A stretch of DNA of 64,000 nucleotides, taken from Escherichia coli (GTDB lineage: Bacteria; Pseudomonadota; Gammaproteobacteria; Enterobacterales; Enterobacteriaceae). Below are positions 1-64,000 of this stretch, one piece after another. The position numbers were made by a program, and so were the translations under genes. Numbering within the stretch: the stretch's first letter is position 1; each line of letters opens with the position of its first letter. The stretch is from assembly GCF_024502345.1 (NCBI RefSeq), contig NZ_JALDNN010000001.1; one strand, written 5' to 3'. The notes below the pieces were generated by a model. That model was not told the DNA's origin. It did no database searches and saw nothing but the letters and a program-made list of their open reading frames with translations.

Positions 1-428
1 AGTTTATGCTGACTTAATTGCTCCAGCAGCATTTCGTGGGTGGATTCGAAGCAGCGAAGATGAATGGGCTCGCCTTCTACCACTGCGGCGTTAAGTACGC
101 TACTGACCAGGCGTTTGGAAAGTGCATCAGCCACGCCAACGTCAAACAATAAATTGGATTCTTTGCGATAGTTCACAATATCCAGCATTTCCTGGCTTAA
201 GGTGAACATTTTATCGGCATAGCGATAGACCAGCTCTCCCAGCTCGCTGGGTTCGAGACCACGTCCCTTGCGCTTAAATAATTTGCCTTGCAGGCGCTCT
301 TCCAGAGCCCGGATCTGTCCGGTAATGGTTTGTGGAGTTAAATAAAGCGCCTCCGCTGCGCCAACCACGGAACCTTCTTTATAGACATGCCAGAAGTAAT
401 ACAAGTGGTTGTAATTGATATGAGACAT
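1..428 (-). CDS. nhaR: LysR-family regulator NhaR, N-terminal part (3' end beyond window start)
   Basis: Minus-strand frame from ATG at 426-428 reads [43 protein letters not shown]... with no stop to position 1; lies downstream of nhaA. Confidence 0.85.
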
Positions 429-493
429 GCTCGTTTCTCTCCCTGATAACAATGAAAAGGGAGCCGTTTATGGCTCCCCGGTAAACCGTCCTG

Positions 494-1660
494 TCACACT
501 GATGGACGCAAACGAACGCGTAACCAGCTGTATCCAATTACCGCCGAAGAGATAGAACCGACCAGGATACCGAGTTTCGCCCAGTTAATCAGTTCTGGAT
601 CTACGCTACCAAAGGCCAGGCTGGCAATAAAGATAGACATAGTAAAACCGATACCGCACAGGATCCCCACCGCCATAATTTGCTGATAAGTCGTTCCCTC
701 TGGCAGATGCGCCAGTTTCAAACGCAGCGCCAACCAGCAGAACAGACTAATCCCCAGCGGTTTGCCAATCAGCAAGCCAGCGATGATCCCCAATGGCAGA
801 ATGGAGGTCAAGCCATCCAGCGTGACGCCTTGCAGTGAAACGCCAGCATTAGCAAATGCAAACAGCGGCAAAATCAGATACGCCACCCACGGGTGTAACA
901 CATGCTCCAGTCGCTTCGCTGGAGAACGCCCATGCTTCTCTTTCAAAGGAATAAAGAAGCCGACAATTACCCCCGCCAGGGTTGCGTGAACCCCCGATTT
1001 CAACACCGCAGTCCACAACACTACGCCAACCAGAATATAGACGCCCGTGCGGCGTACACCACACAGATTCAATACCGCGAGTACCGCAATTGCTACAGCC
1101 GCGACGCCAAGAGAGGCCATCGATAAGTCATTAGTGTAGAACAATGCGATGATAATGATGGCCCCAAGATCGTCGATAATAGCCAGAGCCATCAAAAAGA
1201 TCTTCAGTGCTAACGGAACACGACTTCCCAACAGCGCCAGCACACCAAGTGCAAAGGCAATGTCAGTAGCCGCCGGGATCGCCCACCCTTCGCGGGTAAT
1301 CGGATCGGCATAGTTAAAGGCCAGATAGAGTAATGCCGGAACAATCATCCCACCAATAGCGGCGATAACCGGAAATGCGGCCTGGCGTAAGCTGGCTAGC
1401 GATCCTTGCATCAGTTCACGTTTAACTTCCAGACCGACTAACAGGAAAAATACCGCCATCAGCGCGTCATTTATCCATAACAGCATGTTTTTGTTGATTT
1501 CGAGTGAACCAACCCGGAGCTGAACCGGCGTCTCCAGAAAGTCGTGATACCATCCACTGGTTGCGCCGCTGTTGGCCATCATCATCGCCAGGATAGCGGC
1601 AATGATAAGAATAATGCCTCCCGAGGCATCACTGCTAAAGAATCGATGCAGATGTTTCAC
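494..1660 (-). CDS. nhaA: Na+/H+ antiporter NhaA
   Basis: 388-aa ORF, GTG start, translation matches recalled NhaA. Confidence 0.95.
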
Positions 1661-2142
1661 TTTTTATTTCTCTTTCAGGTGAATAGATCGTTTTTACTAT
1701 TTTACCCCGCACGAATCATCGTTAAAATCAGATTATAGTGTAGGAATAACTCGTTTTTTACGAGCAATTAAAGGATTTGCGCCATCAGCGGTGAGATGAG
1801 TTTTTGACGGCTGTAAGCGCTAACGGGTGACCCTAAGCCCTGATAATCATAGCTTAAGGTCAGGATTTCTGAGGGATTAATTAGGAAAAGTAATAATTAA
1901 TTTCTTGTCAGTCGGCGTTATTTGTTAGGACAATATTTCAAAAATAATCCAGCTTGTCGTCAATAATTGCGATAAAGAGATAAATTAAAGTTAAATAATT
2001 AAATCATTAAAAAATTACGCCACAAAAATGCGAGGCGTCTTCAGGATTAGAATCGATAAAACAGAATGGGTTAAAGAGAGCGATATAATAGCGGCGGGTG
2101 CTTGAGGCTATCTGTCTCAGGCATTAGCTGAACGGCAGATAG

Positions 2143-2197
2143 AGAAAAGCCCCGAGTGATATTTTACTATCAACCCGAGGCCCCCTATATGCTGAAC
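2143..2197 (-). ncRNA. sokC: Putative Sok-type antisense RNA overlapping the mokC start (approximate position)
   Basis: Placed by hok/sok family architecture and recalled K-12 layout; not verified by structure. Confidence 0.4.
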
Positions 2198-2398
2198 ACA
2201 TGTAGAGTGCCTCTTACTGACCGTAAGGTCAAGGAGAAGAGAGCAATGAAGCAGCATAAGGCGATGATTGTCGCCCTGATCGTCATCTGTATCACCGCCG
2301 TAGTGGCGGCGCTGGTAACGAGAAAAGACCTCTGTGAGGTTCACATCCGAACTGGCCAGACGGAGGTTGCTGTTTTCACGGCTTACGAATCCGAGTAA
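2189..2398 (+). CDS. mokC: MokC, in-frame upstream extension of hokC
   Basis: ATG at 2189 in frame with hokC; MLNTCRVPLTDRKVKEKRA-MKQHK... Confidence 0.7.
   Translation: MLNTCRVPLTDRKVKEKRAMKQHKAMIVALIVICITAVVAALVTRKDLCEVHIRTGQTEVAVFTAYESE
2246..2398 (+). CDS. hokC: Type I toxin HokC (Hok/Gef family small membrane peptide)
   Basis: 50-aa MKQHKAMIVALIVICITAVVAALVTRKDLCEVHIRTGQTEVAVFTAYESE. Confidence 0.9.
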   Translation: MKQHKAMIVALIVICITAVVAALVTRKDLCEVHIRTGQTEVAVFTAYESE

Positions 2399-2420
2399 GT
2401 GCAACGGCGGGGAGTGATCC

Positions 2421-3759
2421 CATAAGCGCTAACTTAAGGGTTGTGGTATTACGCCTGATATGATTTAACGTGCCGATGAATTACTCTCACGATAACTGGT
2501 CAGCAATTCTGGCCCATATTGGTAAGCCCGAAGAACTGGATACTTCGGCACGTAATGCCGGGGCTCTAACCCGCCGCCGCGAAATTCGTGATGCTGCAAC
2601 TCTGCTACGTCTGGGGCTGGCTTACGGCCCCGGGGGGATGTCATTACGTGAAGTCACTGCATGGGCTCAGCTCCATGACGTTGCAACATTATCTGACGTG
2701 GCTCTCCTGAAGCGGCTGCGGAATGCCGCCGACTGGTTTGGCATACTTGCCGCACAAACACTTGCTGTGCGCGCCGCAGTTACGGGTTGTACAAGCGGAA
2801 AGAGATTGCGTCTTGTCGATGGAACAGCAATCAGTGCGCCCGGGGGCGGCAGCGCTGAATGGCGACTACATATGGGATATGATCCTCATACCTGTCAGTT
2901 CACTGATTTTGAGCTAACCGACAGCAGAGACGCTGAACGGCTGGACCGATTTGCGCAAACGGCAGACGAGATACGCATTGCTGACCGGGGATTCGGTTCG
3001 CGTCCCGAATGTATCCGCTCACTTGCTTTTGGAGAAGCTGATTATATCGTCCGGGTTCACTGGCGAGGATTGCGCTGGTTAACTGCAGAAGGAATGCGCT
3101 TTGACATGATGGGTTTTCTGCGCGGGCTGGATTGCGGTAAGAACGGTGAAACCACTGTAATGATAGGCAATTCAGGTAATAAAAAAGCCGGAGCTCCCTT
3201 TCCGGCACGTCTCATTGCCGTATCACTTCCTCCCGAAAAAGCATTAATCAGTAAAACCCGACTGCTCAGCGAGAATCGTCGAAAAGGACGAGTAGTTCAG
3301 GCGGAAACGCTGGAAGCAGCGGGCCATGTGCTATTGCTAACATCATTACCGGAAGATGAATATTCAGCAGAGCAAGTGGCTGATTGTTACCGTCTGCGAT
3401 GGCAAATTGAACTGGCTTTTAAGCGGCTCAAAAGTTTGCTGCACCTGGATGCTTTGCGTGCAAAGGAACCTGAACTCGCGAAAGCGTGGATATTTGCTAA
3501 TCTACTCGCCGCATTTTTAATTGACGACATAATCCAGCCATCGCTGGATTTCCCCCCCAGAAGTGCCGGATCCGAAAAGAAGAACTAACTCGTTGTGGAG
3601 AATAACAAAAATGGTCATCTGGAGCTTACAGGTGGCCATTCGTGGGACAGTATCCCTGACAGCCTACAAAACGCAATTGAAGAACGCGAGGCATCGTCTT
3701 AACGAGGCACCGAGGCGTCGCATTCTTCAGATGGTTCAACCCTTAAGTTAGCGCTTATG
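2421..3759 (+). mobile_element. IS186 insertion sequence
   Basis: Perfect 23-bp terminal inverted repeats cataagcgctaacttaagggttg at 2421-2443 and 3737-3759; flanked by 10-bp direct repeat ggagtgatcc at 2411-2420 and 3760-3769. Confidence 0.9.
2470..3588 (+). CDS. insL: IS186 transposase InsL
   Basis: 372-aa ORF inside the IS186 inverted repeats. Confidence 0.9.
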   Translation: MPMNYSHDNWSAILAHIGKPEELDTSARNAGALTRRREIRDAATLLRLGLAYGPGGMSLREVTAWAQLHDVATLSDVALLKRLRNAADWFGILAAQTLAVRAAVTGCTSGKRLRLVDGTAISAPGGGSAEWRLHMGYDPHTCQFTDFELTDSRDAERLDRFAQTADEIRIADRGFGSRPECIRSLAFGEADYIVRVHWRGLRWLTAEGMRFDMMGFLRGLDCGKNGETTVMIGNSGNKKAGAPFPARLIAVSLPPEKALISKTRLLSENRRKGRVVQAETLEAAGHVLLLTSLPEDEYSAEQVADCYRLRWQIELAFKRLKSLLHLDALRAKEPELAKAWIFANLLAAFLIDDIIQPSLDFPPRSAGSEKKN

Positions 3760-3850
3760 GGAGTGATCCCCGCCACTTTTCAGGTGCTCGCATATCTTCA
3801 ACGCACCCTAATTTTACCCAAGCCTGCCCACGGGCAGGCTTTTGGGGAGG

Positions 3851-4981
3851 TTAGCGGGTCAGGTCGTCAAAAAACTTCTTCACACCATCAAAGAAGCTCT
3901 TTGAGCGCGGGCTGTTGTGCTCACCGGTTGGGCCACCGAAGCTTTCTTGCAGCTCTTGCAGCAGCTGTTTCTGCTTCTCGTTCAGGCCTACCGGTGTTTC
4001 GACGACAACGCGGCACAGCAAATCACCCTGTGCGCCACCGCGGACAGACTTGACGCCTTTACCGCGCATACGGAAAAGCTTACCGGTCTGGGTTTCGCCA
4101 GGCACTTTCAGTTTGACGCGACCATCAAGGGTCGGTACTTCGATTTCGCCACCCAGCGCCGCCATAGCGAAGTTGATCGGGACTTCGCAATAGAGGTTGT
4201 TGCCTTCACGCTCGAAAATCGGGTGCTGTTTAACCTGAACCTGAACGTACAGATCGCCTGCCGGTGCGCCATGCTCGCCCGCTTCACCTTCGCCCGCAAG
4301 ACGGATGCGGTCTCCAGTGTCCACCCCTGCCGGGATTTTAACGGACAGCGTTTTGCTGCGCTCAACACGACCATGACCATGACATTTGTTGCACGGATCT
4401 TTGATCAGCGTACCGCGGCCCTGACAGTGTGGACAGGTCTGCTGTACAGCGAAGAATCCCTGACGCATCTGCACCTGACCAGAACCATGACAGGTCGGAC
4501 AGGTCTGCGGCTGTGTACCTGGTTTTGCACCGCTACCGTGGCAAACGTCACACTCTTCCAGAGTCGGAATGCGGATCTCTTTGGTCACGCCACGTACAGC
4601 TTCTTCGAGGGTGAGCTCCATGTTATAGCGTAAATCAGCACCGCGCGCCGCACGTTGACGACCACGTCCGCCGCCAAAAATATCGCCGAAAACGTCACCA
4701 AAAATATCGCTGAAGTCTGCGCCGCCGCCAAAACCGCCGCCGCCCATGCCGCCTTGCTCAAACGCAGCATGACCATACTGATCGTATGCCGCACGTTTTT
4801 GCGAGTCGGTCAGAACTTCATAAGCTTCCTTGATCTCTTTAAATTTCGCCTCGGCCTCTTTGTCACCCTGGTTACGGTCCGGGTGGTATTTCATGGCCAG
4901 GCGTTTGTAGGCCTTTTTGATTTCACGCTCTTCCGCTGTTTTGGAAACGCCTAAAATCTCGTAATAATCTTGCTTAGCCAT
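3851..4981 (-). CDS. dnaJ: Chaperone DnaJ (Hsp40)
   Basis: [13 protein letters not shown]-domain, Gly/Phe-rich region, four CxxCxGxG zinc motifs; start set at the MAKQDYY methionine inside the longer ORF. Confidence 0.95.
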
Positions 4982-5069
4982 CTTTTTTAAATTGCCCCTA
5001 GATGAATGCACGGGCGGAGAGGAAATTCCCCTTCGCCCGTGTCAGTATAATTACCCGTTTATAGGGCGA

Positions 5070-6986
5070 TTATTTTTTGTCTTTGACTTCTTCAAATTCA
5101 GCGTCGACAACATCGTCATCTTTCGCGTTGTTTGCAGAAGCATCAGCACCGGCAGTCTGCTGCTGGGCATGTTGCTGCTGGGCGATTTCCATCAGTTTCT
5201 GGGAAACCTGTGCCAGCTCCTGCATTTTCGCTTCGATAGCGGCTTTGTCTTCACCTTTCAGAGCAGTTTCCAGTGCAGTCAGTGCAGACTCGATAGCAGT
5301 TTTGTCGTCAGCCGGCAGTTTGTCGCCTGCTTCTTCAACCTGCTTACGGGTGCTGTGCAGCAGATGGTCGCCCTGGTTGCGAGTCTGTACCAGCTCTTCA
5401 AACTTACGGTCAGCTTCGGCGTTAGCTTCTGCGTCGCGTACCATTTTCTGGATTTCATCTTCGTTCAGACCAGAAGAAGCCTTGATGGTGATCTTCTGCT
5501 CTTTACCGCTGTTTTTATCTTTCGCGGAAACGTGCAGGATACCGTCAGCATCGATATCGAAGGTAACTTCGATCTGCGGCATGCCGCGCGGTGCCGGGTT
5601 GATACCATCCAGGTTGAACTGACCCAGAGATTTGTTATCAGCCGCACGTTTACGTTCACCCTGCAGCACATGGATGGTTACCGCAGACTGGTTGTCTTCA
5701 GCGGTAGAGAACACCTGGCTGTGCTTGGTCGGGATAGTGGTGTTTTTCGCGATCAGCGTCGTCATCACACCGCCCATGGTTTCGATACCCAGAGACAGCG
5801 GGGTAACGTCCAGCAGCAGTACGTCTTTCACGTCACCAGTCAGAACACCCCCCTGAACAGCAGCACCGATTGCTACAGCTTCGTCCGGGTTAACGTCTTT
5901 ACGCGGCTCTTTACCAAAGAACTCAGCAACTTTCTTCTGAACCATTGGCATACGAGTCTGACCACCAACGAGGATAACGTCGTCGATATCAGATACGGAC
6001 AGGCCAGCGTCCTGCAGTGCAACTTTCAGCGGCTCAATGGAACGGTTTACCAGATCTTCAACCAGGCTTTCCAGTTTCGCACGAGTCACTTTGATGTTCA
6101 TGTGTTTCGGACCGGTCGCATCTGCAGTGATGTACGGCAGGTTAACGTCGGTCTGCTGAGCGGAAGACAGTTCGATTTTCGCTTTTTCTGCCGCTTCTTT
6201 CAGGCGCTGCATTGCCAGCGGATCGTTGCGCAGGTCAATGCCCTGATCTTTCTTGAATTCTTCAACCAGGTAGTTGATCAGACGGCTGTCGAAGTCTTCA
6301 CCACCCAGGTGGGTATCACCGTTGGTAGCCAGAACTTCGAAGGTTTTTTCGCCGTCAACTTCGTCGATTTCGATAATAGAAATATCGAAAGTACCACCAC
6401 CCAGGTCATAAACCGCGATAGTACGGTTGCCAGTACCTTTGTCCAGACCGTAAGCCAGCGCAGCTGCGGTCGGTTCGTTGATGATACGTTTTACTTCCAG
6501 ACCAGCGATACGGCCTGCGTCTTTGGTTGCCTGACGCTGAGCATCGTTAAAGTATGCCGGTACGGTGATAACAGCTTCAGTTACCGGTTCACCCAAGTAA
6601 TCTTCAGCGGTTTTCTTCATTTTTTTCAGCACTTCAGCAGAGATCTGCGGCGGTGCCATTTTCTGGCCTTTAACTTCGACCCATGCGTCGCCGTTATCAG
6701 CAGCAATAATTTTGAACGGCATGATGGAAACATCACGCTGTACTTCTTCGTCCTGGAAGCGGCGGCCAATCAGGCGTTTAATCGCAAACAGGGTGTTTTG
6801 CGGGTTCGTCACTGCCTGACGTTTAGCCGGCTGACCAACCAAAGTTTCACCATCCTGGGTATAGGCAATGATAGAAGGCGTGGTGCGATCGCCTTCGGCG
6901 TTCTCCAGCACACGAGGAGTGGTGCCATCCATAATCGCTACACAAGAGTTGGTAGTACCCAGGTCGATACCAATTATTTTACCCAT
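5070..6986 (-). CDS. dnaK: Chaperone DnaK (Hsp70)
   Basis: 638-aa [21 protein letters not shown]... Confidence 0.97.
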
Positions 6987-7030
6987 CTAAACGTCTCCAC
7001 TATATATTCGGTCATCATGTGGTTGTGAGT

Positions 7031-7140
7031 CTGTAATAGGGGCGAAACGTCTGGTTTCAACTGCCCAATTTCATTTTTTTGCAGACTCACTCACTGCGGT
7101 TGACTACTAAATGGGGTCGTAACCCACGTCATCAAGGGGG
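7031..7140 (-). promoter_or_regulatory. Two sigma-32 heat-shock-type promoters upstream of dnaK
   Basis: Minus strand shows CCCCCTTGATGA...GACCCCATTTA and TTGAAA...CCCCTATTA elements resembling the sigma-32 consensus. Confidence 0.6.
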
Positions 7141-7362
7141 AGATGCAAAAATTTTTTGTGCTTTTGCGCAGAAATTTCGCGATATAGCAGGACAAGACGT
7201 GAAACTGACAGCAATTTTATTCATATAAAGAATGAATCGCAGCCAAGACATTCATCAAAAAATTGTAATAAAAAGAAAACATTACGCACCTGAATCTTCT
7301 CTTTATCAGCAGTAAACTAGTGGGTATCCATCCCCCTACCTCTCCCCACTAAGAGAATCCTT

Positions 7363-7767
7363 ATGAAATCCGTTTTTACGATTTCCGCCAGCCTGGCGAT
7401 TAGTCTGATGCTGTGCTGCACGGCGCAGGCAAACGACCATAAAATCCTCGGCGTCATTGCGATGCCGCGTAACGAAACCAACGATCTGGCGCTGAAACTT
7501 CCTGTTTGCCGAATTGTTAAACGCATACAACTCTCTGCCGACCATGGCGATTTACAGTTAAGCGGTGCATCGGTTTATTTCAAAGCCGCCCGTAGCGCCA
7601 GTCAGAGCCTGAATATTCCTTCAGAAATAAAAGAAGGGCAAACCACTGACTGGATCAACATTAACAGCGATAACGACAATAAACGCTGCGTCTCAAAAAT
7701 CACCTTTTCCGGTCATACGGTGAACTCATCGGATATGGCCACGCTGAAAATTATCGGCGACGACTAA
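7363..7767 (+). CDS. yaaI: Secreted/periplasmic protein YaaI (DUF2541)
   Basis: 134-aa ORF with N-terminal signal peptide; position matches K-12. Confidence 0.85.
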
Positions 7768-7792
7768 CGCCAGAATATAGAAGCCACAAAAA

Positions 7793-8506
7793 ATGAATGT
7801 TAATTACCTGAATGATTCAGATCTGGATTTTCTCCAGCATTGCAGTGAGGAACAGTTGGCAAATTTCGCCCGATTGCTCACCCATAATGAAAAAGGCAAA
7901 ACTCGCCTCTCCAGCGTACTGATGCGCAACGAACTGTTTAAATCGATGGAAGGGCATCCCGAGCAACATCGCCGCAACTGGCAGCTGATTGCTGGAGAAT
8001 TACAGCATTTTGGTGGCGATAGTATCGCCAACAAACTGCGCGGACACGGTAAATTGTATCGGGCCATTTTGCTCGATGTTTCAAAACGATTGAAGCTGAA
8101 AGCCGACAAAGAGATGTCTACGTTTGAGATTGAGCAACAGTTACTGGAACAATTTCTGCGTAACACCTGGAAGAATATGGACGAGGAACATAAACAGGAG
8201 TTTCTGCACGCGGTCGATGCGAGGGTGAATGAGCTGGAAGAGCTGCTGCCGCTGCTGATGAAAGACAAATTATTGGCAAAAGGCGTGTCGCATTTGCTTT
8301 CCAGCCAACTGACCCGCATTTTACGCACCCACGCAGCAATGAGCGTACTTGGGCATGGTTTGCTGCGCGGCGCGGGGCTGGGAGGCCCTGTAGGTGCGGC
8401 ACTAAATGGGGTTAAAGCGGTCAGCGGCAGCGCCTATCGCGTGACGATTCCAGCCGTACTGCAAATCGCCTGCCTGCGCCGGATGGTTAGCGCCACTCAG
8501 GTCTGA
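7793..8506 (+). CDS. yaaW: UPF0174 protein YaaW
   Basis: 237-aa ORF; position matches K-12. Confidence 0.85.
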   Translation: MNVNYLNDSDLDFLQHCSEEQLANFARLLTHNEKGKTRLSSVLMRNELFKSMEGHPEQHRRNWQLIAGELQHFGGDSIANKLRGHGKLYRAILLDVSKRLKLKADKEMSTFEIEQQLLEQFLRNTWKNMDEEHKQEFLHAVDARVNELEELLPLLMKDKLLAKGVSHLLSSQLTRILRTHAAMSVLGHGLLRGAGLGGPVGAALNGVKAVSGSAYRVTIPAVLQIACLRRMVSATQV

Positions 8507-8654
8507 TACCGGAAACCGGGGAAAATTTTCATTTTCCCCTCAAAAGATCGTAGACACTGCCCCACTGGCTGATTATTATGCCGCGCCCTGAAAACACTAC
8601 AGTTATTCAGGGAAATTATTTCACCATTCATTCGATGATGATTTTTGAGGAATT

Positions 8655-9221
8655 ATGGGCAACACTAAGTTGGCTAATCCGGCACCGCTGGGCCTGATGG
8701 GCTTCGGCATGACCACCATTCTGCTTAACCTGCACAACGTGGGTTATTTCGCTCTGGACGGTATTATTCTTGCCATGGGCATTTTCTACGGCGGCATCGC
8801 GCAAATTTTTGCTGGTCTGCTGGAGTACAAAAAAGGCAACACTTTCGGTTTAACCGCATTCACCTCTTACGGTTCTTTCTGGCTGACGCTGGTTGCGATT
8901 CTGCTGATGCCGAAACTGGGTCTGACCGATGCGCCAAATGCACAGTTCCTTGGTGTCTACCTGGGTCTGTGGGGCGTATTTACGCTGTTTATGTTCTTCG
9001 GCACGCTGAAAGGCGCACGCGTTCTGCAATTCGTTTTCTTTAGCCTGACCGTGCTGTTTGCCCTGCTGGCGATCGGTAACATTGCCGGTAACGCCGCAAT
9101 CATCCACTTTGCCGGCTGGATTGGGCTGATCTGCGGTGCCAGCGCAATCTATCTGGCGATGGGTGAAGTACTGAACGAGCAGTTTGGTCGCACCGTTCTG
9201 CCGATTGGTGAATCCCACTAA
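8655..9221 (+). CDS. satP: Succinate-acetate/proton symporter SatP (YaaH)
   Basis: 188-aa polytopic membrane protein MGNTKLANPAPLGLMGFGMTTILLNLHN... Confidence 0.92.
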   Translation: MGNTKLANPAPLGLMGFGMTTILLNLHNVGYFALDGIILAMGIFYGGIAQIFAGLLEYKKGNTFGLTAFTSYGSFWLTLVAILLMPKLGLTDAPNAQFLGVYLGLWGVFTLFMFFGTLKGARVLQFVFFSLTVLFALLAIGNIAGNAAIIHFAGWIGLICGASAIYLAMGEVLNEQFGRTVLPIGESH

Positions 9222-9231
9222 TTGTTTTGAG

Positions 9232-9258
9232 ATCCCCCCGCTCGGGGGGATTTTTTTA
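9232..9258 (+). terminator. Rho-independent terminator (satP; probably bidirectional with mog)
   Basis: ccccccgctcgggggg hairpin followed by a T7 run. Confidence 0.7.
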
Positions 9259-9843
9259 TTCGCTAACGTCGCGTCTTGCACTCTTCGGTCTGAATGCTGC
9301 AACCACTTCCGGTGCCGTTTCAACGTATGGCCCTTCCAGCAACTGAATGCAGTACGGTACGCTGGCAAAAATACCGTGTACCACAACGTTACCCGCAGCG
9401 TCCTTCACACCTTCCAGCGTCTCTTTAATAGACTTCGGCTGACCGGGTAAGTTAAGGATCAGCGCCTGTTTGCGAATCACACCAACCTGACGCGAAAGGA
9501 TCGCAGTTGGTACAAAATGCAGGCTTATCTGGCGCATCTGTTCACCAAAGCCAGGCATCTCGCGGTCCGCTACTGCCAGCGTCGCATCGGGCGTTACGTC
9601 ACGACGCGCCGGGCCAGTTCCGCCCGTGGTGAGCACCAGATGGCAACTCATTTCATCCACTAGCTCACACAACGTTTGCTCGATGATCGCCTGCTCATCG
9701 GGGATTAAGCGGGTTTCCAGTTCAAACGGCGTGGTTAGCGCCGATGTCAGCCATTCTTCCAGCGCAGGGATGCCTTTATCCTGATAAACGCCGCTGGATG
9801 CGCGATCAGAGATGGAAACTAAGCCAATACGTAAAGTATTCAT
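9256..9843 (-). CDS. mog: Molybdopterin adenylyltransferase Mog
   Basis: MNTLRIGLVSISDRAS...; start at second Met of the ORF. Confidence 0.93.
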   Translation of the reverse strand: MNTLRIGLVSISDRASSGVYQDKGIPALEEWLTSALTTPFELETRLIPDEQAIIEQTLCELVDEMSCHLVLTTGGTGPARRDVTPDATLAVADREMPGFGEQMRQISLHFVPTAILSRQVGVIRKQALILNLPGQPKSIKETLEGVKDAAGNVVVHGIFASVPYCIQLLEGPYVETAPEVVAAFRPKSARRDVSE

Positions 9844-9957
9844 CAAGATTTTTCCGTTTAAACAGTCTCGTTAAACAGAATGATACACTGCGAAGGGAGT
9901 GACAGACAGGCTTCAGAAGAGGTAGCGTGACCGACTTCCCGGTCACGCTAAGAATGA

Positions 9958-10911
9958 TTACAGCAGATCGCCGATCATTTTTTCCAGTTTTTCCTGGTCA
10001 ATAGCAAACTTACGGATACCTTCCGCCAGTTTATCTACTGCCATTGGATCCTGGTTGTGCTGCCACAGGAACTCGGACTCAGTGATACGCGCCGGACGCG
10101 CTTTCACTTCGCCGGTGTAAGACAGTTTACGTTCGATAGCCCCTTCGCTCTCAGCCAGCTCTTTCAGCAGTGTAGGTGCGATGGTAAGACGGTCGCAGCC
10201 TGCCAGTTCCAGAATTTCGCCGATGTTACGGAAGCTTGCGCCCATAACCACGGTTTCATAACCGTGCTCTTTGTAGTACTGGTAGATTTCAGATACAGAA
10301 ACCACGCCCGGATCTTCTGCCGGAGCGTACTCTTTCTTATCAGTATTCGCTTTGTACCAGTCAAGAATACGGCCAACAAATGGCGAGATCAGGAACACGC
10401 CTGCTTCCGCACAAGCACGAGCCTGAGCGAAGGAGAACAGCAGGGTCAGGTTACAGTTGATGCCTTCTTTTTCCAGCTGTTCTGCAGCACGGATACCCTG
10501 CCAGGTAGAAGCCAGTTTGATCAGAATACGATCGTTGCTAATACCAGCATCGTTGTAGAGTTTGATCAGGCGTTTTGCTTTCGCAATTGACGCTTCGGTG
10601 TCATAGGAAAGACGCGCATCAACTTCAGTTGAGATACGACCCGGAACCAGTTTCAGGATTTCCAGACCAATATTTACTGCCAGTTTGTCGGTCGCGTCCA
10701 CGATCTGCTGCGCGCGATCGTTGCTCTGCTGTTTCGCCCAGGCGACAGCATCATCAATCAACTTACGGTATTCCGGAATCTGCGCTGCGTTAAGAATGAG
10801 AGAAGGGTTGGTTGTGGCATCCTGCGGTTGATACAGCTTCATTGCCGCGATGTCCCCAGTGTCGGCCACTACGGTGGTGTACTGACGAAGGGAGGTCAAT
10901 TTGTCCGTCAT
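9958..10911 (-). CDS. talB: Transaldolase B
   Basis: [39 protein letters not shown]...; start at the internal MTDKL methionine. Confidence 0.95.
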
Positions 10912-11189
10912 GATAGTATTTCTCTTTAAACAGCTTGTTAGGGGGATGTAACCGGTCTGCCCTGATGATATCACGACGCAACGTCAGCGCAACCGCCGAC
11001 AAGACGGTTATCGCCAGGCGAGACTGTTTCGGATTTCTGACACTGCGTTGATATCGCCCGCCATTTTTATACAAAACCTCATGTATGCTACGCAGAAGTT
11101 ATCAAGTACCTCGTAGCGTATATACTTCTTAAACAATTGGTAACGTTTACACAGGAAAGTCATCGCGACCGGCAATAAGAGGGATATGC

Positions 11190-12620
11190 ATGCCAGATTT
11201 TTTCTCCTTTATTAACAGCGTCCTTTGGGGATCGGTAATGATTTACCTGCTCTTCGGCGCAGGTTGTTGGTTCACTTTTCGCACCGGATTTGTGCAGTTT
11301 CGCTACATCCGCCAGTTTGGCAAAAGTCTTAAAAATAGCATTCATCCACAGCCAGGCGGTTTAACCTCATTTCAGTCATTGTGTACCAGTCTTGCGGCGC
11401 GCGTGGGTAGCGGCAACCTGGCCGGCGTTGCGCTGGCAATTACCGCCGGTGGACCTGGAGCCGTCTTTTGGATGTGGGTTGCCGCGTTTATCGGCATGGC
11501 GACCTCGTTTGCCGAATGTTCTCTGGCACAACTTTATAAAGAACGTGACGTCAATGGGCAGTTTCGTGGCGGACCGGCATGGTATATGGCGCGCGGGCTG
11601 GGGATGCGCTGGATGGGCGTTCTGTTCGCCGTCTTTTTGCTCATCGCCTACGGCATAATTTTCAGCGGAGTTCAGGCAAACGCTGTTGCCCGAGCCCTGA
11701 GTTTTTCTTTTGATTTTCCCCCGCTGGTGACAGGCATTATTCTCGCTGTCTTTGCTCTGCTGGCAATCACTCGCGGTCTTCATGGCGTCGCCCGGCTCAT
11801 GCAGGGGTTTGTCCCGTTGATGGCGATAATCTGGGTACTGACCAGCCTGGTGATTTGCGTAATAAATATCGGGCAACTTCCCCACGTCATTTGGTCTATT
11901 TTTGAGAGTGCTTTTGGCTGGCAGGAAGCGGCAGGCGGCGCGGCGGGATATACCTTAAGCCAGGCGATTACTAACGGTTTTCAGCGCAGTATGTTTTCCA
12001 ATGAGGCGGGAATGGGTTCGACGCCAAACGCGGCAGCGGCAGCGGCGTCCTGGCCTCCGCATCCGGCAGCGCAAGGAATTGTCCAGATGATTGGCATTTT
12101 TATCGACACCCTGGTCATCTGTACGGCAAGCGCCATGCTGATATTACTGGCGGGTAACGGCACAACCTACATGCCGCTGGAAGGTATTCAGCTTATCCAG
12201 AAGGCGATGCGGGTGCTAATGGGTTCCTGGGGTGCTGAGTTTGTTACCCTCGTGGTTATTCTGTTTGCCTTCAGCTCCATCGTTGCCAACTACATTTATG
12301 CCGAAAACAATCTCTTCTTTTTACGCCTGAACAACCCTAAAGCGATCTGGTGTTTGCGGATCTGCACCTTCGCAACGGTCATCGGCGGCACCTTGCTAAG
12401 CCTTCCGCTGATGTGGCAACTGGCAGATATCATAATGGCCTGCATGGCTATTACCAATTTGACCGCCATTTTACTGCTCTCGCCTGTGGTTCATACCATT
12501 GCCAGTGATTATCTACGCCAGCGTAAACTCGGCGTGCGCCCGGTGTTTGATCCGTTGCGTTATCCGGATATCGGTCGCCAGCTTTCTCGGGACGCGTGGG
12601 ATGATGTTTCGCAGGAGTAA
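11190..12620 (+). CDS. yaaJ: Alanine/glycine:cation symporter family transporter YaaJ
   Basis: 476-aa membrane protein; position matches K-12. Confidence 0.9.
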   Translation: MPDFFSFINSVLWGSVMIYLLFGAGCWFTFRTGFVQFRYIRQFGKSLKNSIHPQPGGLTSFQSLCTSLAARVGSGNLAGVALAITAGGPGAVFWMWVAAFIGMATSFAECSLAQLYKERDVNGQFRGGPAWYMARGLGMRWMGVLFAVFLLIAYGIIFSGVQANAVARALSFSFDFPPLVTGIILAVFALLAITRGLHGVARLMQGFVPLMAIIWVLTSLVICVINIGQLPHVIWSIFESAFGWQEAAGGAAGYTLSQAITNGFQRSMFSNEAGMGSTPNAAAAAASWPPHPAAQGIVQMIGIFIDTLVICTASAMLILLAGNGTTYMPLEGIQLIQKAMRVLMGSWGAEFVTLVVILFAFSSIVANYIYAENNLFFLRLNNPKAIWCLRICTFATVIGGTLLSLPLMWQLADIIMACMAITNLTAILLLSPVVHTIASDYLRQRKLGVRPVFDPLRYPDIGRQLSRDAWDDVSQE

Positions 12621-12689
12621 TCACAACTATCGATCAACTCATTCTCGTTTTTTGCTAAAGTCGGCATAAATTTCCTGCAAGGACTGGAT

Positions 12690-13466
12690 ATGCTGATTCT
12701 TATTTCACCTGCGAAAACGCTTGATTACCAAAGCCCGTTGACCACCACGCGATATACACTGCCGGAGCTGTTAGACAATTCCCAGCAGTTGATCCATGAA
12801 GTGCGGAAACTGACGCCTCCGCAGATTAGCACGCTGATGCGTATCAGCGACAAACTGGCAGGTATCAACGCCGCTCGCTTTCATGACTGGCAGCCAGATT
12901 TCACGCCGGAGAATGCCCGCCAGGCGATTCTGGCGTTTAAAGGTGATGTCTACACCGGCTTGCAGGCCGAAACCTTCAGCGAAGACGATTTCGATTTTGC
13001 CCAACAGCATTTGCGAATGCTTTCCGGCTTGTATGGCGTACTGCGCCCACTCGATTTAATGCAGCCTTATCGTCTGGAAATGGGGATCCGTCTTGAGAAT
13101 GCCCGAGGGAAAGATCTGTATCAATTCTGGGGAGATATCATCACCAACAAGCTGAACGAGGCGCTCGCAGCACAAGGCGATAATGTGGTGATTAATCTGG
13201 CGTCAGATGAGTATTTTAAATCGGTGAAGCCGAAGAAATTGAATGCCGAGATTATCAAGCCGGTGTTCCTCGATGAGAAGAACGGCAAATTTAAGATAAT
13301 CAGCTTCTACGCTAAGAAAGCACGCGGTCTGATGAGTCGTTTCATTATTGAAAATCGGCTGACCAAACCAGAGCAACTGACTGGTTTTAATAGCGAAGGT
13401 TACTTCTTTGATGAAGCTTCCTCCAGCAATGGCGAACTGGTGTTTAAACGCTACGAGCAGCGTTAA
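12690..13466 (+). CDS. yaaA: Peroxide stress protein YaaA (UPF0246)
   Basis: 258-aa [17 protein letters not shown]... Confidence 0.92.
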
Positions 13467-13478
13467 GTTTGTAGTCAA

Positions 13479-13600
13479 TGCCGGATGCGGCGTGAACGCC
13501 TTATCCGGCCTACAAAAGCATGCAGATTCAATATATTGCAGAATTCACGTAGGCCTGATAAGACGCGCCAGCGTCGCATCAGGCGCTGAATGCCGGATTG
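13479..13600. repeat. REP/BIME palindromic repeat units
   Basis: gccggatgcggcgtgaacgccttatccggcctaca and gtaggcctgataagacgcg...gtcgcatcaggcg motifs. Confidence 0.8.
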
Positions 13601-13618
13601 TTACCCGGCATTTGTCAT

Positions 13619-13915
13619 TTAGCGGTGATGTTTGCCTGGACCATGACCGCCGTGATGATCATGATGAGCTTTCTTATGGTGACGCGGCGGTGGCGGCGGT
13701 CCGTGTGGGTGCCAGCGATTGCCTCGCCATTCATAATGTTGTTTCCACCAGCCGTGGTCGCGCCAGTGACCGCCATCCCAGTAATAGCCACGATTATCAC
13801 GATCGCCTATCTGTAATTTTACTGACGGGACTAACGTAATTTCCGCAGCCTGCGTTGCCATGGGAGCGACCAGAACCAGGGAAAGTGCGAGTACGATAGA
13901 TTGCATCTTTTTCAC
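13619..13915 (-). CDS. yaaX: His/Gly/Trp-rich secreted protein YaaX (DUF2502)
   Basis: 98-aa ORF with signal peptide; position matches K-12. Confidence 0.85.
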
Positions 13916-14072
13916 AGGTTACTCCTTTTATCATTGCCCGTTATGGGTCGATATCCGGAGATTACGCGATGAGAACGGCGGTTGTTATTCTCCGCAATCC
14001 TAATCTCTAAGTTACCGCATTTATTGAGAATTTCTCCTTTTTCCCTGTCGTTTCTCTCCATATTTTCTTCAC

Positions 14073-14108
14073 AAAAAAGCCGGGCTGCATAAAAGCAAAC
14101 CCGGCCTG
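14073..14108 (-). terminator. Rho-independent terminator downstream of thrC
   Basis: Minus-strand hairpin aggccgggtttgcttttatgcagcccggc followed by a T run. Confidence 0.7.
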
Positions 14109-14128
14109 ATTGAGATAATGAATAGATG

Positions 14129-15415
14129 TTACTGATGATTCATCATCAATTTACGCAACGCAGCAAAATCGGCGGGCAGATTATGCGAAAGCAAGGGTAA
14201 ATCGGCACGTTCTGCCAGCTCTTTTGGCAGATCCAACGTTTCACCGAGAATCGCTTCCACGCTCTCTTTAAATTTCGCCGGATGCGCGGTGCCGAGGAAC
14301 AAGCCATATTCGCCTGGATTCAACTGGTCACGCAGCGCACGATACGCTACGGCAGCGTGCGGCTCCGAGGTGTAGCCCAGTTCTTTTAACTCACGCATTG
14401 TCTGTTGCGTGGTTTCATCATCCACGGCTGCATAACCCAGCTCTTTCAGTTGCCAGATTTTGCGGCGGAACAACTCTTCCACACGCGGCCAGTTGTTCGG
14501 CTGACTCACGTCCATCGCGTTGGATAACGTCGCCTGAGTCGCTTTGGGTGACCACTGACCGTCATGCAGGAAACGTGGCACGGTATCGTTCACGTTGGTC
14601 GCAGCAATAAAACGTTTCACCGGCAGACCGAGTGACTTCGCCAGCAGACCCGCCGTCAAATCGCCGAAGTTTCCGCTTGGCACCGAGACAACCAGCTGGT
14701 TGCGCGCCTCCTGCGGCAGCTGCGCAACAGCTTCAAAGTAGTAGCAAATCTGCGCCAGCAAACGGCTGATGTTAATCGAGTTAGCCGAGTTTAACCCCAG
14801 CGCCACTTTCAGCTCTTCATCATCAAACGCCTGCTTCACCAGCGCCTGACAGGCATCGAAATCGCCGTCGATGGCAACAGTTTCGATATTGCCGCCCAAT
14901 GTACAGAACAGTTTTTCTTGCAGTGGACTGATTTTGCCTCGTGGATAGAGGATAACCACTTTCACATTCGGTAAACCGTAGAAAGCATGAGCCACTGCCG
15001 CTCCGGTATCACCGGAGGTCGCGGTCAGAATGGTCACTGGCTTATCGCCCGCAATATGGGTCAGCATTTGTGCCATAAAGCGACCGCCGAAATCTTTAAA
15101 TGCCAGCGTTGGCCCGTGGAACAATTCCAGACAACCGACATCGCTTTCAACATTGGCGACCGGAGCCGGGAAGGCAAACGCCGCGCGCACGCGCTCTTCC
15201 AGGATTTCCTGCGGGATTTCATCACCAATAAACGCCGAGAGGATCTTCGCACTGCGGGTGACAAAATCCAGCTTCAGCATCTCATCAATTTCAGTCAGGC
15301 TGAATTCCGGCAGGTCGTGCGGAAAAAACAGCCCCTGATTTTTGCCCAACCCCTGGGTTACGGCTTGCGCAAAGCTGACCTGCTCATTGTGATCTTTAAG
15401 ATTGTAGAGTTTCAT
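14129..15415 (-). CDS. thrC: Threonine synthase
   Basis: 428-aa MKLYNLKDHNEQVSFAQAVTQGLGKNQGLFFPHDLPEF... Confidence 0.97.
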   Translation of the reverse strand: MKLYNLKDHNEQVSFAQAVTQGLGKNQGLFFPHDLPEFSLTEIDEMLKLDFVTRSAKILSAFIGDEIPQEILEERVRAAFAFPAPVANVESDVGCLELFHGPTLAFKDFGGRFMAQMLTHIAGDKPVTILTATSGDTGAAVAHAFYGLPNVKVVILYPRGKISPLQEKLFCTLGGNIETVAIDGDFDACQALVKQAFDDEELKVALGLNSANSINISRLLAQICYYFEAVAQLPQEARNQLVVSVPSGNFGDLTAGLLAKSLGLPVKRFIAATNVNDTVPRFLHDGQWSPKATQATLSNAMDVSQPNNWPRVEELFRRKIWQLKELGYAAVDDETTQQTMRELKELGYTSEPHAAVAYRALRDQLNPGEYGLFLGTAHPAKFKESVEAILGETLDLPKELAERADLPLLSHNLPADFAALRKLMMNHQ

Positions 15416-16348
15416 TTAGTTTTCCAGTACTCGTGCGCCCGCCGTATCCAGCCGGCAAATATGAACAAAACCTTCCTGATTTTGCAGGTAGTTCTTACCC
15501 AACCAGTCGGCAACGCGCTGGGCGGTATCCGGCTTGTCACACAGAGCGAACAAGGTCGGGCCGGAGCCGGAGATACCGCTCGCTACCGCGCCGATTTCCG
15601 CGACCGCCTGCCGCGCCTGCCGGAAGCCAGGCAGTAACCGTTCACGGTAGGGTTCTGCGATAACATCTTTCATCAGCTTCGCGGCAAGCTCAGGCTGACG
15701 GGAATAGCAAGCGTGAATGAAGCCTGCCAGATGTCGCCCGTGCGCAATGCAATCCTGGCGGCGATACTGCGCCGGTAAAATAGCCCGGGCTTCTGCCGTC
15801 GAGACTTTAATCCCCGGATACGCCAGCACCCACAGCCACTCATCAAACCCTGGCACTTGCTGGCTGATGATGTCGTTTTCTTCGATCATCAACTGCATAC
15901 CACCAAGAAAACACGGTGCCACGTTGTCGTAATGAATGCTGCCGGAGATTCGTCCTTCCAGCTCGCCCATCAAAGCCAGCAAACGAGTGTCATTAAGCGG
16001 CTTGCCACAGTGTTCATTCATCGCCATCAGCGCCGCGACCACCGAACAGGCGCTGGAGCCTAAGCCCGAACCGATCGGCATATTCTTTTCCAGAGTCATC
16101 GCCACTGGAATTTGCTTCCCAAGCTCCTGGCAAAAACGCTCCCAGCACTGATAAACGATATTTTCCCGTGGTTCTGACGGCAGCTTATCGGCAAAGCGTC
16201 CGAGGTTGTTGAGACTGAATGTCTCTGCCGCCTCAACCGTGACTACATCTCCGAGCAATGCACCATCAACGGGTGTCACCGCCGCCCCGAGCACATCAAA
16301 CCCGACGCTCATATTGGCACTGGAAGCCGGGGCATAAACTTTAACCAT
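15416..16348 (-). CDS. thrB: Homoserine kinase
   Basis: 310-aa [24 protein letters not shown]... Confidence 0.97.
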
Positions 16349-16349
16349 G

Positions 16350-18812
16350 TCAGACTCCTAACTTCCATGAGAGGGTACGTAGCAGATCGGCAAAGACACC
16401 GGCAGCGGTAACGTCATTGCCCGCACCATATCCGCGCAGCACCAACGGCAGCGGCTGATAATAGTGGCTATAGAAGGCCAGGGCGTTTTCGCCATTTTTC
16501 ACTTTGAACAGCGGATCATTACCATCCACTTCGGCAATCTTCACGCGGCAGACGCCATCTTCATCAATATTGCCAACATAGCGCAAAACTTTTCCTTCAT
16601 CACGGGCCTTCGCCACGCGCGCGGCAAAGAGATCGTCGAGCTGTGACAGATTCGCCATAAAAGCGGCAACATCACCCTCGGCGTTAAACTCTGCGGGCAG
16701 CACAGGTTCAATTTCAATATCCGCCAGCTCCAGTTCACGTCCCGTTTCACGAGCGAGAATTAATAGTTTACGCGCTACATCCATACCAGAAAGATCATCT
16801 CGCGGATCCGGTTCGGTATAACCCATTTCCCGCGCCAGCGTAGTCGCCTCGGAGAAACTCATGCCTTCGTCTAACTTGCCGAAGATATAAGAAAGCGAAC
16901 CTGAAAGAATGCCGGAGAACTTCATCAATTCATCACCAGCATTGAGCAGATTTTGCAGGTTCTCAATAACCGGTAATCCAGCCCCAACGTTGGTGTCATA
17001 GAGGAATTTACGCCGCGATTTTTCCGCCGCATGACGCAACAGATGGTAGTAATCCATCGACGAGGTGTTGGCCTTTTTGTTCGGCGTGACAACGTGGAAA
17101 CCTTCGCGCAAGAAGTCGGCATATTGATCCGCCACTGCCTGGCTGGAGGTGCAGTCAACAATGACCGGGTTTAGCAGATGATATTCTTTCACGAGGCGAA
17201 TTAAGCGCCCGAGATTAAACGGCTCTTTGGCTTGCGCCAGTTCTTCCTGCCAGTTTTCCAGATTTAGGCCATGCACATTGGTGAGCAGAGCCTTCGAGTT
17301 AGCAACACCGCAGACACGTAAGTCGATATGTTTATTCTTCAACCAGCTTTGCTGACGCTTCAGTTGCTCCAGCAGCGCACCGCCAACGCCACCGACGCCA
17401 ATCACAAACACTTCGATAACCTGATCGGTATTGAACAGCATCTGATGAGTAACGCGCACGCCAGTGGTCGCATCATCGTTATTTACCACGACAGAGATTG
17501 AGCGTTCAGAAGATCCCTGAGCAATAGCGACAATGTTGATATTGGCGCGGGCCAGCGCGGCAAAGAATTTCGCCGAGATCCCACGCAAGGTACGCATACC
17601 ATCACCTACCACCGAGATAATGGCCAGCCGTTCCGTCACCGCCAGCGGCTCCAGTAAGCCTTCTTTCAGTTCCAGGTAGAACTCTTCCTGCATTGCCCGT
17701 TCAGCTCGCACACAGTCGCTTTGTGGAACGCAGAAACTGATACTGTATTCGGAAGATGATTGCGTAATCAGCACCACGGAAATACGGGCGCGTGACATCG
17801 CTGCAAAGACGCGCGCCGCCATGCCGACCATTCCTTTCATCCCCGGGCCGGAAACGCTGAACATTGCCATGTTATTCAGATTGGAAATGCCCTTGACCGG
17901 TAATTCGTCTTCATCACGACTGGCACCAATGAGCGTACCTGGTGCTTGAGGATTTCCGGTATTTTTAATCAGGCAAGGGATCTGGAACTGGGCGATGGGG
18001 GTAATGGTACGGGGGTGAAGAACTTTAGCGCCGAAGTAAGAAAGCTCCATCGCTTCCTGGTAGGACATCGATTTCAACAACCTCGCATCGGGCACCTGAC
18101 GCGGGTCGCAGGTATATACCCCGTCAACGTCCGTCCAAATCTCGCAACAATCGGCGCGTAAACAGGCAGCCAGCACCGCCGCGGAGTAGTCGGAACCGTT
18201 GCGTCCAAGTACCACCAGTTCGCCTTTTTCATTACCGGCGGTGAAACCTGCCATCAGCACCATGTGATCAGCCGGAATACGACTTGCCGCAATACGGCGG
18301 GTGGACTCAGCAATATCGACGGTAGATTCGAGGTAATGCCCCACTGCCAGCAGTTTTTCGACCGGATCGATAACGGTAACGTTGTGACCACGCGCTTCTA
18401 ACACGCCGGCCATAATGGCGATTGACATTTTCTCGCCACGGCAAATCAGCGCAGCGTTAATGCTATCCGGGCACTGCCCTAACAAACTAATGCCATGCAG
18501 GACATGTTTTATTTGAGCAAATTCCTGGTCGACGAAAGTTTTCAATTGCGCCAGCGGGAATCCCGGCTGGGCGGCGGCGAGTCCCGTCAGAAGTTCGGCA
18601 AAAATACGTTCGGCATCGCTGATATTGGGTAAAGCATCCTGGCCGCTAATGGTTTTTTCAATCATCGCCACCAGGTGGTTGGTGATTTTGGCGGGGGCAG
18701 AGAGGACGGTGGCCACCTGCCCCTGCCTGGCATTGCTTTCCAGAATATCGGCAACCCGCAGAAAACGTTCTGCATTTGCCACTGATGTACCGCCGAACTT
18801 CAACACTCGCAT
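16350..18812 (-). CDS. thrA: Bifunctional aspartokinase I / homoserine dehydrogenase I
   Basis: 820-aa product from the internal [17 protein letters not shown] start; the track ORF is a 14-codon upstream extension. Confidence 0.97.
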
Positions 18813-18840
18813 GGTTGTTACCTCGTTACCTTTGGTCGAA

Positions 18841-18875
18841 AAAAAAGCCCGCACTGTCAGGTGCGGGCTTTTTTC
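18841..18875 (-). terminator. thr operon attenuator terminator
   Basis: Minus-strand agcccgcacctgacagtgcgggct hairpin plus T run, between thrL and thrA. Confidence 0.9.
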
Positions 18876-18892
18876 TGTGTTTCCTGTACGCG

Positions 18893-18961
<69 letters not shown>

Positions 18962-19171
18962 TGTTGTGTACTCTGTAATTTTTATCTGTCTGTGCGCTAT
19001 GCCTATATTGGTTAAAGTATTTAGTGACCTAAGTCAATAAAATTTTAATTTACTCACGGCAGGTAACCAGTTCAGAAGCTGCTGTCAGAGACTCTTTTTT
19101 TAATCCACACAGAGACATATTGCCCGTTGCAGTCAGAATGAAAAGCTGAAAAATACTTACTAAGGCGTTTT

Positions 19172-19858
19172 TTATTTGGTGATATTTTTTTCAATATCAT
19201 GCAGCAAACGGTGCAACATTGCCGTGTCTCGTTGCTCTAAAAGCCCCAGGCGTTGTTGTAACCAGTCGACCAGTTTTATGTCATCTGCCACTGCCAGAGT
19301 CGTCAGCAATGCCATGGCTCGTTCGCGTAAAGCTTGCAGTTGATGTTGGTCTGCCGTTGTGTCACTTTTCGCCGGTTGTTGTATTAATGTTGCTAATTGA
19401 TAGCAATAGACCATCACCGCCTGCCCCAGATTGAGCGAAGGATAATCCGCCACCATCGGCACACCAGTAAGAACGTCAGCCAACGCTAACTCTTCGTTAG
19501 TCAGCCCGGAATCTTCGCGACCAAACACCAGCGCAGCATGGCTCATCCATGAAGATTTTTCCTCTAACAGCGGCACCAGTTCTACTGGCGTGGCGTAGTA
19601 ATGATATTTCGCCCGACTGCGCGCAGTGGTGGCGACAGTGAAATCGACATCGTGTAACGATTCAGCCAGCGTCGGGAAAACTTTAATATTATCAATAATA
19701 TCACCAGATCCATGTGCGACCCAGCGGGTGGCTGGCTCCAGATGCGCCTGACTATCGACAATCCGCAGTTCGCTAAACCCCATCGTTTTCATTGCCCGCG
19801 CCGCTGCCCCAATATTTTCTGCTCTGGCGGGTGCGACCAGAATAATCGTTATACGCAT
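19172..19858 (-). CDS. lasT: SpoU/TrmH-family RNA methyltransferase LasT (YjtD)
   Basis: MRITIILVAPARAENIGAAARAMKTMGF...; start at the internal Met. Confidence 0.9.
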   Translation of the reverse strand: MRITIILVAPARAENIGAAARAMKTMGFSELRIVDSQAHLEPATRWVAHGSGDIIDNIKVFPTLAESLHDVDFTVATTARSRAKYHYYATPVELVPLLEEKSSWMSHAALVFGREDSGLTNEELALADVLTGVPMVADYPSLNLGQAVMVYCYQLATLIQQPAKSDTTADQHQLQALRERAMALLTTLAVADDIKLVDWLQQRLGLLEQRDTAMLHRLLHDIEKNITK

Positions 19859-20257
19859 ATTGCCACTCTTCTTGACCAAATAACCGCGAACAGGGTGATC
19901 ACTGTCAACTTATTACGCGGTGCGAATTTACAAACTCTTAACGTAAGTCGCAGAAAAAGCCCTTTACTTAGCTTAAAAAAGGCTAAACTATTTCCTGACT
20001 GTACTAACGGTTTAATTGTTAAAAAATGCTACATATCCTTCTGTTTACTTAGGATAATTTTATAAAAAATAAATCTCGACAATTGGATTCACCACGTTTA
20101 TTAGTTGTATGATGCAACTAGTTGGATTATTAAAATAATGTGACGAAAGCTAGCATTTAGATACGATGATTTCATCAAACTGTTAACGTGCTACAATTGA
20201 ACTTGATATATGTCAACGAAGCGTAGTTTTATTGGGTGTCCGGCCCCTCTTAGCCTG

Positions 20258-20398
20258 TTATGTTGCTGTTAAAATGGTTAGGATGACAGCCGTTTTTGAC
20301 ACTGTCGGGTCCTGAGGGAAAGTACCCACGACCAAGCTAATGATGTTGTTGACGTTGATGGAAAGTGCATCAAGAACGCAATTACGTACTTTAGTCAT
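20258..20398 (-). CDS. yjjY: Small protein YjjY (46 aa)
   Basis: MTKVRNCVLDALSINVNNIISLVVGTFPQDPTVSKTAVILTILTAT; below the ORF-track length cutoff. Confidence 0.7.
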   Translation of the reverse strand: MTKVRNCVLDALSINVNNIISLVVGTFPQDPTVSKTAVILTILTAT

Positions 20399-20493
20399 GT
20401 TACGCCGATCATGTTAATTTGCAGCATGCATCAGGCAGGTCAGGGACTTTTGTACTTCCTGTTTCGATTTAGTTGGCAATTTAGGTAGCAAAC

Positions 20494-21210
20494 ATGCAGA
20501 CCCCGCACATTCTTATCGTTGAAGACGAGTTGGTAACACGCAACACGTTGAAAAGTATTTTCGAAGCGGAAGGCTATGATGTTTTCGAAGCGACAGATGG
20601 CGCGGAAATGCATCAGATCCTCTCTGAATATGACATCAACCTGGTGATCATGGATATCAATCTGCCGGGTAAGAACGGTCTTCTGTTAGCGCGTGAACTG
20701 CGCGAGCAGGCGAATGTTGCGTTGATGTTCCTGACTGGCCGTGACAACGAAGTCGATAAAATTCTCGGCCTCGAAATCGGTGCAGATGACTACATCACCA
20801 AACCGTTCAACCCGCGTGAACTGACGATTCGTGCACGCAACCTGCTGTCCCGTACCATGAATCTGGGTACTGTCAGCGAAGAACGTCGTAGCGTTGAAAG
20901 CTACAAGTTCAATGGTTGGGAACTGGACATCAACAGCCGTTCATTGATCGGCCCTGATGGCGAGCAGTACAAGCTGCCGCGCAGCGAGTTCCGCGCCATG
21001 CTTCACTTCTGTGAAAACCCAGGCAAAATTCAGTCCCGTGCTGAACTGCTGAAGAAAATGACCGGCCGTGAGCTGAAACCGCACGACCGTACTGTAGACG
21101 TGACGATCCGCCGTATTCGTAAACATTTCGAATCTACGCCGGATACGCCGGAAATCATCGCCACCATTCACGGTGAAGGTTATCGCTTCTGCGGTGATCT
21201 GGAAGATTAA
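20494..21210 (+). CDS. arcA: Aerobic respiration control response regulator ArcA
   Basis: 238-aa [36 protein letters not shown]... Confidence 0.97.
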
Positions 21211-21229
21211 TCGGCTTTACCACCGTCAA

Positions 21230-21263
21230 AAAAAACGGCGCTTTTTAGCGCCGTTTTTATTTT
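21230..21263 (+). terminator. Rho-independent terminator after arcA (bidirectional with creD)
   Basis: aacggcgctttttagcgccgtt hairpin followed by a T run. Confidence 0.75.
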
Positions 21264-21269
21264 TCAACC

Positions 21270-22622
21270 TTATTTCCAGATACGTAATTCATCGTCCGTT
21301 GTAACGTCTTTACTGGCTTTCATTTTCGGCAGTGAAAACGCATACCAGTCGATATTACGGGTCACAAACATCATGCCGGCCAGCGCCACCACCAGCACAC
21401 TGGTTCCCAACAACAGCGCGCTATCGGCAGAGTTGAGCAGTCCCCACATCACACCATCCAGCAACAACAGCGCGAGGGTAAACAACATGCTGTTGCGCCA
21501 ACCTTTCAATACCGCCTGCAAATAAATACCGTTCATTAACGCCCCAATCAGACTGGCGATTATCCATGCCACGGTAAAACCGGTATGTTCAGAAAGCGCC
21601 AGCAAGAGCAAATAAAACATCACCAATGAAAGCCCCACCAGCAAATATTGCATTGGGTGTAAGCGTTGCGCGGTGAGCGTTTCAAAAACAAAGAACGCCA
21701 TAAAAGTCAGCGCAATCAGCAGAATGGCATACTTAGTCGCCCGGTCAGTTAATTGGTATTGATCGGCTGGCGTCGTCACTGCGACGCTAAACGCGGGGAA
21801 GTTTTCCCAGCCGGTATCATTGCCTGAAGCAAAACGATCACCGAGATTATTAGCAAACCAGCTGCTTTGCCATTGCGCCTGAAAACCTGACTCACTAACT
21901 TCCCGTTTGGCTGGTAGAAAATCACCTAAAAAACTGGGATGCGGCCAGTTGCTGGTTAAGGTCATTTCGCTATTACGCCCGGTAGGCACCACAGAAAGAT
22001 CGCCGGTACCGCTTAAATTCAATGCCATATTCAGCTTCAGGTTCTGCTTGCGCCAGTCCCCTTCGGGTAAAGGGATATGCACGCCCTGCCCGCCTTGCTC
22101 TAACCCGGTGCCGGGTTCAATGGTCAGCGCCATTCCGTTAACTTCAGGCGCTTTCACCACACCAATACCACGCGCATCCCCGACGCTAACCACAATAAAT
22201 GGCTTGCCTAAGGTGATATTTGGCGCGTTGAGCTCGCCAAGACGCGAAACATCGAAATCGGCTTTTAGCGTTAAATCACTGTGCCAGACCTGACCGGTAT
22301 AAATCCCTATCTTGCGTTCTTCCACGTTCTGATTGCCATCAACCATCAATGACTCAGGTAACCAAAAATGGATAAAACTTCGTTTCCGCTCCACGGTTTT
22401 ATCCTCTTCCTGCACCGTATAAAGCTCGGTCACAGGAATAGCGATAAGCGGCCCAACGAGTTTTTGCGGCCCGCTGGTACTTTGGCGAATCGCATCTTCC
22501 ACATCGCTACGGTAATCGGCACGTTCGACAATCACCTGCCGAATCAGCATTATCGGAATCAACAACAGCAATACTGCACCAAACAGGGTGGTCATTTTCC
22601 AGAACAGGGGGGATTTCAACAT
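21270..22622 (-). CDS. creD: Inner membrane protein CreD
   Basis: 450-aa ORF; cre operon order creA-creB-creC-creD. Confidence 0.93.
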   Translation of the reverse strand: MLKSPLFWKMTTLFGAVLLLLIPIMLIRQVIVERADYRSDVEDAIRQSTSGPQKLVGPLIAIPVTELYTVQEEDKTVERKRSFIHFWLPESLMVDGNQNVEERKIGIYTGQVWHSDLTLKADFDVSRLGELNAPNITLGKPFIVVSVGDARGIGVVKAPEVNGMALTIEPGTGLEQGGQGVHIPLPEGDWRKQNLKLNMALNLSGTGDLSVVPTGRNSEMTLTSNWPHPSFLGDFLPAKREVSESGFQAQWQSSWFANNLGDRFASGNDTGWENFPAFSVAVTTPADQYQLTDRATKYAILLIALTFMAFFVFETLTAQRLHPMQYLLVGLSLVMFYLLLLALSEHTGFTVAWIIASLIGALMNGIYLQAVLKGWRNSMLFTLALLLLDGVMWGLLNSADSALLLGTSVLVVALAGMMFVTRNIDWYAFSLPKMKASKDVTTDDELRIWK

Positions 22623-22679
22623 AGTCTTCTCCTTTGCAATGGCAGCAGGATACGAAGGCTATGTGGGAAGAATTTGAAG

Positions 22680-24104
22680 CTATGTGAAGTGACGGTGAAG
22701 TCGAAGCGAGGCCAGCACGCCACCTTCCTGCACGTTGCGCAGCGTGACTTCGCCGTTAAACAAACGGGCGACCTCACTGACAAACGCCAACCCCAGACCG
22801 CTGCTTTTTTGCCCATTTGCACGCGGCAAAGAGTAAAAGCGTTCAAAAATACGTGACAGCGCGTAGTCAGGAATACCACTACCGGTATCCAGCACCTTAA
22901 GGGCGACGTGTTCCTGATCCACTTCGGCGCTTAGCGTTATGCGACCGCTCTCGGGGGTAAAATCGATTGCGTTATCCAGTAAATTCCCCAGCGCCTGCTC
23001 CAGTAACGCCGGTTCAGCAGCAACATTAACCTCAGTGGGCATAACATGTAGAGTGATGTTTTTTTCTGCCAACTGCACGGTGCGCGCTTCGCTGACGCGG
23101 CGAAATAATGCCGCCACATCAACAGCAGTCAGAACGACTTCCTGACGATTCTCCAGTCTTGCCTGGCGTAGTAACGTTTCCACCAGCGCCTGCATTCGCG
23201 CATTTTGCGTCAGAATGTTGTCAGTAAAACGAGCTACCACTTCCGGCGGCGGACCTTCGCGTAAAATTTCCGCCGCGCCACGAATCGCCGCCAGTGGGCT
23301 TTTTAGCTCATGGGTTAACGCATAAACATACTGCTCAATATAGTTTTTCCCTTCCAGCTTCACGCGCATACTTTCCAGCGCCTGCGCAAGCTTACGCAAC
23401 TCGCTACTGCCGAGTTCAGGAAGAGGAACGGGCTTATTGTCAGTGACGGAATCGGCATAGCGAGTGAGCCGGGCAATGGAGCGGTTGATCCACCAAACCA
23501 TGCCTGCGCCAATCACCAGTGCAATCCCCAGCAAAATGGCGCTGGCCCATAAAATTCGCCGCTCGCTGCGCTTAATGACCGGAGCCATCGCCGCGTTCGG
23601 TTTGCCTACGCTCAAAACGCCAATAAGCCGCGAGCCGTCCATAATCGGCGCGGCAACATACATCACCGAACTTTCGGGATCGGCAGGATTTTGCAACGTG
23701 CTGCGCGCACCATACTGACCACGCAACGTTAGCCAGACGTCATTCCAGCGCGAATAATCCTGCCCAACGGCTTTATTTGCCGAATCGAACAATACTTTGC
23801 CCTGCGCATCGGTCATATAGACATGATATTCATTGCGCACTTTGTTAATGCCACCGATATTAGCGCGAAACGGGCGATGTTGTAGCTGATTAAACGCCTG
23901 CGCCAGTTGCCCATGCGTTGGGTCCCCAGAGAGCAAATCGGGACGCGCCAGCTCCGCCAGCAACGTTGCGGTGTCGATCAGCGTCCCCTCCGTTGCTCTT
24001 CGCACGCCCGGTTTAACTTCTTTGACAAAAATAGCCAGTACGAACCAGGCCGCCACCGCCACCAGTAAAAAATAGCCCAGCAACAACCGCATGCCGATAC
24101 GCAT
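22680..24104 (-). CDS. creC: Sensor histidine kinase CreC
   Basis: 474-aa ORF with TM segments and HisKA/ATPase motifs. Confidence 0.93.
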   Translation of the reverse strand: MRIGMRLLLGYFLLVAVAAWFVLAIFVKEVKPGVRRATEGTLIDTATLLAELARPDLLSGDPTHGQLAQAFNQLQHRPFRANIGGINKVRNEYHVYMTDAQGKVLFDSANKAVGQDYSRWNDVWLTLRGQYGARSTLQNPADPESSVMYVAAPIMDGSRLIGVLSVGKPNAAMAPVIKRSERRILWASAILLGIALVIGAGMVWWINRSIARLTRYADSVTDNKPVPLPELGSSELRKLAQALESMRVKLEGKNYIEQYVYALTHELKSPLAAIRGAAEILREGPPPEVVARFTDNILTQNARMQALVETLLRQARLENRQEVVLTAVDVAALFRRVSEARTVQLAEKNITLHVMPTEVNVAAEPALLEQALGNLLDNAIDFTPESGRITLSAEVDQEHVALKVLDTGSGIPDYALSRIFERFYSLPRANGQKSSGLGLAFVSEVARLFNGEVTLRNVQEGGVLASLRLHRHFT

Positions 24105-24793
24105 TACAGGCCCCTCAGGCTATATCCCATGCCGCGATGAGTATTAATCGGTGAAAGATCGGGGTTGATGGCGCGCAGCTTGGCACGCAACGTTTTAATG
24201 TGGGTATCGACGGTGCGATCGTAGGTGTCCTGCGCATCTTCCCACACGCTATCCATTAGTTGCTGGCGTGACCAGACGCGGCCTGGCGACTTGAGTAACG
24301 TCTTCAGCAATAAAAACTCATACCGCGTCAGCGTTAATGGCGTGTCAAACCAGCTGATCTGCGCCGCGGGTTCATTCAATTCAAAATGACCAATACGGAT
24401 GACGGGAGACGGCGACGAGAACTTCTTCATCCGACGCAGTAAGGTGCGCACCCTGGCGCACACTTCGCGGGGTGAAAACGGTTTAGCCACATAGTCGTCA
24501 GCGCCAATTTCCAGCCCAAGCAGGCGATCGACCTCTTCACTTCGGGCCGTCAGGAACAGTACAGGTAACGCCGGATGGAGCGCCAGTAACTGGCGGCACA
24601 ATTCAAAGCCGCTGATATCAGGCAAACCAACGTCGAGAATCATGACGTCGGGAACCAGCTGGCGAGCTTTATCCAGCACCGGCAAGCCTCGCTCAAAGAC
24701 CTCGACGGCAAAACCTTCCTGCTGCAACATGTAGACCAGCGTGTCGGCTATCCCTTGCTCATCTTCCACTAACCAGACCGTTTCCCGTTGCAT
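24104..24793 (-). CDS. creB: Response regulator CreB
   Basis: 229-aa OmpR-family regulator; 1-nt overlap with creC. Confidence 0.93.
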   Translation of the reverse strand: MQRETVWLVEDEQGIADTLVYMLQQEGFAVEVFERGLPVLDKARQLVPDVMILDVGLPDISGFELCRQLLALHPALPVLFLTARSEEVDRLLGLEIGADDYVAKPFSPREVCARVRTLLRRMKKFSSPSPVIRIGHFELNEPAAQISWFDTPLTLTRYEFLLLKTLLKSPGRVWSRQQLMDSVWEDAQDTYDRTVDTHIKTLRAKLRAINPDLSPINTHRGMGYSLRGL

Positions 24794-24805
24794 AAATCGC
24801 CTCTG

Positions 24806-25279
24806 TTATTGCCGCCACGGCATAACAGGAACCGCGCTAATCGCGTTTTTCGGCGAACCTTCTACAACTTTGTCGGAGTAAGCCAGATAAGCGAGCGCGT
24901 TGCGTTTGGCGTCATAAAAGCGCACGACCTGTAACGACTTAAAGACCAGGGACGTGCGTTTTTTGAATACTACCTCGCCCTGAGCTTTGCCGTTTTTAAT
25001 ACGATCCGACAGTTCAATCGGCCCGACTTGCTGACAAGAAATGGCCGCATCGGAGGTATCTTCCGCCAAGCCCAATCCCCCTTTAATACCCCCGGTTTTC
25101 GCCCGGCTCACATAACAGGTGACATTTTTCACATCGGGATCGTCAAAGGCTTCCACAACAATTTTGTGATCCGGGCCGATCATTTTAAATACGGTGTCGA
25201 CCGAACCAATCTCTTCTGCATGAGCCAATGGCCCCAGCATTATCAGGCTTAAAGACAGGATCAAATGCTTGTATTTCAT
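24806..25279 (-). CDS. creA: Periplasmic protein CreA
   Basis: 157-aa ORF with signal peptide. Confidence 0.9.
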
Positions 25280-25489
25280 ATTGTTACCATTTTTATCTAT
25301 TACACGAGCAATTAGTTCGTCACGGTAAATAACATATTGATTAAGAACAAAATCTCAATACTTTTATTTCCGTCAAGCCCTAAAACATACTCTACTAAGA
25401 AAAAAACACTGAATGCTAAAACAGCAAAAAATGCTATTATCCAATTACCTGATGTCAGGTGCTCGTTGTTGAAAGGATGAGGATATTTT

Positions 25490-26359
25490 ATGGATCAGGC
25501 CGGCATTATTCGCGACCTTTTAATCTGGCTGGAAGGTCATCTGGATCAGCCCCTGTCGCTCGACAATGTAGCGGCGAAAGCAGGTTATTCCAAGTGGCAC
25601 TTACAGAGAATGTTTAAAGATGTCACTGGCCATGCTATTGGCGCGTATATTCGTGCTCGTCGTTTGTCGAAATCGGCGGTCGCACTACGCCTGACTGCGC
25701 GTCCGATTCTGGACATCGCGCTGCAATACCGCTTCGACTCTCAACAGACATTTACCCGCGCATTCAAGAAGCAGTTTGCCCAGACTCCTGCACTTTACCG
25801 CCGTTCTCCTGAATGGAGCGCCTTTGGTATTCGCCCGCCGCTACGTCTGGGTGAATTCACAATGCCAGAGCACAAATTTGTCACCCTGGAAGATACGCCG
25901 CTGATTGGTGTTACCCAGAGCTACTCCTGTTCGCTGGAGCAAATCTCTGATTTCCGCCATGAAATGCGTTATCAGTTCTGGCACGATTTTCTCGGCAACG
26001 CGCCGACCATTCCGCCAGTGCTCTACGGCCTGAATGAAACGCGTCCGAGTCAGGATAAAGACGACGAACAAGAGGTATTCTATACCACCGCGTTAGCCCA
26101 GGATCAGGCAGATGGCTATGTACTGACGGGGCATCCGGTGATGCTGCAGGGCGGCGAATATGTGATGTTTACCTATGAAGGTCTGGGAACCGGCGTGCAG
26201 GAGTTTATCCTGACAGTATACGGAACGTGCATGCCAATGCTCAACCTGACGCGTCGTAAAGGTCAGGATATTGAGCGATACTACCCGGCAGAAGACGCCA
26301 AAGCGGGAGATCGCCCAATTAATCTGCGCTGTGAACTGCTGATTCCTATCCGCCGTTAA
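25490..26359 (+). CDS. rob: AraC/XylS-family regulator Rob (right origin-binding protein)
   Basis: 289-aa MDQAGIIRDLLIWLEGHLDQPLSLDNVAAKAGYSKWHLQRMFK... Confidence 0.95.
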   Translation: MDQAGIIRDLLIWLEGHLDQPLSLDNVAAKAGYSKWHLQRMFKDVTGHAIGAYIRARRLSKSAVALRLTARPILDIALQYRFDSQQTFTRAFKKQFAQTPALYRRSPEWSAFGIRPPLRLGEFTMPEHKFVTLEDTPLIGVTQSYSCSLEQISDFRHEMRYQFWHDFLGNAPTIPPVLYGLNETRPSQDKDDEQEVFYTTALAQDQADGYVLTGHPVMLQGGEYVMFTYEGLGTGVQEFILTVYGTCMPMLNLTRRKGQDIERYYPAEDAKAGDRPINLRCELLIPIRR

Positions 26360-27003
26360 CGCTGCAGCTCATCTAATGCAGGGGCGTCCAGATGCGAGAT
26401 GTCCCCTGCGGTTTCAACGACCCAGCCAGACGCCAGCCACAGGCTTTCCTGATAATCCACGCGCGAAATAGAACAGTTACGCAGACGTAAGCGGCGCTCT
26501 GCCCATGCTGGTAATCCGAGAATCGTACTCACCAGGCATCCCAGTGCAATACCATGACTCACCAGCAGCGGTCGGCTTTCCTGCGGTAAGTCCCGGCAAG
26601 ATTCCAGTGCCGCATTGACGCGATCGCTGAGCTCCTGCATTGACTCACCTTCAGGAATACGCCCGTCAACGGTGCCATTGACCAGCTGCCGACGCCAGTT
26701 CTCTTCTTCTTCGGTCAGAGAATCGATATGTCTTTTTTCCAGCACACCCATGTTTAATTCACGCAGGCGAGAATCAAAGATGATGTCACAGCCGCAGGCC
26801 TGGGCGATGATTTCCGCCGTACGCCGGGTGCGTCCTAAATCGCTACTGATAATATGCGTAATGCCAAGCTCTTTGGCACGGGTTGCCACCTGCATCGCCT
26901 GTTGCTCACCTTTGGCGGTCAGCGGGCTGTCAGACTGGCCCTGAATACGTTGCTCGGCGTTCCACTGCGTTTCACCGTGGCGGACTAGGTATACCTGTAA
27001 CAT
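26356..27003 (-). CDS. gpmB: Phosphoglycerate mutase family phosphatase GpmB (YtjC)
   Basis: 215-aa MLQVYLVRHGETQWN...; convergent 4-nt overlap with rob. Confidence 0.93.
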   Translation of the reverse strand: MLQVYLVRHGETQWNAEQRIQGQSDSPLTAKGEQQAMQVATRAKELGITHIISSDLGRTRRTAEIIAQACGCDIIFDSRLRELNMGVLEKRHIDSLTEEEENWRRQLVNGTVDGRIPEGESMQELSDRVNAALESCRDLPQESRPLLVSHGIALGCLVSTILGLPAWAERRLRLRNCSISRVDYQESLWLASGWVVETAGDISHLDAPALDELQR

Positions 27004-27042
27004 GCTTTTTTTCCGTATACTGCTGTAACGTTAATTTTCTGA

Positions 27043-27567
<525 letters not shown>

Positions 27568-27574
27568 GCGCCTG

Positions 27575-27705
27575 ATGCGACGCTGCCGCGTCTTATCATG
27601 CCTACCAAACATATTGAAATTACGGGTATTTGTAGGACGGATAAGGCGTTCACGCCGCATCCGGCATTCGGTGCACGATGCCTGATGCGCCACGTCTTAT
27701 CAGGC
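27575..27705. repeat. REP/BIME palindromic repeat units
   Basis: Multiple gccggatgcggcgtgaacgccttatccggcctaca-type units. Confidence 0.8.
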
Positions 27706-27713
27706 CTACAAAA

Positions 27714-28055
<342 letters not shown>

Positions 28056-28087
28056 TTAGCGGGGGAAGCAAAATGCCTCCCCCGGTT

Positions 28088-28105
28088 GTACTCGCTAAAG
28101 AGTAC
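28088..28105 (-). promoter_or_regulatory. TrpR operator in the trpR promoter (autoregulation)
   Basis: Palindrome GTACTCGCTAAAGAGTAC about 50 bp upstream of the trpR start. Confidence 0.65.
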
Positions 28106-28129
28106 GATAGCATATCATAAACGTGCGGA

Positions 28130-30067
28130 TCAGTAACGACGTCCCCATTCCGTGGCGCTCATCAACGTCGGTTTATCCCCCATGAAATAGCGGTAGTAAG
28201 CGTCATAAGCCAGCACGTTCTTCACATAACCACGCGTCTCGGAGAACGGAATACTCTCGACAAATGCCACTGCGTCGATACGCCCGGCGCTGTTGCCAAG
28301 CCAGGTTCGCACCCGTCCAGGTCCGGCGTTATAAGCCGCTGAGGAGAAAATACGGTTATTACCAAATTGCTGATAAACATATTGCAGGTAACTGGTGCCA
28401 ATGTTGATATTCGTTTCCGGATCCAGCAATTGCCCAGGGCTGCTATAACCAGGAATAGAGAACATCTTCACCGTATGGGTCGCCGTGCCCGGCATAATCT
28501 GCATCAGGCCGCTGGCCCCTACCGGTGATTTCACTTTCGGATTCCAGGCGCTCTCCTGACGGGCAATCGCCATCGCATAGCTTTGCGGGATCTCCTTCCC
28601 ACTGGTGTAACGTTTGAAAAGATCGTTGTAAGCCAGCGGGAATCGCTCTTCCAGATGATCCCACAGCTTCCCGGCGATCGTTGCCTGAACGCTAAGATCC
28701 CACCATTGGTTGTTGAAAGCATACCGCGCCAGTTGAGCCTGCTCTGTTTTTGACTTGCTCTTCACCAGATTGGCCCACTCGCTACGCGCGGTGTTATCGA
28801 GATTCCAGTACATCAACTCGCGCACGCGCGCCATCTCCGGCCCCTGAGTCAGGGCGCTGTCAACATTCTGCGGCGCTTTATCAATCTTCAGCTCATACTC
28901 TTCGCCGATGCGTTGTGCTGCAACCATCGGGTAGAAACCACGCTGTTGCATGAGTTGATGCAAAATCTCTTTTGCTTCAGCTTCACGTCCGCGTTCCAGC
29001 AATAAATCCGCCTGCCAGTAACGCCATTCATCTTTCTCTTTCGCCTCCATCGGCAAACGCGCCAGCCAGGTATTCAGGCCGCGACGATCGCCAGTGCCAA
29101 GCGCCATGCGCACACGGCGTTCAATAAGCGAAGTAGATTGCGAGCGCATAATGGCGTCATCGCGCCATTTCGCCTGCTCGTCGGTGACATCGTTGCCCAT
29201 CAAACGCCAGGCGACGATATCGCGCAGCTCCTGAATCTGATCTTCATTAAGCTGCTGCGCCTGGGCAAGCGATGGGATCATCAGCCGTGCATTCTCAGCA
29301 TCCTGCCGCGCCACACTGGCAAACGCCACCGCCGCCATTTGACGGGTAAAATCGGTCGCGCCAGTTGTACGCGCGAAGGTCAGTACCGTATTAGGGTTGT
29401 TCGCCAGTGAAATGATTGCCGAGGCGATAGTCTGGTAATCGGCAGGCATCTGCCCTGCCAGCACTGTTACCAGGCCTGTGTTACCCGCTTTCATCGCCAG
29501 ACGGATACGCTCTAAATACGCCAGCGGATCTTGTTTACCTGACGCACGCCAGACGCTAAATAACTTGTCACAGGCGTTAGGCTGGCTCTTGCCGGTTAGC
29601 CACAGCTCTTTCGCCCCTTGCCAGGCTTCTTCACTCTGCCCGGTGTTCCATTTCGCATAGTAGTAATTACATTGCGCTTCGGTAGTTCCGGGCTTTTCCG
29701 GGCTAAAGGCTAACAAGCCACGCCAGTCTTCACGCCGCGCCAGTTCATTGACGAAACGAGATTGCAGCGTGCGAGCGGGAGGAAGCGTGGGGTTAGCGCG
29801 AACAAAGTTAGTGACCGTCACCGCCGGTTGATTCATCAGATCATCGGTGATCTGGCGGTATTCCAGGTAGGGATAAAGCGGATAATCCTTCAGTCCAGGC
29901 ATCATTTGTTCGACCACATCCATTTGTCGATTATCCCAGGCCTGCTTGATTTGCGCGTAACGGCTACGCTGCTCATCCAGTGAGTCGGCTCGCGCTACGC
30001 TGCTGACCGTCAGCAGACAGACACCGGTAGCCAACAGCCGCCAGGTAACTTGTTTGGCTTTTTCCAC
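28130..30067 (-). CDS. slt: Soluble lytic murein transglycosylase Slt70
   Basis: 645-aa product from MEKAKQVTWRLLA...; the track ORF is a 10-codon extension. Confidence 0.95.
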   Translation of the reverse strand: MEKAKQVTWRLLATGVCLLTVSSVARADSLDEQRSRYAQIKQAWDNRQMDVVEQMMPGLKDYPLYPYLEYRQITDDLMNQPAVTVTNFVRANPTLPPARTLQSRFVNELARREDWRGLLAFSPEKPGTTEAQCNYYYAKWNTGQSEEAWQGAKELWLTGKSQPNACDKLFSVWRASGKQDPLAYLERIRLAMKAGNTGLVTVLAGQMPADYQTIASAIISLANNPNTVLTFARTTGATDFTRQMAAVAFASVARQDAENARLMIPSLAQAQQLNEDQIQELRDIVAWRLMGNDVTDEQAKWRDDAIMRSQSTSLIERRVRMALGTGDRRGLNTWLARLPMEAKEKDEWRYWQADLLLERGREAEAKEILHQLMQQRGFYPMVAAQRIGEEYELKIDKAPQNVDSALTQGPEMARVRELMYWNLDNTARSEWANLVKSKSKTEQAQLARYAFNNQWWDLSVQATIAGKLWDHLEERFPLAYNDLFKRYTSGKEIPQSYAMAIARQESAWNPKVKSPVGASGLMQIMPGTATHTVKMFSIPGYSSPGQLLDPETNINIGTSYLQYVYQQFGNNRIFSSAAYNAGPGRVRTWLGNSAGRIDAVAFVESIPFSETRGYVKNVLAYDAYYRYFMGDKPTLMSATEWGRRY

Positions 30068-30277
30068 AAGCGCATCCTCTAAGTGTAAATACATCAATGC
30101 AGCGTCATGCCGCGTAATAGATTTATGCTAACCAGTCATTGCCGTTTACGCCACGTTACGGACACTTTTTTACTTTTACTGCGAAGGTGATCGACCAACT
30201 GGGATTAGGCGGGGAAAAAGGCTACACTTCGCCTTTGAAAACTCATCATCACGATAAACATAGAGGCGAAGTCCAAC

Positions 30278-31945
30278 GTGGCTCAATTCGTTTATACCAT
30301 GCATCGTGTCGGCAAAGTTGTTCCGCCGAAACGTCATATTTTGAAAAACATCTCTCTGAGTTTCTTCCCTGGGGCAAAAATTGGTGTCCTGGGTCTGAAC
30401 GGCGCGGGTAAGTCCACCCTGCTGCGCATTATGGCGGGCATTGATAAAGACATCGAAGGTGAAGCGCGTCCGCAGCCAGACATCAAGATTGGTTACCTGC
30501 CGCAGGAACCGCAGCTGAACCCGGAACACACCGTGCGTGAGTCCATTGAAGAAGCGGTTTCTGAAGTGGTTAACGCCCTGAAACGCCTGGATGAAGTGTA
30601 TGCGCTGTACGCCGATCCGGATGCCGATTTTGACAAGCTGGCCGCTGAACAAGGCCGTCTGGAAGAGATCATTCAGGCTCACGACGGTCATAACCTGAAC
30701 GTACAGCTGGAGCGTGCGGCGGATGCGCTGCGTCTGCCGGACTGGGACGCGAAAATCGCTAACCTCTCCGGTGGTGAGCGTCGTCGCGTGGCGTTGTGCC
30801 GCCTGCTTCTGGAAAAACCAGACATGCTGCTGCTCGACGAACCGACCAACCACCTGGATGCCGAATCCGTGGCCTGGCTGGAACGCTTCCTGCACGACTT
30901 CGAAGGCACCGTTGTGGCGATTACTCACGACCGTTACTTCCTCGATAACGTTGCAGGCTGGATCCTCGAACTTGACCGCGGTGAAGGTATTCCGTGGGAA
31001 GGCAACTACTCCTCCTGGCTGGAGCAGAAAGATCAGCGCCTGGCGCAGGAAGCTTCACAAGAAGCGGCGCGTCGTAAGTCGATCGAGAAAGAGCTGGAGT
31101 GGGTACGTCAGGGAACTAAAGGCCGCCAGTCGAAAGGTAAAGCACGTCTGGCACGCTTTGAAGAGCTGAACAGCACCGAATATCAGAAACGTAACGAAAC
31201 CAACGAACTGTTTATTCCACCTGGACCGCGTCTGGGTGATAAAGTGCTGGAAGTCAGCAACCTGCGTAAATCCTACGGTGATCGCCTGCTGATTGATGAC
31301 CTGAGCTTCTCGATCCCGAAAGGGGCAATCGTCGGGATCATCGGTCCGAACGGCGCGGGTAAATCGACCCTGTTCCGTATGATCTCTGGTCAGGAACAGC
31401 CGGACAGCGGCACCATCACTTTGGGTGAAACAGTGAAACTGGCATCGGTTGATCAGTTCCGTGACTCAATGGATAACAGCAAAACCGTTTGGGAAGAAGT
31501 TTCCGGCGGGCTGGATATTATGAAGATCGGCAACACCGAGATGCCAAGCCGCGCCTACGTTGGCCGCTTTAACTTTAAAGGGGTTGATCAGGGTAAACGT
31601 GTTGGCGAACTTTCCGGTGGTGAGCGCGGTCGTCTGCATCTGGCGAAGCTGCTGCAGGTTGGCGGCAACATGCTGCTGCTCGACGAACCAACCAACGACC
31701 TGGATATCGAAACCCTGCGCGCGCTGGAAAACGCCCTGCTGGAGTTCCCGGGCTGTGCGATGGTTATCTCGCACGACCGTTGGTTCCTCGACCGTATCGC
31801 CACGCACATCCTGGACTACCAGGATGAAGGTAAAGTTGAGTTCTTCGAAGGTAACTTTACTGAGTACGAAGAGTACAAGAAACGCACGCTGGGCACAGAC
31901 GCACTGGAGCCGAAGCGTATCAAGTACAAGCGTATTGCGAAGTAA
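30278..31945 (+). CDS. ettA: ABC-F translational throttle EttA (YjjK)
   Basis: 555-aa, GTG start, two ABC ATPase cassettes (GLNGAGKST, LSGGERRRV). Confidence 0.96.
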   Translation: MAQFVYTMHRVGKVVPPKRHILKNISLSFFPGAKIGVLGLNGAGKSTLLRIMAGIDKDIEGEARPQPDIKIGYLPQEPQLNPEHTVRESIEEAVSEVVNALKRLDEVYALYADPDADFDKLAAEQGRLEEIIQAHDGHNLNVQLERAADALRLPDWDAKIANLSGGERRRVALCRLLLEKPDMLLLDEPTNHLDAESVAWLERFLHDFEGTVVAITHDRYFLDNVAGWILELDRGEGIPWEGNYSSWLEQKDQRLAQEASQEAARRKSIEKELEWVRQGTKGRQSKGKARLARFEELNSTEYQKRNETNELFIPPGPRLGDKVLEVSNLRKSYGDRLLIDDLSFSIPKGAIVGIIGPNGAGKSTLFRMISGQEQPDSGTITLGETVKLASVDQFRDSMDNSKTVWEEVSGGLDIMKIGNTEMPSRAYVGRFNFKGVDQGKRVGELSGGERGRLHLAKLLQVGGNMLLLDEPTNDLDIETLRALENALLEFPGCAMVISHDRWFLDRIATHILDYQDEGKVEFFEGNFTEYEEYKKRTLGTDALEPKRIKYKRIAK

Positions 31946-31951
31946 TGCGTA

Positions 31952-32105
31952 AAATGCCGGATGCGGCGTGAACGCCTTATCCGGCCTACAAACCAAGAAA
32001 TTTCAATACGTTGTGAATCTCCAGGCCTGATAAGACGCGGTAAGCGTCGCATCAGGCATTGAGCACCGAATGCCGGATACGGCGTGAACGCCTTTTCCGG
32101 CCACA
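31952..32105. repeat. REP/BIME palindromic repeat units
   Basis: tgccggatgcggcgtgaacgccttatccggcctaca and related units. Confidence 0.8.
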
Positions 32106-32250
32106 ACAGCCTTAGTATCCGCAATTTCGTAGCGGGTCACCCGTGCAGGTTTTTTCAAACCTTGTTTAATCTCGACAGCCTCTTCCAGAGAGGTTTTCAA
32201 CTCATCAAAAAACTTATTTTATACCTCGCCTTTGAGCCGTTTCATCGCGG

Positions 32251-33483
32251 TTATCTCTGCTCCCCCATCATCTCCCGCACCAGCTCCACGCAGCGCAGGA
32301 AACGGCTGTCATAATCGTCCTCTTCAACCCGCACGAATTCGATATTGTTCTCTTCCAGCATCTCCACCAGCAAGTTCTGGAACTCTTTGCGATCCACCGA
32401 ACTGCCGAGGCTGCGTAAACCATCCGCCACCCACGGCGTGTTGTTCTCCAGCAGGATCACCAGATCGAAACGGTATTCATCAATCAACGCCTGTACGAAC
32501 GGATGCTCACGCCCTTCGTACTTTTTGCAGAACGCCTGGGTAGTGACAAAATCAGTGTCAATAAACGCCACTTTATTGGCATATTTCACTGCAAAATCAA
32601 TGTATTGTGCGTGGCCCAGCGCGATTTTATCGTAATCGGAATACTGCAATGCGATCTCATCACCGCCGAGGTGTGAAAAGACATAATCGCGACCATATTC
32701 CCACGCACTGGTGGTATTGAAGATATTGGCAAGTTTGTTTACCAGGGTGGATTTACCGCTCGACTCGCCACCAAGGATCGCCACGGTACGTACAAAGAAC
32801 GGCTTCACTTCCGTAGGAATATATTCCCAGTAGCGGAACGGGTTTTCGCGGATCTGCGCACCGCTGATACTCATAAAGGTACGTTTCGGATCGACCAGCA
32901 CCGTCTCGATCCCCAGATGTTCCATATACTGTGGCGCATCGGCTTCTTCCGAGGTGTAGATCAGGTCCGGCTGAATCCCCTTTTCAGCCATAAACTTTTT
33001 GATGCCGTTGCTCCACACATCCCAGCCGTGCGGATACGGCTCCATGCCCTCTTCGTTGAAAGCATGAATGCGAATATTTTTCTGATATTTAAAAGTTTGC
33101 AATAACCAGCGCAGACGATCCGGCACGGTCGGCTGCTGCGACATGGCACTGTCTTCGAACAACGCGCGGTCACGGGTATCGTCAAAACCCATAATGATAT
33201 GCAGCTCGTCAACCTGGCTACAGGCGCGCTGGATAAGGTAGATATGTCCGGTATGCAGTGGGTAGAACTTACCGAATACCACACCAATGGTTTTCTTCTG
33301 CCGGGGAAACTCAAGCCCCAAAAAACGGTGCAACGCCTCCAGCTTTTGCGCGCTGGGGCTTTTGATTTTGGCATTCAGTAACTGGCTTAAATACCCTTTG
33401 GTCATACCGCTGGCATCAGCTACCTGCTGTAGCGTGCAGCCCTGTTGCTTGATGGCAGTTTTCAGGTAATCAAATGACGACAT
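32251..33483 (-). CDS. nadR: Trifunctional NAD biosynthesis/regulator NadR
   Basis: 410-aa from MSSFDYLKTAIKQQGCTLQQVADASG... Confidence 0.95.
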   Translation of the reverse strand: MSSFDYLKTAIKQQGCTLQQVADASGMTKGYLSQLLNAKIKSPSAQKLEALHRFLGLEFPRQKKTIGVVFGKFYPLHTGHIYLIQRACSQVDELHIIMGFDDTRDRALFEDSAMSQQPTVPDRLRWLLQTFKYQKNIRIHAFNEEGMEPYPHGWDVWSNGIKKFMAEKGIQPDLIYTSEEADAPQYMEHLGIETVLVDPKRTFMSISGAQIRENPFRYWEYIPTEVKPFFVRTVAILGGESSGKSTLVNKLANIFNTTSAWEYGRDYVFSHLGGDEIALQYSDYDKIALGHAQYIDFAVKYANKVAFIDTDFVTTQAFCKKYEGREHPFVQALIDEYRFDLVILLENNTPWVADGLRSLGSSVDRKEFQNLLVEMLEENNIEFVRVEEDDYDSRFLRCVELVREMMGEQR

Positions 33484-33503
33484 ATCTCCCTCCGTATTTC
33501 TCA

Positions 33504-34886
33504 TTATAAGTCGTCGAACACGCTAAGCGCGTCGGAGAGTTTTTTAACGCCAAAAATCTGCATCCCTTCCGGCGCTTTTTTCGGTACGTTAGCCGCCGGA
33601 ACAATCGCCCGGCGAAAACCGTGTTTCGCCGCTTCAGAGATTCGTTCCTGACCGCTGGGCACCGGGCGGATCTCCCCTGCCAGCCCGACTTCACCAAACA
33701 CCACCAGATCCTGCGGCAGCGGTCTGTCACGCAGGCTGGAAACCATCGCCAGCAGTAACGCTAAATCAGCGCTGGTTTCGGTCACCTTAACGCCGCCGAC
33801 CACGTTCACAAACACATCCTGATCGGCCATTTGCAGACCACCGTGACGGTGCAACACAGCCAGCAGGATTGCCAGACGGTTTTGTTCCAGCCCCACTGCC
33901 ACGCGGCGTGGGTTCGCCATCATCGAGTGATCGACCAGCGCCTGAATCTCCACCAGCAGTGGACGCGTTCCTTCCCATACCACCATCACTGAGCTACCGG
34001 AGGTCACTTCATCGCCGCGGCTTAAGAAAATTGCCGAAGGGTTGCTGACTTCACGCAGCCCCTGTTCGGTCATCGCGAAGACGCCCAGCTCATTCACCGC
34101 GCCGAAGCGGTTTTTATGGCTGCGCAAGGTGCGAAAACGGGAGTCGGCATCGCCATCCAAAAGCACCGAACAGTCGATACAGTGTTCCAGCACTTTCGGG
34201 CCAGCCAGCGAACCATCTTTGGTTACGTGCCCCACCATGACAATCGCCACACCGCGCGTTTTGGCGAAGCGTGTCAAATAAGCCGCTGTTTCACGCACCT
34301 GCGCCACGCTACCAGGCGATGACTGTACATCCGCCATATGCATCACCTGGATCGAGTCAATTACCATCAGCTTCGGTTGCTCTTCTTCGGCAATCAGGCA
34401 GATCTGTTCGATGCTGGTTTCCGACAACATATTGAGATTGTCAGTCGGCAGGCCAAGGCGATGAGCGCGCATTGCCACCTGTTGCAGCGACTCTTCGCCG
34501 GTGACATACAGCGTTTTCATCTGCTGGGCCAGTTTGCACAGCGTTTGCAGTAGCAGCGTGGATTTCCCCGCACCAGGGTTACCGCCAATCAGAATGGCAC
34601 TTCCTGGCACCACGCCGCCGCCTAGTACGCGGTCGAACTCTTTAAATCCGGTGGAAAAACGCGGCAGCTCTTCAAGGCTGATATCGGAGAGTTTCTGGAC
34701 TTTTGCCACCCCGGCGCTACCGGCATAGCCGCTGAGACGCTCGTTACGCGCCACCGTTGGCGACGCAGCAAGACGCACCTCGGTGATGGTGTTCCAGGCA
34801 TGACAGGCACTGCACTGCCCCTGCCAGCGCGGATAATCGGCCCCGCATTCATTACAAACAAAGGCGCGTTTTGGAGCTTTTGCCAC
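33504..34886 (-). CDS. radA: DNA repair protein RadA (Sms)
   Basis: 460-aa from GTG start (M)AKAPKRAFVCNECGADYPRWQGQCSAC...; Walker A GNPGAGKST. Confidence 0.95.
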   Translation of the reverse strand: MAKAPKRAFVCNECGADYPRWQGQCSACHAWNTITEVRLAASPTVARNERLSGYAGSAGVAKVQKLSDISLEELPRFSTGFKEFDRVLGGGVVPGSAILIGGNPGAGKSTLLLQTLCKLAQQMKTLYVTGEESLQQVAMRAHRLGLPTDNLNMLSETSIEQICLIAEEEQPKLMVIDSIQVMHMADVQSSPGSVAQVRETAAYLTRFAKTRGVAIVMVGHVTKDGSLAGPKVLEHCIDCSVLLDGDADSRFRTLRSHKNRFGAVNELGVFAMTEQGLREVSNPSAIFLSRGDEVTSGSSVMVVWEGTRPLLVEIQALVDHSMMANPRRVAVGLEQNRLAILLAVLHRHGGLQMADQDVFVNVVGGVKVTETSADLALLLAMVSSLRDRPLPQDLVVFGEVGLAGEIRPVPSGQERISEAAKHGFRRAIVPAANVPKKAPEGMQIFGVKKLSDALSVFDDL

Positions 34887-34934
34887 GGTGTACCTCGTTA
34901 ATGCTGTGCCGCCCGCAGGATGGCGGGCGAGCAA

Positions 34935-35903
34935 TTACTTCTGATTCAGGCTGCCTGAGAGGATGCAGAATACCCCCATCAGGTCAGCGTGACGGATGGT
35001 GACTTCCGCCTTTTCATTCACTTTTGGCTTGGCATGGTAGGCAATCCCCAGCCCTGCCGCTTTGATCATCGGCAGGTCATTGGCTCCATCGCCAATCGCC
35101 ACGGTCTGCGCCAGCGGGATTTCATACTCCTGCGCGAGGCGAGTCAGAGTTTTCGCTTTGTACTGCGCGTCTACGATGTCGCCGATCACATTGCCGGTAA
35201 ATTTACCGTCCATGATCTCCAGTTCATTGGCTACCACGGCTGTCAGGCGCAGCTTGTCGCGCAGGTATTCAGCAAAGAAAGTAAAGCCGCCGGAGGCAAT
35301 CGCCACTTTCCAGCCCAGCGTTTCCAGCTTGAGCACCAGTTGCGTTAAGCCTGGCATCAGCGGCAGATTTTCACGCACCTGTTGCAGAATATTGGCGTCA
35401 GCGCCTTTCAGCGCCGCCACACGGCTGCGCAGGCTGGCGGTAAAATCGAGTTCGCCGCGCATCGCCCGTTCGGTTACTTCCGCCACCATCTCGCCCGTTC
35501 CGGCCAGTTTGGCAATTTCATCAATACATTCAATCTGGATGGCGGTGGAATCCATGTCCATCACCAGCAAACCCGGCGTGCGCAGGTGCGGGATTTTCCC
35601 CAGCGGGGCGACATCCAGTTGCGCTTCATGGGCCAGGCGCGTAGCCCGTGCGGTGAGTGAACCTGCCAGACGAATCACCTGATAATCTTCCACGCACCAG
35701 GCGGCAACAATCACCATCGCCGCACCCAGTTTGCTCTGGTATTGGGTCAGACGCTGTTTATCCAGCCCACGACCATACAGCAGCCAGCCGCTACGACCTG
35801 CGTGGTAATCCAGTGGCATCACTTCATCACCACTTAATGAAAGAGGCAGACCCGGCCATAAAGAGACATCTTCAGGCAGGTCGCACCAGGTAATGTTAGG
35901 CAT
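34935..35903 (-). CDS. serB: Phosphoserine phosphatase
   Basis: 322-aa from MPNITWCDLPEDVSLWPGLPLSLSGDEVMPLDY... Confidence 0.95.
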   Translation of the reverse strand: MPNITWCDLPEDVSLWPGLPLSLSGDEVMPLDYHAGRSGWLLYGRGLDKQRLTQYQSKLGAAMVIVAAWCVEDYQVIRLAGSLTARATRLAHEAQLDVAPLGKIPHLRTPGLLVMDMDSTAIQIECIDEIAKLAGTGEMVAEVTERAMRGELDFTASLRSRVAALKGADANILQQVRENLPLMPGLTQLVLKLETLGWKVAIASGGFTFFAEYLRDKLRLTAVVANELEIMDGKFTGNVIGDIVDAQYKAKTLTRLAQEYEIPLAQTVAIGDGANDLPMIKAAGLGIAYHAKPKVNEKAEVTIRHADLMGVFCILSGSLNQK

Positions 35904-36008
35904 TAAGGCTCCTGTAAAATCGTTCGAAGCAGGGAAAATAACGCATGAGGCTACCTTGTATCCATTGCTTCTGGCAACATTAAGTCTCAAATTTTCAAAG
36001 GGTGGAAG

Positions 36009-36653
36009 ATGGCTCGCACAAAACTGAAATTCCGGCTGCATCGGGCAGTGATTGTCCTGTTCTGTCTTGCCTTGTTAGTGGCGCTGATGCAGGGGGCGTC
36101 ATGGTTTAGTCAAAACCACCAGCGACAGCGTAATCCACAGCTGGAAGAACTGGCCCGCACCCTGGCGCGTCAGGTGACGCTGAACGTTGCACCGCTGATG
36201 CGTACCGACTCACCGGATGAAAAACGCATTCAGGCGATCCTCGATCAGTTAACGGATGAAAGCCGTATCCTCGACGCGGGTGTGTATGACGAACAAGGCG
36301 ATCTTATCGCACGTTCTGGCGAAAGCGTCGAAGTGCGCGACCGGCTGGCGCTCGACGGTAAAAAAGCGGGCGGTTATTTTAACCAGCAGATTGTCGAACC
36401 AATTGCCGGGAAAAACGGACCGCTCGGTTATCTGCGCCTGACGCTCGACACCCATACGCTCGCCACCGAAGCCCAACAGGTGGATAACACCACTAACATT
36501 TTACGCCTGATGTTGCTGCTCTCACTGGCAATCGGCGTAGTGCTGACCCGCACGCTGCTACAGGGTAAACGTACCCGCTGGCAGCAATCGCCCTTCCTGT
36601 TAACCGCCAGCAAACCGGTGCCGGAAGAGGAAGAAAGCGAGAAAAAAGAGTGA
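36009..36653 (+). CDS. ytjB: Membrane protein YtjB (Smp)
   Basis: 214-aa MARTKLKFRLHRAVIVLFCLALLVALMQG... Confidence 0.9.
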   Translation: MARTKLKFRLHRAVIVLFCLALLVALMQGASWFSQNHQRQRNPQLEELARTLARQVTLNVAPLMRTDSPDEKRIQAILDQLTDESRILDAGVYDEQGDLIARSGESVEVRDRLALDGKKAGGYFNQQIVEPIAGKNGPLGYLRLTLDTHTLATEAQQVDNTTNILRLMLLLSLAIGVVLTRTLLQGKRTRWQQSPFLLTASKPVPEEEESEKKE

Positions 36654-36680
36654 CCCATTACTACAAGAAAGGAAATCGTT

Positions 36681-37697
36681 ATGTCCACATTACGCCTGCT
36701 CATCTCTGACTCTTACGACCCGTGGTTTAACCTGGCGGTGGAAGAGTGTATTTTTCGCCAAATGCCCGCCACGCAGCGCGTTCTGTTTCTCTGGCGCAAT
36801 GCCGACACGGTAGTAATTGGTCGCGCGCAGAACCCGTGGAAAGAGTGTAATACCCGGCGGATGGAAGAAGATAACGTCCGCCTGGCGCGGCGCAGTAGCG
36901 GTGGCGGCGCGGTGTTCCACGATCTCGGCAATACCTGCTTTACCTTTATGGCTGGCAAGCCGGAGTACGATAAAACCATCTCCACGTCGATTGTGCTCAA
37001 TGCGCTGAACGCGCTCGGCGTCAGCGCCGAAGCGTCCGGACGTAACGATCTGGTGGTGAAAACCGCCGAAGGCGACCGCAAAGTCTCAGGATCGGCCTAT
37101 CGCGAAACCAAAGATCGTGGCTTCCACCACGGCACCTTGCTGCTCAATGCCGACCTTAGCCGCCTGGCAAACTATCTCAACCCAGATAAAAAGAAACTGG
37201 CGGCGAAAGGCATTACCTCAGTGCATTCCCGCGTGACCAACCTCACCGAGCTGCTGCCGGGGATCACCCATGAGCAGGTTTGCGAGGCCATAACCGAGGC
37301 CTTTTTCGCCCATTATGGCGAGCGCGTGGAAGCGGAAATCATCTCCCCGGACAAAACGCCAGACTTGCCAAACTTCGCCGAAACCTTTGCCCGCCAGAGT
37401 AGCTGGGAGTGGAACTTCGGTCAGGCTCCGGCATTCTCGCATCTGCTGGATGAACGCTTTAGCTGGGGCGGCGTGGAACTGCATTTCGACGTTGAAAAAG
37501 GCCATATCACCCGCGCCCAGGTGTTTACCGACAGCCTCAACCCCGCGCCGCTGGAAGGCCTCGCCGGGCGACTGCAAGGCTGCCTGTACCGCGCGGATAT
37601 GCTGCAACAAGAGTGCGAAGCGCTGTTGGTTGACTTCCCGGACCAGGAAAAAGAGCTACGGGAGTTGTCGACGTGGATAGCGGGGGCGGTAAGGTAA
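36681..37697 (+). CDS. lplA: Lipoate-protein ligase A
   Basis: 338-aa [55 protein letters not shown]... Confidence 0.96.
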
Positions 37698-37728
37698 CTC
37701 GCTGATTAAAATACCAAAGGAAGGGAAT

Positions 37729-37992
37729 ATGATCGATCTGGAAAACCAAGAGCGGGAGATTATCAATTTAATGTTAAGCCAGCGTATTTCCTGGCTAGCC
37801 GCCGTGCGTATCAGGCATAAATTATCGCTTGCTGAAGTAAGTAAAATGTTAGGTATCTCGATTAATTCTCTAAAATAGATCGAAAAGACGGAACGGTTTA
37901 GCTCAAACATCAAAAGCAAAATGGCAGAAATTTATGGTTGTCCACCAGAGTTGCTGATATGCCCTTCCTGGATGACGGCTGAACATAAATGA
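37729..37992 (+). pseudogene. Small XRE-type HTH gene interrupted by an in-frame TAG codon (37876-37878)
   Basis: Strong RBS aaaggaagggaatATG; MIDLENQEREIINLMLSQRISWLAAVRIRHKLSLAEVSKMLGISINSLK*IEKTERFSSNIKSKMAEIYGCPPELL...; occupies the slot where K-12 has yjjJ/hipH. Confidence 0.5.
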
Positions 37993-38090
37993 ATAGATTC
38001 GTGAATAGATACTTGAATGTATTTTATTTTCTATCCATATGAAAAATAATAGTAAATCTATAAATCAGTTGCTATTGATGAATAGATACT
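37988..38090. repeat. Three copies of the motif TGAATAGATAC
   Basis: atgaatagatt, gtgaatagatac and gatgaatagatac within about 100 bp. Confidence 0.6.
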
Positions 38091-38120
38091 AAAAAGCCGG
38101 AGCAGTCTCCCGCTCCGGCT
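38091..38120 (-). terminator. Rho-independent terminator downstream of deoD
   Basis: gccggagcagtctcccgctccggc hairpin with a T run on the minus strand. Confidence 0.75.
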
Positions 38121-38152
38121 TAACACAACAATCGTCTTTCAGCGAAACACAA

Positions 38153-38872
38153 TTACTCTTTATCGCCCAGCAGAACGGATTCCAGTGCGATTTTGATCAT
38201 GTCGTTGAAGGTGGTCTGACGCTCAGCGGCAGTGGTTTGCTCGTGAGTGCGGATGTGGTCAGACACGGTGCAGATGGTCAGGGCTTTCGCGCCAAACTCT
38301 GCAGCCACGCCGTAGATACCAGCCGCTTCCATTTCCACGCCGAGAATGCCGTATTTTTCCATCACGTCGAACATTTCGCCGTCCGGAGAGTAGAACAGGT
38401 CAGCGGAGAACAGGTTACCCACGCGAGCATCAACGCCCAGTGCTTTAGCCGCGTCTACCGCGTTACGCACCATGTCAAAGTCAGCGATAGCGGCAAAGTC
38501 ATGATCTTTAAAACGGATGCGGTTAACTTTGGAATCGGTGCAGGCACCCATACCGATAACGACGTCGCGCAGTTTTACGTGCGGCAGAACTGCGCCACAG
38601 GAACCCACGCGGATAATTTTCTTCACGCCGAAATCGGTGATCAGTTCTTTGGTGTAGATGGAGCAGGACGGGATACCCATACCGTGACCCATTACGGAAA
38701 TTTTGCGGCCTTTGTAAGTACCGGTGAAGCCCAGCATACCGCGAACGTTGTTCACTTCACGGGCATCTTCAAGGAAAGTTTCAGCAATATACTTCGCACG
38801 CAGCGGGTCGCCTGGCATCAAAACTACGTCAGCGAAATCGCCCATTTCTGCATTAATGTGTGGGGTAGCCAT
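38153..38872 (-). CDS. deoD: Purine nucleoside phosphorylase DeoD
   Basis: 239-aa [51 protein letters not shown]... Confidence 0.97.
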
Positions 38873-38951
38873 TGTTTTATCCTTATCAACATGTTTTCAC
38901 CCTCTCCCTGTGGGAGAGGGCCGGGGTGAGGGCATCAAGCCGCACCCATTA

Positions 38952-40196
<1,245 letters not shown>

Positions 40197-40226
40197 TCAA
40201 ATTTAAATGATCAGATCAGTATACCG

Positions 40227-41549
40227 TTATTCGCTGATACGGCGATAGACAGTTGGTGTGCTTTCCGGTGCTTTATCGGCAAGTTTAATTGCCGCTTTCA
40301 CCGCTTTCGCCGCTTCCTGCCAGCTGTTTTCGTCTTTCGCGTGGATAACCGCCAGCGGACGCTGACCGTCTACCTGGTCGCCCAGACGCGCCATATCAGT
40401 AAAGCCGACGCTGTAATCGATGGTGTCAGATGCCTGACGGCGTCCACCGCCCATTGCAACCACTGCCATCCCCAGCGCGCGGGTATCCATTTCACTGACA
40501 AAACCTTCGGTATCAGCATAGACTGCTTTCGTCAGCATCGCTGTCGGCAGATACTTCGCGTAGTTCTCAACGAAGTCGGTCGGGCCTTTTTGTGCCGCTA
40601 CCATACGACCAAAGACTTCTGCCGCTTTACCGTTGTCCAGCACCGCCTGCAATTTCGCGCGCGCTTCGGCGTCATCTTTCGCCAGTTTGCCGGAGATCAG
40701 CATCTCCACGCACAGCGCCATCGTGACATCAAACAGACGCGGGTTACGATATTCACCCGTCAGGAACTGCACCGCTTCACGAACTTCAACCGCGTTACCT
40801 GCACTGGAGGCCAGCACCTGATTCATATCGGTGAGCAGCGCGGTGGTGCGCACGCCAGCGCCGTTAGCCACGCCAACAATCGCTTCGGCAAGGGCTTCAG
40901 AGAGTTCGTAGGTCGGCATAAACGCGCCGCTACCCACTTTCACGTCCATCACCAGCGCATCCAGACCTTCCGCAAGTTTCTTCGCCAGAATAGAGGCGGT
41001 GATCAGCGGGATGGAGTCCACGGTTGCGGTAATATCACGGGTCGCGTAGAAACGTTTATCCGCCGGAGCCAGTGAGCTGGTCTGACCGATAATCGCCACG
41101 CCGACGTCTTTAATAATTTCGCGGAAACGGTTGTCATCCGGGAAAATGTCGAAGCCAGGGATGGATTCCAGTTTGTCTAGCGTACCGCCAGTATGACCGA
41201 GGCCACGACCGGAGATCATCGGAATATAGCCGCCGCAGGCAGCGACCATCGGCCCCAACATCAGCGAAGTGACATCGCCGACGCCACCGGTGGAGTGTTT
41301 ATCAACAATCGGTCCATTCAGATGCAGGCTTTTCCAGTCGAGAACGGTTCCTGAATCTCGCATCGCCATGGTCAGCGAGACACGCTCAGGCATTGTCATA
41401 TCGTGGAAGAAAATGGTCATCGCGAGGGCGGCAATCTGCCCTTCGGAGATAGTGTTGTCGCGAATACCGTTGATAAAGAAACGAATTTCTTCATCGCTCA
41501 GCGCATGACCATCACGTTTTTTACGAATAATTTCTTGTGCGAGAAACAA
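40227..41549 (-). CDS. deoA: Thymidine phosphorylase DeoA
   Basis: 440-aa, TTG start, (M)[40 protein letters not shown]... Confidence 0.96.
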
Positions 41550-41580
41550 GGTAACCTCCCGAGGAAAAGAGTATGAGGCG

Positions 41581-41670
41581 GCTTTTGCCGGATGCGTCTA
41601 CGCCTTATCCGGCCTACGGGTAGATACGTCTCGTAGGCCTGATAAGCGCAGCGCATCAGGCGTAAAGCAT
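41581..41670. repeat. REP palindromic repeat units
   Basis: gccggatgcgtctacgccttatccggcctacg and gtaggcctgataagcgcagcgcatcaggcg. Confidence 0.8.
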
Positions 41671-41675
41671 CTTAC

Positions 41676-42455
41676 TTAGTAGCTGCTGGCGCTCTTACCG
41701 TCGCCGTGGCCCAGCGCTTTCAGCAGGCTTGCCAGCAGGCTGGAAGCGCCAAAGCGGTAGTGACGCGCATCTGCCCAGTCAGCACCGAACAGTTCATCTG
41801 CGATGGCGAGATATTTCTGCGCATCTTCCGCAGTACGCACGCCGCCCGCCGGTTTGAAACCAACGTTTTTTTCTACGCCCATATCACGGATCACTTCCAT
41901 CATGATCCGCGCGCTTTCCGGCGTCGCGTTCACTGCCACTTTACCGGTAGAGGTTTTGATGAAGTCAGCACCCGCTTTGATGGAGATTTCAGACGCTTTG
42001 CGGATCAGCGCTTCGTCTTTCAGTTCGCCGGTTTCGATGATCACTTTCAGCAGTACATTCGCTGCCGCGCAAGCCTCTTTACAGGCTTTCACCAGGTCAA
42101 AACCAACCTGCTCGTTACCCGCCATCAGCGCGCGGTACGGGAACACAACGTCAACTTCATCAGCACCGTAGGCGATTGCCGCACGGGTTTCTGCCAGCGC
42201 GATTTCGATGTCGTCGTTACCGTGTGGGAAGTTGGTTACCGTAGCAATACGGATTTCCGGGGTGCCCTGCTCTTTCAGTGTCTTGCGAGCAATCGGGATA
42301 AAGCGAGGATAGATACAGATAGCGGCGGTATTGCCGACCGGCGTTTTGGCCTGATGACACAGGGCGATCACTTTCTCGTCGGTGTCGTCGTCATTCAGGG
42401 TGGTCAGGTCCATCAATTTCAGTGCACGCAGGCTGCTTGCTTTCAGATCAGTCAT
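41676..42455 (-). CDS. deoC: Deoxyribose-phosphate aldolase DeoC
   Basis: 259-aa from [39 protein letters not shown]... Confidence 0.96.
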
Positions 42456-42712
42456 TTCATTCTCCTGGCTTGTCGCCAATAAAATTCACCTTGCGAGTTT
42501 GTTAGTATTCTAACATCTACTCCGCAACACACTTCGATACACATCACAATTAAGGAAATCTACTTACAAGTTTGCATCACTGTAATGCGATCTGGTTCAA
42601 ATAATTCACTTTCAAATGAATGCGTCAGTGGTGGCAAACGCATCAGGATCAAAGTGAACATCACGAAACTTCTTACAATGGCGCATCACCTTCGGCATAA
42701 AAGGAAAAGAAG

Positions 42713-44263
42713 ATGCCCACTTCTCATGAAAATGCACTGCAACAACGTTGCCAGCAAATTGTCACCAGCCCAGTGCTTAGCCCGGAGCAGAAGCGCCATT
42801 TTCTGGCACTGGAAGCAGAAAACAATCTGCCTTACCCACAGCTTCCTGCCGAAGCCCGCCGCGCGCTGGATGAAGGTGTAATCTGCGATATGTTTGAAGG
42901 TCATGCGCCGTACAAACCGCGCTATGTCTTACCCGATTACGCCCGTTTTCTGGCGAACGGTTCCGAATGGCTGGAGCTGGAAGGCGCGAAAGATCTTGAT
43001 GACGCACTCTCTCTGCTGACCATTCTTTACCACCACGTACCGTCGGTCACATCGATGCCGGTCTACCTGGGGCAACTGGATGCGTTGTTGCAACCGTATG
43101 TTAGAATTCTAACACAAGACGAGATCGATCTTCGAATAAAACGTTTCTGGCGTTACCTCGACAGAACCCTGCCAGACGCCTTTATGCACGCCAATATCGG
43201 CCCGTCTGATTCGCCTATTACCCGCGCGATCTTACGTGCAGACGCAGAGTTGAAGCAGGTTTCACCGAACCTGACCTTTATCTACGATCCTGAAATCACC
43301 CCTGATGACCTGCTGCTGGAAGTGGCGAAGAACATCTGTGAATGTAGCAAACCGCACATCGCCAACGGTCCGGTGCATGATAAAATTTTCACAAAAGGGG
43401 GCTACGGGATTGTGAGCTGTTACAACTCACTGCCGCTGGCTGGTGGTGGCAGCACGCTGGTACGCCTTAACCTGAAAGCCATTGCCGAGCGCAGCGAATC
43501 GCTGGATGACTTCTTTACGCGCACTCTACCGCACTACTGCCAGCAGCAGATCGCCATCATCGATGCGCGGTGTGAATTCCTCTATCAACAATCACACTTC
43601 TTTGAGAATAGCTTCCTGGTGAAAGAAGGGCTGATTAACCCTGAACGTTTTGTGCCAATGTTTGGCATGTATGGGCTGGCGGAAGCGGTTAACTTGCTGT
43701 GTGAGAAAGAAGGGATTGCCGCGCGCTACGGTAAAGAAGCCGCCGCAAATGAAGTGGGTTATCGCATCAGCGCGCAACTGGCGGAGTTTGTCGCCAATAC
43801 CCCCGTGAAATATGGCTGGCAAAAACGCGCCATGTTACACGCACAGTCGGGGATCAGTTCCGATATCGGCACCACGCCGGGCGCGCGTTTGCCGTATGGC
43901 GATGAGCCAGATCCGATCACCCATCTGCAAACTGTCGCCCCGCATCATGCTTATTATTATTCCGGCATCAGCGACATTCTGACGCTCGACGAAACCATCA
44001 AACGTAACCCGCAGGCACTGGTACAGCTTTGCCTCGGTGCCTTTAAAGCCGGAATGCGTGAATTTACTGCCAATGTCAGCGGTAACGATCTGGTTCGCGT
44101 TACCGGTTATATGGTGCGTTTGTCGGATTTAGAAAAATATCGCGCCGAAGGTTCACGCACCAACACCACCTGGCTGGGCGAAGAAGCCGCACGCAACACT
44201 CGTATTCTGGAACGCCAGCCGCGCGTGATAAGCCATGAACAGCAGATGCGCTTTAGTCAGTAA
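42713..44263 (+). CDS. yjjI: YjjI, glycine-radical-enzyme-like protein (DUF3029)
   Basis: 516-aa ORF; position and length match K-12 yjjI. Confidence 0.88.
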
Positions 44264-45098
44264 GATTATCCCCTTCTCCTGCGTTGACGGGCCAGGCAGT
44301 CGTCTGGCTCTGTTTTTGCAGGGCTGCAATCTGCGCTGCAAAAACTGTCACAATCCGTGGACGATGGGACGCTGCAATGATTGCGGAGAGTGCGTGCCAC
44401 AGTGTCCGCATCAGGCGTTGCAGATTGTTGACGGCAAAGTGCTGTGGAACGCTGTGGTCTGCGAGCAATGTGATACCTGCCTGAAGAGGTGTCCGCAACA
44501 TGCCACGCCAATGGCGCAATCCATGAGCGTGGATGAGGTGCTTAGCCATATCCGCAAAGCGGTGCTGTTTATTGAAGGGATAACGGTAAGCGGCGGCGAA
44601 GCCACGACCCAACTGTCGTTTGTAGTGGCGCTATTTACAGCCATCAAAAACGATCCGCAACTGCGCCACCTCACCTGCCTCGTGGACAGTAACGGTATGT
44701 TGAGCGAAACCGGCTGGGAAAAATTACTCCCGGTGTGCGACGGCGCGATGCTCGATCTCAAAGCGTGGGGGAGCGAATGTCATCAGCAATTAACCGGACG
44801 CGATAATCAGCAGATTAAGCGCAGCATCTGTTTGCTGGCAGAGCGCGGTAAGCTGGCGGAACTGCGTTTGCTGGTAATTCCAGACCAGGTGGATTATTTG
44901 CATCACATCGATGAGCTGGCGACGTTTATCAAGAGACTTGGCGATGTTCCGGTTCGCCTGAATGTGTTTCATGCCCACGGCGTGTATGGCGAGGCGCAAA
45001 GCTGGGCGAGCGCCACGCCGGAAGACGTTGAGCCGTTGGCTGATGCGTTAAAGGTGCGCGGGGTGAGCCGGTTGATATTTCCGGCGCTCTATTTGTGA
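44235..45098 (+). CDS. yjjW: YjjW, radical-SAM glycyl-radical activating enzyme
   Basis: 287-aa; CxxxCxxC cluster (CNLRCKNC) plus additional Cys motifs; overlaps the yjjI end. Confidence 0.88.
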
Positions 45099-45100
45099 CA

Positions 45101-45285
45101 TGCCGGATACGGCCTACGGTTCGGCACAAACCTGTAGGCATGATAAGACGCGTCAAGCGTCGCATCAGGCATTGTGCGCCAACTGCCGGATGCGGCGTGA
45201 ACGCCTTATCCGGCCTACGGTTCGGCACAAACCTGTAGGCATGATAAGACGCGACAAGCGTCGCATCAGGCATTATGCGCCGACT
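45101..45285. repeat. Tandem duplication of a REP/BIME unit (period about 101 bp)
   Basis: cctacggttcggcacaaacctgtaggcatgataagacgcg[t/a]caagcgtcgcatcaggcatt[g/a]tgcgcc occurs at about 45113 and 45214. Confidence 0.85.
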
Positions 45286-45311
45286 GCCGGATGCTGCCTA
45301 CGAAGGGCAAA

Positions 45312-46094
45312 CTACCCACGAACGTTAAACACCGCATACGTGTTATTAAGCAACACTTCGGCAATCTCATCCGCCGGTTCCCGGCGCAACTCGCAAAGCA
45401 CGTCAAACACCCGCGCAGCCTGTTCCGGGCGGTTAGGCTGCCCTTGAAAGCCGTTGAGCGGCATATCCGGCGCGTCGGTTTCCAGCAACAACGATGCCAG
45501 CGGTAATTTTGCGATGACATCGCGGGTTTTACTGGCGCGTGGATAGGTGATAGTACCGCCTACGCCGATTTTGTAGCCCAGCTGTACAAACCGCTCGGCC
45601 TGTTGCAGGCTGCCGGAAAAACCGTGAACCACGCCAGTGCGCGATAAATCGTGGCGTTTAAGATGCATCGCCAGTTTGTCGTGTGTGCGCCGTGAATGCA
45701 GGATCACCGGCAGATCGTAGCGTTTCGCCAGTTTCAGTTGTTCGTCGAGTAACCACTGCTGCCTCTCAAATTGCGGATCGTCGCCGAAGAGATCCAGACC
45801 GATCTCCCCCACCGCCACCACCTTCGCCGGACGCCTTTCCAGCGCCTGCTGTAGCTGATCAAGAGACACATCGCTATGTTTTTCCAACATCCCCGGATGC
45901 AACCCCAATGCGGCATACAGCGGTTGATATTTTTCCGCTAACGCCTGCACGCGGGCAAAATTTTCCGCCTCTGTCGCCGGAACAATGATCTTGCCTACAC
46001 CCGCTTGTGCCGCGCGTTGCAGGCTGGCCTCTTCATCGCCACTAAACGGCGGAAAATCAAAATGGCAGTGGGTGTCGATAAAACGGCAAATCAA
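45312..46094 (-). CDS. yjjV: TatD-family metal-dependent hydrolase YjjV
   Basis: 260-aa MICRFIDTHCHFDFPPF... (HxH metal motif). Confidence 0.9.
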   Translation of the reverse strand: MICRFIDTHCHFDFPPFSGDEEASLQRAAQAGVGKIIVPATEAENFARVQALAEKYQPLYAALGLHPGMLEKHSDVSLDQLQQALERRPAKVVAVGEIGLDLFGDDPQFERQQWLLDEQLKLAKRYDLPVILHSRRTHDKLAMHLKRHDLSRTGVVHGFSGSLQQAERFVQLGYKIGVGGTITYPRASKTRDVIAKLPLASLLLETDAPDMPLNGFQGQPNRPEQAARVFDVLCELRREPADEIAEVLLNNTYAVFNVRG

Positions 46095-47164
46095 GCCAGA
46101 TCCTCATTGTTAAATGTCGGGTCGTTCGCCTGCGGAGCATCGCTCACTTCGGCAACCAGCGTATCGTTGGCGACTGGCGCAGGCGGAATAACAATCGATT
46201 CCGGCGTCACCACTGGCACCAGATGGCGGGTAAGCGGCGCTTTTTCAGTTAATAGCTTGCCAACCGTGGCGAGGAAATAACGACCGCATAAACGCCCAAG
46301 TTTATAGTCTTCACGCAGCGCCGGAATCCGACTGCCAAGCGCGATACTATGTAATGGCTTCGGCGGATAAATTTCGAATATCCGCAGCTTGCCCGGTGGT
46401 TTCTCAATAAATTGCTGAATGTCACGATAGCTGGTTTCATGATGCTGCACCAGATTGACCAGCGGCTGCAGGCTACTGTCACCCAGCCAGCGTTCCATGC
46501 GTTTGAACCACTGCGGCGTGTAGTACATTTGTGACGGCACAGTGCGGATGACGACCAACGTTTTAGCGCCCTGCCTTGCCGCCTCTTTAACCGGAATCGC
46601 ATCACTGATCCCGCCATCCAGGTAGTTAATGCCTTCCAGCGACACTCCGCTACGATAAAAGCCAGGTATCGCACTGGAGGCGCGAATCACATCCAGCCAG
46701 TTTTGTTTGGTTGGTAAAAAGTAATTCGGCGCGTAGTCATCCTGACGACAGGCGCACATATAAAACGATTTGCCGCTGTCAAACAACCGCGCGGCGGTAT
46801 CCATTTGCAACGGCATCTGGCTTGCGGTGGCCTCCACCAGCCAGTCGAGATCGATAAGATTTCCTCCACGGACAAAGCGCAATGGATCGAAAAATTCGCG
46901 TTTTGTGGTATAGCGCATGATGACTTTGCGCGCGTAACCGGGCTGATTGCAGATAAACGCCGAGAGGTTCTGCGCCCCGGCAGATGTGCCGAGATAAAGA
47001 TCGAAAGGATTAAACTGCGCGCGCATAAACTCATCCAGCACGCCAGCCGTGAAAATTCCACGCTGTCCGCCGCCTTCGCACACCAGAGCTATTCGTCCAG
47101 GCTGGAACGGCCTTAGCGACAACGGCGCAATATTACCCAGCGTTACAGGTATTCGCTGCCCCAC
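46091..47164 (-). CDS. yjjU: Patatin-like phospholipase YjjU
   Basis: GxGxxG...GTSAG patatin motifs; start set at the GTG giving 357 aa, which is uncertain. Confidence 0.85.
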   Translation of the reverse strand: MGQRIPVTLGNIAPLSLRPFQPGRIALVCEGGGQRGIFTAGVLDEFMRAQFNPFDLYLGTSAGAQNLSAFICNQPGYARKVIMRYTTKREFFDPLRFVRGGNLIDLDWLVEATASQMPLQMDTAARLFDSGKSFYMCACRQDDYAPNYFLPTKQNWLDVIRASSAIPGFYRSGVSLEGINYLDGGISDAIPVKEAARQGAKTLVVIRTVPSQMYYTPQWFKRMERWLGDSSLQPLVNLVQHHETSYRDIQQFIEKPPGKLRIFEIYPPKPLHSIALGSRIPALREDYKLGRLCGRYFLATVGKLLTEKAPLTRHLVPVVTPESIVIPPAPVANDTLVAEVSDAPQANDPTFNNEDLA

Positions 47165-47285
47165 CTCTGCCTTCCTGTTTTTGTTGTGAAAGAATGACAA
47201 AGTAACGCAATTTATTATTCGCTAAAACCGCAAAAGCCAGTCCGCTGGACTGGCTTTGGATAAAATTTTCTTAATGGTCTGAAAT

Positions 47286-47447
47286 CTAGGGTCGTTTTCG
47301 GCCCATGAACAAACTCACCAGGAACAGAATAATCCCGACGACAAAGACAATTTTAGCTGCGCCTGCAGCGGTACCGGCCAGACCACCAAACCCAAGTGCG
47401 GCGGCGATTAACGCGATAACCAGAAATATGATGCCCCAACGAAACAT
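47286..47447 (-). CDS. ytjA: Small membrane protein YtjA (DUF1328)
   Basis: 53-aa [53 protein letters not shown]. Confidence 0.85.
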
Positions 47448-47573
47448 AAGCGTCTCCTTTACCATAGTTAATGTCACCGCTTGATATGAGCGTGAAAATC
47501 ACTCAATGCGATATTTTTAGTGTGGTGCACATCGCGCCTCCCGACAAAGTTCGGGAGGACGAATTACGACGAA

Positions 47574-48179
47574 TTACTTAGTTTTCAGATCATTTTTAAC
47601 GCTTTTCACACCATCTACCGCTTTGGCGATACTTTCAGCACGGTCACTTTGTGCCTGAGAATCTACGGTACCGAAGAGCTGAACCACGCCATCGGTGGTT
47701 TCAACTTTCACATGACGGGAAGGGACGATATCGTCCGCCAGCAGTTTGGCTTTGATTTCACTGGTGGTGGCGGTGTCACCCGCGTAGCCCTTCACCGAGC
47801 CTTCTTTAGCGTCGCGAACGTGCAGTTTGTCGCTGACAGAGGTCACCCCTTCAACGCCTTTCGCCACTTTTACTGCCTCTTCGGCCTGGGCCTGGCTTTC
47901 AACGAAACCGCTCAGGGTCACGACTTTTTGATCGGTTTTTACAGAGATATCGGTGCTCTTGATGTTGTCATGATCCACCAGGGCCGCCTTCACTTTCGCG
48001 GTGATGGCGCTGTCATCCATGAAATTACCGACTTTATTCATAGAGCTATCGACTTTTTGCCCTGCGCTTTCATTGGTAGTCTGCGCGTTGTTTTCCGCGT
48101 AGGCAGAGCCGGTCGCGACGGCAGAGGTCAACATTACAGCCAGCAGAGTTTTCGAAATCTTCAGTCTTGTCATAGTCAT
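47574..48179 (-). CDS. osmY: Osmotically inducible periplasmic protein OsmY
   Basis: 201-aa from [28 protein letters not shown]...; two BON domains. Confidence 0.95.
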
Positions 48180-48571
48180 CGATTTATTCCTGTATGTTTG
48201 CTCGTAATTTGAGCCTGGCAACACGAGGTTGCATTGCTGAATAGGGAGAGACTTCACCCTCTACAGAAGTCAATGGTCGCCATCACAAAAGCGATGAGTG
48301 ATAAATAACGACCATTACAGCCTCTGAATCAGTTATTAATATCGGTAGAATGACAATCGACGGCTTTAGATACTGATATCTACGCATTGAACGGTATTTA
48401 ACGCCGTCAGAAATGTCATCACTTTGTTAAATATAGATCACAATTTTGAAACCGCTCGTGATATCAGCGAAAACATAAGCAAAAGTGAATGTTTTAAGAA
48501 CATTCCGTAAGCGGCTAATAAGGAAGGGAAATTGACAGGGCGCAGCGGCTACCGCGCCCTGGAGGCAAGAA

Positions 48572-50158
48572 TTAATGCTCGCGGGTCTGGTGGAACTGAA
48601 CGTCCGGATAACGTTCCTGCGCCAGGCGCAGATTGACCATGCTGGTAGCGATGTAAGCGAGGTTATCGCCGCCATCAAGCGCCAGTTGGCTTTCGTTCTT
48701 ACGCTTGAACTCTTCGAATTTCTTCGCGTCCGCACATTCTACCCAGCGGGCAGTGGCAACGTTGACTGACTCATACACTGCTTCAACGTTGTATTCGCTC
48801 TTCAGGCGCGCTACAACCACATCAAACTGCAGCACACCAACTGCACCAACGATCAGGTCGTTGTTGGAGATCGGACGGAACACCTGCACCGCGCCCTCTT
48901 CGGAAAGCTGTACCAGCCCTTTGAGCAGCTGTTTTTGCTTCAGCGGATCTTTCAGGCGGATACGACGGAACAGTTCTGGTGCGAAGTTCGGAATACCGGT
49001 GAACTTCATCATCTCACCCTGGGTAAAGGTGTCGCCGATCTGAATGGTGCCGTGGTTGTGCAGGCCGAGGATATCGCCAGGATACGCTTCTTCAACGTGC
49101 GAACGGTCACCCGCCATAAAGGTCAGCGCGTCAGAGATCACCACGTCTTTCGCGGTGCGCACCTGGCGCAGCTTCATGCCTTTTTCATATTTACCGGATA
49201 CCACGCGCATAAACGCCACGCGGTCGCGGTGTTTCGGGTCCATGTTGGCCTGAATTTTAAATACGAAGCCGGTAAATTTGTCTTCGCTCGCTTGTACGGT
49301 ACGGGTATCAGTCTGACGCGGCATCGGCGCAGGTGCCCACTCCACCAGGCCATCCAACATATGATCGACGCCGAAGTTACCCAGCGCAGTACCGAAGAAT
49401 ACCGGAGTGATTTCGCCCGCAAGGAACAGCTCTTTGTCGAACTCGTTAGACGCGCCTTTAACCAGTTCCAGTTCGTCACGCAGCTGCTGTGCCAGATCTT
49501 CACCAACCGCAGCATCGAGATCCGGGTTATTCAGCCCTTTAACAATGCGGACTTCCTGAATGGTGTGCCCTTTACCGCTCTGATAGAGATAGGTTTCATC
49601 TTTATAAAGGTGGTAAACGCCTTTAAACAGCTTGCCGCAGCCAATCGGCCAGGTGATCGGCGCACAGCCGATTTTCAGCTCGTTCTCAACTTCATCGAGC
49701 AGTTCCATCGGGTCGCGGATATCACGGTCAAGTTTGTTCATAAAGGTGAGGATCGGCGTGTCGCGCAGACGGGTAACTTCCATCAGCTTACGGGTACGAT
49801 CTTCAACACCTTTTGCGGCGTCGATAACCATCAGGCAGCAGTCCACCGCCGTCAGGGTACGATAGGTATCTTCCGAGAAGTCTTCGTGCCCCGGGGTGTC
49901 TAGCAGGTTAACCAGGCAATCGTGATACGGAAACTGCATCACAGACGTAGTAATGGAGATCCCACGCTGCTTTTCCATCTCCATCCAGTCCGACTTAGCG
50001 TGCTGGTTGGAACCACGGCCTTTTACTGTACCAGCGGTCTGAATGGCCTGTCCGAACAGCAGCACCTTCTCGGTGATGGTAGTTTTACCGGCGTCCGGGT
50101 GAGAAATAATTGCAAAGGTTCTTCTTTTCGCTACCTCTGCGGCCAAAAGGCTTGTCAT
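48572..50158 (-). CDS. prfC: Peptide chain release factor 3 (N-terminus differs from K-12)
   Basis: 528-aa from [27 protein letters not shown]...; K-12 RF3 as recalled begins MTLSPYLQEVAKRR. Confidence 0.93.
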
Positions 50159-50176
50159 AATTGTTGTCTCTTTGAT

Positions 50177-50293
50177 TATGTACAATCATATGTACAAAGA
50201 AAAATTCATGCCGCTGATTGTACATTTTGGAGGTATCAGAGCATAGCAGAACATGATCAGTAGGTGTATTTGTAGCCAAAGAACATTTGTACA
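50177..50293. repeat. Cluster of four TGTACA hexamers (two as TATGTACAA spaced 12 bp)
   Basis: TGTACA at 50179, 50191, 50219 and 50288, far above chance; lies between the prfC start and the dinI-like gene. Confidence 0.6.
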
Positions 50294-50346
50294 TGCAGCA
50301 ATCTTTGTTCTATTGACACTGTTTATTCATACAGTTAAAAATAACA

Positions 50347-50362
50347 CTGTATACAAACACAG
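50347..50362 (+). promoter_or_regulatory. LexA (SOS) box upstream of the dinI-like gene
   Basis: ctgtatacaaacacag = CTGT-N8-ACAG, 16 bp upstream of the start codon. Confidence 0.75.
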
Positions 50363-50377
50363 TGTAGAGGGATTTTT

Positions 50378-50626
50378 ATGCGTATTGAGATCTGCATAGC
50401 CAAAGAGAAAATGACTAAAATGCCAAACGGTGCTGTGGATGCGTTAAAGGAAGAATTAACTCGACGCATCAGTAAGCGTTATGACGATGTAGAGGTGATC
50501 GTAAAAGCCACCAGCAACGATGGCCTTTCTGTTACGCGCACCGCCGATAAAGATTCAGCTAAAACTTTTGTTCAGGAAACTCTGAAAGATACCTGGGAGT
50601 CTGCTGACGAGTGGTTTGTTCACTAA
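50378..50626 (+). CDS. DinI-family DNA-damage-inducible protein
   Basis: 82-aa [31 protein letters not shown]...[15 protein letters not shown]; C-terminus resembles DinI (QETWESADDWF). Confidence 0.85.
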
Positions 50627-51052
50627 TTAACACGTAAAATCGGTAACGGCTGGAAATCATTCAATACTCGCACTATCGGAAGTTCACCAGCCAACCGCAG
50701 CACGTTCTTGCATACGACGTGTCTGCGGTTTTTCAACCATTCAGATACAGCACTCTCATCACATTCATTCTTCCGCATTAAAGTATATATGACCATATCA
50801 CCTTAATATTTTTCTTCTTCAGATAAAAATTGTTATCTATGTATACTTTTAAACCGAATCCGTGTAGAGTCTCTACCTAAGTTAGTTCGCAGCTACCCCT
50901 TCAGTTTGCGCCATTAACCTCCTGACTTTTGCCGCTATCTGTAAGCATTCCTGTATACCTGAAACTACAGGGTTCATCTACGAACTTTAAGAACACCCAG
51001 GATAAAAATTGTCAACTATATTATATATAACACCATACTAATTCGAGGCTAT

Positions 51053-51166
51053 ATGAACAGCATACTGATAATCACTTCACTACTTATCATATTCAGCATT
51101 TTTGGTCATGCTCTAATAAAATTAGGGATTGGCATATCCAATAACCCGGACAAAACCGATGTATAA
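51053..51166 (+). CDS. Hypothetical 37-aa hydrophobic peptide
   Basis: [37 protein letters not shown]; GAGG 5 nt upstream of the ATG; promoter-like AT-rich element upstream. Confidence 0.35.
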
Positions 51167-51234
51167 GTCAACATATCCTGAATCAGACATACAATATTGC
51201 AATGAAAACCAATAATATTTTAAGGAATATCTTC

Positions 51235-51468
51235 ATGAAATCAAAAGACACCCTAAAGTGGTTCCCTGCGCAGCTTCCTGAAGTCAGAATTATCCTGGGA
51301 GATGCTGTCGTGGAAGTAGCAAAACAGGGAAGACCTATCAATACCAGAACATTGCTTGATTACATTGAAGGAAACATAAAGAAAAAGTCATGGCTGGATA
51401 ACAAAGAATTATTACAAACAGCGATATCAGTTCTTAAAGACAACCAAAATTTAAATGGTAAAGTGTAA
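51235..51468 (+). CDS. ydfK: YdfK/YnaE-family prophage protein (cold-shock-inducible family in K-12)
   Basis: 77-aa MKSKDTLKWFPAQLPEVRIILGDAVVEVAKQGRPINTRTLLDYIEG...; AGGAA RBS. Confidence 0.7.
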   Translation: MKSKDTLKWFPAQLPEVRIILGDAVVEVAKQGRPINTRTLLDYIEGNIKKKSWLDNKELLQTAISVLKDNQNLNGKV

Positions 51469-51847
51469 TACCTCCCCTGAAAAATAATTTTTCAATGCAT
51501 TAAAAAAATATCAACAACTACGTTATTCCGCAACAACCTACTTTTTTTACCATTTTTCCACTTTAACAACATTTTGCTCCACTTTTCCACGACCAAACAA
51601 CTTAAAATCTGGTTAAAATAACATACAACACTATTATTCGTCTTCCTCGAGTCCGCCCGGAGTTCGAAAAACAAACCGAGTTAAAGCCATTTTTCAAAAA
51701 ATCGATTTTTGGTTACACCAAAATTACGGGACTGCATCCGAATTCGTTTATTTTCGAACGTATACATACAAATATGTACAATAATAAGCGAAATAATTTT
51801 TGGATATGCATTATGATATGTACACCAATTTCGTATAGAGTCTCACT

Positions 51848-52438
51848 ATGTCTCGAATTTTTGCTTACTGTCGGATATCAACGCTGGATCAGACCCCCGA
51901 AAATCAACGCCGGGAAATCGAAAGTGCAGGTTTTAAAATCAAACCTCAGCAAATAATCGAAGAACACATTAGCGGCTCAGCAGCAACCAGTGAGCGTCCT
52001 GGTTTTAACCGGTTGCTTGCTCGCCTGAAATGTGGTGATCAATTGATTGTGACAAAACTGGATCGCCTTGGTTGTAATGCAATGGATATCAGGAAAACAG
52101 TGGAACAACTGACCGAAACAGGTATCAGAGTGCATTGCTTAGCATTGGGGGGCATTGACCTGACCAGTCCAACAGGAAAAATGATGATGCAAGTAATTTC
52201 AGCAGTCGCTGAATTTGAACGAGACCTTTTACTTGAACGCACTCATTCCGGGATAGTAAGAGCCCGGGGCGCAGGGAAACGTTTTGGTCGACCACCTGTG
52301 TTAAATGAAGAACAGAAACAGGTGGTATTCGAACGAATTAAGTCAGGTGTAAGTATAAGTGCCATTGCCCGGGAATTCAAAACCTCGCGGCAAACCATTT
52401 TAAGAGCCAAAGCAAAACTTCAGACACCTGACATATAA
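51848..52438 (+). CDS. pin: Serine recombinase, Pin-like DNA invertase (PinQ/PinR type)
   Basis: 196-aa [15 protein letters not shown]...; resolvase/invertase catalytic N-domain plus C-terminal HTH. Confidence 0.85.
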
Positions 52439-52535
52439 AAAATAATCTCGGTGTGAGATGCTTTACGTCTTCCAAGCCCCCTTCCTTGCCGTAAATGGAA
52501 AGATACATCTAATTATAGAATTTATATGTTTTACC

Positions 52536-53111
52536 CTACGGCAGTGCTGGCCATTCAATATCCTGTGCAGTTGACGTATCAACACGGTTCAGCAATACCC
52601 GATACTTTTTCCATGCTTCCAGCAACGAGATTTCTTCCTCCGTTGCAATTTCCAGATCTGCAGCATCCTGAAGCGGCGCAATATGCTCACTGGCTACCTG
52701 CATCAGGTTGTTTTTTGTTTCTTCCGCCTCCCGGATCCGGAACAGTTTTTCTGCTTCCGTATCCTTCACCCAGGCTGTGCCGTTCCACTTCTGAAACTCC
52801 CCTTCCGGGGATAACCAAGTGACATTTTCCGGTAATGGGCCAAGTTCAGAAATAAATAACGCGTCGCCGGAAGCCACGTCATAGACGGTTTTACCCCGAT
52901 GGTCTTCAACGAGATGCCACGATGCCTCATCACTGTTGAAAACAGCCACAAAGCCAGCCGGAATATCTGGCGGTGCAATATCGGTACTGTTTGCTGGCAG
53001 ACCTGTATGAGGTGGAATATATGCATCACCTTCACCAATAAATTCATTAGTTCCGGCCAGCAGATTATAAATTGTTATGGTCCGTGGTTGTTCACTCATT
53101 CTGAAATCCAT
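52536..53111 (-). CDS. tfa: Tail fibre assembly protein Tfa
   Basis: 191-aa from the ATG preceded by an AGGTG SD; ...[37 protein letters not shown]... as recalled for TfaQ/TfaR. Confidence 0.85.
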
Positions 53112-53119
53112 GTTCACCT

Positions 53120-54022
53120 CTACTTAATATCAGAGACAGAATATTGTTTATTGAACGTATGGGTGTGAGCACCAATAACGATGCTACTTCCGTGGCTATG
53201 TGCGCCAGAGATGACATTACCTACGGGATTTTCTGGATTAATCCGGTGTATATGCGAACCAGGGCGAAACCGGTTATTAGCCTGATGTTGTATCAGTACA
53301 TCATCAGCCTGATGTTCAGGGTTAATACAGACCTGCCCGGAACGTGAGCAATACGTCCGATAATCGCCGCATCCAATATATTTAGTATCCGCATAACGGC
53401 AAACAGAATTACCCGGACAGTATGCATATGTGCCAAATACTGCCGACTGGCGGGATTGTGCGTATTCCCAGTTAATTGATTCTGTTTTTTTATTAAAGTT
53501 ATCCCATGCCTGCTTCATCTGCCGGGCAACACTTTCAAACGGCACCTGACCACATCCGGCTCCCATTGCAGGGAATACCACCGTTTTTATTTTCCTGTCT
53601 GTCGTTGCGTGTTTATTGTGCTGAAAGATGGCAAGCAGAGCGGCCCAGGTTGCGTTATATACAGCGTCTGTTCCGTCAATTGTCAGCGGAACACGCATTG
53701 TTGGCGCATGTACCAGCCAGGGATGATGATTATGCCCCGTTTCAATAACAAATGCAGAACCTACAGGCTGCTCGCCGAGATATTCACGAAGAATATGATT
53801 CTGAACGCGGGACTGTAACTGAGTACCGAAGAATGCGGTAATGGCGGCATCAACACCGCCATCCATCAGGCCGAAACTGTTTGCCGCACTTACCATGCAG
53901 TCAAATTCCCTGATTGTTTCAAATGGCTTTCCGACAATATTCACATTATCTGCATTTGCGAATACCCGCTTAAATGCTTCAGCCATTTCTGTTACTGGTG
54001 CAGAAAGAATGAGCGTAATCAT
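53120..54022 (-). CDS. Macrodomain protein with tail-fibre-like His-x-His C-terminal region
   Basis: Macrodomain motifs [42 protein letters not shown]; C-terminal ...[18 protein letters not shown]; ATG overlaps the stop of the upstream stf fragment. Confidence 0.6.
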
Positions 54023-54186
54023 GCAAGCCTCACAATATAGTTAAATGCGATGTTTTTGACGGTGTTTTCCGCGTTACCAGCAGCGTTAACGGTGATGGTG
54101 TGTCCATGTGACCCTATCGCAACGGAGTGCGTATGAGCACCAATACCGACAGTATGCGCGTGTGCACCTGCAGATACTGCTGTAAA
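54019..54186 (-). pseudogene. Side tail fibre (Stf) C-terminal fragment
   Basis: ...[51 protein letters not shown]; joined out of frame to the terminase fragment upstream. Confidence 0.7.
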
Positions 54187-54892
54187 AACGCATGAAATGT
54201 GCCGACTCGTTAGCGGCTTTTTCGATCTGGCAGGAGCCTTTGATTTTAGGCGTCGAGCCGCGAATGGATTTTGGCCATACAGAGCCCTCAATACGTTTAT
54301 CCCCCAGCAGGGTTGGCGAACCCTCTTTTTCAACATCCGGTTCGAACGAGGAAAGTTCGTCATAGCAGACCACATCCACGGATTTTTCACGGTAGTTTTT
54401 GGCGGCAGCGCCGCCCAGGCACCATAAACCGACGCCCGATGAAAAGCGTTTCAGCGTGAGGGTATTATCACGATGTTTACGACCCAGCCATGGGGAAAGG
54501 TCTTTCAGGCATGGCACGTCCCTAATCGTCGTCTCCACGTGAGACTTCATAAAATCTTCAGCGGCAGAATCCGTGGGCTGAAAAAGCAGACTGTTTCGGG
54601 ATTTATGCTCAATAAAATACCCGACCACCCCCAGCAACATCTTTGTATAGCCAACACGGGCAGATTTAATCAGATTAACTGTGCGGATCTGATCATTCCC
54701 CATACTGTTCATGATGGCGATCTGGAACGGCAGCGTTTTCCATTCGCCGTCACCGTATGAGGATTCTTTCGGCAGATAATAATACTGATCAGCCCATTCA
54801 ACTGCCGTCATCGGTACAACCCTGACCAGAGGCTGCAGCGCAACCGAAACGGCAGCCATCAGATTATTCAGTTGTTGCTCTGATATATTCAT
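54185..54892 (-). pseudogene. Terminase large subunit (lambda gpA-like) N-terminal fragment, about 235 codons
   Basis: MNISEQQLNNL...PMTAVEWADQYYYLPKESSYGDGEWKTLPFQ...[41 protein letters not shown] closely parallels lambda gpA 1-215, then similarity stops. Confidence 0.85.
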
Positions 54893-55370
54893 CCAGCAAA
54901 TCCGGTAATTTATCCCCTGCCCGCGCACACTGATTTGCGCCCTTCGCAATAAGGGTTTTCAGATGGTCAAGATGACGTGGCGTTAAATCCGGGAACTGTC
55001 GCTGCATGGATAACGGAATAGAATCAAGCGTACTGGACAATGCCATCGCCAGCTTGCTGAGGGCGAAAACGCAGAAGTCTGAATCGATGAGCTTACCTTC
55101 GGTTACCTGATTTTTAAGTTTTTGAGCTACGGCCTGTTCTTCTGTCAGTTCAGCTCTGGCCCGAAGCAGCCTTTCCTCCAGATCGCCCCCGTCATCAGGT
55201 GTTCTATGATTGTGTTGTCGCCGCTCGCGATCTATCTCCAGTACAGTTTTAACGTCATAAAAAACTTCCCTCCCCCGACGCTCGACAGGAGGAACGCCCC
55301 ATTTATCAAATGCCTGAACAGAGATACCGATGGAGGAGGCCATATCACTTTTATTCAATAAAAAGGCCAT
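54864..55370 (-). CDS. noh: Terminase small subunit, Nu1-like (Noh)
   Basis: MAFLLNKSDMASSIGISVQAFDKWGV... resembles lambda Nu1; GGAGAGGAG SD; 3' end overlaps the terminase-A fragment start. Confidence 0.8.
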   Translation of the reverse strand: MAFLLNKSDMASSIGISVQAFDKWGVPPVERRGREVFYDVKTVLEIDRERRQHNHRTPDDGGDLEERLLRARAELTEEQAVAQKLKNQVTEGKLIDSDFCVFALSKLAMALSSTLDSIPLSMQRQFPDLTPRHLDHLKTLIAKGANQCARAGDKLPDLLDEYIRATTE

Positions 55371-55797
55371 CTCCTCTCCATAAGTCATCGATAAAAAGCG
55401 ATACAACAACCATGTGTTTTTACAAAACCATTTGATATCATTTAATTTTTTCACATTAATGACATCAAAGCACATCGTAAGGTTGTTGTATTTATTTTAT
55501 TTTCACCTTACTTATCAATTAGATATACCAAACAATTAAACAACAACCACCCCCTCAAAAAATCTCATAAATAGCGAAAAACCGCGAGGTCGCCGCCCCG
55601 TAACCTGTCGGATCGCCGGAAAGGACCCACAAAATGATAATAATTATCATCTACATATCACAACGTGCGTGTACGCCATCAAACCACGTCAAATAATCAA
55701 TTATGACGCAGGTATCGTATTAATTGATCCGCATCAACTTAACGTAAAAACAACTTCAGACAATACAAATCAGCGACACAGAATACGGGACAACCTC

Positions 55798-55989
55798 ATG
55801 TCAACGAAGAACAGAACCCGCAGAACAACAACCCGCAACATCCGCTTTCCTAACCAAATGATTGAACAAATTAACATCGCTCTTGATCAAAAAGGGTCCG
55901 GGAATTTCTCAGCCTGGGTCATTGAAGCCTGCCGTCGGAGACTAACGTCAGAAAAGAGAGCATCTACATCAATCAAAAGTGATGAATAA
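55798..55989 (+). CDS. YlcI/YnfO-family small prophage protein (DUF3950)
   Basis: 63-aa MSTKNRTRRTTTRNIRFPNQMIEQINIALDQKGSGNFSAWVIEACRRRLTSEKRASTSIKSDE. Confidence 0.7.
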   Translation: MSTKNRTRRTTTRNIRFPNQMIEQINIALDQKGSGNFSAWVIEACRRRLTSEKRASTSIKSDE

Positions 55990-56242
55990 TGAATATCCCG
56001 GTTTCTTTACCTCCCCTCCCACCCCGCACAGGACTGGCGAACGTGTGGGACAAATATGTGAGTCATAAACGCCTTATCTTCAGAAATGCAGTTGGCATCC
56101 GAACAGGACGATATTGTAACTTCACCTAATTACGAGGCATTGCAGTAGTTGAATTGTAGTTCTGTATTAGCCTGACAGTGACAGAATGCGATATTGACTC
56201 TGTCACAGGTGAAATAGTTTGAATGGTTAGCAGTTATGGCGA

Positions 56243-56449
56243 TCAGTCAACCACCAGGGAATAATCCTTCGAATTCTTATCGTGCTTCACCAACGCTGCC
56301 TCAATTGCCCTGAATGCTTCCAGAGACACTTGATGTTCTATACATGCAATTACAACATCCGGATAACTCATAGAAATGGTGCTAGTGAGCATAGTTTTTA
56401 CACGGACCTGATCCAAGGATGAGTCATCAGTGTATTGATCTTTATGCAT
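56243..56449 (-). CDS. Hypothetical 68-aa protein (possibly a truncated YdfO-like gene)
   Basis: ORF only; identity uncertain. Confidence 0.35.
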
Positions 56450-56744
56450 TTTGTCGCTCCATGCGTTTGCTCTTCACTTGCGGCTAAAAATATAACGTCA
56501 AATCACTCAGCATGAAAGTGTGAAAGTTTCAGCGCGTTTCCCTTACATAATCTGTCGTTTGTATTCTCTCCAGGCATACCGGAAAGACTAGGTATTGTCA
56601 CACAACCAATACCACCGACTATCGAGATTTATATCTATTCGGTAATGTTTAAATATAAAAAAACCCCGTAAAAACGAGGTTTATGGGTAAATTGTATTGT
56701 TGAATAGCATCTGATAAGAAATTGATGCTAATACTATAAACACA

Positions 56745-56918
56745 CTAGATTAAATCAATCTTGATATCATAGCTTTCAAGACCAGTCATTTTTTCCCGTG
56801 CAGTAAACTGGATACTGGTAACTTCTTTCCCGGTCTTTTTCTTAAGCTCAATAATTTTTTTTGTTATATATTCAGAAATATCTGCTTCTGTTTTTGTTTT
56901 TAACTCTTCAATGTTCAT
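56745..56918 (-). CDS. gnsB: GnsA/GnsB-family protein
   Basis: 57-aa MNIEELKTKTEADISEYITKKIIELKKKTGKEVTSIQFTAREKMTGLESYDIKIDLI. Confidence 0.85.
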   Translation of the reverse strand: MNIEELKTKTEADISEYITKKIIELKKKTGKEVTSIQFTAREKMTGLESYDIKIDLI

Positions 56919-57090
56919 CATTTCCTCTTTTAGTCTGTTATGACTTTCCTGGTACACAGTAGTGTCAATTATATGGAGCAAACGTATAAAAGATAAGATG
57001 AAACATCGCAATAATCAACATACGACAGTCTAAATTTCGCACAAACAGATAAAGATGATTATCCTTTATTATCAAGGCATTAGAATGAAA

Positions 57091-57321
57091 TCAATTCAAG
57101 AGTCTCATTGCTGCTTCCAGAATTTCTTCTGAAGTTACATGTCGATCCGCTGCTACATAAATGACTTTATGATCTCCGGTCAGAGATGGAAACCCTGCAG
57201 CCATTACAGTGAGATGTGTTGTTTCGCCATTTGGATATTCACGCATGATGGTGTTAACTCCGGTCATCACTGGCACTACCATTGCTGGTTCAGAGTTAAA
57301 AAAAACTATTATTTTTTTCAT
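57091..57321 (-). CDS. Hypothetical 76-aa protein
   Basis: MKKIIVFFNSEPAMVVPVMTGVNTIMREYPNGETTHLTVMAAGFPSLTGDHKVIYVAADRHVTSEEILEAAMRLLN. Confidence 0.45.
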   Translation of the reverse strand: MKKIIVFFNSEPAMVVPVMTGVNTIMREYPNGETTHLTVMAAGFPSLTGDHKVIYVAADRHVTSEEILEAAMRLLN

Positions 57322-57363
57322 GATGTTACCGTAATATGTGAGTATCCATCGACTAGACACTAA

Positions 57364-57386
57364 GCAAAAAAGCTCCCGAAGGAGCC
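57364..57386 (-). terminator. Rho-independent terminator (minus strand)
   Basis: gctcccgaaggagc hairpin followed by TTTTTT on the minus strand. Confidence 0.6.
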
Positions 57387-57592
57387 TTCATTTTCACTTT
57401 CTTAAATCTAACGACAGACGGCTAACATTTAAGTATTGTGAAATATTATCAAATGTAATCATCATTGATTTACAAAAGATACATTTTGCCCCGAAAGGAT
57501 TCCTGTCAGAAACATCAAAAGATGATGTTCTATACTGAGAACCATGGCAACACGGGCATCTAAAGTGAATATGGTTTGTAATATTTTCTACC

Positions 57593-57805
57593 TCAAAGTG
57601 CCACTACATGAACAGCCGCGGGGCCTTTAGGTCCGTTCTCAATACCAAATTCGACTTGCTGATTCTCAGTTAACGTTTTGAAATCGTTGCTCTGAATAGC
57701 TGAGAAATGGACAAACACATCTTTGCTACCATCTTTCGGCGTGATGAAACCAAAACCTTTTTCAGGGTTAAACCATTTCACTAAACCAGTCATTTTGTTA
57801 GACAT
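57593..57805 (-). CDS. cspI: Cold shock protein, CspI-like
   Basis: 70-aa [70 protein letters not shown]. Confidence 0.92.
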
Positions 57806-58174
57806 CATTATTACCTTTTGAAGAAGTGAGCCCTTGGGCAGAATGGTCCGAAAAAAAATATCAGAGAGAAAAACCAACAAGGAAATCTCAAGAGGTACAA
57901 ATAATAAAATTATAACAATGACTGCTTCAGATAATTTTGTAACAAACCAGAACACCATTAACGCATGATTAACCAACCATAGCAAGGATTACTTTTGTAA
58001 AGAAAAACACACGAATGAAACAATAGCTTTATTTATTAATAAAACGTGTCATTCTGTCTAATGACCTTTTATCTTACCCTTAAGATTTCAAGGATTTTGA
58101 CTCATGGAAGAGTCCTTTTTATTTAAATTTCACATTCAGCGCTAAAAATAATCCGATTTAATGTTAATCTACAT

Positions 58175-59196
<1,022 letters not shown>

Positions 59197-59301
59197 GGAT
59201 ATTTATCAGGATTTATCGGTTTCTGAACCCTGGATATGTTTATCTGTCCCGGCCTGTTGAATCAGGCGGGGAAAAGGTAAAGACAATCAAGAGGATTATT
59301 T

Positions 59302-59574
59302 ATGGACAATAACACCATTTCTCTACAGGAGTTGCTCGACTGCATTTCAAAGCTTCGGGATGATGTAAATGCCCTCACTGTTGCATTTTCATATTTGGCC
59401 TTATCAATTCCCAGAGAACAAATGCAACCAACACTGGCATCGCTCCTGCTTGAATCACGCAACCCCAAATGGTCCCAGGAACAACAAAATTCTTTCAAGT
59501 GGCTGGCGGCATTACTGGAAGAAAAATATGCTGGTAAAATTACCATTTCGGTGGAGTCTTCAGAGAATCAGTAA
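59302..59574 (+). CDS. Hypothetical 90-aa protein on the opposite strand within the lysis cassette
   Basis: AGGA 7 nt upstream of the ATG; MDNNTISLQELLDCISKLRDDVNALTVAFSYLALSIPREQMQPTLASLLLE... Confidence 0.35.
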   Translation: MDNNTISLQELLDCISKLRDDVNALTVAFSYLALSIPREQMQPTLASLLLESRNPKWSQEQQNSFKWLAALLEEKYAGKITISVESSENQ

Positions 59575-59884
59575 TTCTTCCTGGTAGCTTTCCTTTGTAG
59601 GTTATCCACACATTCTGCGCCTCTAAAATTACGGGGCGCTTTTCCGGCGACTGCTCATCCCCTTCACATAACCCGGCTGCAACTTCCAGGAAGACCTGTC
59701 TGATGCTCCTTCTGGCTGCTGCCTCATAAAACTCCAGCGCGGCACCTTCAACACGGTCCAGCGAGATGTCCAGGTCAAAAATTTCACCGTCAAAGCGTTT
59801 TTTGTCCCTTAATGCTACAGTTACCGCAACTTTATTCTCAAAATTGCGGATCCCTTTCACAATCAGTTCATAGTTTTGTGTCAT
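59540..59884 (-). CDS. YdfR-like prophage protein (DUF1327)
   Basis: MTQNYELIVKGIRNFENKVAVTVALRDKKRFDGEIFDLDISLDRVEGAALEFYEAAARRS... Confidence 0.65.
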   Translation of the reverse strand: MTQNYELIVKGIRNFENKVAVTVALRDKKRFDGEIFDLDISLDRVEGAALEFYEAAARRSIRQVFLEVAAGLCEGDEQSPEKRPVILEAQNVWITYKGKLPGRITDSLKTPPKW

Positions 59885-59888
59885 TGAA

Positions 59889-60104
59889 TTACTCTCCCCG
59901 TGCAACCTTACGCTTGTCTTCTTTAATCTTGAAATAAAGGTTTGTCAGGTACGTCAGCAAGCCAAATACCAGACTACCCAGCACACCGATTGCAGCCCAC
60001 TGTGACGGAGTTACTTTATCGAGTAACTGCAATGCCCAGAAACCAGCATTACCAGCCGATGTGCCATAGGCGATACCTGTTGTTAACTTATCCATTGATT
60101 TCAT
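59889..60104 (-). CDS. Phage holin (EssQ/EssD type)
   Basis: 71-aa [71 protein letters not shown]. Confidence 0.88.
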
Positions 60105-60322
60105 ATCCTCACCCCGATGTACACAGATGGTGCAATATGTTTGAAAAGATCGGAGTCTATGGGGTAGTTTTTATAGCAAACGTTGTTCTCAACGGCGCTA
60201 AAAAACAGACACATTAAAAATGTGGGTAATTATTTTAAAAGAAAATCATATATTAAATAATAATACGAGATATGTTTTCATATTTAGTGTACTGTATACG
60301 GCCATTTATACAGGAAAAGCCT

Positions 60323-60493
60323 ATGTCAGAACGTAAAGACTCAAAATCACGCCGTAATTATCTCGTTAAATGTTCCTGCCCAAACTGCACCCAAGAGTCA
60401 GAACACAGTTTTTCAAGAGTACAAAAAGGTGCCCTTTTGATCTGCCCTCATTGCAACAAAGTATTCCAGACAAATCTTAAAGCTGTAGCTTGA
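60323..60493 (+). CDS. Small zinc-ribbon protein (56 aa)
   Basis: MSERKDSKSRRNYLVKCSCPNCTQESEHSFSRVQKGALLICPHCNKVFQTNLKAVA; CxCPNC...CPHC; AGGAAAAG RBS. Confidence 0.55.
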   Translation: MSERKDSKSRRNYLVKCSCPNCTQESEHSFSRVQKGALLICPHCNKVFQTNLKAVA

Positions 60494-60552
60494 TTGATTT
60501 TATTCGTAACAAGTATTTTTTATATTTTAATAACATATTTAAAGCAGATAAT

Positions 60553-60576
60553 AAAAAACCCGCCTGAGCGGGTTTA
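60553..60576. terminator. Bidirectional rho-independent terminator
   Basis: aaaaaacccgcctgagcgggttt. Confidence 0.7.
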
Positions 60577-60856
60577 ATATTGTGGTACTTTTTGTGGGAG
60601 TCATCCACTTACGCACTTTGTTTTGCTATGCCAGCAGTTAGCTTCTGCTGTAAAACTATTCATGCAGCAAACCTGCACTTCACCACAATGGTTAGCATAC
60701 TTTTCCTGATTAAGTTATTGCCAAATATGCTGGCCATTGTTTCATGTATTGGACCTCCTTACTCTTTATTAAAGAGATCCAATATTCACCACTCTGTCTG
60801 TATCTCCACTCAGGCATCAGCCTTCTTCGTTATCGTATACAGACAAACTATGAATT

Positions 60857-61072
60857 TTAATCAGTAATTATGACATTTGCTGCTGCAGGACCTTTAGCAC
60901 CACTCTCTACAGAGAAGGTAACCTTTTGACCTTCAAATAAGATTCGATAATTATCATTCTGAATCGCAGAAAAATGCACAAACACATCTTTACTACCATC
61001 AACAGGAGAAATAAAGCCAAAACCTTTATCAGCGTTAAACCATTTTACTAAACCAGTCATTTTATTTGACAT
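60857..61072 (-). CDS. cspB: Cold shock protein, CspB-like
   Basis: 71-aa [71 protein letters not shown]. Confidence 0.92.
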
Positions 61073-61372
61073 TCTACATTCCTTAACTTGAGCCTTTCGG
61101 CATAAATGGCTTGTATAACAGAAACGACTTCGTACTTAATTGGAGAGACTCAAAGAAGGAATAAGTGAATAACACCTGAAATGAGAACTGCTTTAGTAAA
61201 CTACTTCGTATATCGTCTGTTCTTCAAACCGACGCAATCATTAACGCATAGTTGAACATATGAAGCAATGTTTATTTTAGACATCCAGCCATCTTCAACC
61301 CCATCAAAAAACTATAGCTTTCTTCAGGAACGTGTGTATAGTGCGCCAAGTTATCAGTATTAAGGAATTTTT

Positions 61373-61585
61373 TTGTCCCGTAAAATGACAGGAATTCTCA
61401 AAACCTTTGACGGCAAAAGCGGCAAAGGTCTTATAACCCCATCCGATGGTCGTATCGATGTCCAGCTTCATGTTTCAGCGCTCAATCTCCGCGATGCAGA
61501 AGAAATTACCACCGGATTACGCGTGGAATTTTGCCGGATAAATGGTCTGCGTGGACCATCAGCTGCCAATGTTTACCTTTCATGA
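61373..61585 (+). CDS. cspF: Cold shock-like protein, CspF/CspH type
   Basis: 70-aa [70 protein letters not shown]. Confidence 0.88.
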
Positions 61586-61639
61586 GCTATATTAAAGCTT
61601 TAACTTCAAGCCCCATCGAATCAAACATGGAGAGTTTTC

Positions 61640-61729
61640 ATGAATAAACCCGTCTGTCTTGATGACTGGTTGATTGGCTTTAAAAGCTTATGCTGTACTT
61701 TGACCTTAATAGCTCTGCTAATAATGTAA
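61640..61729 (+). CDS. Hypothetical 29-aa hydrophobic peptide
   Basis: [29 protein letters not shown]; GGAGAG SD 6 nt upstream. Confidence 0.3.
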
Positions 61730-61876
61730 TAAGCAGACTCATTGTATCTATGGACATTGTACTGGAAGAAAACATTTTAAACATCAGGCAAAAAACAAAG
61801 TCACCCGATAAATAATAAGTAAACTAACATGAATCCCGTAATGAGATTCAACATCTCTATTACCCTATTTAAAGCA

Positions 61877-61912
61877 CAAAAACCCGCTCATCAGCGGGTT
61901 TTCTACTTTTTC
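61877..61912 (+). terminator. Rho-independent terminator
   Basis: aacccgctcatcagcgggtt hairpin followed by a T run. Confidence 0.7.
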
Positions 61913-62007
61913 TTAACTTCGGGTATACAAAGCCCATCGTTGAAAAAATTTTATCCATATTTTTTGAAAAATGCAAGCATCACGTCGCCATCTTCGGCGA
62001 AAATCAC

Positions 62008-62760
62008 TTATCTCGTCACCTTTCTCAATTGTGCTTCAGCGTAAGATTCCTCCTGCCAGCACTTTGTAACCAGTTTATCAATGACATTTGCATATCCTTT
62101 ATACCACTGATAATCACTCAGGTCCGGTACCAGCTTCTGGACATGATGCCGCGCCAGTGTGGTTGGTAAACGACTAAACCGTTTTCCATTGCAACGCCCA
62201 CAAATCTTATAAACAGGTGTGCCATGAAGCCGGGTCCTTTTTTCATCCAAGACAATACCTTTACCCTTACACCCTCTGCACGCTGTGCTGACTTCTCCCT
62301 TACCATGGCAATGCTGACATAGTTCCTTCACCCACTCTTCTTTGATAACAGATTCCCCGCTTCTGGAGTGTTTCACCACTTCGCGCAATACATTATGAAA
62401 TCCAGTACCAGCACAATGCTCACAACGAGCCTTACTTGCCGCAGACCTGGAATAATCAGCAAAGGCAAAATTCACAAGGTAAGGAATAATCTGTAGCCGG
62501 GTTTCTTCACTCAATTTATTCAATGTCGGGTTATCCAGTGCCATCGCGTAATTGAGCAGACCTTCAATCGCAAACTGAGGATCCTGAACACCAACTTTTG
62601 CCAGGAATAAGGCAAACCCAAGCGGTGCTTTCGACTGCACCATCCCCTGCGCAGCCATCACATCCGTAATCGTTAAACCACCAGAGCCTGTCGCCGGTGC
62701 GTCATCACTCAATTTTGGAGATTTTGGGGAGTAATATTTTGGTAAGGCTTCAAGGTTCAT
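62008..62760 (-). CDS. Late-gene antiterminator Q (QuuQ/YdfT type)
   Basis: 250-aa ORF with Cys-rich zinc-finger-like segment CEHCAGTG...CQHCHGKGE...CRGCKGKG...CGRCNGK. Confidence 0.8.
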   Translation of the reverse strand: MNLEALPKYYSPKSPKLSDDAPATGSGGLTITDVMAAQGMVQSKAPLGFALFLAKVGVQDPQFAIEGLLNYAMALDNPTLNKLSEETRLQIIPYLVNFAFADYSRSAASKARCEHCAGTGFHNVLREVVKHSRSGESVIKEEWVKELCQHCHGKGEVSTACRGCKGKGIVLDEKRTRLHGTPVYKICGRCNGKRFSRLPTTLARHHVQKLVPDLSDYQWYKGYANVIDKLVTKCWQEESYAEAQLRKVTR

Positions 62761-62820
62761 GCTCGTTCTCCACTTACGCCAGTACGCCTATTGCCAGCGC
62801 ACGATCGATAAAACGAAATA

Positions 62821-63171
62821 TCAGCTCCAGCTGGGAGCCATACTTCTCTTCAAATGCCACGGTAAACGCTGGTTAATATCGGCATTGTCCACATCCTCGA
62901 CGTCAGGAAGAGACACAAAGACGCCATTTGCAGACTGCGCCACAGCGTCAGCAATGAAGTGAGTGCCACCAGCACGTTGTAAAATCATTGCCCATCCCAG
63001 CGGGAAAATCTGATCGCCATCGGCACGAAGGCGGTTAAATAATGCGTTCTCTGTTACATCCAGCCACTCAGCAGCTTCAGCGTACCCCACCGGCAACGCC
63101 GCGATAGTTTTTCTGACAGCTTTCACGTACCACTCAGGCTGTTTTTCCACTTTCCAGTGATGATTACCCAC
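62821..63171 (-). CDS. Hypothetical early-region protein, possibly CII-like regulator
   Basis: 116-aa, GTG start, immediately downstream of cro; family not identified. Confidence 0.45.
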   Translation of the reverse strand: MGNHHWKVEKQPEWYVKAVRKTIAALPVGYAEAAEWLDVTENALFNRLRADGDQIFPLGWAMILQRAGGTHFIADAVAQSANGVFVSLPDVEDVDNADINQRLPWHLKRSMAPSWS

Positions 63172-63424
63172 GGCTTACCTCCTGTTCCTGTGGTTTAAAC
63201 CCATTCTGGTTTTGGCTAGATTGAAAACGTGCCGGATAAAGAATCTGCATTTCGCTGATTTCACCCTTAAAAAAATTGGCCAGACGTTCTGCAAGATCGA
63301 TAGATGGAATTTGTTCCAGTCTTTCAATACGACTCAGCGTCGCTGGATTGACCTGAACGCCAGCAGCAACATGCTGCAAAGTAAATCCGTGCGCCTTACG
63401 CACATTCCGTAATGGTGATTGCAT
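63164..63424 (-). CDS. Cro-like HTH (XRE family) regulator
   Basis: 86-aa MQSPLRNVRKAHGFTLQHVAAGVQVNPATLSRIERLEQIPSIDLAERLANFF...; divergent from cI. Confidence 0.75.
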   Translation of the reverse strand: MQSPLRNVRKAHGFTLQHVAAGVQVNPATLSRIERLEQIPSIDLAERLANFFKGEISEMQILYPARFQSSQNQNGFKPQEQEVSRG

Positions 63425-63438
63425 ATGACCTCCACATA

Positions 63439-63501
63439 TTGCGTGATGAGCATATTATTTCACGCAAATATTTTGCGCAAGTTGATTTGCTTAACGCGCA
63501 A
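63439..63501. promoter_or_regulatory. Two dyad-symmetric operator candidates between cro and cI
   Basis: TTGCGTGA-N13-TCACGCAA at 63439-63467 and TTGCGCAA-N13-TTGCGCAA-type dyad at 63473-63501. Confidence 0.6.
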
Positions 63502-63521
63502 TAAAGAAATGTAATAAACGC

Positions 63522-64000
63522 ATGAACATAGGAAACCGAGTCAGACAACTTCGCCAAGCGAAGAACATGAAAATCGCCGATCTCGCTGAAGCAATAGGAG
63601 TGGATGCGGCGAATATCTCACGCCTGGAAACAGGTAAGCAGAAACAATTCACTGAACAAGCCCTGAGTAATATTGCCAGGAGCTTAGGTGTTGATATTGC
63701 TGATCTCTTTACCTCAGACTTCAAAAGTAATACTGTATGTAAAAACAGTGTTAGTGAGGATGTTGCGCAGGTGAAGGATGTATTCCGTATTGAAATGCTG
63801 GATGTCAGTGCCAGTGCGGGAAATGGCCTTATCCAGGGCGGTGATGTCATTGATGTGATTCATGCCATTGAATACAGAACTGATAATGCTGTATCGATGT
63901 TTGGCGGACGGCCAGCCAATCACATTAAAGTTATCAACGTTCGTGGGGACAGTATGTGTCCAACCATTGAGCCAGGAGATCTCATCTTCGTTGATGTCAG
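63522..64000 (+). CDS. CI-like repressor (HTH plus S24 LexA-type peptidase domain), truncated by window end
   Basis: MNIGNRVRQLRQAKNMKIADLAEAIGVDAANISRLETGKQ...VINVRGDSMCPTIEPGDLIFVDV; open to the last base. Confidence 0.8.
   Translation, partial: MNIGNRVRQLRQAKNMKIADLAEAIGVDAANISRLETGKQKQFTEQALSNIARSLGVDIADLFTSDFKSNTVCKNSVSEDVAQVKDVFRIEMLDVSASAGNGLIQGGDVIDVIHAIEYRTDNAVSMFGGRPANHIKVINVRGDSMCPTIEPGDLIFVDV

Follow-up and report, generated by a model that had tools for sequence, protein, structure and literature searches.

A short open reading frame on the strand opposite to the lysis genes of an Escherichia coli prophage raises the question of whether it encodes a protein and, if so, whether that protein belongs to lysis or to something else that the prophage carries. 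The window analysed here is the whole 64,000-nucleotide stretch of contig NZ_JALDNN010000001.1 (RefSeq assembly GCF_024502345.1), of which the region at 58.1–60.1 kb is the minus-strand lysis cassette of a Qin-like lambdoid prophage, bordered by the cold-shock genes cspI, cspB, and cspF. On the minus strand, this cassette contains the class II holin gene essQ (59889–60104), a ydfR-like gene (59540–59884), the endolysin gene rrrQ (Phage_lysozyme; 58663–59196), and rzpQ/DUF2514 (58175–58666). The ydfR-like gene encodes a 114-aa DUF1327 protein (PF07041, E = 9e-43; 144.9 bits against a gathering cut-off of 25), and YdfR has recently been reported to interact with RNase E, at the catalytic half of the enzyme, and may also associate with RNA (PMC13232886). 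E. coli strain PAR showed 100% identity over the whole stretch.

The reading frame, here called ORF90, occupies 59302–59574 on the plus strand and runs over 90 codons from ATG to TAA, as described in the initial annotation. That annotation had also proposed a 343-bp gap on the lysis strand between the endolysin gene and ydfR, as well as a convergent 3' overlap of the frame with ydfR; the gap was located at 59197–59539 and the overlap measured 35 nt (59540–59574). The product is Leu-rich as claimed (14 of 90 residues), and the AGGA Shine-Dalgarno sequence is present (59292–59295), but its spacing to the ATG is 6 nt (TTATTT) instead of the proposed 7. The complete Shine-Dalgarno motif on the plus strand is GAGGA (59291–59295); of the 19 upstream haplotypes, nearly all preserve GAGGATT, and the 105 nt from the endolysin start codon to ORF90 are conserved as well. 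An identical ORF is recorded in RefSeq/PGAP as WP_001315200.1, hypothetical protein, and the annotation reads "hypothetical protein" in every record among the matches listed.

Comparison with related prophages revealed that ORF90 lies in a presence/absence segment (59255–59547, with a fuzzy right border between 59535 and 59547), which is missing from collinear prophages such as that of strain 2009C-3133, where ydfR is followed directly by the endolysin gene. The variant without the insert still has the left leader module and, from the hairpin behind it, the 5' arm; we therefore regard it as a deletion derivative. In the Qin prophage of K-12, the whole region is absent, and ydfR has a different 3' end that overlaps rrrQ. 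The ORF90 cassette was found in 1124 of 5426 complete E. coli genomes (about a fifth), including BL21(DE3), where the copy at locus ECBD_RS11710 shows 94% identity. Some ORF90 alleles in the databases were frameshifted or truncated, and ORF90 is therefore dispensable in many strains. The G+C content of the segment (0.42) differed modestly from that of rrrQ (0.51), ydfR (0.47), and the window (0.50). Extra DNA that is absent from otherwise collinear relatives and a base composition that differs, here modestly, from the surrounding genes both agree with the definition of a moron that we used (PMC3594210).

The same slot is occupied in the same orientation in other prophages by a 79-aa ORF (phrog_21218) or an 86-aa ORF (phrog_2572), the latter followed by a textbook terminator. 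BLASTP revealed no match between ORF90 and either slot ORF, and remote homology was rejected at the available sensitivity, with an hhalign probability of 0.5% against the 86-aa family. ORF90 itself is found in other settings: without ydfR at two loci (L087/L088), together with ydfR inside a different lysis cassette (L094), and adjoining stx genes (L092).

To assess coding capacity, we assembled the homologous DNA of 80 IMG/VR loci (of 174 confirmed matches) and 11 divergent alleles obtained via the protein database. All of these loci aligned gap-free and were reduced to 36 haplotypes, with nucleotide identity down to 83%. Nei-Gojobori analysis over the part of ORF90 outside the ydfR overlap gave a dN/dS of 0.289 in the ORF90 frame, 0.94–1.16 in four other frames, and 0.246 in one minus-strand frame. 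Variants at ORF90 codon positions 1, 2, and 3 numbered 42, 25, and 80, the normal order for a real gene. Synonymous variants were in excess (74 observed vs 39.9 expected, p = 2e-9), and stop-creating variants were depleted (2 observed vs 7.3 expected, p = 0.02). The ATG and 89–90 codons were kept in 34 of the 36 haplotypes, including all nine divergent ones; when the substitutions of each divergent haplotype were placed at random, the frame stayed open in just 10–27% of trials. ORF90 is thus under purifying selection at the protein level and is very probably a real protein-coding gene. The initial annotation had named codon-level conservation across Qin-like prophages as a check, and the frame passed it (dN/dS 0.29, synonymous excess, and a frame open in all divergent lineages).

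The minus-strand frame with the low dN/dS is 94 codons long (59262–59546), and its ATG overlaps the ydfR stop codon as ATGGTAA. Read as the real gene (59546→59262), it would be translationally coupled to ydfR, and ORF90 would be its antisense shadow. Such a gene would share the operon strand, its dN/dS is equally low, and its borders fit the indel segment (~59255–59547) better than those of ORF90 do. However, the frame is reduced to 6–73 codons or starts with ATA or ACG in 13 of the 36 haplotypes, including all nine divergent ones, where ORF90 is intact, and these breaks represent several independent changes in many lineages. Stop-creating variants in the minus frame showed no deficit (7 observed vs 6.3 expected). 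Twenty sites were silent in the plus frame but replacing in the minus frame, and 11 were the reverse; the latter were conservative changes in ORF90 (K>R, N>S, D>E), whereas changes silent in ORF90 frequently caused radical replacements on the minus strand (L>R, W>C, W>stop). Homologs in other genera were found for ORF90 only. The low dN/dS of the minus frame arises only because it shares its third codon positions with ORF90, and selection on one is mirrored in the other. On the basis of intactness, stop-variant counts, and discordant sites, we ruled out this lysis-strand frame as a real gene and treat it as a shadow frame; the reversed assignment is scarcely credible. The locus provides a clean example of dN/dS alone pointing to the wrong strand.

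Profile comparison placed ORF90 in PHROG 2411, with residues 1–90 aligned to positions 1–90 of phrog_2411 (E = 4.9e-57); the family carries no functional annotation in PHROGs. Searches of Pfam (E ≤ 0.1), NCBIfam, and PADLOC with ORF90 gave no match, and a PDB sequence search returned only YibL (E = 0.2). Close relatives were confined to Escherichia and Shigella. Two successive searches, the first with a profile against 1.8 billion representatives, revealed distant homologs with 27–40% identity in Klebsiella, Citrobacter, Atlantibacter, Brenneria, Serratia, Hafnia, Sodalis, and others. The family shares a core motif, ELLxxIxxL..VNxLxxAFSYLAFS...E...I.SL.FES.N, while the last ~13 residues differ. 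In ORF90, this unconserved ~13-residue tail is the part that is antisense to the 3' end of ydfR. The functional protein accordingly ends near residue 77, and the remaining codons only extend the frame as far as the first stop.

Several of the distant homologs have settings of their own. In Serratia, Hafnia, Biostraticola, Sodalis, and Acerihabitans, a chromosomal homolog (X) lies in the order pyrC-dinI-X-bssS-solA, co-oriented with its neighbours, and dinI-X-bssS synteny was observed in 22 of the 22 non-E. coli genomes recovered. This gene forms a unit of its own, with terminators on either side; in E. coli K-12, the corresponding interval between dinI and bssS is 286 bp long and contains no gene. 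It resembles ORF90 in family (27–40% identity) and in length, but it differs in being co-oriented with its neighbours and located outside any prophage. Inspection by eye of the regions upstream of ORF90 and of the Serratia homolog showed no LexA box, whereas dinI has one. In Atlantibacter, the homolog is found among lambdoid tail genes, flanked by the M-side and L genes; it is on the strand opposite to them and convergent with a 71-aa ORF. An 89-aa paralog occurs on 75 E. coli plasmids, mostly IncF; on the one plasmid examined, it is located between genes for an AIDA-type autotransporter and an AraC-type regulator.

The ORF90 product has a mass of 10.2 kDa and is acidic, with a pI of 4.6. AlphaFold2 modelling gave a pLDDT of 81.7 with a 49-sequence alignment and 69.8 with 12 close sequences; the model consists of three amphipathic helices (residues 8–35, 38–52, and 59–76) and a disordered tail (77–90). 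No transmembrane segment was detected (maximum 19-residue hydropathy 0.93), and neither a signal peptide nor a lipobox was found, the N-terminus (MDNNTISLQELLDC) being polar. Fold searches with ORF90 returned generic helical bundles only. The product is accordingly predicted, from its model and composition, to be a soluble, acidic, cytoplasmic three-helix protein with about 77 structured residues. A literature search for ybl58, phrog_2411, the WP accessions, and morons of lysis cassettes returned nothing specific in the incomplete library available.

Upstream of ORF90, a 44-nt module (59197–59240, plus strand) consists of the inverted repeat TCAGG...CCTGG followed by CCCTGGATATGTT and forms a putative moron promoter region. 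These 44 nt also stand before both unrelated ORFs of the ydfR/endolysin slot, and the module accompanies ORF90 into the other cassette (L094). A candidate -10 element, TATGTT (59235–59240, plus strand), is kept in every haplotype that retains the upstream region, which L092 has lost to an IS66 insertion; in the deletion variant without the ORF (L002), TATGTT has become CAGGTT. A sigma-70 promoter scan found no consensus match in the window or in the ES18 and HK022 leaders and left TATGTT unflagged.

Between the candidate -10 and the Shine-Dalgarno sequence lies an imperfect inverted repeat (59239–59281, plus strand) that could form a leader hairpin (-24.2 kcal/mol, z = -3.3). Its sequence is conserved; only 1 of the 18 pairs covaries and several pairs break, so that covariation gives the putative RNA structure hardly any support. 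At the other end of the unit, a terminator-like hairpin (GCGCCUC-N9-GGGGCGC followed by UUUU; 59617–59643, plus strand) lies inside the ydfR coding sequence and is a weak candidate terminator. It was predicted in both the MFE and centroid folds, but a terminator scan left it unflagged (7-bp stem, 9-nt loop, 4 U). One locus (L004) carries a variant with changes on both arms, and plus-strand terminators occur in the equivalent place in L003, ES18, and HK022. The sequence of this hairpin is also constrained by ydfR coding. Both the promoter and the terminator of ORF90 are thus putative.

A longer leader, containing TCAGCCCGTCAGYGGTRGGACRCTGG, is common to the 79-aa slot ORF and the ORF90 homolog in Atlantibacter. 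An exact-pattern scan of IMG/VR for this leader element identified at least 120 loci, with at least 69 distinct proteins from at least 19 BLAST families as cargo; these are 42–169 aa long, most of them 62–99 aa, and among the matches listed most look helical and some beta-rich. One cargo (L235) is an ORF90 relative (E = 2e-31). Among the matches listed, the upstream neighbour was on the opposite strand in 103 of 112 and the downstream neighbour in 95 of 101, and the tail genes M and L were the commonest flanks. Many units have a small convergent partner on the late strand; the largest partner family was found at at least 44 loci and DUF1327 at at least 11. The canonical leader was found in HK022, HK633, mEp043, mEp213, ES18, SPN3UB, and others.

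RNAalifold analysis of the canonical leader revealed a stem P1 (UCAGCC/GGCUGA) around a second stem, P2, both of which are almost invariant, so that covariation support is thin. One Y/R pair in the leader element does vary, being T-A in 93, C-G in 19, T-G in 7, and C-A in 1 among the matches listed, and its tolerance of U·G points to an RNA of the cargo strand. In a second leader hairpin, an SD-like AGAGG pairs with CCUCU; a 5-codon mini-ORF, MADYL, is frequently enclosed in this hairpin, and some copies lack its ATG. A search of both leaders against Rfam showed no known RNA family, the only matches being the nearby cspA thermoregulators.

A covariance model of the canonical moron leader (R1), built from 38 IMG/VR loci, matched the window at 59197–59291 with 31.7 bits (E ~4e-5), a score to be read with the caveat that two of the sequences used for training are from the slot of ORF90 itself and have this 5' part in common with it. 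R1 positions 1–47 aligned to 59197–59243 with high posterior probability, covering the 5' module TCAGG...CCTGG and the TTAAGGT/ATATGTT motif. The R1 core, in which P1 (UCAGCC...GGCUGA) encloses P2 (CGUCAGUG/CACUGGCG), is absent from the window, where its 56 positions are reduced to 13 nt and a different hairpin is found instead. With only the 5' part of the leader matching and the core replaced, the unit in the window is a relative of the morons with this leader, its own being shortened.

These observations suggest a broader reading, which we hold only tentatively and consider doubtful at present: ORF90 may belong to the cargo of a cassette system under one leader that is widespread in lambdoid prophages and apparently undescribed. 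Such a leader would be nearly invariant over ~140 nt, comprising the 5' inverted repeat, the P1/P2 core, and the hairpin resembling an SD/anti-SD pair, and the cassettes would always lie antisense to the late genes, in the slots M|L, I|J, ydfR|endolysin, and others. It would drive at least 19 unrelated families of proteins of 40–170 aa, frequently accompanied by a small convergent partner gene such as DUF1327. If this reading were true, the leader would be both a regulatory RNA and a homology "handle" for cargo swapping, and the hypervariable cargo would represent arms-race genes for exclusion, defence, or host manipulation. No paper on the shared leader or on the ORF90 family was found in the library searched, which was incomplete.

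For the locus itself, the best explanation is that ORF90 is the cargo of a moron, a small self-contained unit placed antisense in the late operon, with its own expression and a protein-binding product; we put the probability of this reading at roughly 0.7. A moron had been one suggestion of the initial annotation, and it fits the presence/absence segment, the orientation opposite to the late genes, the slightly lower G+C content, and a 5' leader like that of the HK022 and ES18 morons. Transcription would start in the conserved leader (59197–59240), with TATGTT as the candidate -10, and the mRNA would carry the 5' hairpin and the GAGGA ribosome-binding site and probably end at the hairpin and U-run inside ydfR. 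Expression of ORF90 would thus not rely on the Q-dependent late transcript and would most likely take place in the repressed prophage. Because the product has no enzyme-like, DNA-binding, or membrane features, it most likely acts by binding another protein. Its role may be that of a host-physiology or stress modulator or of a phage-exclusion factor, outside the holin-endolysin-spanin machinery. The dinI/bssS synteny of the chromosomal homologs favours a stress or physiology modulator as a possible role, and the hypervariable cargo behind one leader would favour exclusion or defence.

Three other explanations were weighed against the moron reading. The initial annotation had also raised an antisense transcript unit, in which the functional product would be a plus-strand RNA, convergent with ydfR and the holin gene, that damps late-operon read-through or sets lysis timing, with ORF90 incidental. 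The 3' end of ORF90 does overlap ydfR, a transcript ending at 59643 would provide at least 100 nt of antisense RNA, and related modules commonly overlap a late-strand partner gene in convergent orientation. Purifying selection, however, acts on ORF90 at the protein level, the protein is conserved (30–40% identity) on the Serratia chromosome and on plasmids, where a convergent gene is absent, and ORF90 persists at the two loci from which ydfR is gone. As the protein is conserved without the antisense partner, an RNA-only regulator is very unlikely, and the antisense unit as sole function is not supported; an added antisense effect of the ORF90 transcript alongside the protein is possible. A position between the holin and ydfR genes on one side and the endolysin gene on the other might instead suggest an accessory lysis regulator, antiholin-like or acting on the endolysin. 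Such a role is highly improbable for an opposite-strand gene whose product has no transmembrane segment or lipobox, whose homologs occur in tail clusters, on plasmids, and on the Serratia chromosome, whose slot is also used by unrelated ORFs, and which is missing from K-12 Qin and many other prophages.

ORF90 and YdfR might also constitute an obligate two-component pair of the toxin-antitoxin or effector-immunity type. In nearly all E. coli copies the two genes are convergent neighbours, and they have moved together into a different cassette (L094); the same architecture is found in ES18 gp24/gp25, and many other leader-driven ORFs have a small convergent partner. Against an obligate link, about 5145 genomes match part of an 801-bp ydfR-region query vs 1124 with ORF90, and K-12 has ydfR alone. 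The ORF90 family is likewise found without ydfR, not only at L087/L088 but also in the dinI-bssS chromosomal homologs and on plasmids, partner families are mixed and matched, and PADLOC gave no match. We therefore consider an obligate pair unlikely, although less so than the antisense RNA or the lysis regulator.

Part of this picture was already known: ORF90 is annotated as hypothetical and catalogued in PHROGs, morons are known, and HK022 and ES18 carry annotated relatives. Our verdict is that ORF90 is an ordinary but genuine moron, a modest result when taken alone. For ~1100 complete E. coli genomes, a "hypothetical protein" becomes a real gene under selection, with its strand fixed, that belongs to a moron and not to the lysis genes. 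The dinI-bssS chromosomal counterpart, present in several other enterobacterial families, offers a tractable non-phage setting for finding the function of the protein family. The leader ties ORF90 to many unrelated small ORFs, in HK022, in ES18, and on at least 120 viral contigs, and provides a testable handle on moron expression and exchange.

Among known systems, the initial annotation had likened the placement of ORF90 to that of lambda bor. The likeness holds for placement, since bor and its E. coli counterpart iss are small opposite-strand genes beside the lysis cassette, and an iss gene was found in a bor-like position beside the lysis cassette of one locus (L004). It does not extend to the protein: Bor/Iss is a lipoprotein with a signal peptide, whereas ORF90 has no signal peptide, lipobox, Bor domain, or other Pfam match. 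The positions also differ in detail, ORF90 lying between ydfR and the endolysin gene and bor downstream of Rz. A looser parallel, offered as a lead only, is provided by the PeSL (promoter-early stem-loop) cassettes of T4-type phages, in which, reportedly, according to work by Arbiol and colleagues from 2010, a conserved promoter/stem-loop precedes many unrelated small ORFs. As with the moron leader, modules are apparently shuffled through shared sequence in variable regions, but the PeSL cassettes belong to another group of phages and another genomic setting, and their sequence is a different one.

The closest parallels are found in HK022 and ES18. HK022 gp23 ("srb protein; moron gene product") is, like ORF90, a small opposite-strand ORF behind the same leader; it has its own plus-strand terminator and is convergent with the moron gp22, a small late-strand ORF. 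The HK022 pair lies between tail genes I and J, and its cargo and partner are unrelated to ORF90 and YdfR. Both gp23 and gp22 are said to be among the original morons of Juhala and colleagues in 2000. In ES18, gp25 and gp24, "possible morons" in the phage record, repeat the arrangement seen in the window, namely a small opposite-strand ORF behind the leader that is convergent with a DUF1327 gene (gp24 scored 30.7 bits against a cut-off of 25). The terminators are annotated in the phage record, with a plus-strand terminator inside the 3' end of gp24. The ES18 pair is located between tail genes M and L, whereas ORF90 and ydfR lie in the lysis cassette; the 95-aa gp25 shows no detectable relationship to ORF90 (E ~0.02 when compared with the profile of the family), and ES18 has the full canonical leader, of which the window has only the 5' third. 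Because ORF90 and its convergent DUF1327 neighbour repeat the ES18 gp24/gp25 arrangement, ydfR would more fittingly be regarded as a moron component than as a gene for lysis. With DUF1327 as the late-strand half of a convergent moron pair both here and in ES18, the "lysis cassette" location of ydfR takes on a different reading.

Small ORFs of at least 19 unrelated families were found behind an almost invariant leader, about 140 nt long, which occurs in the IMG/VR loci L133–L252, in phages HK022 (L253, 1501–1621) and ES18 (L254, 1501–1610), and at loci L004 (1548–1694) and L098 (3877–4013). The leader has a TCAGG..CCTGG repeat as its 5' element, a core, TCAGCCCGTCAGYGGTRGGACRCTGG, that is paired with GGCTGA, and an AGAGG/CCTCT hairpin as its third element. 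Among the matches listed, one Y/R pair covaried, being T-A in 93, C-G in 19, T-G in 7, and C-A in 1; no Rfam family matched the leader. The leader units lie antisense to late genes, and their hosts are lambdoid phages and prophages.

Canonical leaders (e.g., L162 3913–4050 and L140 450–587) often carry, inside the second hairpin, a mini-ORF with a strong SD, ATG GCT GAT TAC CTC TGA (MADYL), the end of which adjoins the SD of the ORF behind the leader (the cargo). At some loci the two are fused in frame, and the cargo proteins there begin with MADYL; at others the start codon is replaced by ATA, ACG, or AAG, so the mini-ORF may be untranslated.

Most of the leader-driven ORFs among the matches listed (L133–L252) are paired with a small late-strand gene that is convergent with the cargo and overlaps or abuts its 3' end. 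The most frequent partner family, of approximately 100 aa (MTLELRVEALEAAL...), was present in at least 44 of these loci, and a DUF1327/YdfR cluster in at least 11. Directly past the leader lies a terminator of the minus strand, AGCCACCxxCGGGTGGCT T6, as seen in ES18, in HK022, and at the Atlantibacter locus.

In the window, the moron gene ORF90 (59302–59574, plus strand) lies between ydfR (59540–59884, minus strand), with which it is convergent, and the endolysin gene rrrQ (58663–59196, minus strand). Other E. coli prophages carry one of two unrelated small ORFs in this slot, both in the same opposite orientation as ORF90: an 86-aa ORF of phrog_2572 (L003, 1661–1921), which has a clear terminator and accompanies a truncated ydfR, and a 79-aa ORF of phrog_21218 (L004, 1682–1921). 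The Qin prophage of K-12 has its ydfR running into the start of rrrQ (L096, 4055–4058), an overlap of the kind typical of translational coupling. Because the moron parts the two genes by 343 nt in the window (59197–59539) and no obvious SD precedes rrrQ there, its insertion could alter endolysin translation. In one Stx prophage (L092, 1–2427), an IS66-family element inserted in the leader severs the candidate promoter region from ORF90, which is nevertheless intact at 90 codons. The lysis strand also holds an open frame of 94 codons (59262–59546, minus strand) with a dN/dS of 0.25, whose start overlaps the ydfR stop as ATGGTAA. It was rejected as a gene, being the antisense shadow of ORF90, and makes a good trap where the strand is assigned from dN/dS alone.

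Homologs of ORF90 were also found on chromosomes and plasmids. A syntenic chromosomal gene of about 92 aa between dinI and bssS is a distant homolog (L101–L106, L110–L131), with the order pyrC-dinI-X-bssS-solA, where X is the homolog, in Serratia, Hafnia, Biostraticola, Sodalis, and Acerihabitans; the 286-bp dinI-bssS gap of E. coli K-12 is empty (L132, 2957–3242). An 89-aa paralog with about 56–61% identity, named Ybl58 by some sources, was found on 75 plasmids of E. coli (L108, 2608–2877, and 74 others), most of which are conjugative IncF plasmids. On the one plasmid examined, it is flanked by genes for an AIDA/pertactin-type autotransporter and an AraC/GyrI-like regulator.

Flanking the lysis cassette, two full-length minus-strand matches to the cspA thermoregulator (Rfam RF01766; 57566–57963, 112.5 bits, and 60794–61233, 152.8 bits) span the 5' regions of cspI and cspB. 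According to a 2026 paper (PMC13232886), the YdfR protein of K-12 binds RNase E at its catalytic N-terminal half, and RNA co-purifies with YdfR; the paper adds that the Qin lysis-region genes, silent under standard growth, are reported to be cold-induced. These reports on YdfR and cold induction could be relevant to the conditions in which the convergent ORF90 is important.

Follow-up and report, generated by a model that had tools for sequence, protein, structure and literature searches.

The ynfU locus

The window analysed here, by which we mean the whole 64-kb stretch of E. coli DNA, contains a short open reading frame on the plus strand, flanked on one side by the holin gene essQ and on the other by the cold-shock gene cspB (Table 1). 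It begins with an ATG at 60323, ends with a TGA at 60491-60493, and encodes the product MSERKDSKSRRNYLVKCSCPNCTQESEHSFSRVQKGALLICPHCNKVFQTNLKAVA. The longest ORF in the same frame starts at 60272 and has 73 codons; the start that gives 56 residues is the one annotated in K-12, and it is kept across genera.

Table 1. Features at and around ynfU in the window.
Feature	Position	Strand	Basis
essQ, class II holin, first gene of the lysis cassette; outside the ynfU unit	59889..60104	-	ORF; annotation
Conserved upstream block travelling with the ynfU ORF	60256..60322	+	59 unique upstream regions, right-justified
Shine-Dalgarno core AGGA, 7 nt before the ATG	60312..60315	+	Sequence reading; conservation
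ynfU CDS, 56 aa plus TGA stop	60323..60493	+	ORF; match to K-12 b4776; PF23499, NF038384; RefSeq 'putative zinc-binding protein YnfU'
Hairpin AAACCCGC-CTGA-GCGGGTTT	60556..60575	.	Terminator scan (- only); MFE fold of plus-strand RNA
cspB, cold-shock-domain gene convergent with ynfU	60857..61072	-	ORF; RefSeq; RF01766
cspF, cold-shock-domain (CSD) paralogue divergent from cspB	61373..61585	+	ORF; RefSeq
Q-type antiterminator (ydfT/quuQ)	62008..62760	-	ORF; annotation

The predicted protein is identical to YnfU of K-12 (b4776) in 55 of 56 residues, the sole change being N6D, and the DNA around the gene is 98% identical to K-12 across 781 nt. The window is not K-12. No functional difference is expected. 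In K-12 MG1655, ynfU lies inside the Qin cryptic prophage, in the order essQ - ynfU - cspB - cspF - ynfS - ydfT (Q), and the gene order of the window is the same. Exact matches of the window are prophages at other chromosomal positions in other E. coli strains, for example O55:H7 CB9615 and 2013C-4974. The window protein matches the Pfam family PF23499 'YnfU' with 107.7 bits (cut-off 27) and the NCBIfam family NF038384 'YnfU family zinc-binding protein' with 79.8 bits (cut-off 36). Of 5426 complete E. coli genomes, 1652 have exactly this ORF annotated in RefSeq as 'ynfU: putative zinc-binding protein YnfU'. On the basis of these sequence matches, the ORF at 60323-60493 is identified as ynfU, a small gene of Qin-type E. 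coli prophages that is already annotated and has been detected experimentally in K-12. Its existence is not new: EcoCyc/RefSeq, Pfam and NCBIfam have listed it since 2019, when it was discovered.

The first-pass annotation of this DNA, made from the sequence alone, had placed a 56-residue ORF between a holin gene and cspB, and suggested that it might be a small Qin protein known from ribosome profiling of K-12, to be checked against the K-12 small proteins. The ORF is where it was placed, and the suggestion was correct: the protein is YnfU (10.1101/511675). Weaver, Mohammad, Buskirk and Storz detected ynfU in K-12 by initiation ribosome profiling of complexes stalled by Onc112 or retapamulin, and confirmed the protein by western blotting of a chromosomal SPA-tag fusion, its level being the highest among the proteins newly identified in that study (10.1101/511675). 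In RiboReport, K-12 ynfU is fully covered by Ribo-seq reads and shows a peak at the TIS (10.1101/2021.06.08.447495), and it was also recovered in independent work using PIRT-Seq (PMC12350097). Expression of the K-12 protein is good in LB at 37 °C.

The same annotation named a lack of translation as a reason to abandon the gene; in fact the K-12 orthologue has been found to be translated by three independent methods. The shortness of the ORF, its AT-rich intergenic setting and the lack of any known phenotype might suggest that it arose by chance or is a relic without function. This reading is excluded by the evidence of translation, by a median dN/dS of 0.093 against the window gene, by conservation of an intact ORF in about 60 species, and by the existence of curated Pfam and NCBIfam families, and we give it virtually no credence. 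In the 62 genomes that represent species, an intact ORF with the same start is present wherever the contig allows this to be seen.

The literature searched yielded no functional study of YnfU, and searches on 'b4776' and on cold-shock small proteins gave nothing further. One paper describes a polymorphism between ynfU and cspB in a single population selected with silver nanoparticles, with no functional follow-up.

Within the prophage, the minus strand carries Q, cspB, essQ, ydfR, rrrQ and rzpQ, and ynfU is on the plus strand. From this orientation we infer that late transcription from Q would run antisense through ynfU. No paralogous or relic copy of ynfU was found in the 64-kb window, nor at the K-12 chromosomal cspH-cspG locus, which is paralogous to the cspF-cspB part of the region, with 78% identity.

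Cysteine knuckles and conserved residues

YnfU has five cysteines, C17, C19, C22, C41 and C44. They had been described at first as two pairs about 24 residues apart; this is indeed the distance from C17 to C41, but the actual knuckles, C19-P-x-C22 and C41-P-x-C44, are 19-22 residues apart. The N-terminus was also said to be basic, and it has six K/R among the first 16 residues. The pI of the whole protein is 9.4.

Conservation was assessed using an alignment of 45 YnfU family sequences, with identity down to 30%. C19, P20, C22, C41 and C44 are invariant. A lack of cysteine conservation had been put forward as evidence that would count against a zinc ribbon, and the alignment gives the opposite result for all four knuckle cysteines. 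C17 is conserved in the main clade only, and is therefore not a necessary ligand. Residues S26, E27, H28, S29, R32, K35, L39, P42 and F48 are either invariant or at least 90% conserved, P42 of the second knuckle being of the latter kind, and the segment between the knuckles, S26-E-H-S-F...R32...K35-G, is nearly invariant. The C-terminus is variable among family members. A homologue search produced 49 clusters, essentially all from Enterobacteriaceae, and a profile search of 1.84 billion representatives returned 43 hits only, all of them from the same small family. The YnfU family is thus small and narrow.

It could be supposed that YnfU works mainly through its metal, as a zinc buffer, store or chaperone. 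The four invariant cysteines, the nearly invariant Cys17 of the main clade, the invariant-like His28 and the relatively high cellular level of the protein would all suit such a role. However, one structural site per 56 residues makes a poor store, and the near-invariant residues that are not ligands (S26, E27, S29, R32, K35, L39 and F48) point to a specific binding surface. Furthermore, inspection by eye of the region upstream of ynfU revealed no Zur-box-like palindrome, and the neighbouring genes are csp genes, not metal-homeostasis genes. We therefore regard a mainly metal-based role as very improbable.

Predicted fold and structural relatives

A structure was predicted using AlphaFold (AF2). 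A first model, based on 30 close homologues, was too poor to use (pLDDT 58.6) and was discarded. The model based on the 45-sequence alignment, which includes distant relatives, has a mean pLDDT of 74.7, with values of 79-86 in the core. It has β-strands at residues 14-18, 25-29, 38-40 and 47-49, with the knuckles lying between strands, and its topology is that of a four-strand zinc ribbon, namely two β-hairpins with a CxxC knuckle at each turn. The structural neighbours of the model are all zinc ribbons. The original description of a zinc-ribbon-like small protein therefore agrees with the invariant knuckle cysteines, with the predicted topology and with the structural neighbours. As judged from the model, YnfU is a C4 zinc-ribbon-type small protein with putative zinc binding; no metal measurement on YnfU was found in the literature searched, and all the annotations use the word 'putative'.

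A profile search of the PDB produced no significant match, and none of the fold or profile matches is diagnostic of function. The best sequence relative outside the family is the N-terminal zinc ribbon of PhnA/YjdM (PF08274; PA0128, PDB 2akl), which like YnfU is a C4 ribbon of about 30 residues. The window protein scores 22.4 bits against PF08274, under the gathering threshold of 30.8; sub-threshold matches to it occur in 34 of the 45 YnfU family members, and PA0128 appears in the PDB profile search with E = 1.1. The two CPxC zinc knuckles of K-12 YnfU, and a threading match to PA0128, have been pointed out before (10.1101/511675). YnfU differs in standing alone, the C-terminal domain of PhnA being absent. 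The function of PhnA/YjdM is itself unclear, and so the likeness explains little.

A second relative is the DNL-type zinc finger (Tim15/Zim17/Hep1; PF05180), whose knuckle spacing and inter-knuckle residues (S-x-H, K-G, and L-I before the second knuckle) are like those of YnfU. The DNL structure 2e2z was found in the PDB profile search with E = 0.031. This relationship provides a model for an alternative function, that YnfU is a small modulator of a larger host protein, in the way that the Tim15/Hep1 finger escorts Hsp70, and that its link to csp genes (see below) is one of co-transfer only. Modulation of a host protein is the usual role of bacterial micro-proteins. On the other hand, the matches are below significance (13.4 bits for zf-DNL, under a cut-off of 27), the D-N-L segment that follows the second knuckle in DNL fingers is absent from YnfU, the C-terminus is variable, and DNL fingers are eukaryotic organellar proteins. 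In addition, no partner is known, and the basic tail and pI are at least as well suited to binding nucleic acid. We consider this alternative possible, though somewhat unlikely.

There is also a weak resemblance to archaeal zinc-finger micro-proteins of the HVO_2753 type (PDB 6ydh, 9o17_AZ, 9fhl_C), several of which have been seen on archaeal ribosomes. The Com-type translational activator of phage Mu is a small basic zinc finger that binds RNA, and may be considered as a functional analogue, as a lead only: the Com family is not among the best 25 of 31 sub-threshold Pfam matches, nor was it seen in a scan across the YnfU family.

Expression signals

Upstream of ynfU there is a conserved block that travels with the ORF. 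Alignment of 59 unique upstream regions from different species, right-justified at the start codon, shows conservation from about -67 to -1, and further upstream the sequences are unrelated between genera. The block comprises an A-rich stretch, a weak -35-like element GAGATA (60267-60272), a -10-like element GTGTACTGT (60287-60295), for which the family consensus is gtGTAtGGT, and a short leader. On the strength of this conservation, the block probably contains ynfU's own promoter, which would give a leader of about 20 nt. The positions of the caGGAa that contains the Shine-Dalgarno core are among the best conserved of the upstream region. The first-pass annotation credited the gene with a strong ribosome-binding site. 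The site is adequate and conserved, having four nucleotides and a 7-nt spacer, but an exceptional strength is not borne out.

Other candidate signals were considered and rejected. A generic sigma-70 scan found 7 sites against 5.2 expected from shuffles; those that it picked upstream of ynfU are AT-rich sites at 60234-60264, which are no more frequent than in shuffled sequence and lack conservation in other genera. The inverted repeat CTGTATA-N8-TATACAG (60292-60313), which overlaps the Shine-Dalgarno sequence, was considered as a regulatory leader hairpin. The leader is short and does not fold significantly (z = -1.1), and conservation of the repeat is limited to Escherichia. By eye, the spacing of the repeat is also wrong for a LexA box, with N14 between CTGT and ACAG.

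No cold box or cspA-type leader is present upstream of ynfU. The Rfam cspA thermoregulator RF01766 matches only the two csp genes on the minus strand: once at 60794-61233 (152.8 bits), covering cspB, and once at 57566-57963 (112.5 bits), at a cspI-like gene downstream of the lysis cassette. Both matches are full-length, and the prophage therefore has two cold-inducible-type csp leaders. Given the absence of such a leader or cold box, and the good expression at 37 °C, ynfU is not a classical cold-shock gene.

Downstream of ynfU, 62 nt past the stop codon, is a G+C-rich hairpin of 8 bp, common to ynfU and the convergent cspB. The gene had been thought to end at a clean terminator. The hairpin is present, but it is recognised by the terminator scan on one strand alone, the minus strand, that is, on the cspB side, where it has the tail TTTATTATCT; the plus-strand tail, AATATTGTG, is a poor U-tract. 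The same design, with an A-tract, a CCCGC stem and a T-tract, and with differing loops, recurs at loci in Citrobacter, Raoultella, Klebsiella and Superficieibacter. The hairpin is probably a bidirectional intrinsic terminator that is stronger for cspB, its function on the plus strand being deduced from these sequence features. A second terminator-like site lies in the 3' region of cspB, at 60662-60678 (-). The stretch that separates the cspB stop from the common hairpin (60576-60856, about 280 nt) is about 97% identical to K-12, and in other genera the spacing between ynfU and cspB ranges from 107 to 411 nt.

The orientation of ynfU against the late operon, and its conserved upstream block and Shine-Dalgarno sequence, support the idea that it is autonomous. 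The signals themselves are modest, in that the promoter hexamers are weak and the U-tract on the plus strand is poor.

Association of ynfU with cold-shock genes

The surroundings of ynfU were compared in 62 species loci of Enterobacteriaceae that carry the gene, probed with the window's own proteins. A CSD gene is present no more than 1.2 kb from ynfU in 45 of them. As an internal control, there is only one CSD hit at 1.2-4 kb in the same 62 loci. E. coli has roughly nine csp genes, so that adjacency by chance would be expected in less than 1% of cases. By contrast with the CSD result, probes for holin, lysozyme, YdfR or Q find a match at five of the 62 loci. The commonest layout is that of the window, namely ynfU, a convergent cspB-like gene and then a divergent cspF-like gene; 26 of the species loci have a cspF-like gene, which either follows cspB or comes immediately after ynfU. 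When the loci are clustered by their outer flanks, they fall into 33 contexts, of which 22 have a CSD gene throughout, 3 are mixed and 8 have none. The adjacency to a CSD gene across so many flanking contexts implies that it has been kept, or re-created, many times.

Outside Escherichia, ynfU is usually not in a prophage. In Klebsiella it is found among metabolic genes, with a CSD gene directly downstream; in Enterobacter it is amid housekeeping genes; and in Lelliottia an ABC transporter and pgsA-uvrC lie on either side of it, ynaE and a convergent CSD gene being adjacent. A more distant relative, with about 40% identity, is divergent from a pair consisting of a CSD gene and a YmcF-like gene, and three other distant subgroups have no CSD neighbour. 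Further genes of the set known in E. coli as the 'cold-shock islet' occur there in non-prophage chromosome: in Lelliottia loci L007-L009 (4507-5679) and in loci L077-L079 (3265-4192), YnaE/PF27475 and YmcF-like/PF23641 genes adjoin ynfU and the CSD gene. This suggests that there is a wider mobile set of small cold-shock-associated genes around ynfU.

Within E. coli, 1602 of the 1635 genomes that bear ynfU hold the whole ynfU-cspB-cspF stretch. Among 50,697 phage records, ynfU is present in only 8. The E. coli lambdoid phages have it in the Q-holin slot, while in Escherichia phage PHB10 (MK524177) the trio of ynfU, a cold-shock protein gene and a CspF-like gene lies at 4001-5125, between umuDC-like genes and an integrase. 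Its position beside an integrase implies that the three genes change phage cargo slots together, as one unit. One Klebsiella phage has ynfU beside the holin with no csp genes.

These observations indicate that ynfU is cargo of a small mobile cassette, ynfU - cspB-like - cspF-like, and is not specifically a gene of the lysis region. What is new here is that ynfU is almost always tied to csp genes rather than to phage lysis genes. We hold with high confidence the combined view that the ORF is ynfU, that its product belongs to the zinc-ribbon fold class, and that it is the cargo of such a cassette.

The linkage bears directly on the function that might have been expected from the position of the gene in the window. 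It was originally remarked that small zinc-ribbon proteins in prophage late regions are often regulators or anti-host factors. On that reading YnfU would be a phage-directed late-region factor, such as a regulator of lysis or late transcription, an anti-host protein or a superinfection-exclusion protein. The position between Q and the holin, in E. coli and in some phages, is the classical slot for such factors, cargo in this slot often benefits the lysogen, and the csp-free arrangement in the Klebsiella phage agrees with it. However, ynfU and the late operon are on opposite strands, lysis and Q genes are as infrequent among the 62 loci as noted above, several of the loci are plainly in non-prophage chromosome, and the number of phage records with ynfU is very small. 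Moreover, Qin in K-12 is defective, yet YnfU is made abundantly there during ordinary growth. Searches for a known phage or defence family were also unsuccessful: no PHROG family matches YnfU at E < 1e-3, the best (E = 0.0026) being a family of unknown function, and no family in the PADLOC defence models matches. The general remark is thus unsupported for a gene that is mostly found beside csp genes in the chromosome, and we consider a phage-directed role improbable.

Possible role of YnfU

On the basis of these observations, we propose the following working model. The C19/C22 and C41/C44 knuckles, carried on two β-hairpins, would chelate one Zn2+ and so form a zinc ribbon, which would be preceded by a basic and probably disordered N-terminal tail. 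The gene would be an autonomous transcription unit, with its own upstream block and Shine-Dalgarno sequence and with a terminating hairpin in common with cspB. As it points against the Q-dependent late operon, it would be cargo expressed in the lysogen (a moron), and not a gene of lysis or late regulation. The cassette is present in many chromosomal contexts across Enterobacteriaceae, and lambdoid phages would have taken it up, in two or more different slots.

Morons in the slot between Q and the lysis genes are well known in lambdoid phages, an example being the stx genes of Stx phages. They resemble ynfU in their position, in having their own expression signals and in being expressed in the lysogen. 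The differences are that ynfU is transcribed against the late operon, and that its cassette is found also outside prophages and in a different phage slot.

The function of the zinc-stabilised ribbon would be that of a binding module, in which the invariant face between the knuckles, together with the basic tail, contacts a host macromolecule. We infer this to be the most likely role of YnfU. As to what the macromolecule might be, our tentative preference is for RNA or the ribosome, in which case YnfU may serve the same physiological process as the Csp RNA chaperones encoded next to it. We favour this target, while regarding it as somewhat short of probable, because of the charge of the protein, its company of Csp RNA chaperones, and its weak likeness to ribosome-bound zinc micro-proteins. 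A larger protein, as discussed above for the DNL-type fingers, comes next in our estimation, and the remainder is left to some other target.

A more specific and more doubtful form of the RNA or ribosome hypothesis, suggested by analogy, is that YnfU might be a dedicated partner of proteins of the CspB/CspF type, the trio forming a mobile three-gene stress module for remodelling RNA or ribosomes. If this were true, then YnfU would be a zinc-ribbon factor that binds RNA or the ribosome, like the archaeal zinc-finger micro-proteins that are ribosome-bound, and the module would have spread among Enterobacteriaceae partly by means of lambdoid phages. We think it unlikely as it stands. There is no CSD neighbour in 17 of the 62 loci (8 contexts), nor in the three distant subfamilies, and the partnership is therefore not obligatory. 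The linkage could also have arisen from co-transfer, or from retention of prophage cargo, and not from a shared function. The Csp link should thus be seen as a lead and not as a result.

It nevertheless has some value. YnfU is among the most abundant of the recently discovered small proteins of E. coli, and the repeated linkage to cspB and cspF in unrelated contexts provides a concrete hypothesis that is cheap to test. It also moves expectation away from the default view of a prophage regulator or anti-host factor.

Other features of the prophage region

Three further features of the surrounding prophage were noted. Just downstream of the Q gene, at 61873-61966 (-), there is a sub-threshold match to the Rfam Phe_leader family (25.2 bits, E = 0.76). 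It sits where the lambdoid pR'/tR' leader would be expected, and is probably a mere likeness of a hairpin followed by a U-tract.

A 90-residue ORF at 59302-59574 (+) is antisense to the 3' end of ydfR, which it overlaps; in a related strain it is annotated as the hypothetical protein WP_001315200. That strain has an IS66-family element between this ORF and rrrQ, an insertion that the window does not have.

Finally, a 29-residue ORF at 61640-61729 (+), 55 nt past cspF, is identical in 25 of 29 residues to K-12 YnfS (b4750), which is likewise a small protein encoded in this cassette region. In strain 2013C-4974, this ynfS-like ORF is named by RefSeq only as 'hypothetical protein'.

Follow-up and report, generated by a model that had tools for sequence, protein, structure and literature searches.

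ynfS, a prophage gene downstream of cspF, probably encodes a tail-anchored membrane micro-protein

The 29-codon open reading frame (ORF) that follows cspF in the Escherichia coli DNA analysed here (64,000 nt, the whole stretch being referred to as the window) was identified from its sequence as an allele of ynfS, a known gene of Qin-type lambdoid prophages. This gene already has a name, a Pfam family of its own and published evidence of translation; what our analysis adds is the purifying selection between genera, the strict linkage to cspF and an argument against a type I toxin. With moderate confidence we take ynfS to encode a translated micro-protein that is the second cistron of a cspF-ynfS moron, is anchored in the inner membrane by its tail and acts via helix packing. 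The features of the locus are as follows.

61373-61585, plus strand: cspF, a paralogue of the CspA family and the upstream gene of the pair (ORF list; RefSeq annotation of O55:H7 CB9615 and K-12; Pfam CSD, 74 bits)
61586-61628, plus strand: spacer between cspF and ynfS, not conserved between genera (scan; E. coli/Citrobacter alignment)
61629-61634, plus strand: Shine-Dalgarno sequence (SD) GGAGAG, with TTTTC as the 5-nt spacer to the ATG (sequence)
61640-61729, plus strand: ynfS allele, 29 codons and TAA (ORF list, Pfam, orthology with K-12)
61730-61878, plus strand: 3' untranslated stretch from the stop codon to the terminator, about 150 nt, conserved only within E. coli-type prophages (alignments)
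61879-61902, both strands: predicted bidirectional intrinsic terminator hairpin (scan and folding)
61933-61976, minus strand: late promoter of the lambda pR' type, 3' of Q (ydfT) and convergent with cspF-ynfS (minus-strand sequence, alignment with lambda)

The window allele and its counterpart in K-12

The ORF begins with the ATG at 61640 and ends with the TAA at 61727-61729, which is followed by a second in-frame TAA. Its start, stop, strand and 29-residue translation agreed with the original prediction, and so did its placement after cspF (54 nt from the end of that gene) and the presence of a GGAGAG SD 5 nt 5' of the ATG. The prediction had also let the ORF end before a terminator, which describes the locus poorly: the sole terminator-like hairpin on the plus strand is the one at 61879-61902, 150 nt 3' of the stop codon.

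Many E. coli chromosomes match the region 61300-61950 with 100% identity, among them that of O55:H7 CB9615, in which RefSeq labels the identical ORF a 'hypothetical protein' (WP_122632654.1). In the Qin prophage of K-12 MG1655 the equivalent place, between cspF and ydfT, is occupied by ynfS (b4750, 1642122-1642211), and the gene order of the window, cspB(-), cspF(+), ORF(+), ydfT/Q(-), matches that of the K-12 Qin-type lambdoid prophage. The window peptide and K-12 YnfS are identical at 25 of the 29 residues; the four differences between the alleles (K3N, T22A, L23V and M29I) are all nonsynonymous, and the start context and SD are identical save for the base that precedes the ATG. K-12 also has the terminator found here 3' of the gene. 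The window peptide scored 70.1 bits against Pfam PF23697 'YnfS' (cutoff 27) with positions 1-29 of 29 covered, and a Citrobacter variant scored 34 bits against the same family. Searches of NCBIfam, PHROGs and PADLOC gave no match for the peptide. No second copy of ynfS was found within the 64,000-nt window, and no YnfS-like ORF was found 3' of cspH, the closest paralogue of cspF, in K-12.

Ribosome occupancy with start-site mapping, one of the checks proposed for the ORF, turned out to have been published for the K-12 allele: Weaver et al. (bioRxiv 10.1101/511675) reported strong retapamulin and Onc112 start-codon peaks on K-12 ynfS. VanOrsdel et al. 2018 (PMC6001520) describe SPA tagging of the chromosomal K-12 sORF, a positive immunoblot and the name YnfS, and state that YnfS was positive in a tetracycline ribosome-profiling screen too. 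All of this evidence for translation and protein accumulation concerns the K-12 allele rather than the window allele. A 2024 y-ome survey still placed ynfS among the uncharacterised Qin genes and the published literature reports no function or phenotype for YnfS, a situation that it shares with many other validated small proteins of E. coli.

The length of the ORF is by itself not beyond chance, since 48 ORFs of at least 20 aa overlap 60500-63000 in the ORF list. We count ynfS as a real gene because the SD and the ORF are conserved across genera, because the purifying selection is specific to its frame and because translation of the K-12 allele has been published. Two other ORFs at the same place were rejected, being absent from the Citrobacter loci: an overlapping 41-aa ORF in the +1 frame (61690-61815, plus strand) and an antisense 34-aa ORF (61680-61784, minus strand).

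Conservation between genera and apparent relaxation within E. coli

Loci carrying ynfS were gathered via CspF-guided retrieval, degenerate DNA patterns, exact cluster look-ups and a profile search, the last being seeded with N-terminally over-called versions of YnfS of 48 and 39 aa. Every cspF homologue recovered was followed by a small ORF 54-65 nt past its stop codon, even where CspF was only 82-86% identical, and in 143 of 144 loci a cspF-type C-terminus and stop codon lay at that distance 5' of the small ORF. The ORF of the divergent loci again had exactly 29 codons (for example MNQTVYLSDWLTGLKSLCSTIAMTILLFI, MYPKIYLNDWLTGLKSSCCTLIVTILLFI, MYQKIYLNDWLTGLKSSCCTLIVTLLVFI and further variants). 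The 29-aa homologues from Citrobacter prophages were about 50% identical. Three matches, all from Citrobacter, came out of a degenerate-pattern scan in which each species was represented by one genome; cluster look-ups placed YnfS variants in C. freundii, C. braakii, C. amalonaticus and their relatives, and an allele close to that of E. coli in Salmonella enterica. When 1.84 billion representative proteins were searched exhaustively with the profile, there were 14 hits, all of them members of this narrow group or fragments thereof. Another protein from the profile search, the 239-aa repeat protein P0045, aligned in three repeats with no more of the profile than positions 8-19; we took this match as chance.

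When E. coli and Citrobacter loci were aligned at the nucleotide level, the alignable parts were the last stretch of cspF, the motif AACAxGGAGAG and the 29 codons of ynfS; the remaining spacer and the sequence past the stop codon did not align. The GGAGAG itself was invariant across all E. coli and Citrobacter clades while the neighbouring spacer had diverged, and the ynfS frame was the only one open in all clades. Between clades dN/dS was 0.12-0.36 (Nei-Gojobori), with saturation of the synonymous sites when E. coli was compared with most Citrobacter clades, and Fisher tests on three between-clade contrasts gave p = 0.006, 0.0075 and 0.0024. Because of these ratios we conclude that purifying selection has acted on the peptide sequence in Escherichia and Citrobacter prophages alike, and ynfS would then not be translational noise; conservation at the protein level, another proposed check, was accordingly found both in the between-clade ratios and in the Citrobacter homologues. 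Eleven residues (M1, L7, D9, W10, L11, G13, K15, S16, C18, T20 and L26) were invariant in the 17 aligned variants, with S16 and L26 being altered in a later variant from C. amalonaticus.

Several of the Citrobacter loci had features of their own. In L069-L079 and L149 a GC-rich hairpin lies 10-45 nt past the ynfS stop codon, for example GCCCCT...AGGGGC or CTGGCCTC...GGGGCCAG; it has no U-run, its sequence varies by clade, and a role as 3' stabiliser or as terminator is conceivable. The locus of Citrobacter sp. On2M (L150, about 3600-4600) is a decayed remnant that adjoins phoPQ and contains an integrase fragment. Its ynfS-like ORF has a less hydrophobic tail (…VVTTLSVI), its cspF is without a stop codon and its opposite strand carries an ORF resembling a cspB/cspF fusion. 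In Citrobacter braakii ATCC 51113 (L151, 2031-3902, minus strand) cspB and cspF-ynfS are followed by a 623-aa ORF instead of Q, and because of this replacement the cspF-ynfS unit is found outside the Q-pR' context too.

Another explanation is that within E. coli ynfS is translated without a function, as a relic of decaying prophages that has kept a good SD and may once have been functional in active phages. The 128 E. coli-type copies fell into nine haplotypes with 10 nonsynonymous segregating sites and 1 synonymous site; for cspF at these loci the corresponding numbers are 10 and 19. The ynfS alleles include a nonsense change (K15>stop) and a loss of the start codon (ATG>ATA). A 258-bp deletion, corresponding to 61575-61832 of the window (loci L004, L005 and L153) and present in phage Tritos as well as about 220 complete E. 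coli genomes, has removed the last codons of cspF and the whole of ynfS; cspF is frameshifted too in the deletion lineage. Since the deletion sits in that many genomes and in a viable phage, cspF-ynfS is dispensable. These observations favour a functionless relic, as do the missing function or phenotype in the published literature and the narrow range of 14 representatives among the 1.84 billion proteins. Against it, the length, frame and SD are kept in Escherichia, Salmonella and Citrobacter despite scrambled flanks and with the low between-clade dN/dS, the ORF was intact in 78 of 80 cspF-guided IMG/VR loci, and the nonsynonymous excess within E. coli was not significant against neutrality (p about 0.27, binomial estimate). 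On balance we consider a relic possible but rather unlikely. The unit was also found intact in phages 2H10, HannyBb, PhiR42_1 and PhiR63_1 by DNA search. The constraint on ynfS within E. coli looks relaxed, and the gene may be decaying in the cryptic prophages of this species. The synonymous diversity of ynfS in loci L008-L148 amounts to 1 site, too few to separate constraint at the nucleotide level from chance or recombination.

Layout of the unit and the question of a type I toxin

The scan found neither a promoter-like nor a terminator-like site in the spacer at 61586-61628, and we therefore infer, as the economical reading, that cspF and ynfS are co-transcribed. The linkage in 143 of 144 loci and the joint loss of the two genes in the 258-bp deletion allele also speak for an operon. 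A consensus scan did not locate a promoter of the unit. For cspF itself, the mRNA has been reported to be up in long-term stationary phase and after AZT treatment, a knockout had no phenotype in long-term culture, and overproduced CspF had no action on the CspA/CspD targets tested. The minus-strand neighbour cspB and its long 5' leader are spanned by an Rfam match to the cspA thermoregulator (152.8 bits, 60794-61233, minus strand), from which it would follow that the cspB copy of the window prophage retains a cold-sensing mRNA structure.

At its 3' side the unit meets the late transcription of the phage. The hairpin at 61879-61902 folds with z = -5.0 on the plus strand and z = -4.8 on the minus strand and has U-runs on both sides; it is predicted to end the cspF-ynfS transcript in one direction and to act as a tR'-like terminator of the late promoter in the other. 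The late promoter consists, on the minus strand, of TTGCAT (61976-61971), a 17-nt spacer and TAAAAT (61953-61948), followed by TCAACGATGGG (61943-61933). Alignment with lambda 44500-44800 showed the same spacing of the pR' -35 and -10 elements, and the 11-mer TCAACGATGGG recurs unchanged at the beginning of lambda's late transcript. We take the roles of the lambda pR' and tR' elements to be those known from the work of the Roberts laboratory, and this 11-mer contains the sigma-70-dependent pause element. Q (ydfT) lies upstream on the same strand with its stop codon at 62008 (Pfam Antiterm, 179 bits). The hairpin, read as 61902-61879, is about 40 nt past the pR'-like promoter, and a terminated late leader RNA of ~70 nt, much shorter than the lambda 6S RNA, would be predicted. 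The ydfT/Q ORF (62011-62760, minus strand) also contains repeated CxxCxGxG motifs, for which the DnaJ central zinc-finger model scored 31.2 bits, just under its cutoff of 32.7. Because cspF-ynfS points against late transcription, the unit would be expressed from the resident prophage.

The original prediction had noted a resemblance to small membrane peptides and type I toxins. The size and the hydrophobic C-terminus on which it was based were borne out, whereas the toxin part was not supported. Type I toxins are shorter than 60 aa, have one hydrophobic helix and are often found on mobile elements, and TisB, ZorO and the DinQ-type toxins are of similar size and have a hydrophobic C-terminus. 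As a toxin of this kind YnfS would damage the membrane, would be blocked by an antisense RNA and would be freed by stress or by loss of the prophage. YnfS is indeed small, hydrophobic and borne on a mobile element like TisB, IbsA-E, LdrA-D, ShoB, DinQ, ZorO and the Hok family, and its hydrophobicity and helix model fit a small peptide with a membrane-spanning helix. Its prophage location (K-12 Qin also bears hokD and relBE), the knockout alleles in nature and the late transcript, which when antiterminated by Q would lie fully antisense to ynfS, also speak for a toxin. It differs from these toxins in having no sequence similarity to them, Pfam returning YnfS alone, in being operonic with cspF and in being translated in normal growth, and no cognate antisense RNA was found.

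The Rfam scan gave no match near ynfS, its only match in the region being the cspA-type thermoregulator over the cspB leader; no promoter-like site was found by scan on the opposite strand at 61586-61900; and none of the non-coding flanks of the ORF is conserved between clades in the alignment, so that a conserved antitoxin gene seems to be lacking. The late promoter is the only convergent promoter, and a strong terminator stands between it and ynfS. Nor does the mRNA appear to be silenced in growing cells: no stable structure sequesters the SD, which is unpaired in the centroid fold; its unpaired probabilities are 0.17-0.52, and the weak structures differ by clade. Being placed behind cspF, ynfS is not a stand-alone transcript with a long 5' untranslated region. 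For the K-12 allele, strong initiation peaks and the protein were seen in ordinary LB cultures (10.1101/511675; PMC6001520). In the literature searched, growth arrest or membrane damage from YnfS overexpression was not reported. We consider a type I toxin unlikely.

Least credible, in our view, is that the act of translation matters rather than the peptide, with ribosomes shielding the 3' region of the cspF mRNA from Rho, RNases or convergent late transcription: the shortness of the ORF, its strong SD, its place in a 3' region with 150 nt to go to the terminator, and synonymous sites that are nearly invariant within E. coli, would suit it, but the amino acids and the exact length are kept although the synonymous sites are saturated between clades, and the 3' region that would be shielded is not conserved.

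A probable membrane peptide and comparison with known systems

The sequence of YnfS supports the other half of the resemblance, that to a small membrane peptide. Residues 1-9 are polar and variable, and W10-M29 form a 20-residue hydrophobic stretch that runs to the C-terminus and is broken by the conserved K15-S16. The mean Kyte-Doolittle value of residues 10-29 is 2.0, and the position-independent Hessa sum is about 0 kcal/mol in the E. coli alleles and +1.5 to +4.4 in Citrobacter; the Citrobacter sums count against a membrane helix because these variants are less hydrophobic. The Citrobacter homologues do keep this architecture. AlphaFold2, run on the family alignment, modelled YnfS as a single unbroken helix in which the C-terminal 20 residues had pLDDT 87-89, a result that carries little information for so short a peptide. 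G13, S16 and T20 lie on one face of this helix (i, i+3, i+7), and in our reading such a small/polar face would be typical of helix-helix packing. A reading as a lipoprotein was dropped on inspection: no lipobox precedes C18 and the N-terminus is not signal-peptide-like.

We regard YnfS as a probable tail-anchored membrane micro-protein, a view based on its sequence, namely the hydrophobic C-terminal 20-mer and the invariant G13/S16/T20 face. A chain of 29 residues leaves the ribosome only after its release, having not yet exited the tunnel, and any insertion of YnfS into the membrane would therefore be post-translational. In the mechanism that we favour, cspF-ynfS would be a small, independently transcribed moron between pR'/tR' and the lysis cassette, which the resident prophage would express. 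ynfS would be translated from its own conserved SD, the W10-M29 helix would enter the inner membrane after translation and serve there as a tail anchor, and the polar N-terminus of about nine residues would stay in the cytoplasm. Because the invariant residues include the small/polar face G13-S16-T20, we suggest that YnfS acts by helix packing, in which this face would pack against another membrane helix, belonging either to a partner protein or to YnfS itself, in the manner of known small membrane regulators. A benefit to the lysogen may follow. A bolder version, which we think improbable, makes CspF and YnfS an obligate two-part unit: the tail-anchored peptide would act at the lysogen's inner membrane, perhaps in superinfection exclusion or membrane adaptation, together with CspF or regulated by it as an atypical cold-shock-domain protein. 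If true, both orphan genes would thereby obtain their first function. For the study of YnfS the conserved G13, K15, C18 and T20 and the linkage to cspF are concrete handles.

The unit can be compared with several known systems. With phage morons, independent units of promoter, gene and terminator that are inserted among phage genes, cspF-ynfS shares an orientation opposite to the late operon, a terminator of its own and presence or absence among otherwise collinear phages; it differs in that its promoter was not located by the consensus scan and in that phage Tritos has a deleted or decayed unit rather than an empty site. Other CspA-family genes of this or a paralogous region are also followed immediately by short ORFs, as in cspI-ynfQ-ynfR-ynfN-gnsB of Qin and in cspG-ymcF-ymcE-gnsA. 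YmcE spans the membrane once, and GnsA and GnsB have an effect on the lipid composition of the membrane. These small proteins have no sequence similarity to YnfS; one of the cspI-linked set, YnfR, is described as cold-induced in PMC6001520. Finally, with the small inner-membrane regulators AcrZ, MgtS, MgrB, KdpF and CydX, YnfS agrees in size, in having a single predicted transmembrane helix with a conserved small/polar face, and in being expressed endogenously at a detectable level. The analogy is a functional one only: these regulators have no homology to YnfS, which is borne on prophages and confined to three genera.

Follow-up and report, generated by a model that had tools for sequence, protein, structure and literature searches.

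A probable lambdoid immunity switch placed beside Q by a single deletion in a Qin-like defective prophage of Escherichia coli

How does a phage immunity region come to lie directly beside the antiterminator gene Q, and what kind of switch would it encode? The question is raised by the end of a 64,000-nucleotide stretch of an E. coli contig (NZ_JALDNN010000001.1; hereafter the window), where Q, a 116-aa open reading frame (ORF), cro and cI follow one another (Table 1). The region is, with high probability, an immunity switch of a widespread lambdoid type, situated in a Qin-like defective prophage between prfC and yjjG and reshaped by a single deletion. The prophage itself is ordinary and decayed; it holds no new system, and its cI/Cro switch, from a lambda-like prophage common in E. 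coli, adjoins Q because the replication block was deleted.

Table 1. Features at the end of the window (window positions)
Feature	Position	Strand	Details
Candidate tR′	61879-61902		G+C-rich hairpin flanked by T-runs, ~70 nt downstream from candidate PR′ (terminator scan)
Candidate late promoter PR′	61948-61976	minus	putative -35 TTGCAT 61976-61971, 17-bp spacer, -10 TAAAAT 61953-61948
Q	62008-62760	minus	250 aa, intact; PF03589, E=1.5e-53
DUF968/HNH gene remnant	62774-62864	minus	last 30 codons and stop; 99.9% to L003 30554-30644
Chimeric 116-aa ORF	62821-63171	minus	YmfL 1-103 plus 13 out-of-frame residues
Hairpin and T-tract	62840-62822	minus	between junction and Q; intact phages have it at the 3′ end of DUF968
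Deletion junction	62862-62864		3-nt microhomology GTA; L003 alignments overlap by 3 nt; both parental sequences read across
cro	63164-63424	minus	86 aa, HTH_3; GGAGG Shine-Dalgarno at 63429-63433
O-d, operator-like	63389-63403		GTGCG-CCTTA-CGCAC; inside cro codons 8-13; position -133
cro-cI gap (control region)	63425-63521		97 bp
O-a, candidate operator	63439-63453		TTGCG-TGATG-AGCAT; overlaps PR -10 and start region
Candidate PR (cro)	63452-63480	minus	-35 TTGCGC 63480-63475, 17-bp spacer, -10 TAATAT 63457-63452
TCACGCAA	63460-63467		right arm of the 29-bp dyad 1; E. coli type only
Central palindrome TTGCGCAA	63473-63480		PR -35; right half of the relatives' OR2-like site
O-c, candidate operator	63487-63501		TTGCT-TAACG-CGCAA; overlaps cI promoter -35 and spacer
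Candidate PRM-like promoter	63487-63515	plus	-35 TTGCTT 63487-63492, 17-bp spacer, -10 TGTAAT 63510-63515
cI	63522-64000	plus	codons 1-159 of 230; cut by window end

A first-pass annotation, made from the letters alone, had described a divergent cro/cI pair about 97 bp apart and a single 116-aa ORF between cro and Q. Indeed, the gap measures exactly 97 bp and no other ORF is found before Q, so that a small HTH-containing Cro diverges from cI over a short control region, as in lambdoid modules. Over positions 63164-64000 the DNA of cro, control region and cI is 98.9% identical to that of phage mEp460 (JQ182728) and 93.3% to that of SfII, and judged by sequence the immunity type is that of mEp460, SfII and some Stx2a phages. 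PhiR63_1 and Stx2a_1447/WGPS2 share it, and IMG/VR holds 414 relatives of cI, the best 80 of 414 all being 99-100% identical. An Rfam scan returned no match in the immunity region or in the ~700-bp unannotated stretch that follows cI in the prophage of E. coli 2013C-4974.

By its domains the repressor belongs to the kind with an N-terminal HTH and a C-terminal LexA-like S24 autopeptidase. Within the window its profile matches (HTH_3/HTH_26, Peptidase_S24) cover the helix-turn-helix and the first half of the peptidase domain, and both Ala99-Gly100 and Ser144 are present, in agreement with the earlier statement that, up to the window end, the S24 domain is intact. Because the window end cuts cI, the gene can be called complete only on the strength of a proxy that is 99.97% identical and has the same junction, the contig IMGVR_UViG_2660237951_000013 (L048), through which the sequence extends past 64000; there cI is complete at 230 aa, with a full S24 match of 68 bits, and Lys181, seen only in this proxy, completes the Ser/Lys dyad. 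The cI recognition helix, DAANISRLETGKQK, is common to the E. coli, Salmonella and Klebsiella types.

That the replication/nin-type block had been deleted was also proposed in the first-pass annotation, and comparison with intact relatives bears this out. E. coli 2013C-4974 (NZ_CP027587; L003) carries this prophage too, likewise between prfC and yjjG, with 5,274 bp that the window lacks: window 59200-62864 aligns with L003 26980-30644 at 99.92% identity and window 62862-64000 with L003 35916-37054 at 99.74%, which shows base for base that the block was lost in one clean deletion. Measured against mEp460, whose gene order is the same, 6,017 bp are missing; phages of this type are complete and carry Rha-like, replication, dam, rusA and kilA-N genes between ymfL and Q. 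The missing L003 interval is annotated as DUF968, KilA-N, RusA, LexA-family, N6-adenine methyltransferase, PerC, an HTH protein, DUF4222 and the 3′ end of ymfL, and the HTH protein among them has a match in phrog_391, a family of O-like replication initiation proteins (E=9e-136). The window has lost the genes for DUF4222, the O-like initiator, the PerC-like protein, dam, the LexA-like protein, rusA and kilA-N, together with the 3′ part of ymfL and most of the DUF968 gene, and is left with cI, the 97-bp control region, cro, ymfL′ (the truncated gene) and Q. A single illegitimate recombination between two GTA triplets joined ymfL codon 103 to the last 30 DUF968 codons. Of the replication initiator and origin expected between cro/cII and Q, the O-like initiator lies within the deleted 5,274 bp, and the rest of the prophage sequence in the window yielded no replication genes. 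The head and tail morphogenesis genes are reduced to Nu1, an N-terminal portion of terminase gpA, one gene for tail-fibre assembly, and a Pin invertase. The best whole-region match among complete E. coli genomes, O111:H8 7-15 45A, has a different, IS1203-associated deletion with another junction.

The ORF between cro and Q is no gene but a fusion-scar pseudogene, in which YmfL residues 1-103 run out of frame into the 3′ end of the DUF968 gene, which in L003 is intact, encodes 329 aa and matches PF06147. Against Pfam CP76 (PF06892) the 116-aa product reaches a sub-threshold 16.2 bits (cut-off 26; profile positions 5-91 of 146), compared with 52.1 bits for the intact 183-aa YmfL of a relative, and a full-length CII of the CP76 family is not found in the window, where YmfL is a truncated pseudogene. 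A single ORF does lie here, as the first-pass annotation stated. A look-up of the exact 116-aa product gave no record. The hairpin between the junction and Q counts against the reading of the switch proposed below.

Could the order cI-cro-ORF-Q instead be the native design of some small element, whether a satellite or a phage lineage whose replication genes lie elsewhere? The arrangement is tidy-looking and the 116-aa ORF is open, and we found no real support beyond this. Both flanks, however, match at 99.7-99.9% identity a same-site prophage in which they stand 5,274 bp further apart, the junction falls inside two genes at a 3-nt microhomology, the ORF is an out-of-frame fusion whose exact product is not on record, and the junction is carried by 0 of 5,426 complete E. 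coli genomes; a native compact order is refuted by the alignments to L003, and we regard it as practically out of the question. We also consider it very improbable that the junction is an artefact of assembly or of a chimera, a concern that arises from the finding of just one other public sequence with the junction (the junction 30-mer has one match in IMG/VR and none in the GTDB representative genomes). That match, L048, is non-identical to the window, since it differs by 1 base in 3,479, and is therefore a distinct record, yet its junction is identical. Moreover, microhomology at the join is typical of real deletions, and the independent IS1203-associated loss of the same module in O111:H8 indicates that losses of the replication module do occur.

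The prophage of 2013C-4974 and that of O55:H7 CB9615 occupy the same prfC-yjjG site, are 99.7-99.9% identical to the window and share its Qin-like late region (cspI, rzpQ, rrrQ, essQ, cspB, cspF, Q), but keep the block from ymfL to DUF968 and carry ISEc8 in the lysis region, and they lack 4.5 kb of the window in which remnants of pin, tfa and terminase genes lie. mEp460 has identical dyads, ymfL after cro, and DUF968 and Q in the same arrangement. Qin of K-12 resembles the window in the order Q, cspF, cspB, essQ, rrrQ, rzpQ, cspI, in its pinQ, tfaQ and nohA-type remnants, and in having kept, though defective, a repressor whose mRNA (dicA) is leaderless; it differs in its dicA/dicC immunity and its chromosomal site, and keeps ydfU (DUF968), rem, hokD and relBE in the interval from Q to its immunity genes. 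The K-12 element e14 has the same order of repressor (ymfK/cohE), cro (ymfT/croE) and ymfL, and its YmfL is 94% identical, but it is heteroimmune: YmfK shares with cI only the S24 core (E=5e-6) and YmfT is unrelated to Cro. We therefore set e14 aside as a homologous model of the switch, since only YmfL is common to the two. Its ymfK mRNA was found by experiment to be leaderless (PMC4681348), and the start reads TTTAAT-N6-ATG.

Where would the repressor bind? Across 233 non-identical related loci, TTGCG-N5-CGCAA is matched 1,057 times at no fewer than 9 of 10 positions, at six fixed places relative to the cI ATG (-133, -83, -56, -35, +748 and +771), compared with only 0-57 matches for the other spacers (N2-N4, N6-N9). 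The half-sites are invariant while the N5 varies (15-21 spacer variants), which suggests that the operator unit is a 15-bp dyad, TTGCR-N5-YGCAA. Within the window alone neither this pattern, with mismatches, nor TGCG-N5-CGCA exceeds shuffled sequence, and so the case for operators rests on positional conservation across loci. Among unique family sequences O-d reads nTGCR-N5-CGCAn in 129 of 129 (15 spacer variants), O-a reads TTGCG-N5-NGCAT in 128 of 129 (21 variants) and O-c reads TTGC(A/T)-N5-CGCAA in 126 of 127 (20 variants), the last at position -35 in 230 of the 233 loci. The OR sites of the window type are imperfect, with 8-9 of 10 positions matched, and the middle, OR2-like site lacks its left half, which reads AAATA; the central palindrome TTGCGCAA is an invariant block across 27 representatives. 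Beyond the window, two perfect 15-bp sites follow the cI terminator (L048 3749-63 and 3773-87). At the level of sequence, then, repeated dyads lie over divergent promoters and a second cluster lies past cI, as expected of lambdoid operators. O-d was also flagged as terminator-like by a terminator scan; as a site conserved inside cro it might, though we think this unlikely, serve as a roadblock or looping partner.

The promoters are likewise predicted from conservation. The sequence assigned to PR, the putative promoter of cro, keeps its -35 in 127 of 129 variants and its -10 as TAAnAT in nearly all 129. On the other strand TGTAAT-N6-ATG is found in 127 of 129 variants, with 16 versions of the N6. 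cro has a GGAGG Shine-Dalgarno, unlike cI, for which none of 129 sequences has a Shine-Dalgarno-like 4-mer (GGAG, GAGG, AGGA, AAGG, GGGG, GGTG) at -17 to -4, and no in-frame upstream start codon follows the stop at 63492-63494. The -10 is placed as it would be for a start at the A of the ATG, although the hexamer TGTAAT lacks the usually critical A at position 2. Because the transcript would start at the A of the ATG or beside it, the cI mRNA is predicted to be leaderless, as at lambda PRM, a conclusion that we consider well supported but not proven. The first-pass annotation had likewise called cI probably leaderless, correctly noting that it has no Shine-Dalgarno; the TAATAA that it took as -10-like is present (63512-63517), four bases before the ATG, but the -10 is better placed at TGTAAT, 6 nt before the ATG. 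Our literature search found no transcription start data for mEp460-type immunity; precedent comes only from the K-12 prophage repressors dicA, racR and ymfK, whose mRNAs were found leaderless by dRNA-seq (PMC4681348). A generic promoter scan called neither PR nor PRM; it called a plus-strand TCCACA-16-TATTAT at 63431-63458, which would give cI a ~57-nt leader.

This last promoter gives substance to a possible, if on balance unlikely, alternative, namely that cI is mainly expressed from a leadered transcript that is free of a Shine-Dalgarno, starting either at this upstream plus-strand promoter or at an establishment promoter activated by cII (YmfL) and running through cro, with TGTAAT serving another role. 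The missing A of TGTAAT and the CII-like YmfL of intact relatives are in keeping with it, and in lambda a leadered PRE transcript is a further source of cI. However, the TCCACA -35 is not kept in relatives, while the distance from TGTAAT to the ATG is fixed at 6 nt in 127 of 129 variants even as the six bases vary, which is what is expected of a -10 that sets the start site; the establishment route is in any case dead in the window, because YmfL is truncated, and leadered and leaderless routes can coexist, as in lambda. The operators invite a second alternative. In the window TTGCGT-N17-ACGCAA (63439-63467) and TTGCGC-N17-GCGCAA (63473-63501) form exact dyads, the two dyads of the first-pass annotation, and they lie far beyond chance, since TTGCGY-N17-RCGCAA has only these two matches in 64 kb compared with 0.01 expected from shuffles. 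If these 29-bp dyads were the true operators, the half-sites bound by repressor subunits would be separated by about two helical turns; such a reading could draw on the perfect 8-bp arms of dyad 1 and on the dyad 2 geometry, which 127 of 129 variants have. Yet the right arm of dyad 1, TCACGCAA, is confined to 26 of 129 unique sequences, none of which is less than 93% identical to the window, and is absent from 103 of 103 variants outside the E. coli type despite the common recognition helix; the arms of dyad 2 coincide with two other conserved elements, one being the PR -35 palindrome and the other the right half of O-c; both perfect sites after cI are 15-bp units without an N17/N19 partner; and the matches are specific to N5 (1,057 compared with 0-57). 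Nor does mEp460 contain a third copy in 24.8 kb. We find the 29-bp reading quite unlikely: the TTGCG half-site holds, whereas the family keeps the 15-bp unit in place of the 29-bp pairing. The 15-bp unit does not, however, account for the 8-bp perfect inverted repeat that TCACGCAA forms with 63439-63446.

Taken with the preferred 15-bp unit, the layout resembles that of lambda. cI and cro diverge over 97 bp here and 100 bp in lambda, repeated dyad operators, predicted ones here, cover back-to-back promoters with the outer OR sites 48 bp apart (47 in lambda), the repressor combines HTH and S24 domains, a second operator cluster follows cI, and in both phages the -10 (TAGATT-N6-ATG in lambda) stands 6 nt before a cI ATG that has no Shine-Dalgarno. 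The operators themselves are non-homologous, being 15-bp TTGCR-N5-YGCAA sites here and 17-bp sites in lambda. The present type also differs in its extra conserved site inside cro, in having no N gene, in a cII analogue that is the CP76-family YmfL, and in a Q of PF03589 rather than of the lambda Q family, and the window copy is without everything from cII codon 103 to the gene before Q. For the mEp460/SfII/SfV/ST64B immunity type we found no published work on operators or on where transcription begins; a mention of mEp460 in a paper on Qin concerns a different phage, mEp460_evo81, with dicA/rem.

Downstream, Q belongs to a known antiterminator family (PF03589, 179 bits; full-length match to phrog_127, 1-250 of 253) and has the same length as mEp460_050. 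The PR′ candidate falls below the promoter-scan threshold, with 3/6 and 5/6 matches. The holin (71 aa), endolysin (177 aa) and Rz (163 aa) have the lengths of the annotated essQ, rrrQ and rzpQ.

In the switch that we propose, the repressor, and probably Cro as well, would bind the 15-bp dyads. O-a would cover the -10 and start region of PR (TTGCGC-17-TAATAT), the driver of cro, and O-c would overlie a weak promoter of cI (TTGCTT-17-TGTAAT) at its -35 and spacer, while a third operator would lie inside cro and two perfect ones, outside the window, would follow the terminator of cI. Once RecA stimulates the repressor to cleave itself at Ala99-Gly100, PR would be derepressed. Because of the deletion, PR would now transcribe cro-ymfL′-Q as a single 1.4-kb unit, and derepression should therefore turn on Q and the intact holin, endolysin and spanin genes, with neither replication nor virion production. 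The prediction is that DNA damage would lead to Q-dependent lysis without phage production. One might go further and see in the remnant a minimal SOS-triggered lysis switch (cI cleavage, PR, cro-ymfL′-Q, PR′, lysis genes), perhaps kept for a population benefit; we consider this unlikely, but if it were true, a lysis cassette free of replication and virion genes might serve altruistic lysis or the release of cell contents.

The importance of the locus otherwise extends little beyond good annotation: it should be annotated as a defective prophage with a 5.3-kb deletion and the 116-aa ORF as a ymfL/DUF968 fusion pseudogene. No description of an operator and promoter map for mEp460-type immunity was found in the searchable literature, and the present analysis offers a predicted one for this very common enterobacterial immunity type, with TTGCR-N5-YGCAA at six fixed positions and TGTAAT-N6-ATG at the start of cI. 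The latter would add one more likely case linking leaderless mRNAs with prophage repressors.

A divergent cro/cI pair lies directly beside the antitermination gene Q (see table), according to an inventory obtained by reading the sequence from 61000 to 64000 together with an ORF listing and Pfam. As the first-pass annotation had described, the pair is separated by about 97 bp holding two dyads, both exact (63439-63467 and 63473-63501), and a single 116-aa ORF is listed between cro and Q. This ORF joins residues 1-103 of the CII-like YmfL, with one substitution, to 13 out-of-frame residues encoded by the 3′ end of a DUF968 gene and, judged by that composition, is a deletion scar rather than a gene.

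Features of the immunity region and its surroundings
Feature	Position	Strand	Basis or sequence
Q, antitermination protein, 250 aa	62008-62760	minus	PF03589, E=1.5e-53 (Pfam)
116-aa ORF	62821-63171	minus	sub-threshold CII/CP76 Pfam match, 16.2 bits vs cut-off 26
cro, 86-aa HTH_3 ORF	63164-63424	minus	Pfam; GGAGG upstream
cI-cro gap, 97 bp	63425-63521		
cI ORF, runs off window	from 63522	plus	HTH and first half of Peptidase_S24 (Pfam)
Candidate cro promoter PR	-35 63480-63475; -10 63457-63452	minus	TTGCGC, 17 bp, TAATAT; inferred
Candidate cI promoter	63487-92; 63510-15	plus	TTGCTT, 17 bp, TGTAAT, 6 nt, ATG; inferred
Operator-like site in cro, codons 8-13	63389-63403		GTGCG-CCTTA-CGCAC
Predicted operator O-a	63439-63453		TTGCG-TGATG-AGCAT
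Predicted operator O-c	63487-63501		TTGCT-TAACG-CGCAA
Perfect post-cI sites	L048 3749-63 and 3773-87; also L002 13062 and 13086		
Candidate late promoter PR′	61976-61948		TTGCAT-17-TAAAAT; downstream of Q
Hairpin terminator after PR′ candidate	61902-61879		strong; T-runs on both strands

Similarity searches break the region at one point: 62008-62864 matches the DUF968 3′ end and Q of SfV-like and Stx2c phages, and 62867-64000 matches ymfL-cro-cI of mEp460, SfII and Stx2a phages. The decisive comparison was with E. coli 2013C-4974 (L003), where this defective prophage also occupies the prfC-yjjG interval. Window positions 59200-62864 correspond to L003 26980-30644 at 99.92% identity and 62862-64000 to 35916-37054 at 99.74%, the two alignments sharing the triplet GTA, found at both parental sites. 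Relative to L003 the window lacks 5,274 bp, comprising most of the DUF968/HNH gene, kilA-N, rusA, a LexA-like gene, an N6-adenine methyltransferase, a PerC-like gene, a 313-aa HTH protein, DUF4222 and ymfL codons 104-183. The 313-aa protein matches phrog_391, 'replication initiation O-like' (E=9e-136), bearing out the proposal that replication genes are missing through a large deletion. Replication genes elsewhere were also sought; none lies outside the cro-Q interval in the prophage part of the window, and the deletion reading stands. Measured on phage mEp460, the missing stretch is 6,017 bp and the gene order is unchanged. One IMG/VR contig (L048) has the identical junction and differs from the window by 1 base in 3,479, so a fault in a single assembly does not explain it. 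It is found in 0 of 5,426 complete E. coli genomes, a rarity that argues against selection for it. A related prophage in E. coli O111:H8 7-15 45A (L001 6767-8416) carries a separate deletion of the same replication/nin block, where a partial IS1203 marks the boundary together with a truncated DUF968 gene and a ymfL remnant that is shorter (210 nt).

Left of Q the late region is of the Qin type (cspF, cspB, holin, ydfR, endolysin, Rz, cspI) and shares 99.9% identity with L003. Farther left, virion genes survive only as remnants; the content there is DinI beside prfC and, within a 4.5-kb segment missing from the 2013C-4974 copy (51776-56338), Nu1, the N-terminal part of terminase gpA, a tail-fibre assembly gene, a Pin-type invertase and a 300-aa macro-domain ORF at the place expected for a tail-fibre end. 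The prophage does not qualify as replication-competent. The chromosomal flank (deo-prfC, 39001-51775) is 98.5-98.6% identical to 2013C-4974 and the defective prophage (56339-64000) 99.7-99.9%; by these identities the remnant may have recombined between lineages or been recently acquired.

TTGCGY-N17-RCGCAA matches only the two dyads in 64 kb, with 0.01 expected from shuffles. The comparison took in 304 loci, each with this cI or a relative at about 68% identity or more, drawn from E. coli, Salmonella (ST64B/F1055 type), Klebsiella and metagenomes. The recognition helix DAANISRLETGKQK is common to the E. coli, Salmonella and Klebsiella types, and cI and cro are likewise 97 bp apart in the three phage relatives compared (F1055, Klebsiella phi7.2, Eeyore). 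Across 27 representatives (<93% mutual identity) the invariant elements are TTGCG-N5-(C)GCAT, TAAnAT on the cro strand, the block TTGCGCAAGT-G--TTGCA, CGCAA and TGTAAT, with variable bases between them; the right arm of the first dyad (63460-63467) sits in the least conserved stretch and occurs in just 26 variants, all sharing 93% identity or more with the window. A set of 233 non-identical loci was scanned over -600 to +1290 relative to the cI start; at 9/10 or better, TTGCG-N5-CGCAA matched 1,057 times, nearly always at -133, -83, -56, -35, +748 or +771, and the half-sites set 2-4 or 6-9 bases apart matched only 0-57 times. The TTGCG half-site of the first-pass annotation thus holds, at six fixed positions with an N5 spacer, whereas its N17 pairing does not: that geometry (N19 between half-sites) scores only as a composite of adjoining elements.

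In the E. coli type the -56 site lacks its left half. Two downstream sites, TTGCATATCTCGCAA and TTGCATAATGCGCAA, are perfect in the window type, just past the cI terminator and beyond the window end. All 129 family variants keep the cro-internal dyad as nTGCR-N5-CGCAn, with agreeing codon choices (e.g. Leu TTG, Ser TCG or Ala GCG); a terminator scan reads it as a terminator-like hairpin. In the E. coli type only, TCACGCAA (63460-63467) pairs with 63439-63446 as a perfect 8-bp inverted repeat and, with 63473-63477, makes a reversed dyad CGCAA-N5-TTGCG centred on 63470, the place expected for an OR2-like site.

The candidate PR -35 is kept in 127 of 129 variants and its -10 as TAAnAT; a cro transcript starting near 63445 would have a ~20-nt leader with GGAGG. 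On the other strand, 129 unique upstream sequences were compared: 127 have TGTAAT-N6-ATG, the N6 in 16 variants, and a Shine-Dalgarno-like 4-mer upstream of cI is absent from all 129. The hexamer TGTAAT lacks an A at position 2; a generic promoter scan called neither candidate, and its sole plus-strand match is not kept in relatives. Lambda PRM reads TAGATT-N6-ATG, and its transcript reportedly begins at the A of AUG (Walz et al., 1976, as cited in PMC4681348). By dRNA-seq, just five leaderless mRNAs were found in K-12, three of them for the prophage repressors dicA, racR and ymfK (PMC4681348). Since e14 shares YmfL (94%) but not repressor or Cro with the window, this precedent is analogy, not homology. 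We consider it likely that cI mRNA is leaderless.

The S24 domain, described as intact as far as the window runs, is indeed so, and L048 encodes the complete 230-aa cI with Ala99-Gly100, Ser144 and Lys181; after cI come a truncated SIR2-like ORF and an integrase of 407 aa. L048 (4186-4188, against L003 37764-41288) has lost a further 3,528 bp between cI and int, covering yfdP, a DUF2303 remnant, an IS3 and part of a SIR2-family gene; the alignments again overlap by 3 nt, leaving a truncated SIR2-like ORF of 201 aa. At L048 3700-3800 (L002 13020-13100) the cI terminator precedes a pair of perfect TTGCA-N5-CGCAA sites, spaced 24 bp apart, that overlap a promoter candidate, TTGCAT-17-TATCTT; by its layout this is an OL/PL-like unit. 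The ~700 bp between it and yfdP in L003 contain no annotated gene, and an Rfam scan matched nothing there.

The module is of the mEp460/SfII immunity type (98.9% identity), with 414 cI relatives in IMG/VR, and is an already known kind of object whose family has been sequenced and annotated. By all features testable from sequence it is a cI/Cro class member that would function like lambda's. An operator map of this type was not found in the searchable literature, and the present one is a modest by-product.

Building on the observed gene content, deletion and conserved motifs, repressor on O-a, plus the middle site where present, would block PR, and O-c, centred at -28 of the cI promoter, would turn off cI when occupied by repressor or Cro. 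Roadblock or looping may be contributed by the cro-internal site, at +49 of PR, and by the post-cI pair. RecA-stimulated cleavage at Ala99-Gly100 would derepress PR, which after the deletion would transcribe cro-ymfL′-Q within 1.4 kb. The late unit would comprise Q, the PR′ candidate, the hairpin terminator and then intact lysis genes; promoter candidate and hairpin (61879-61976) resemble a short PR′-tR′ unit of ~70 nt. Such coupling of PR to Q, with lysis genes intact and replication absent, predicts that induction would bring lysis without replication or particles.
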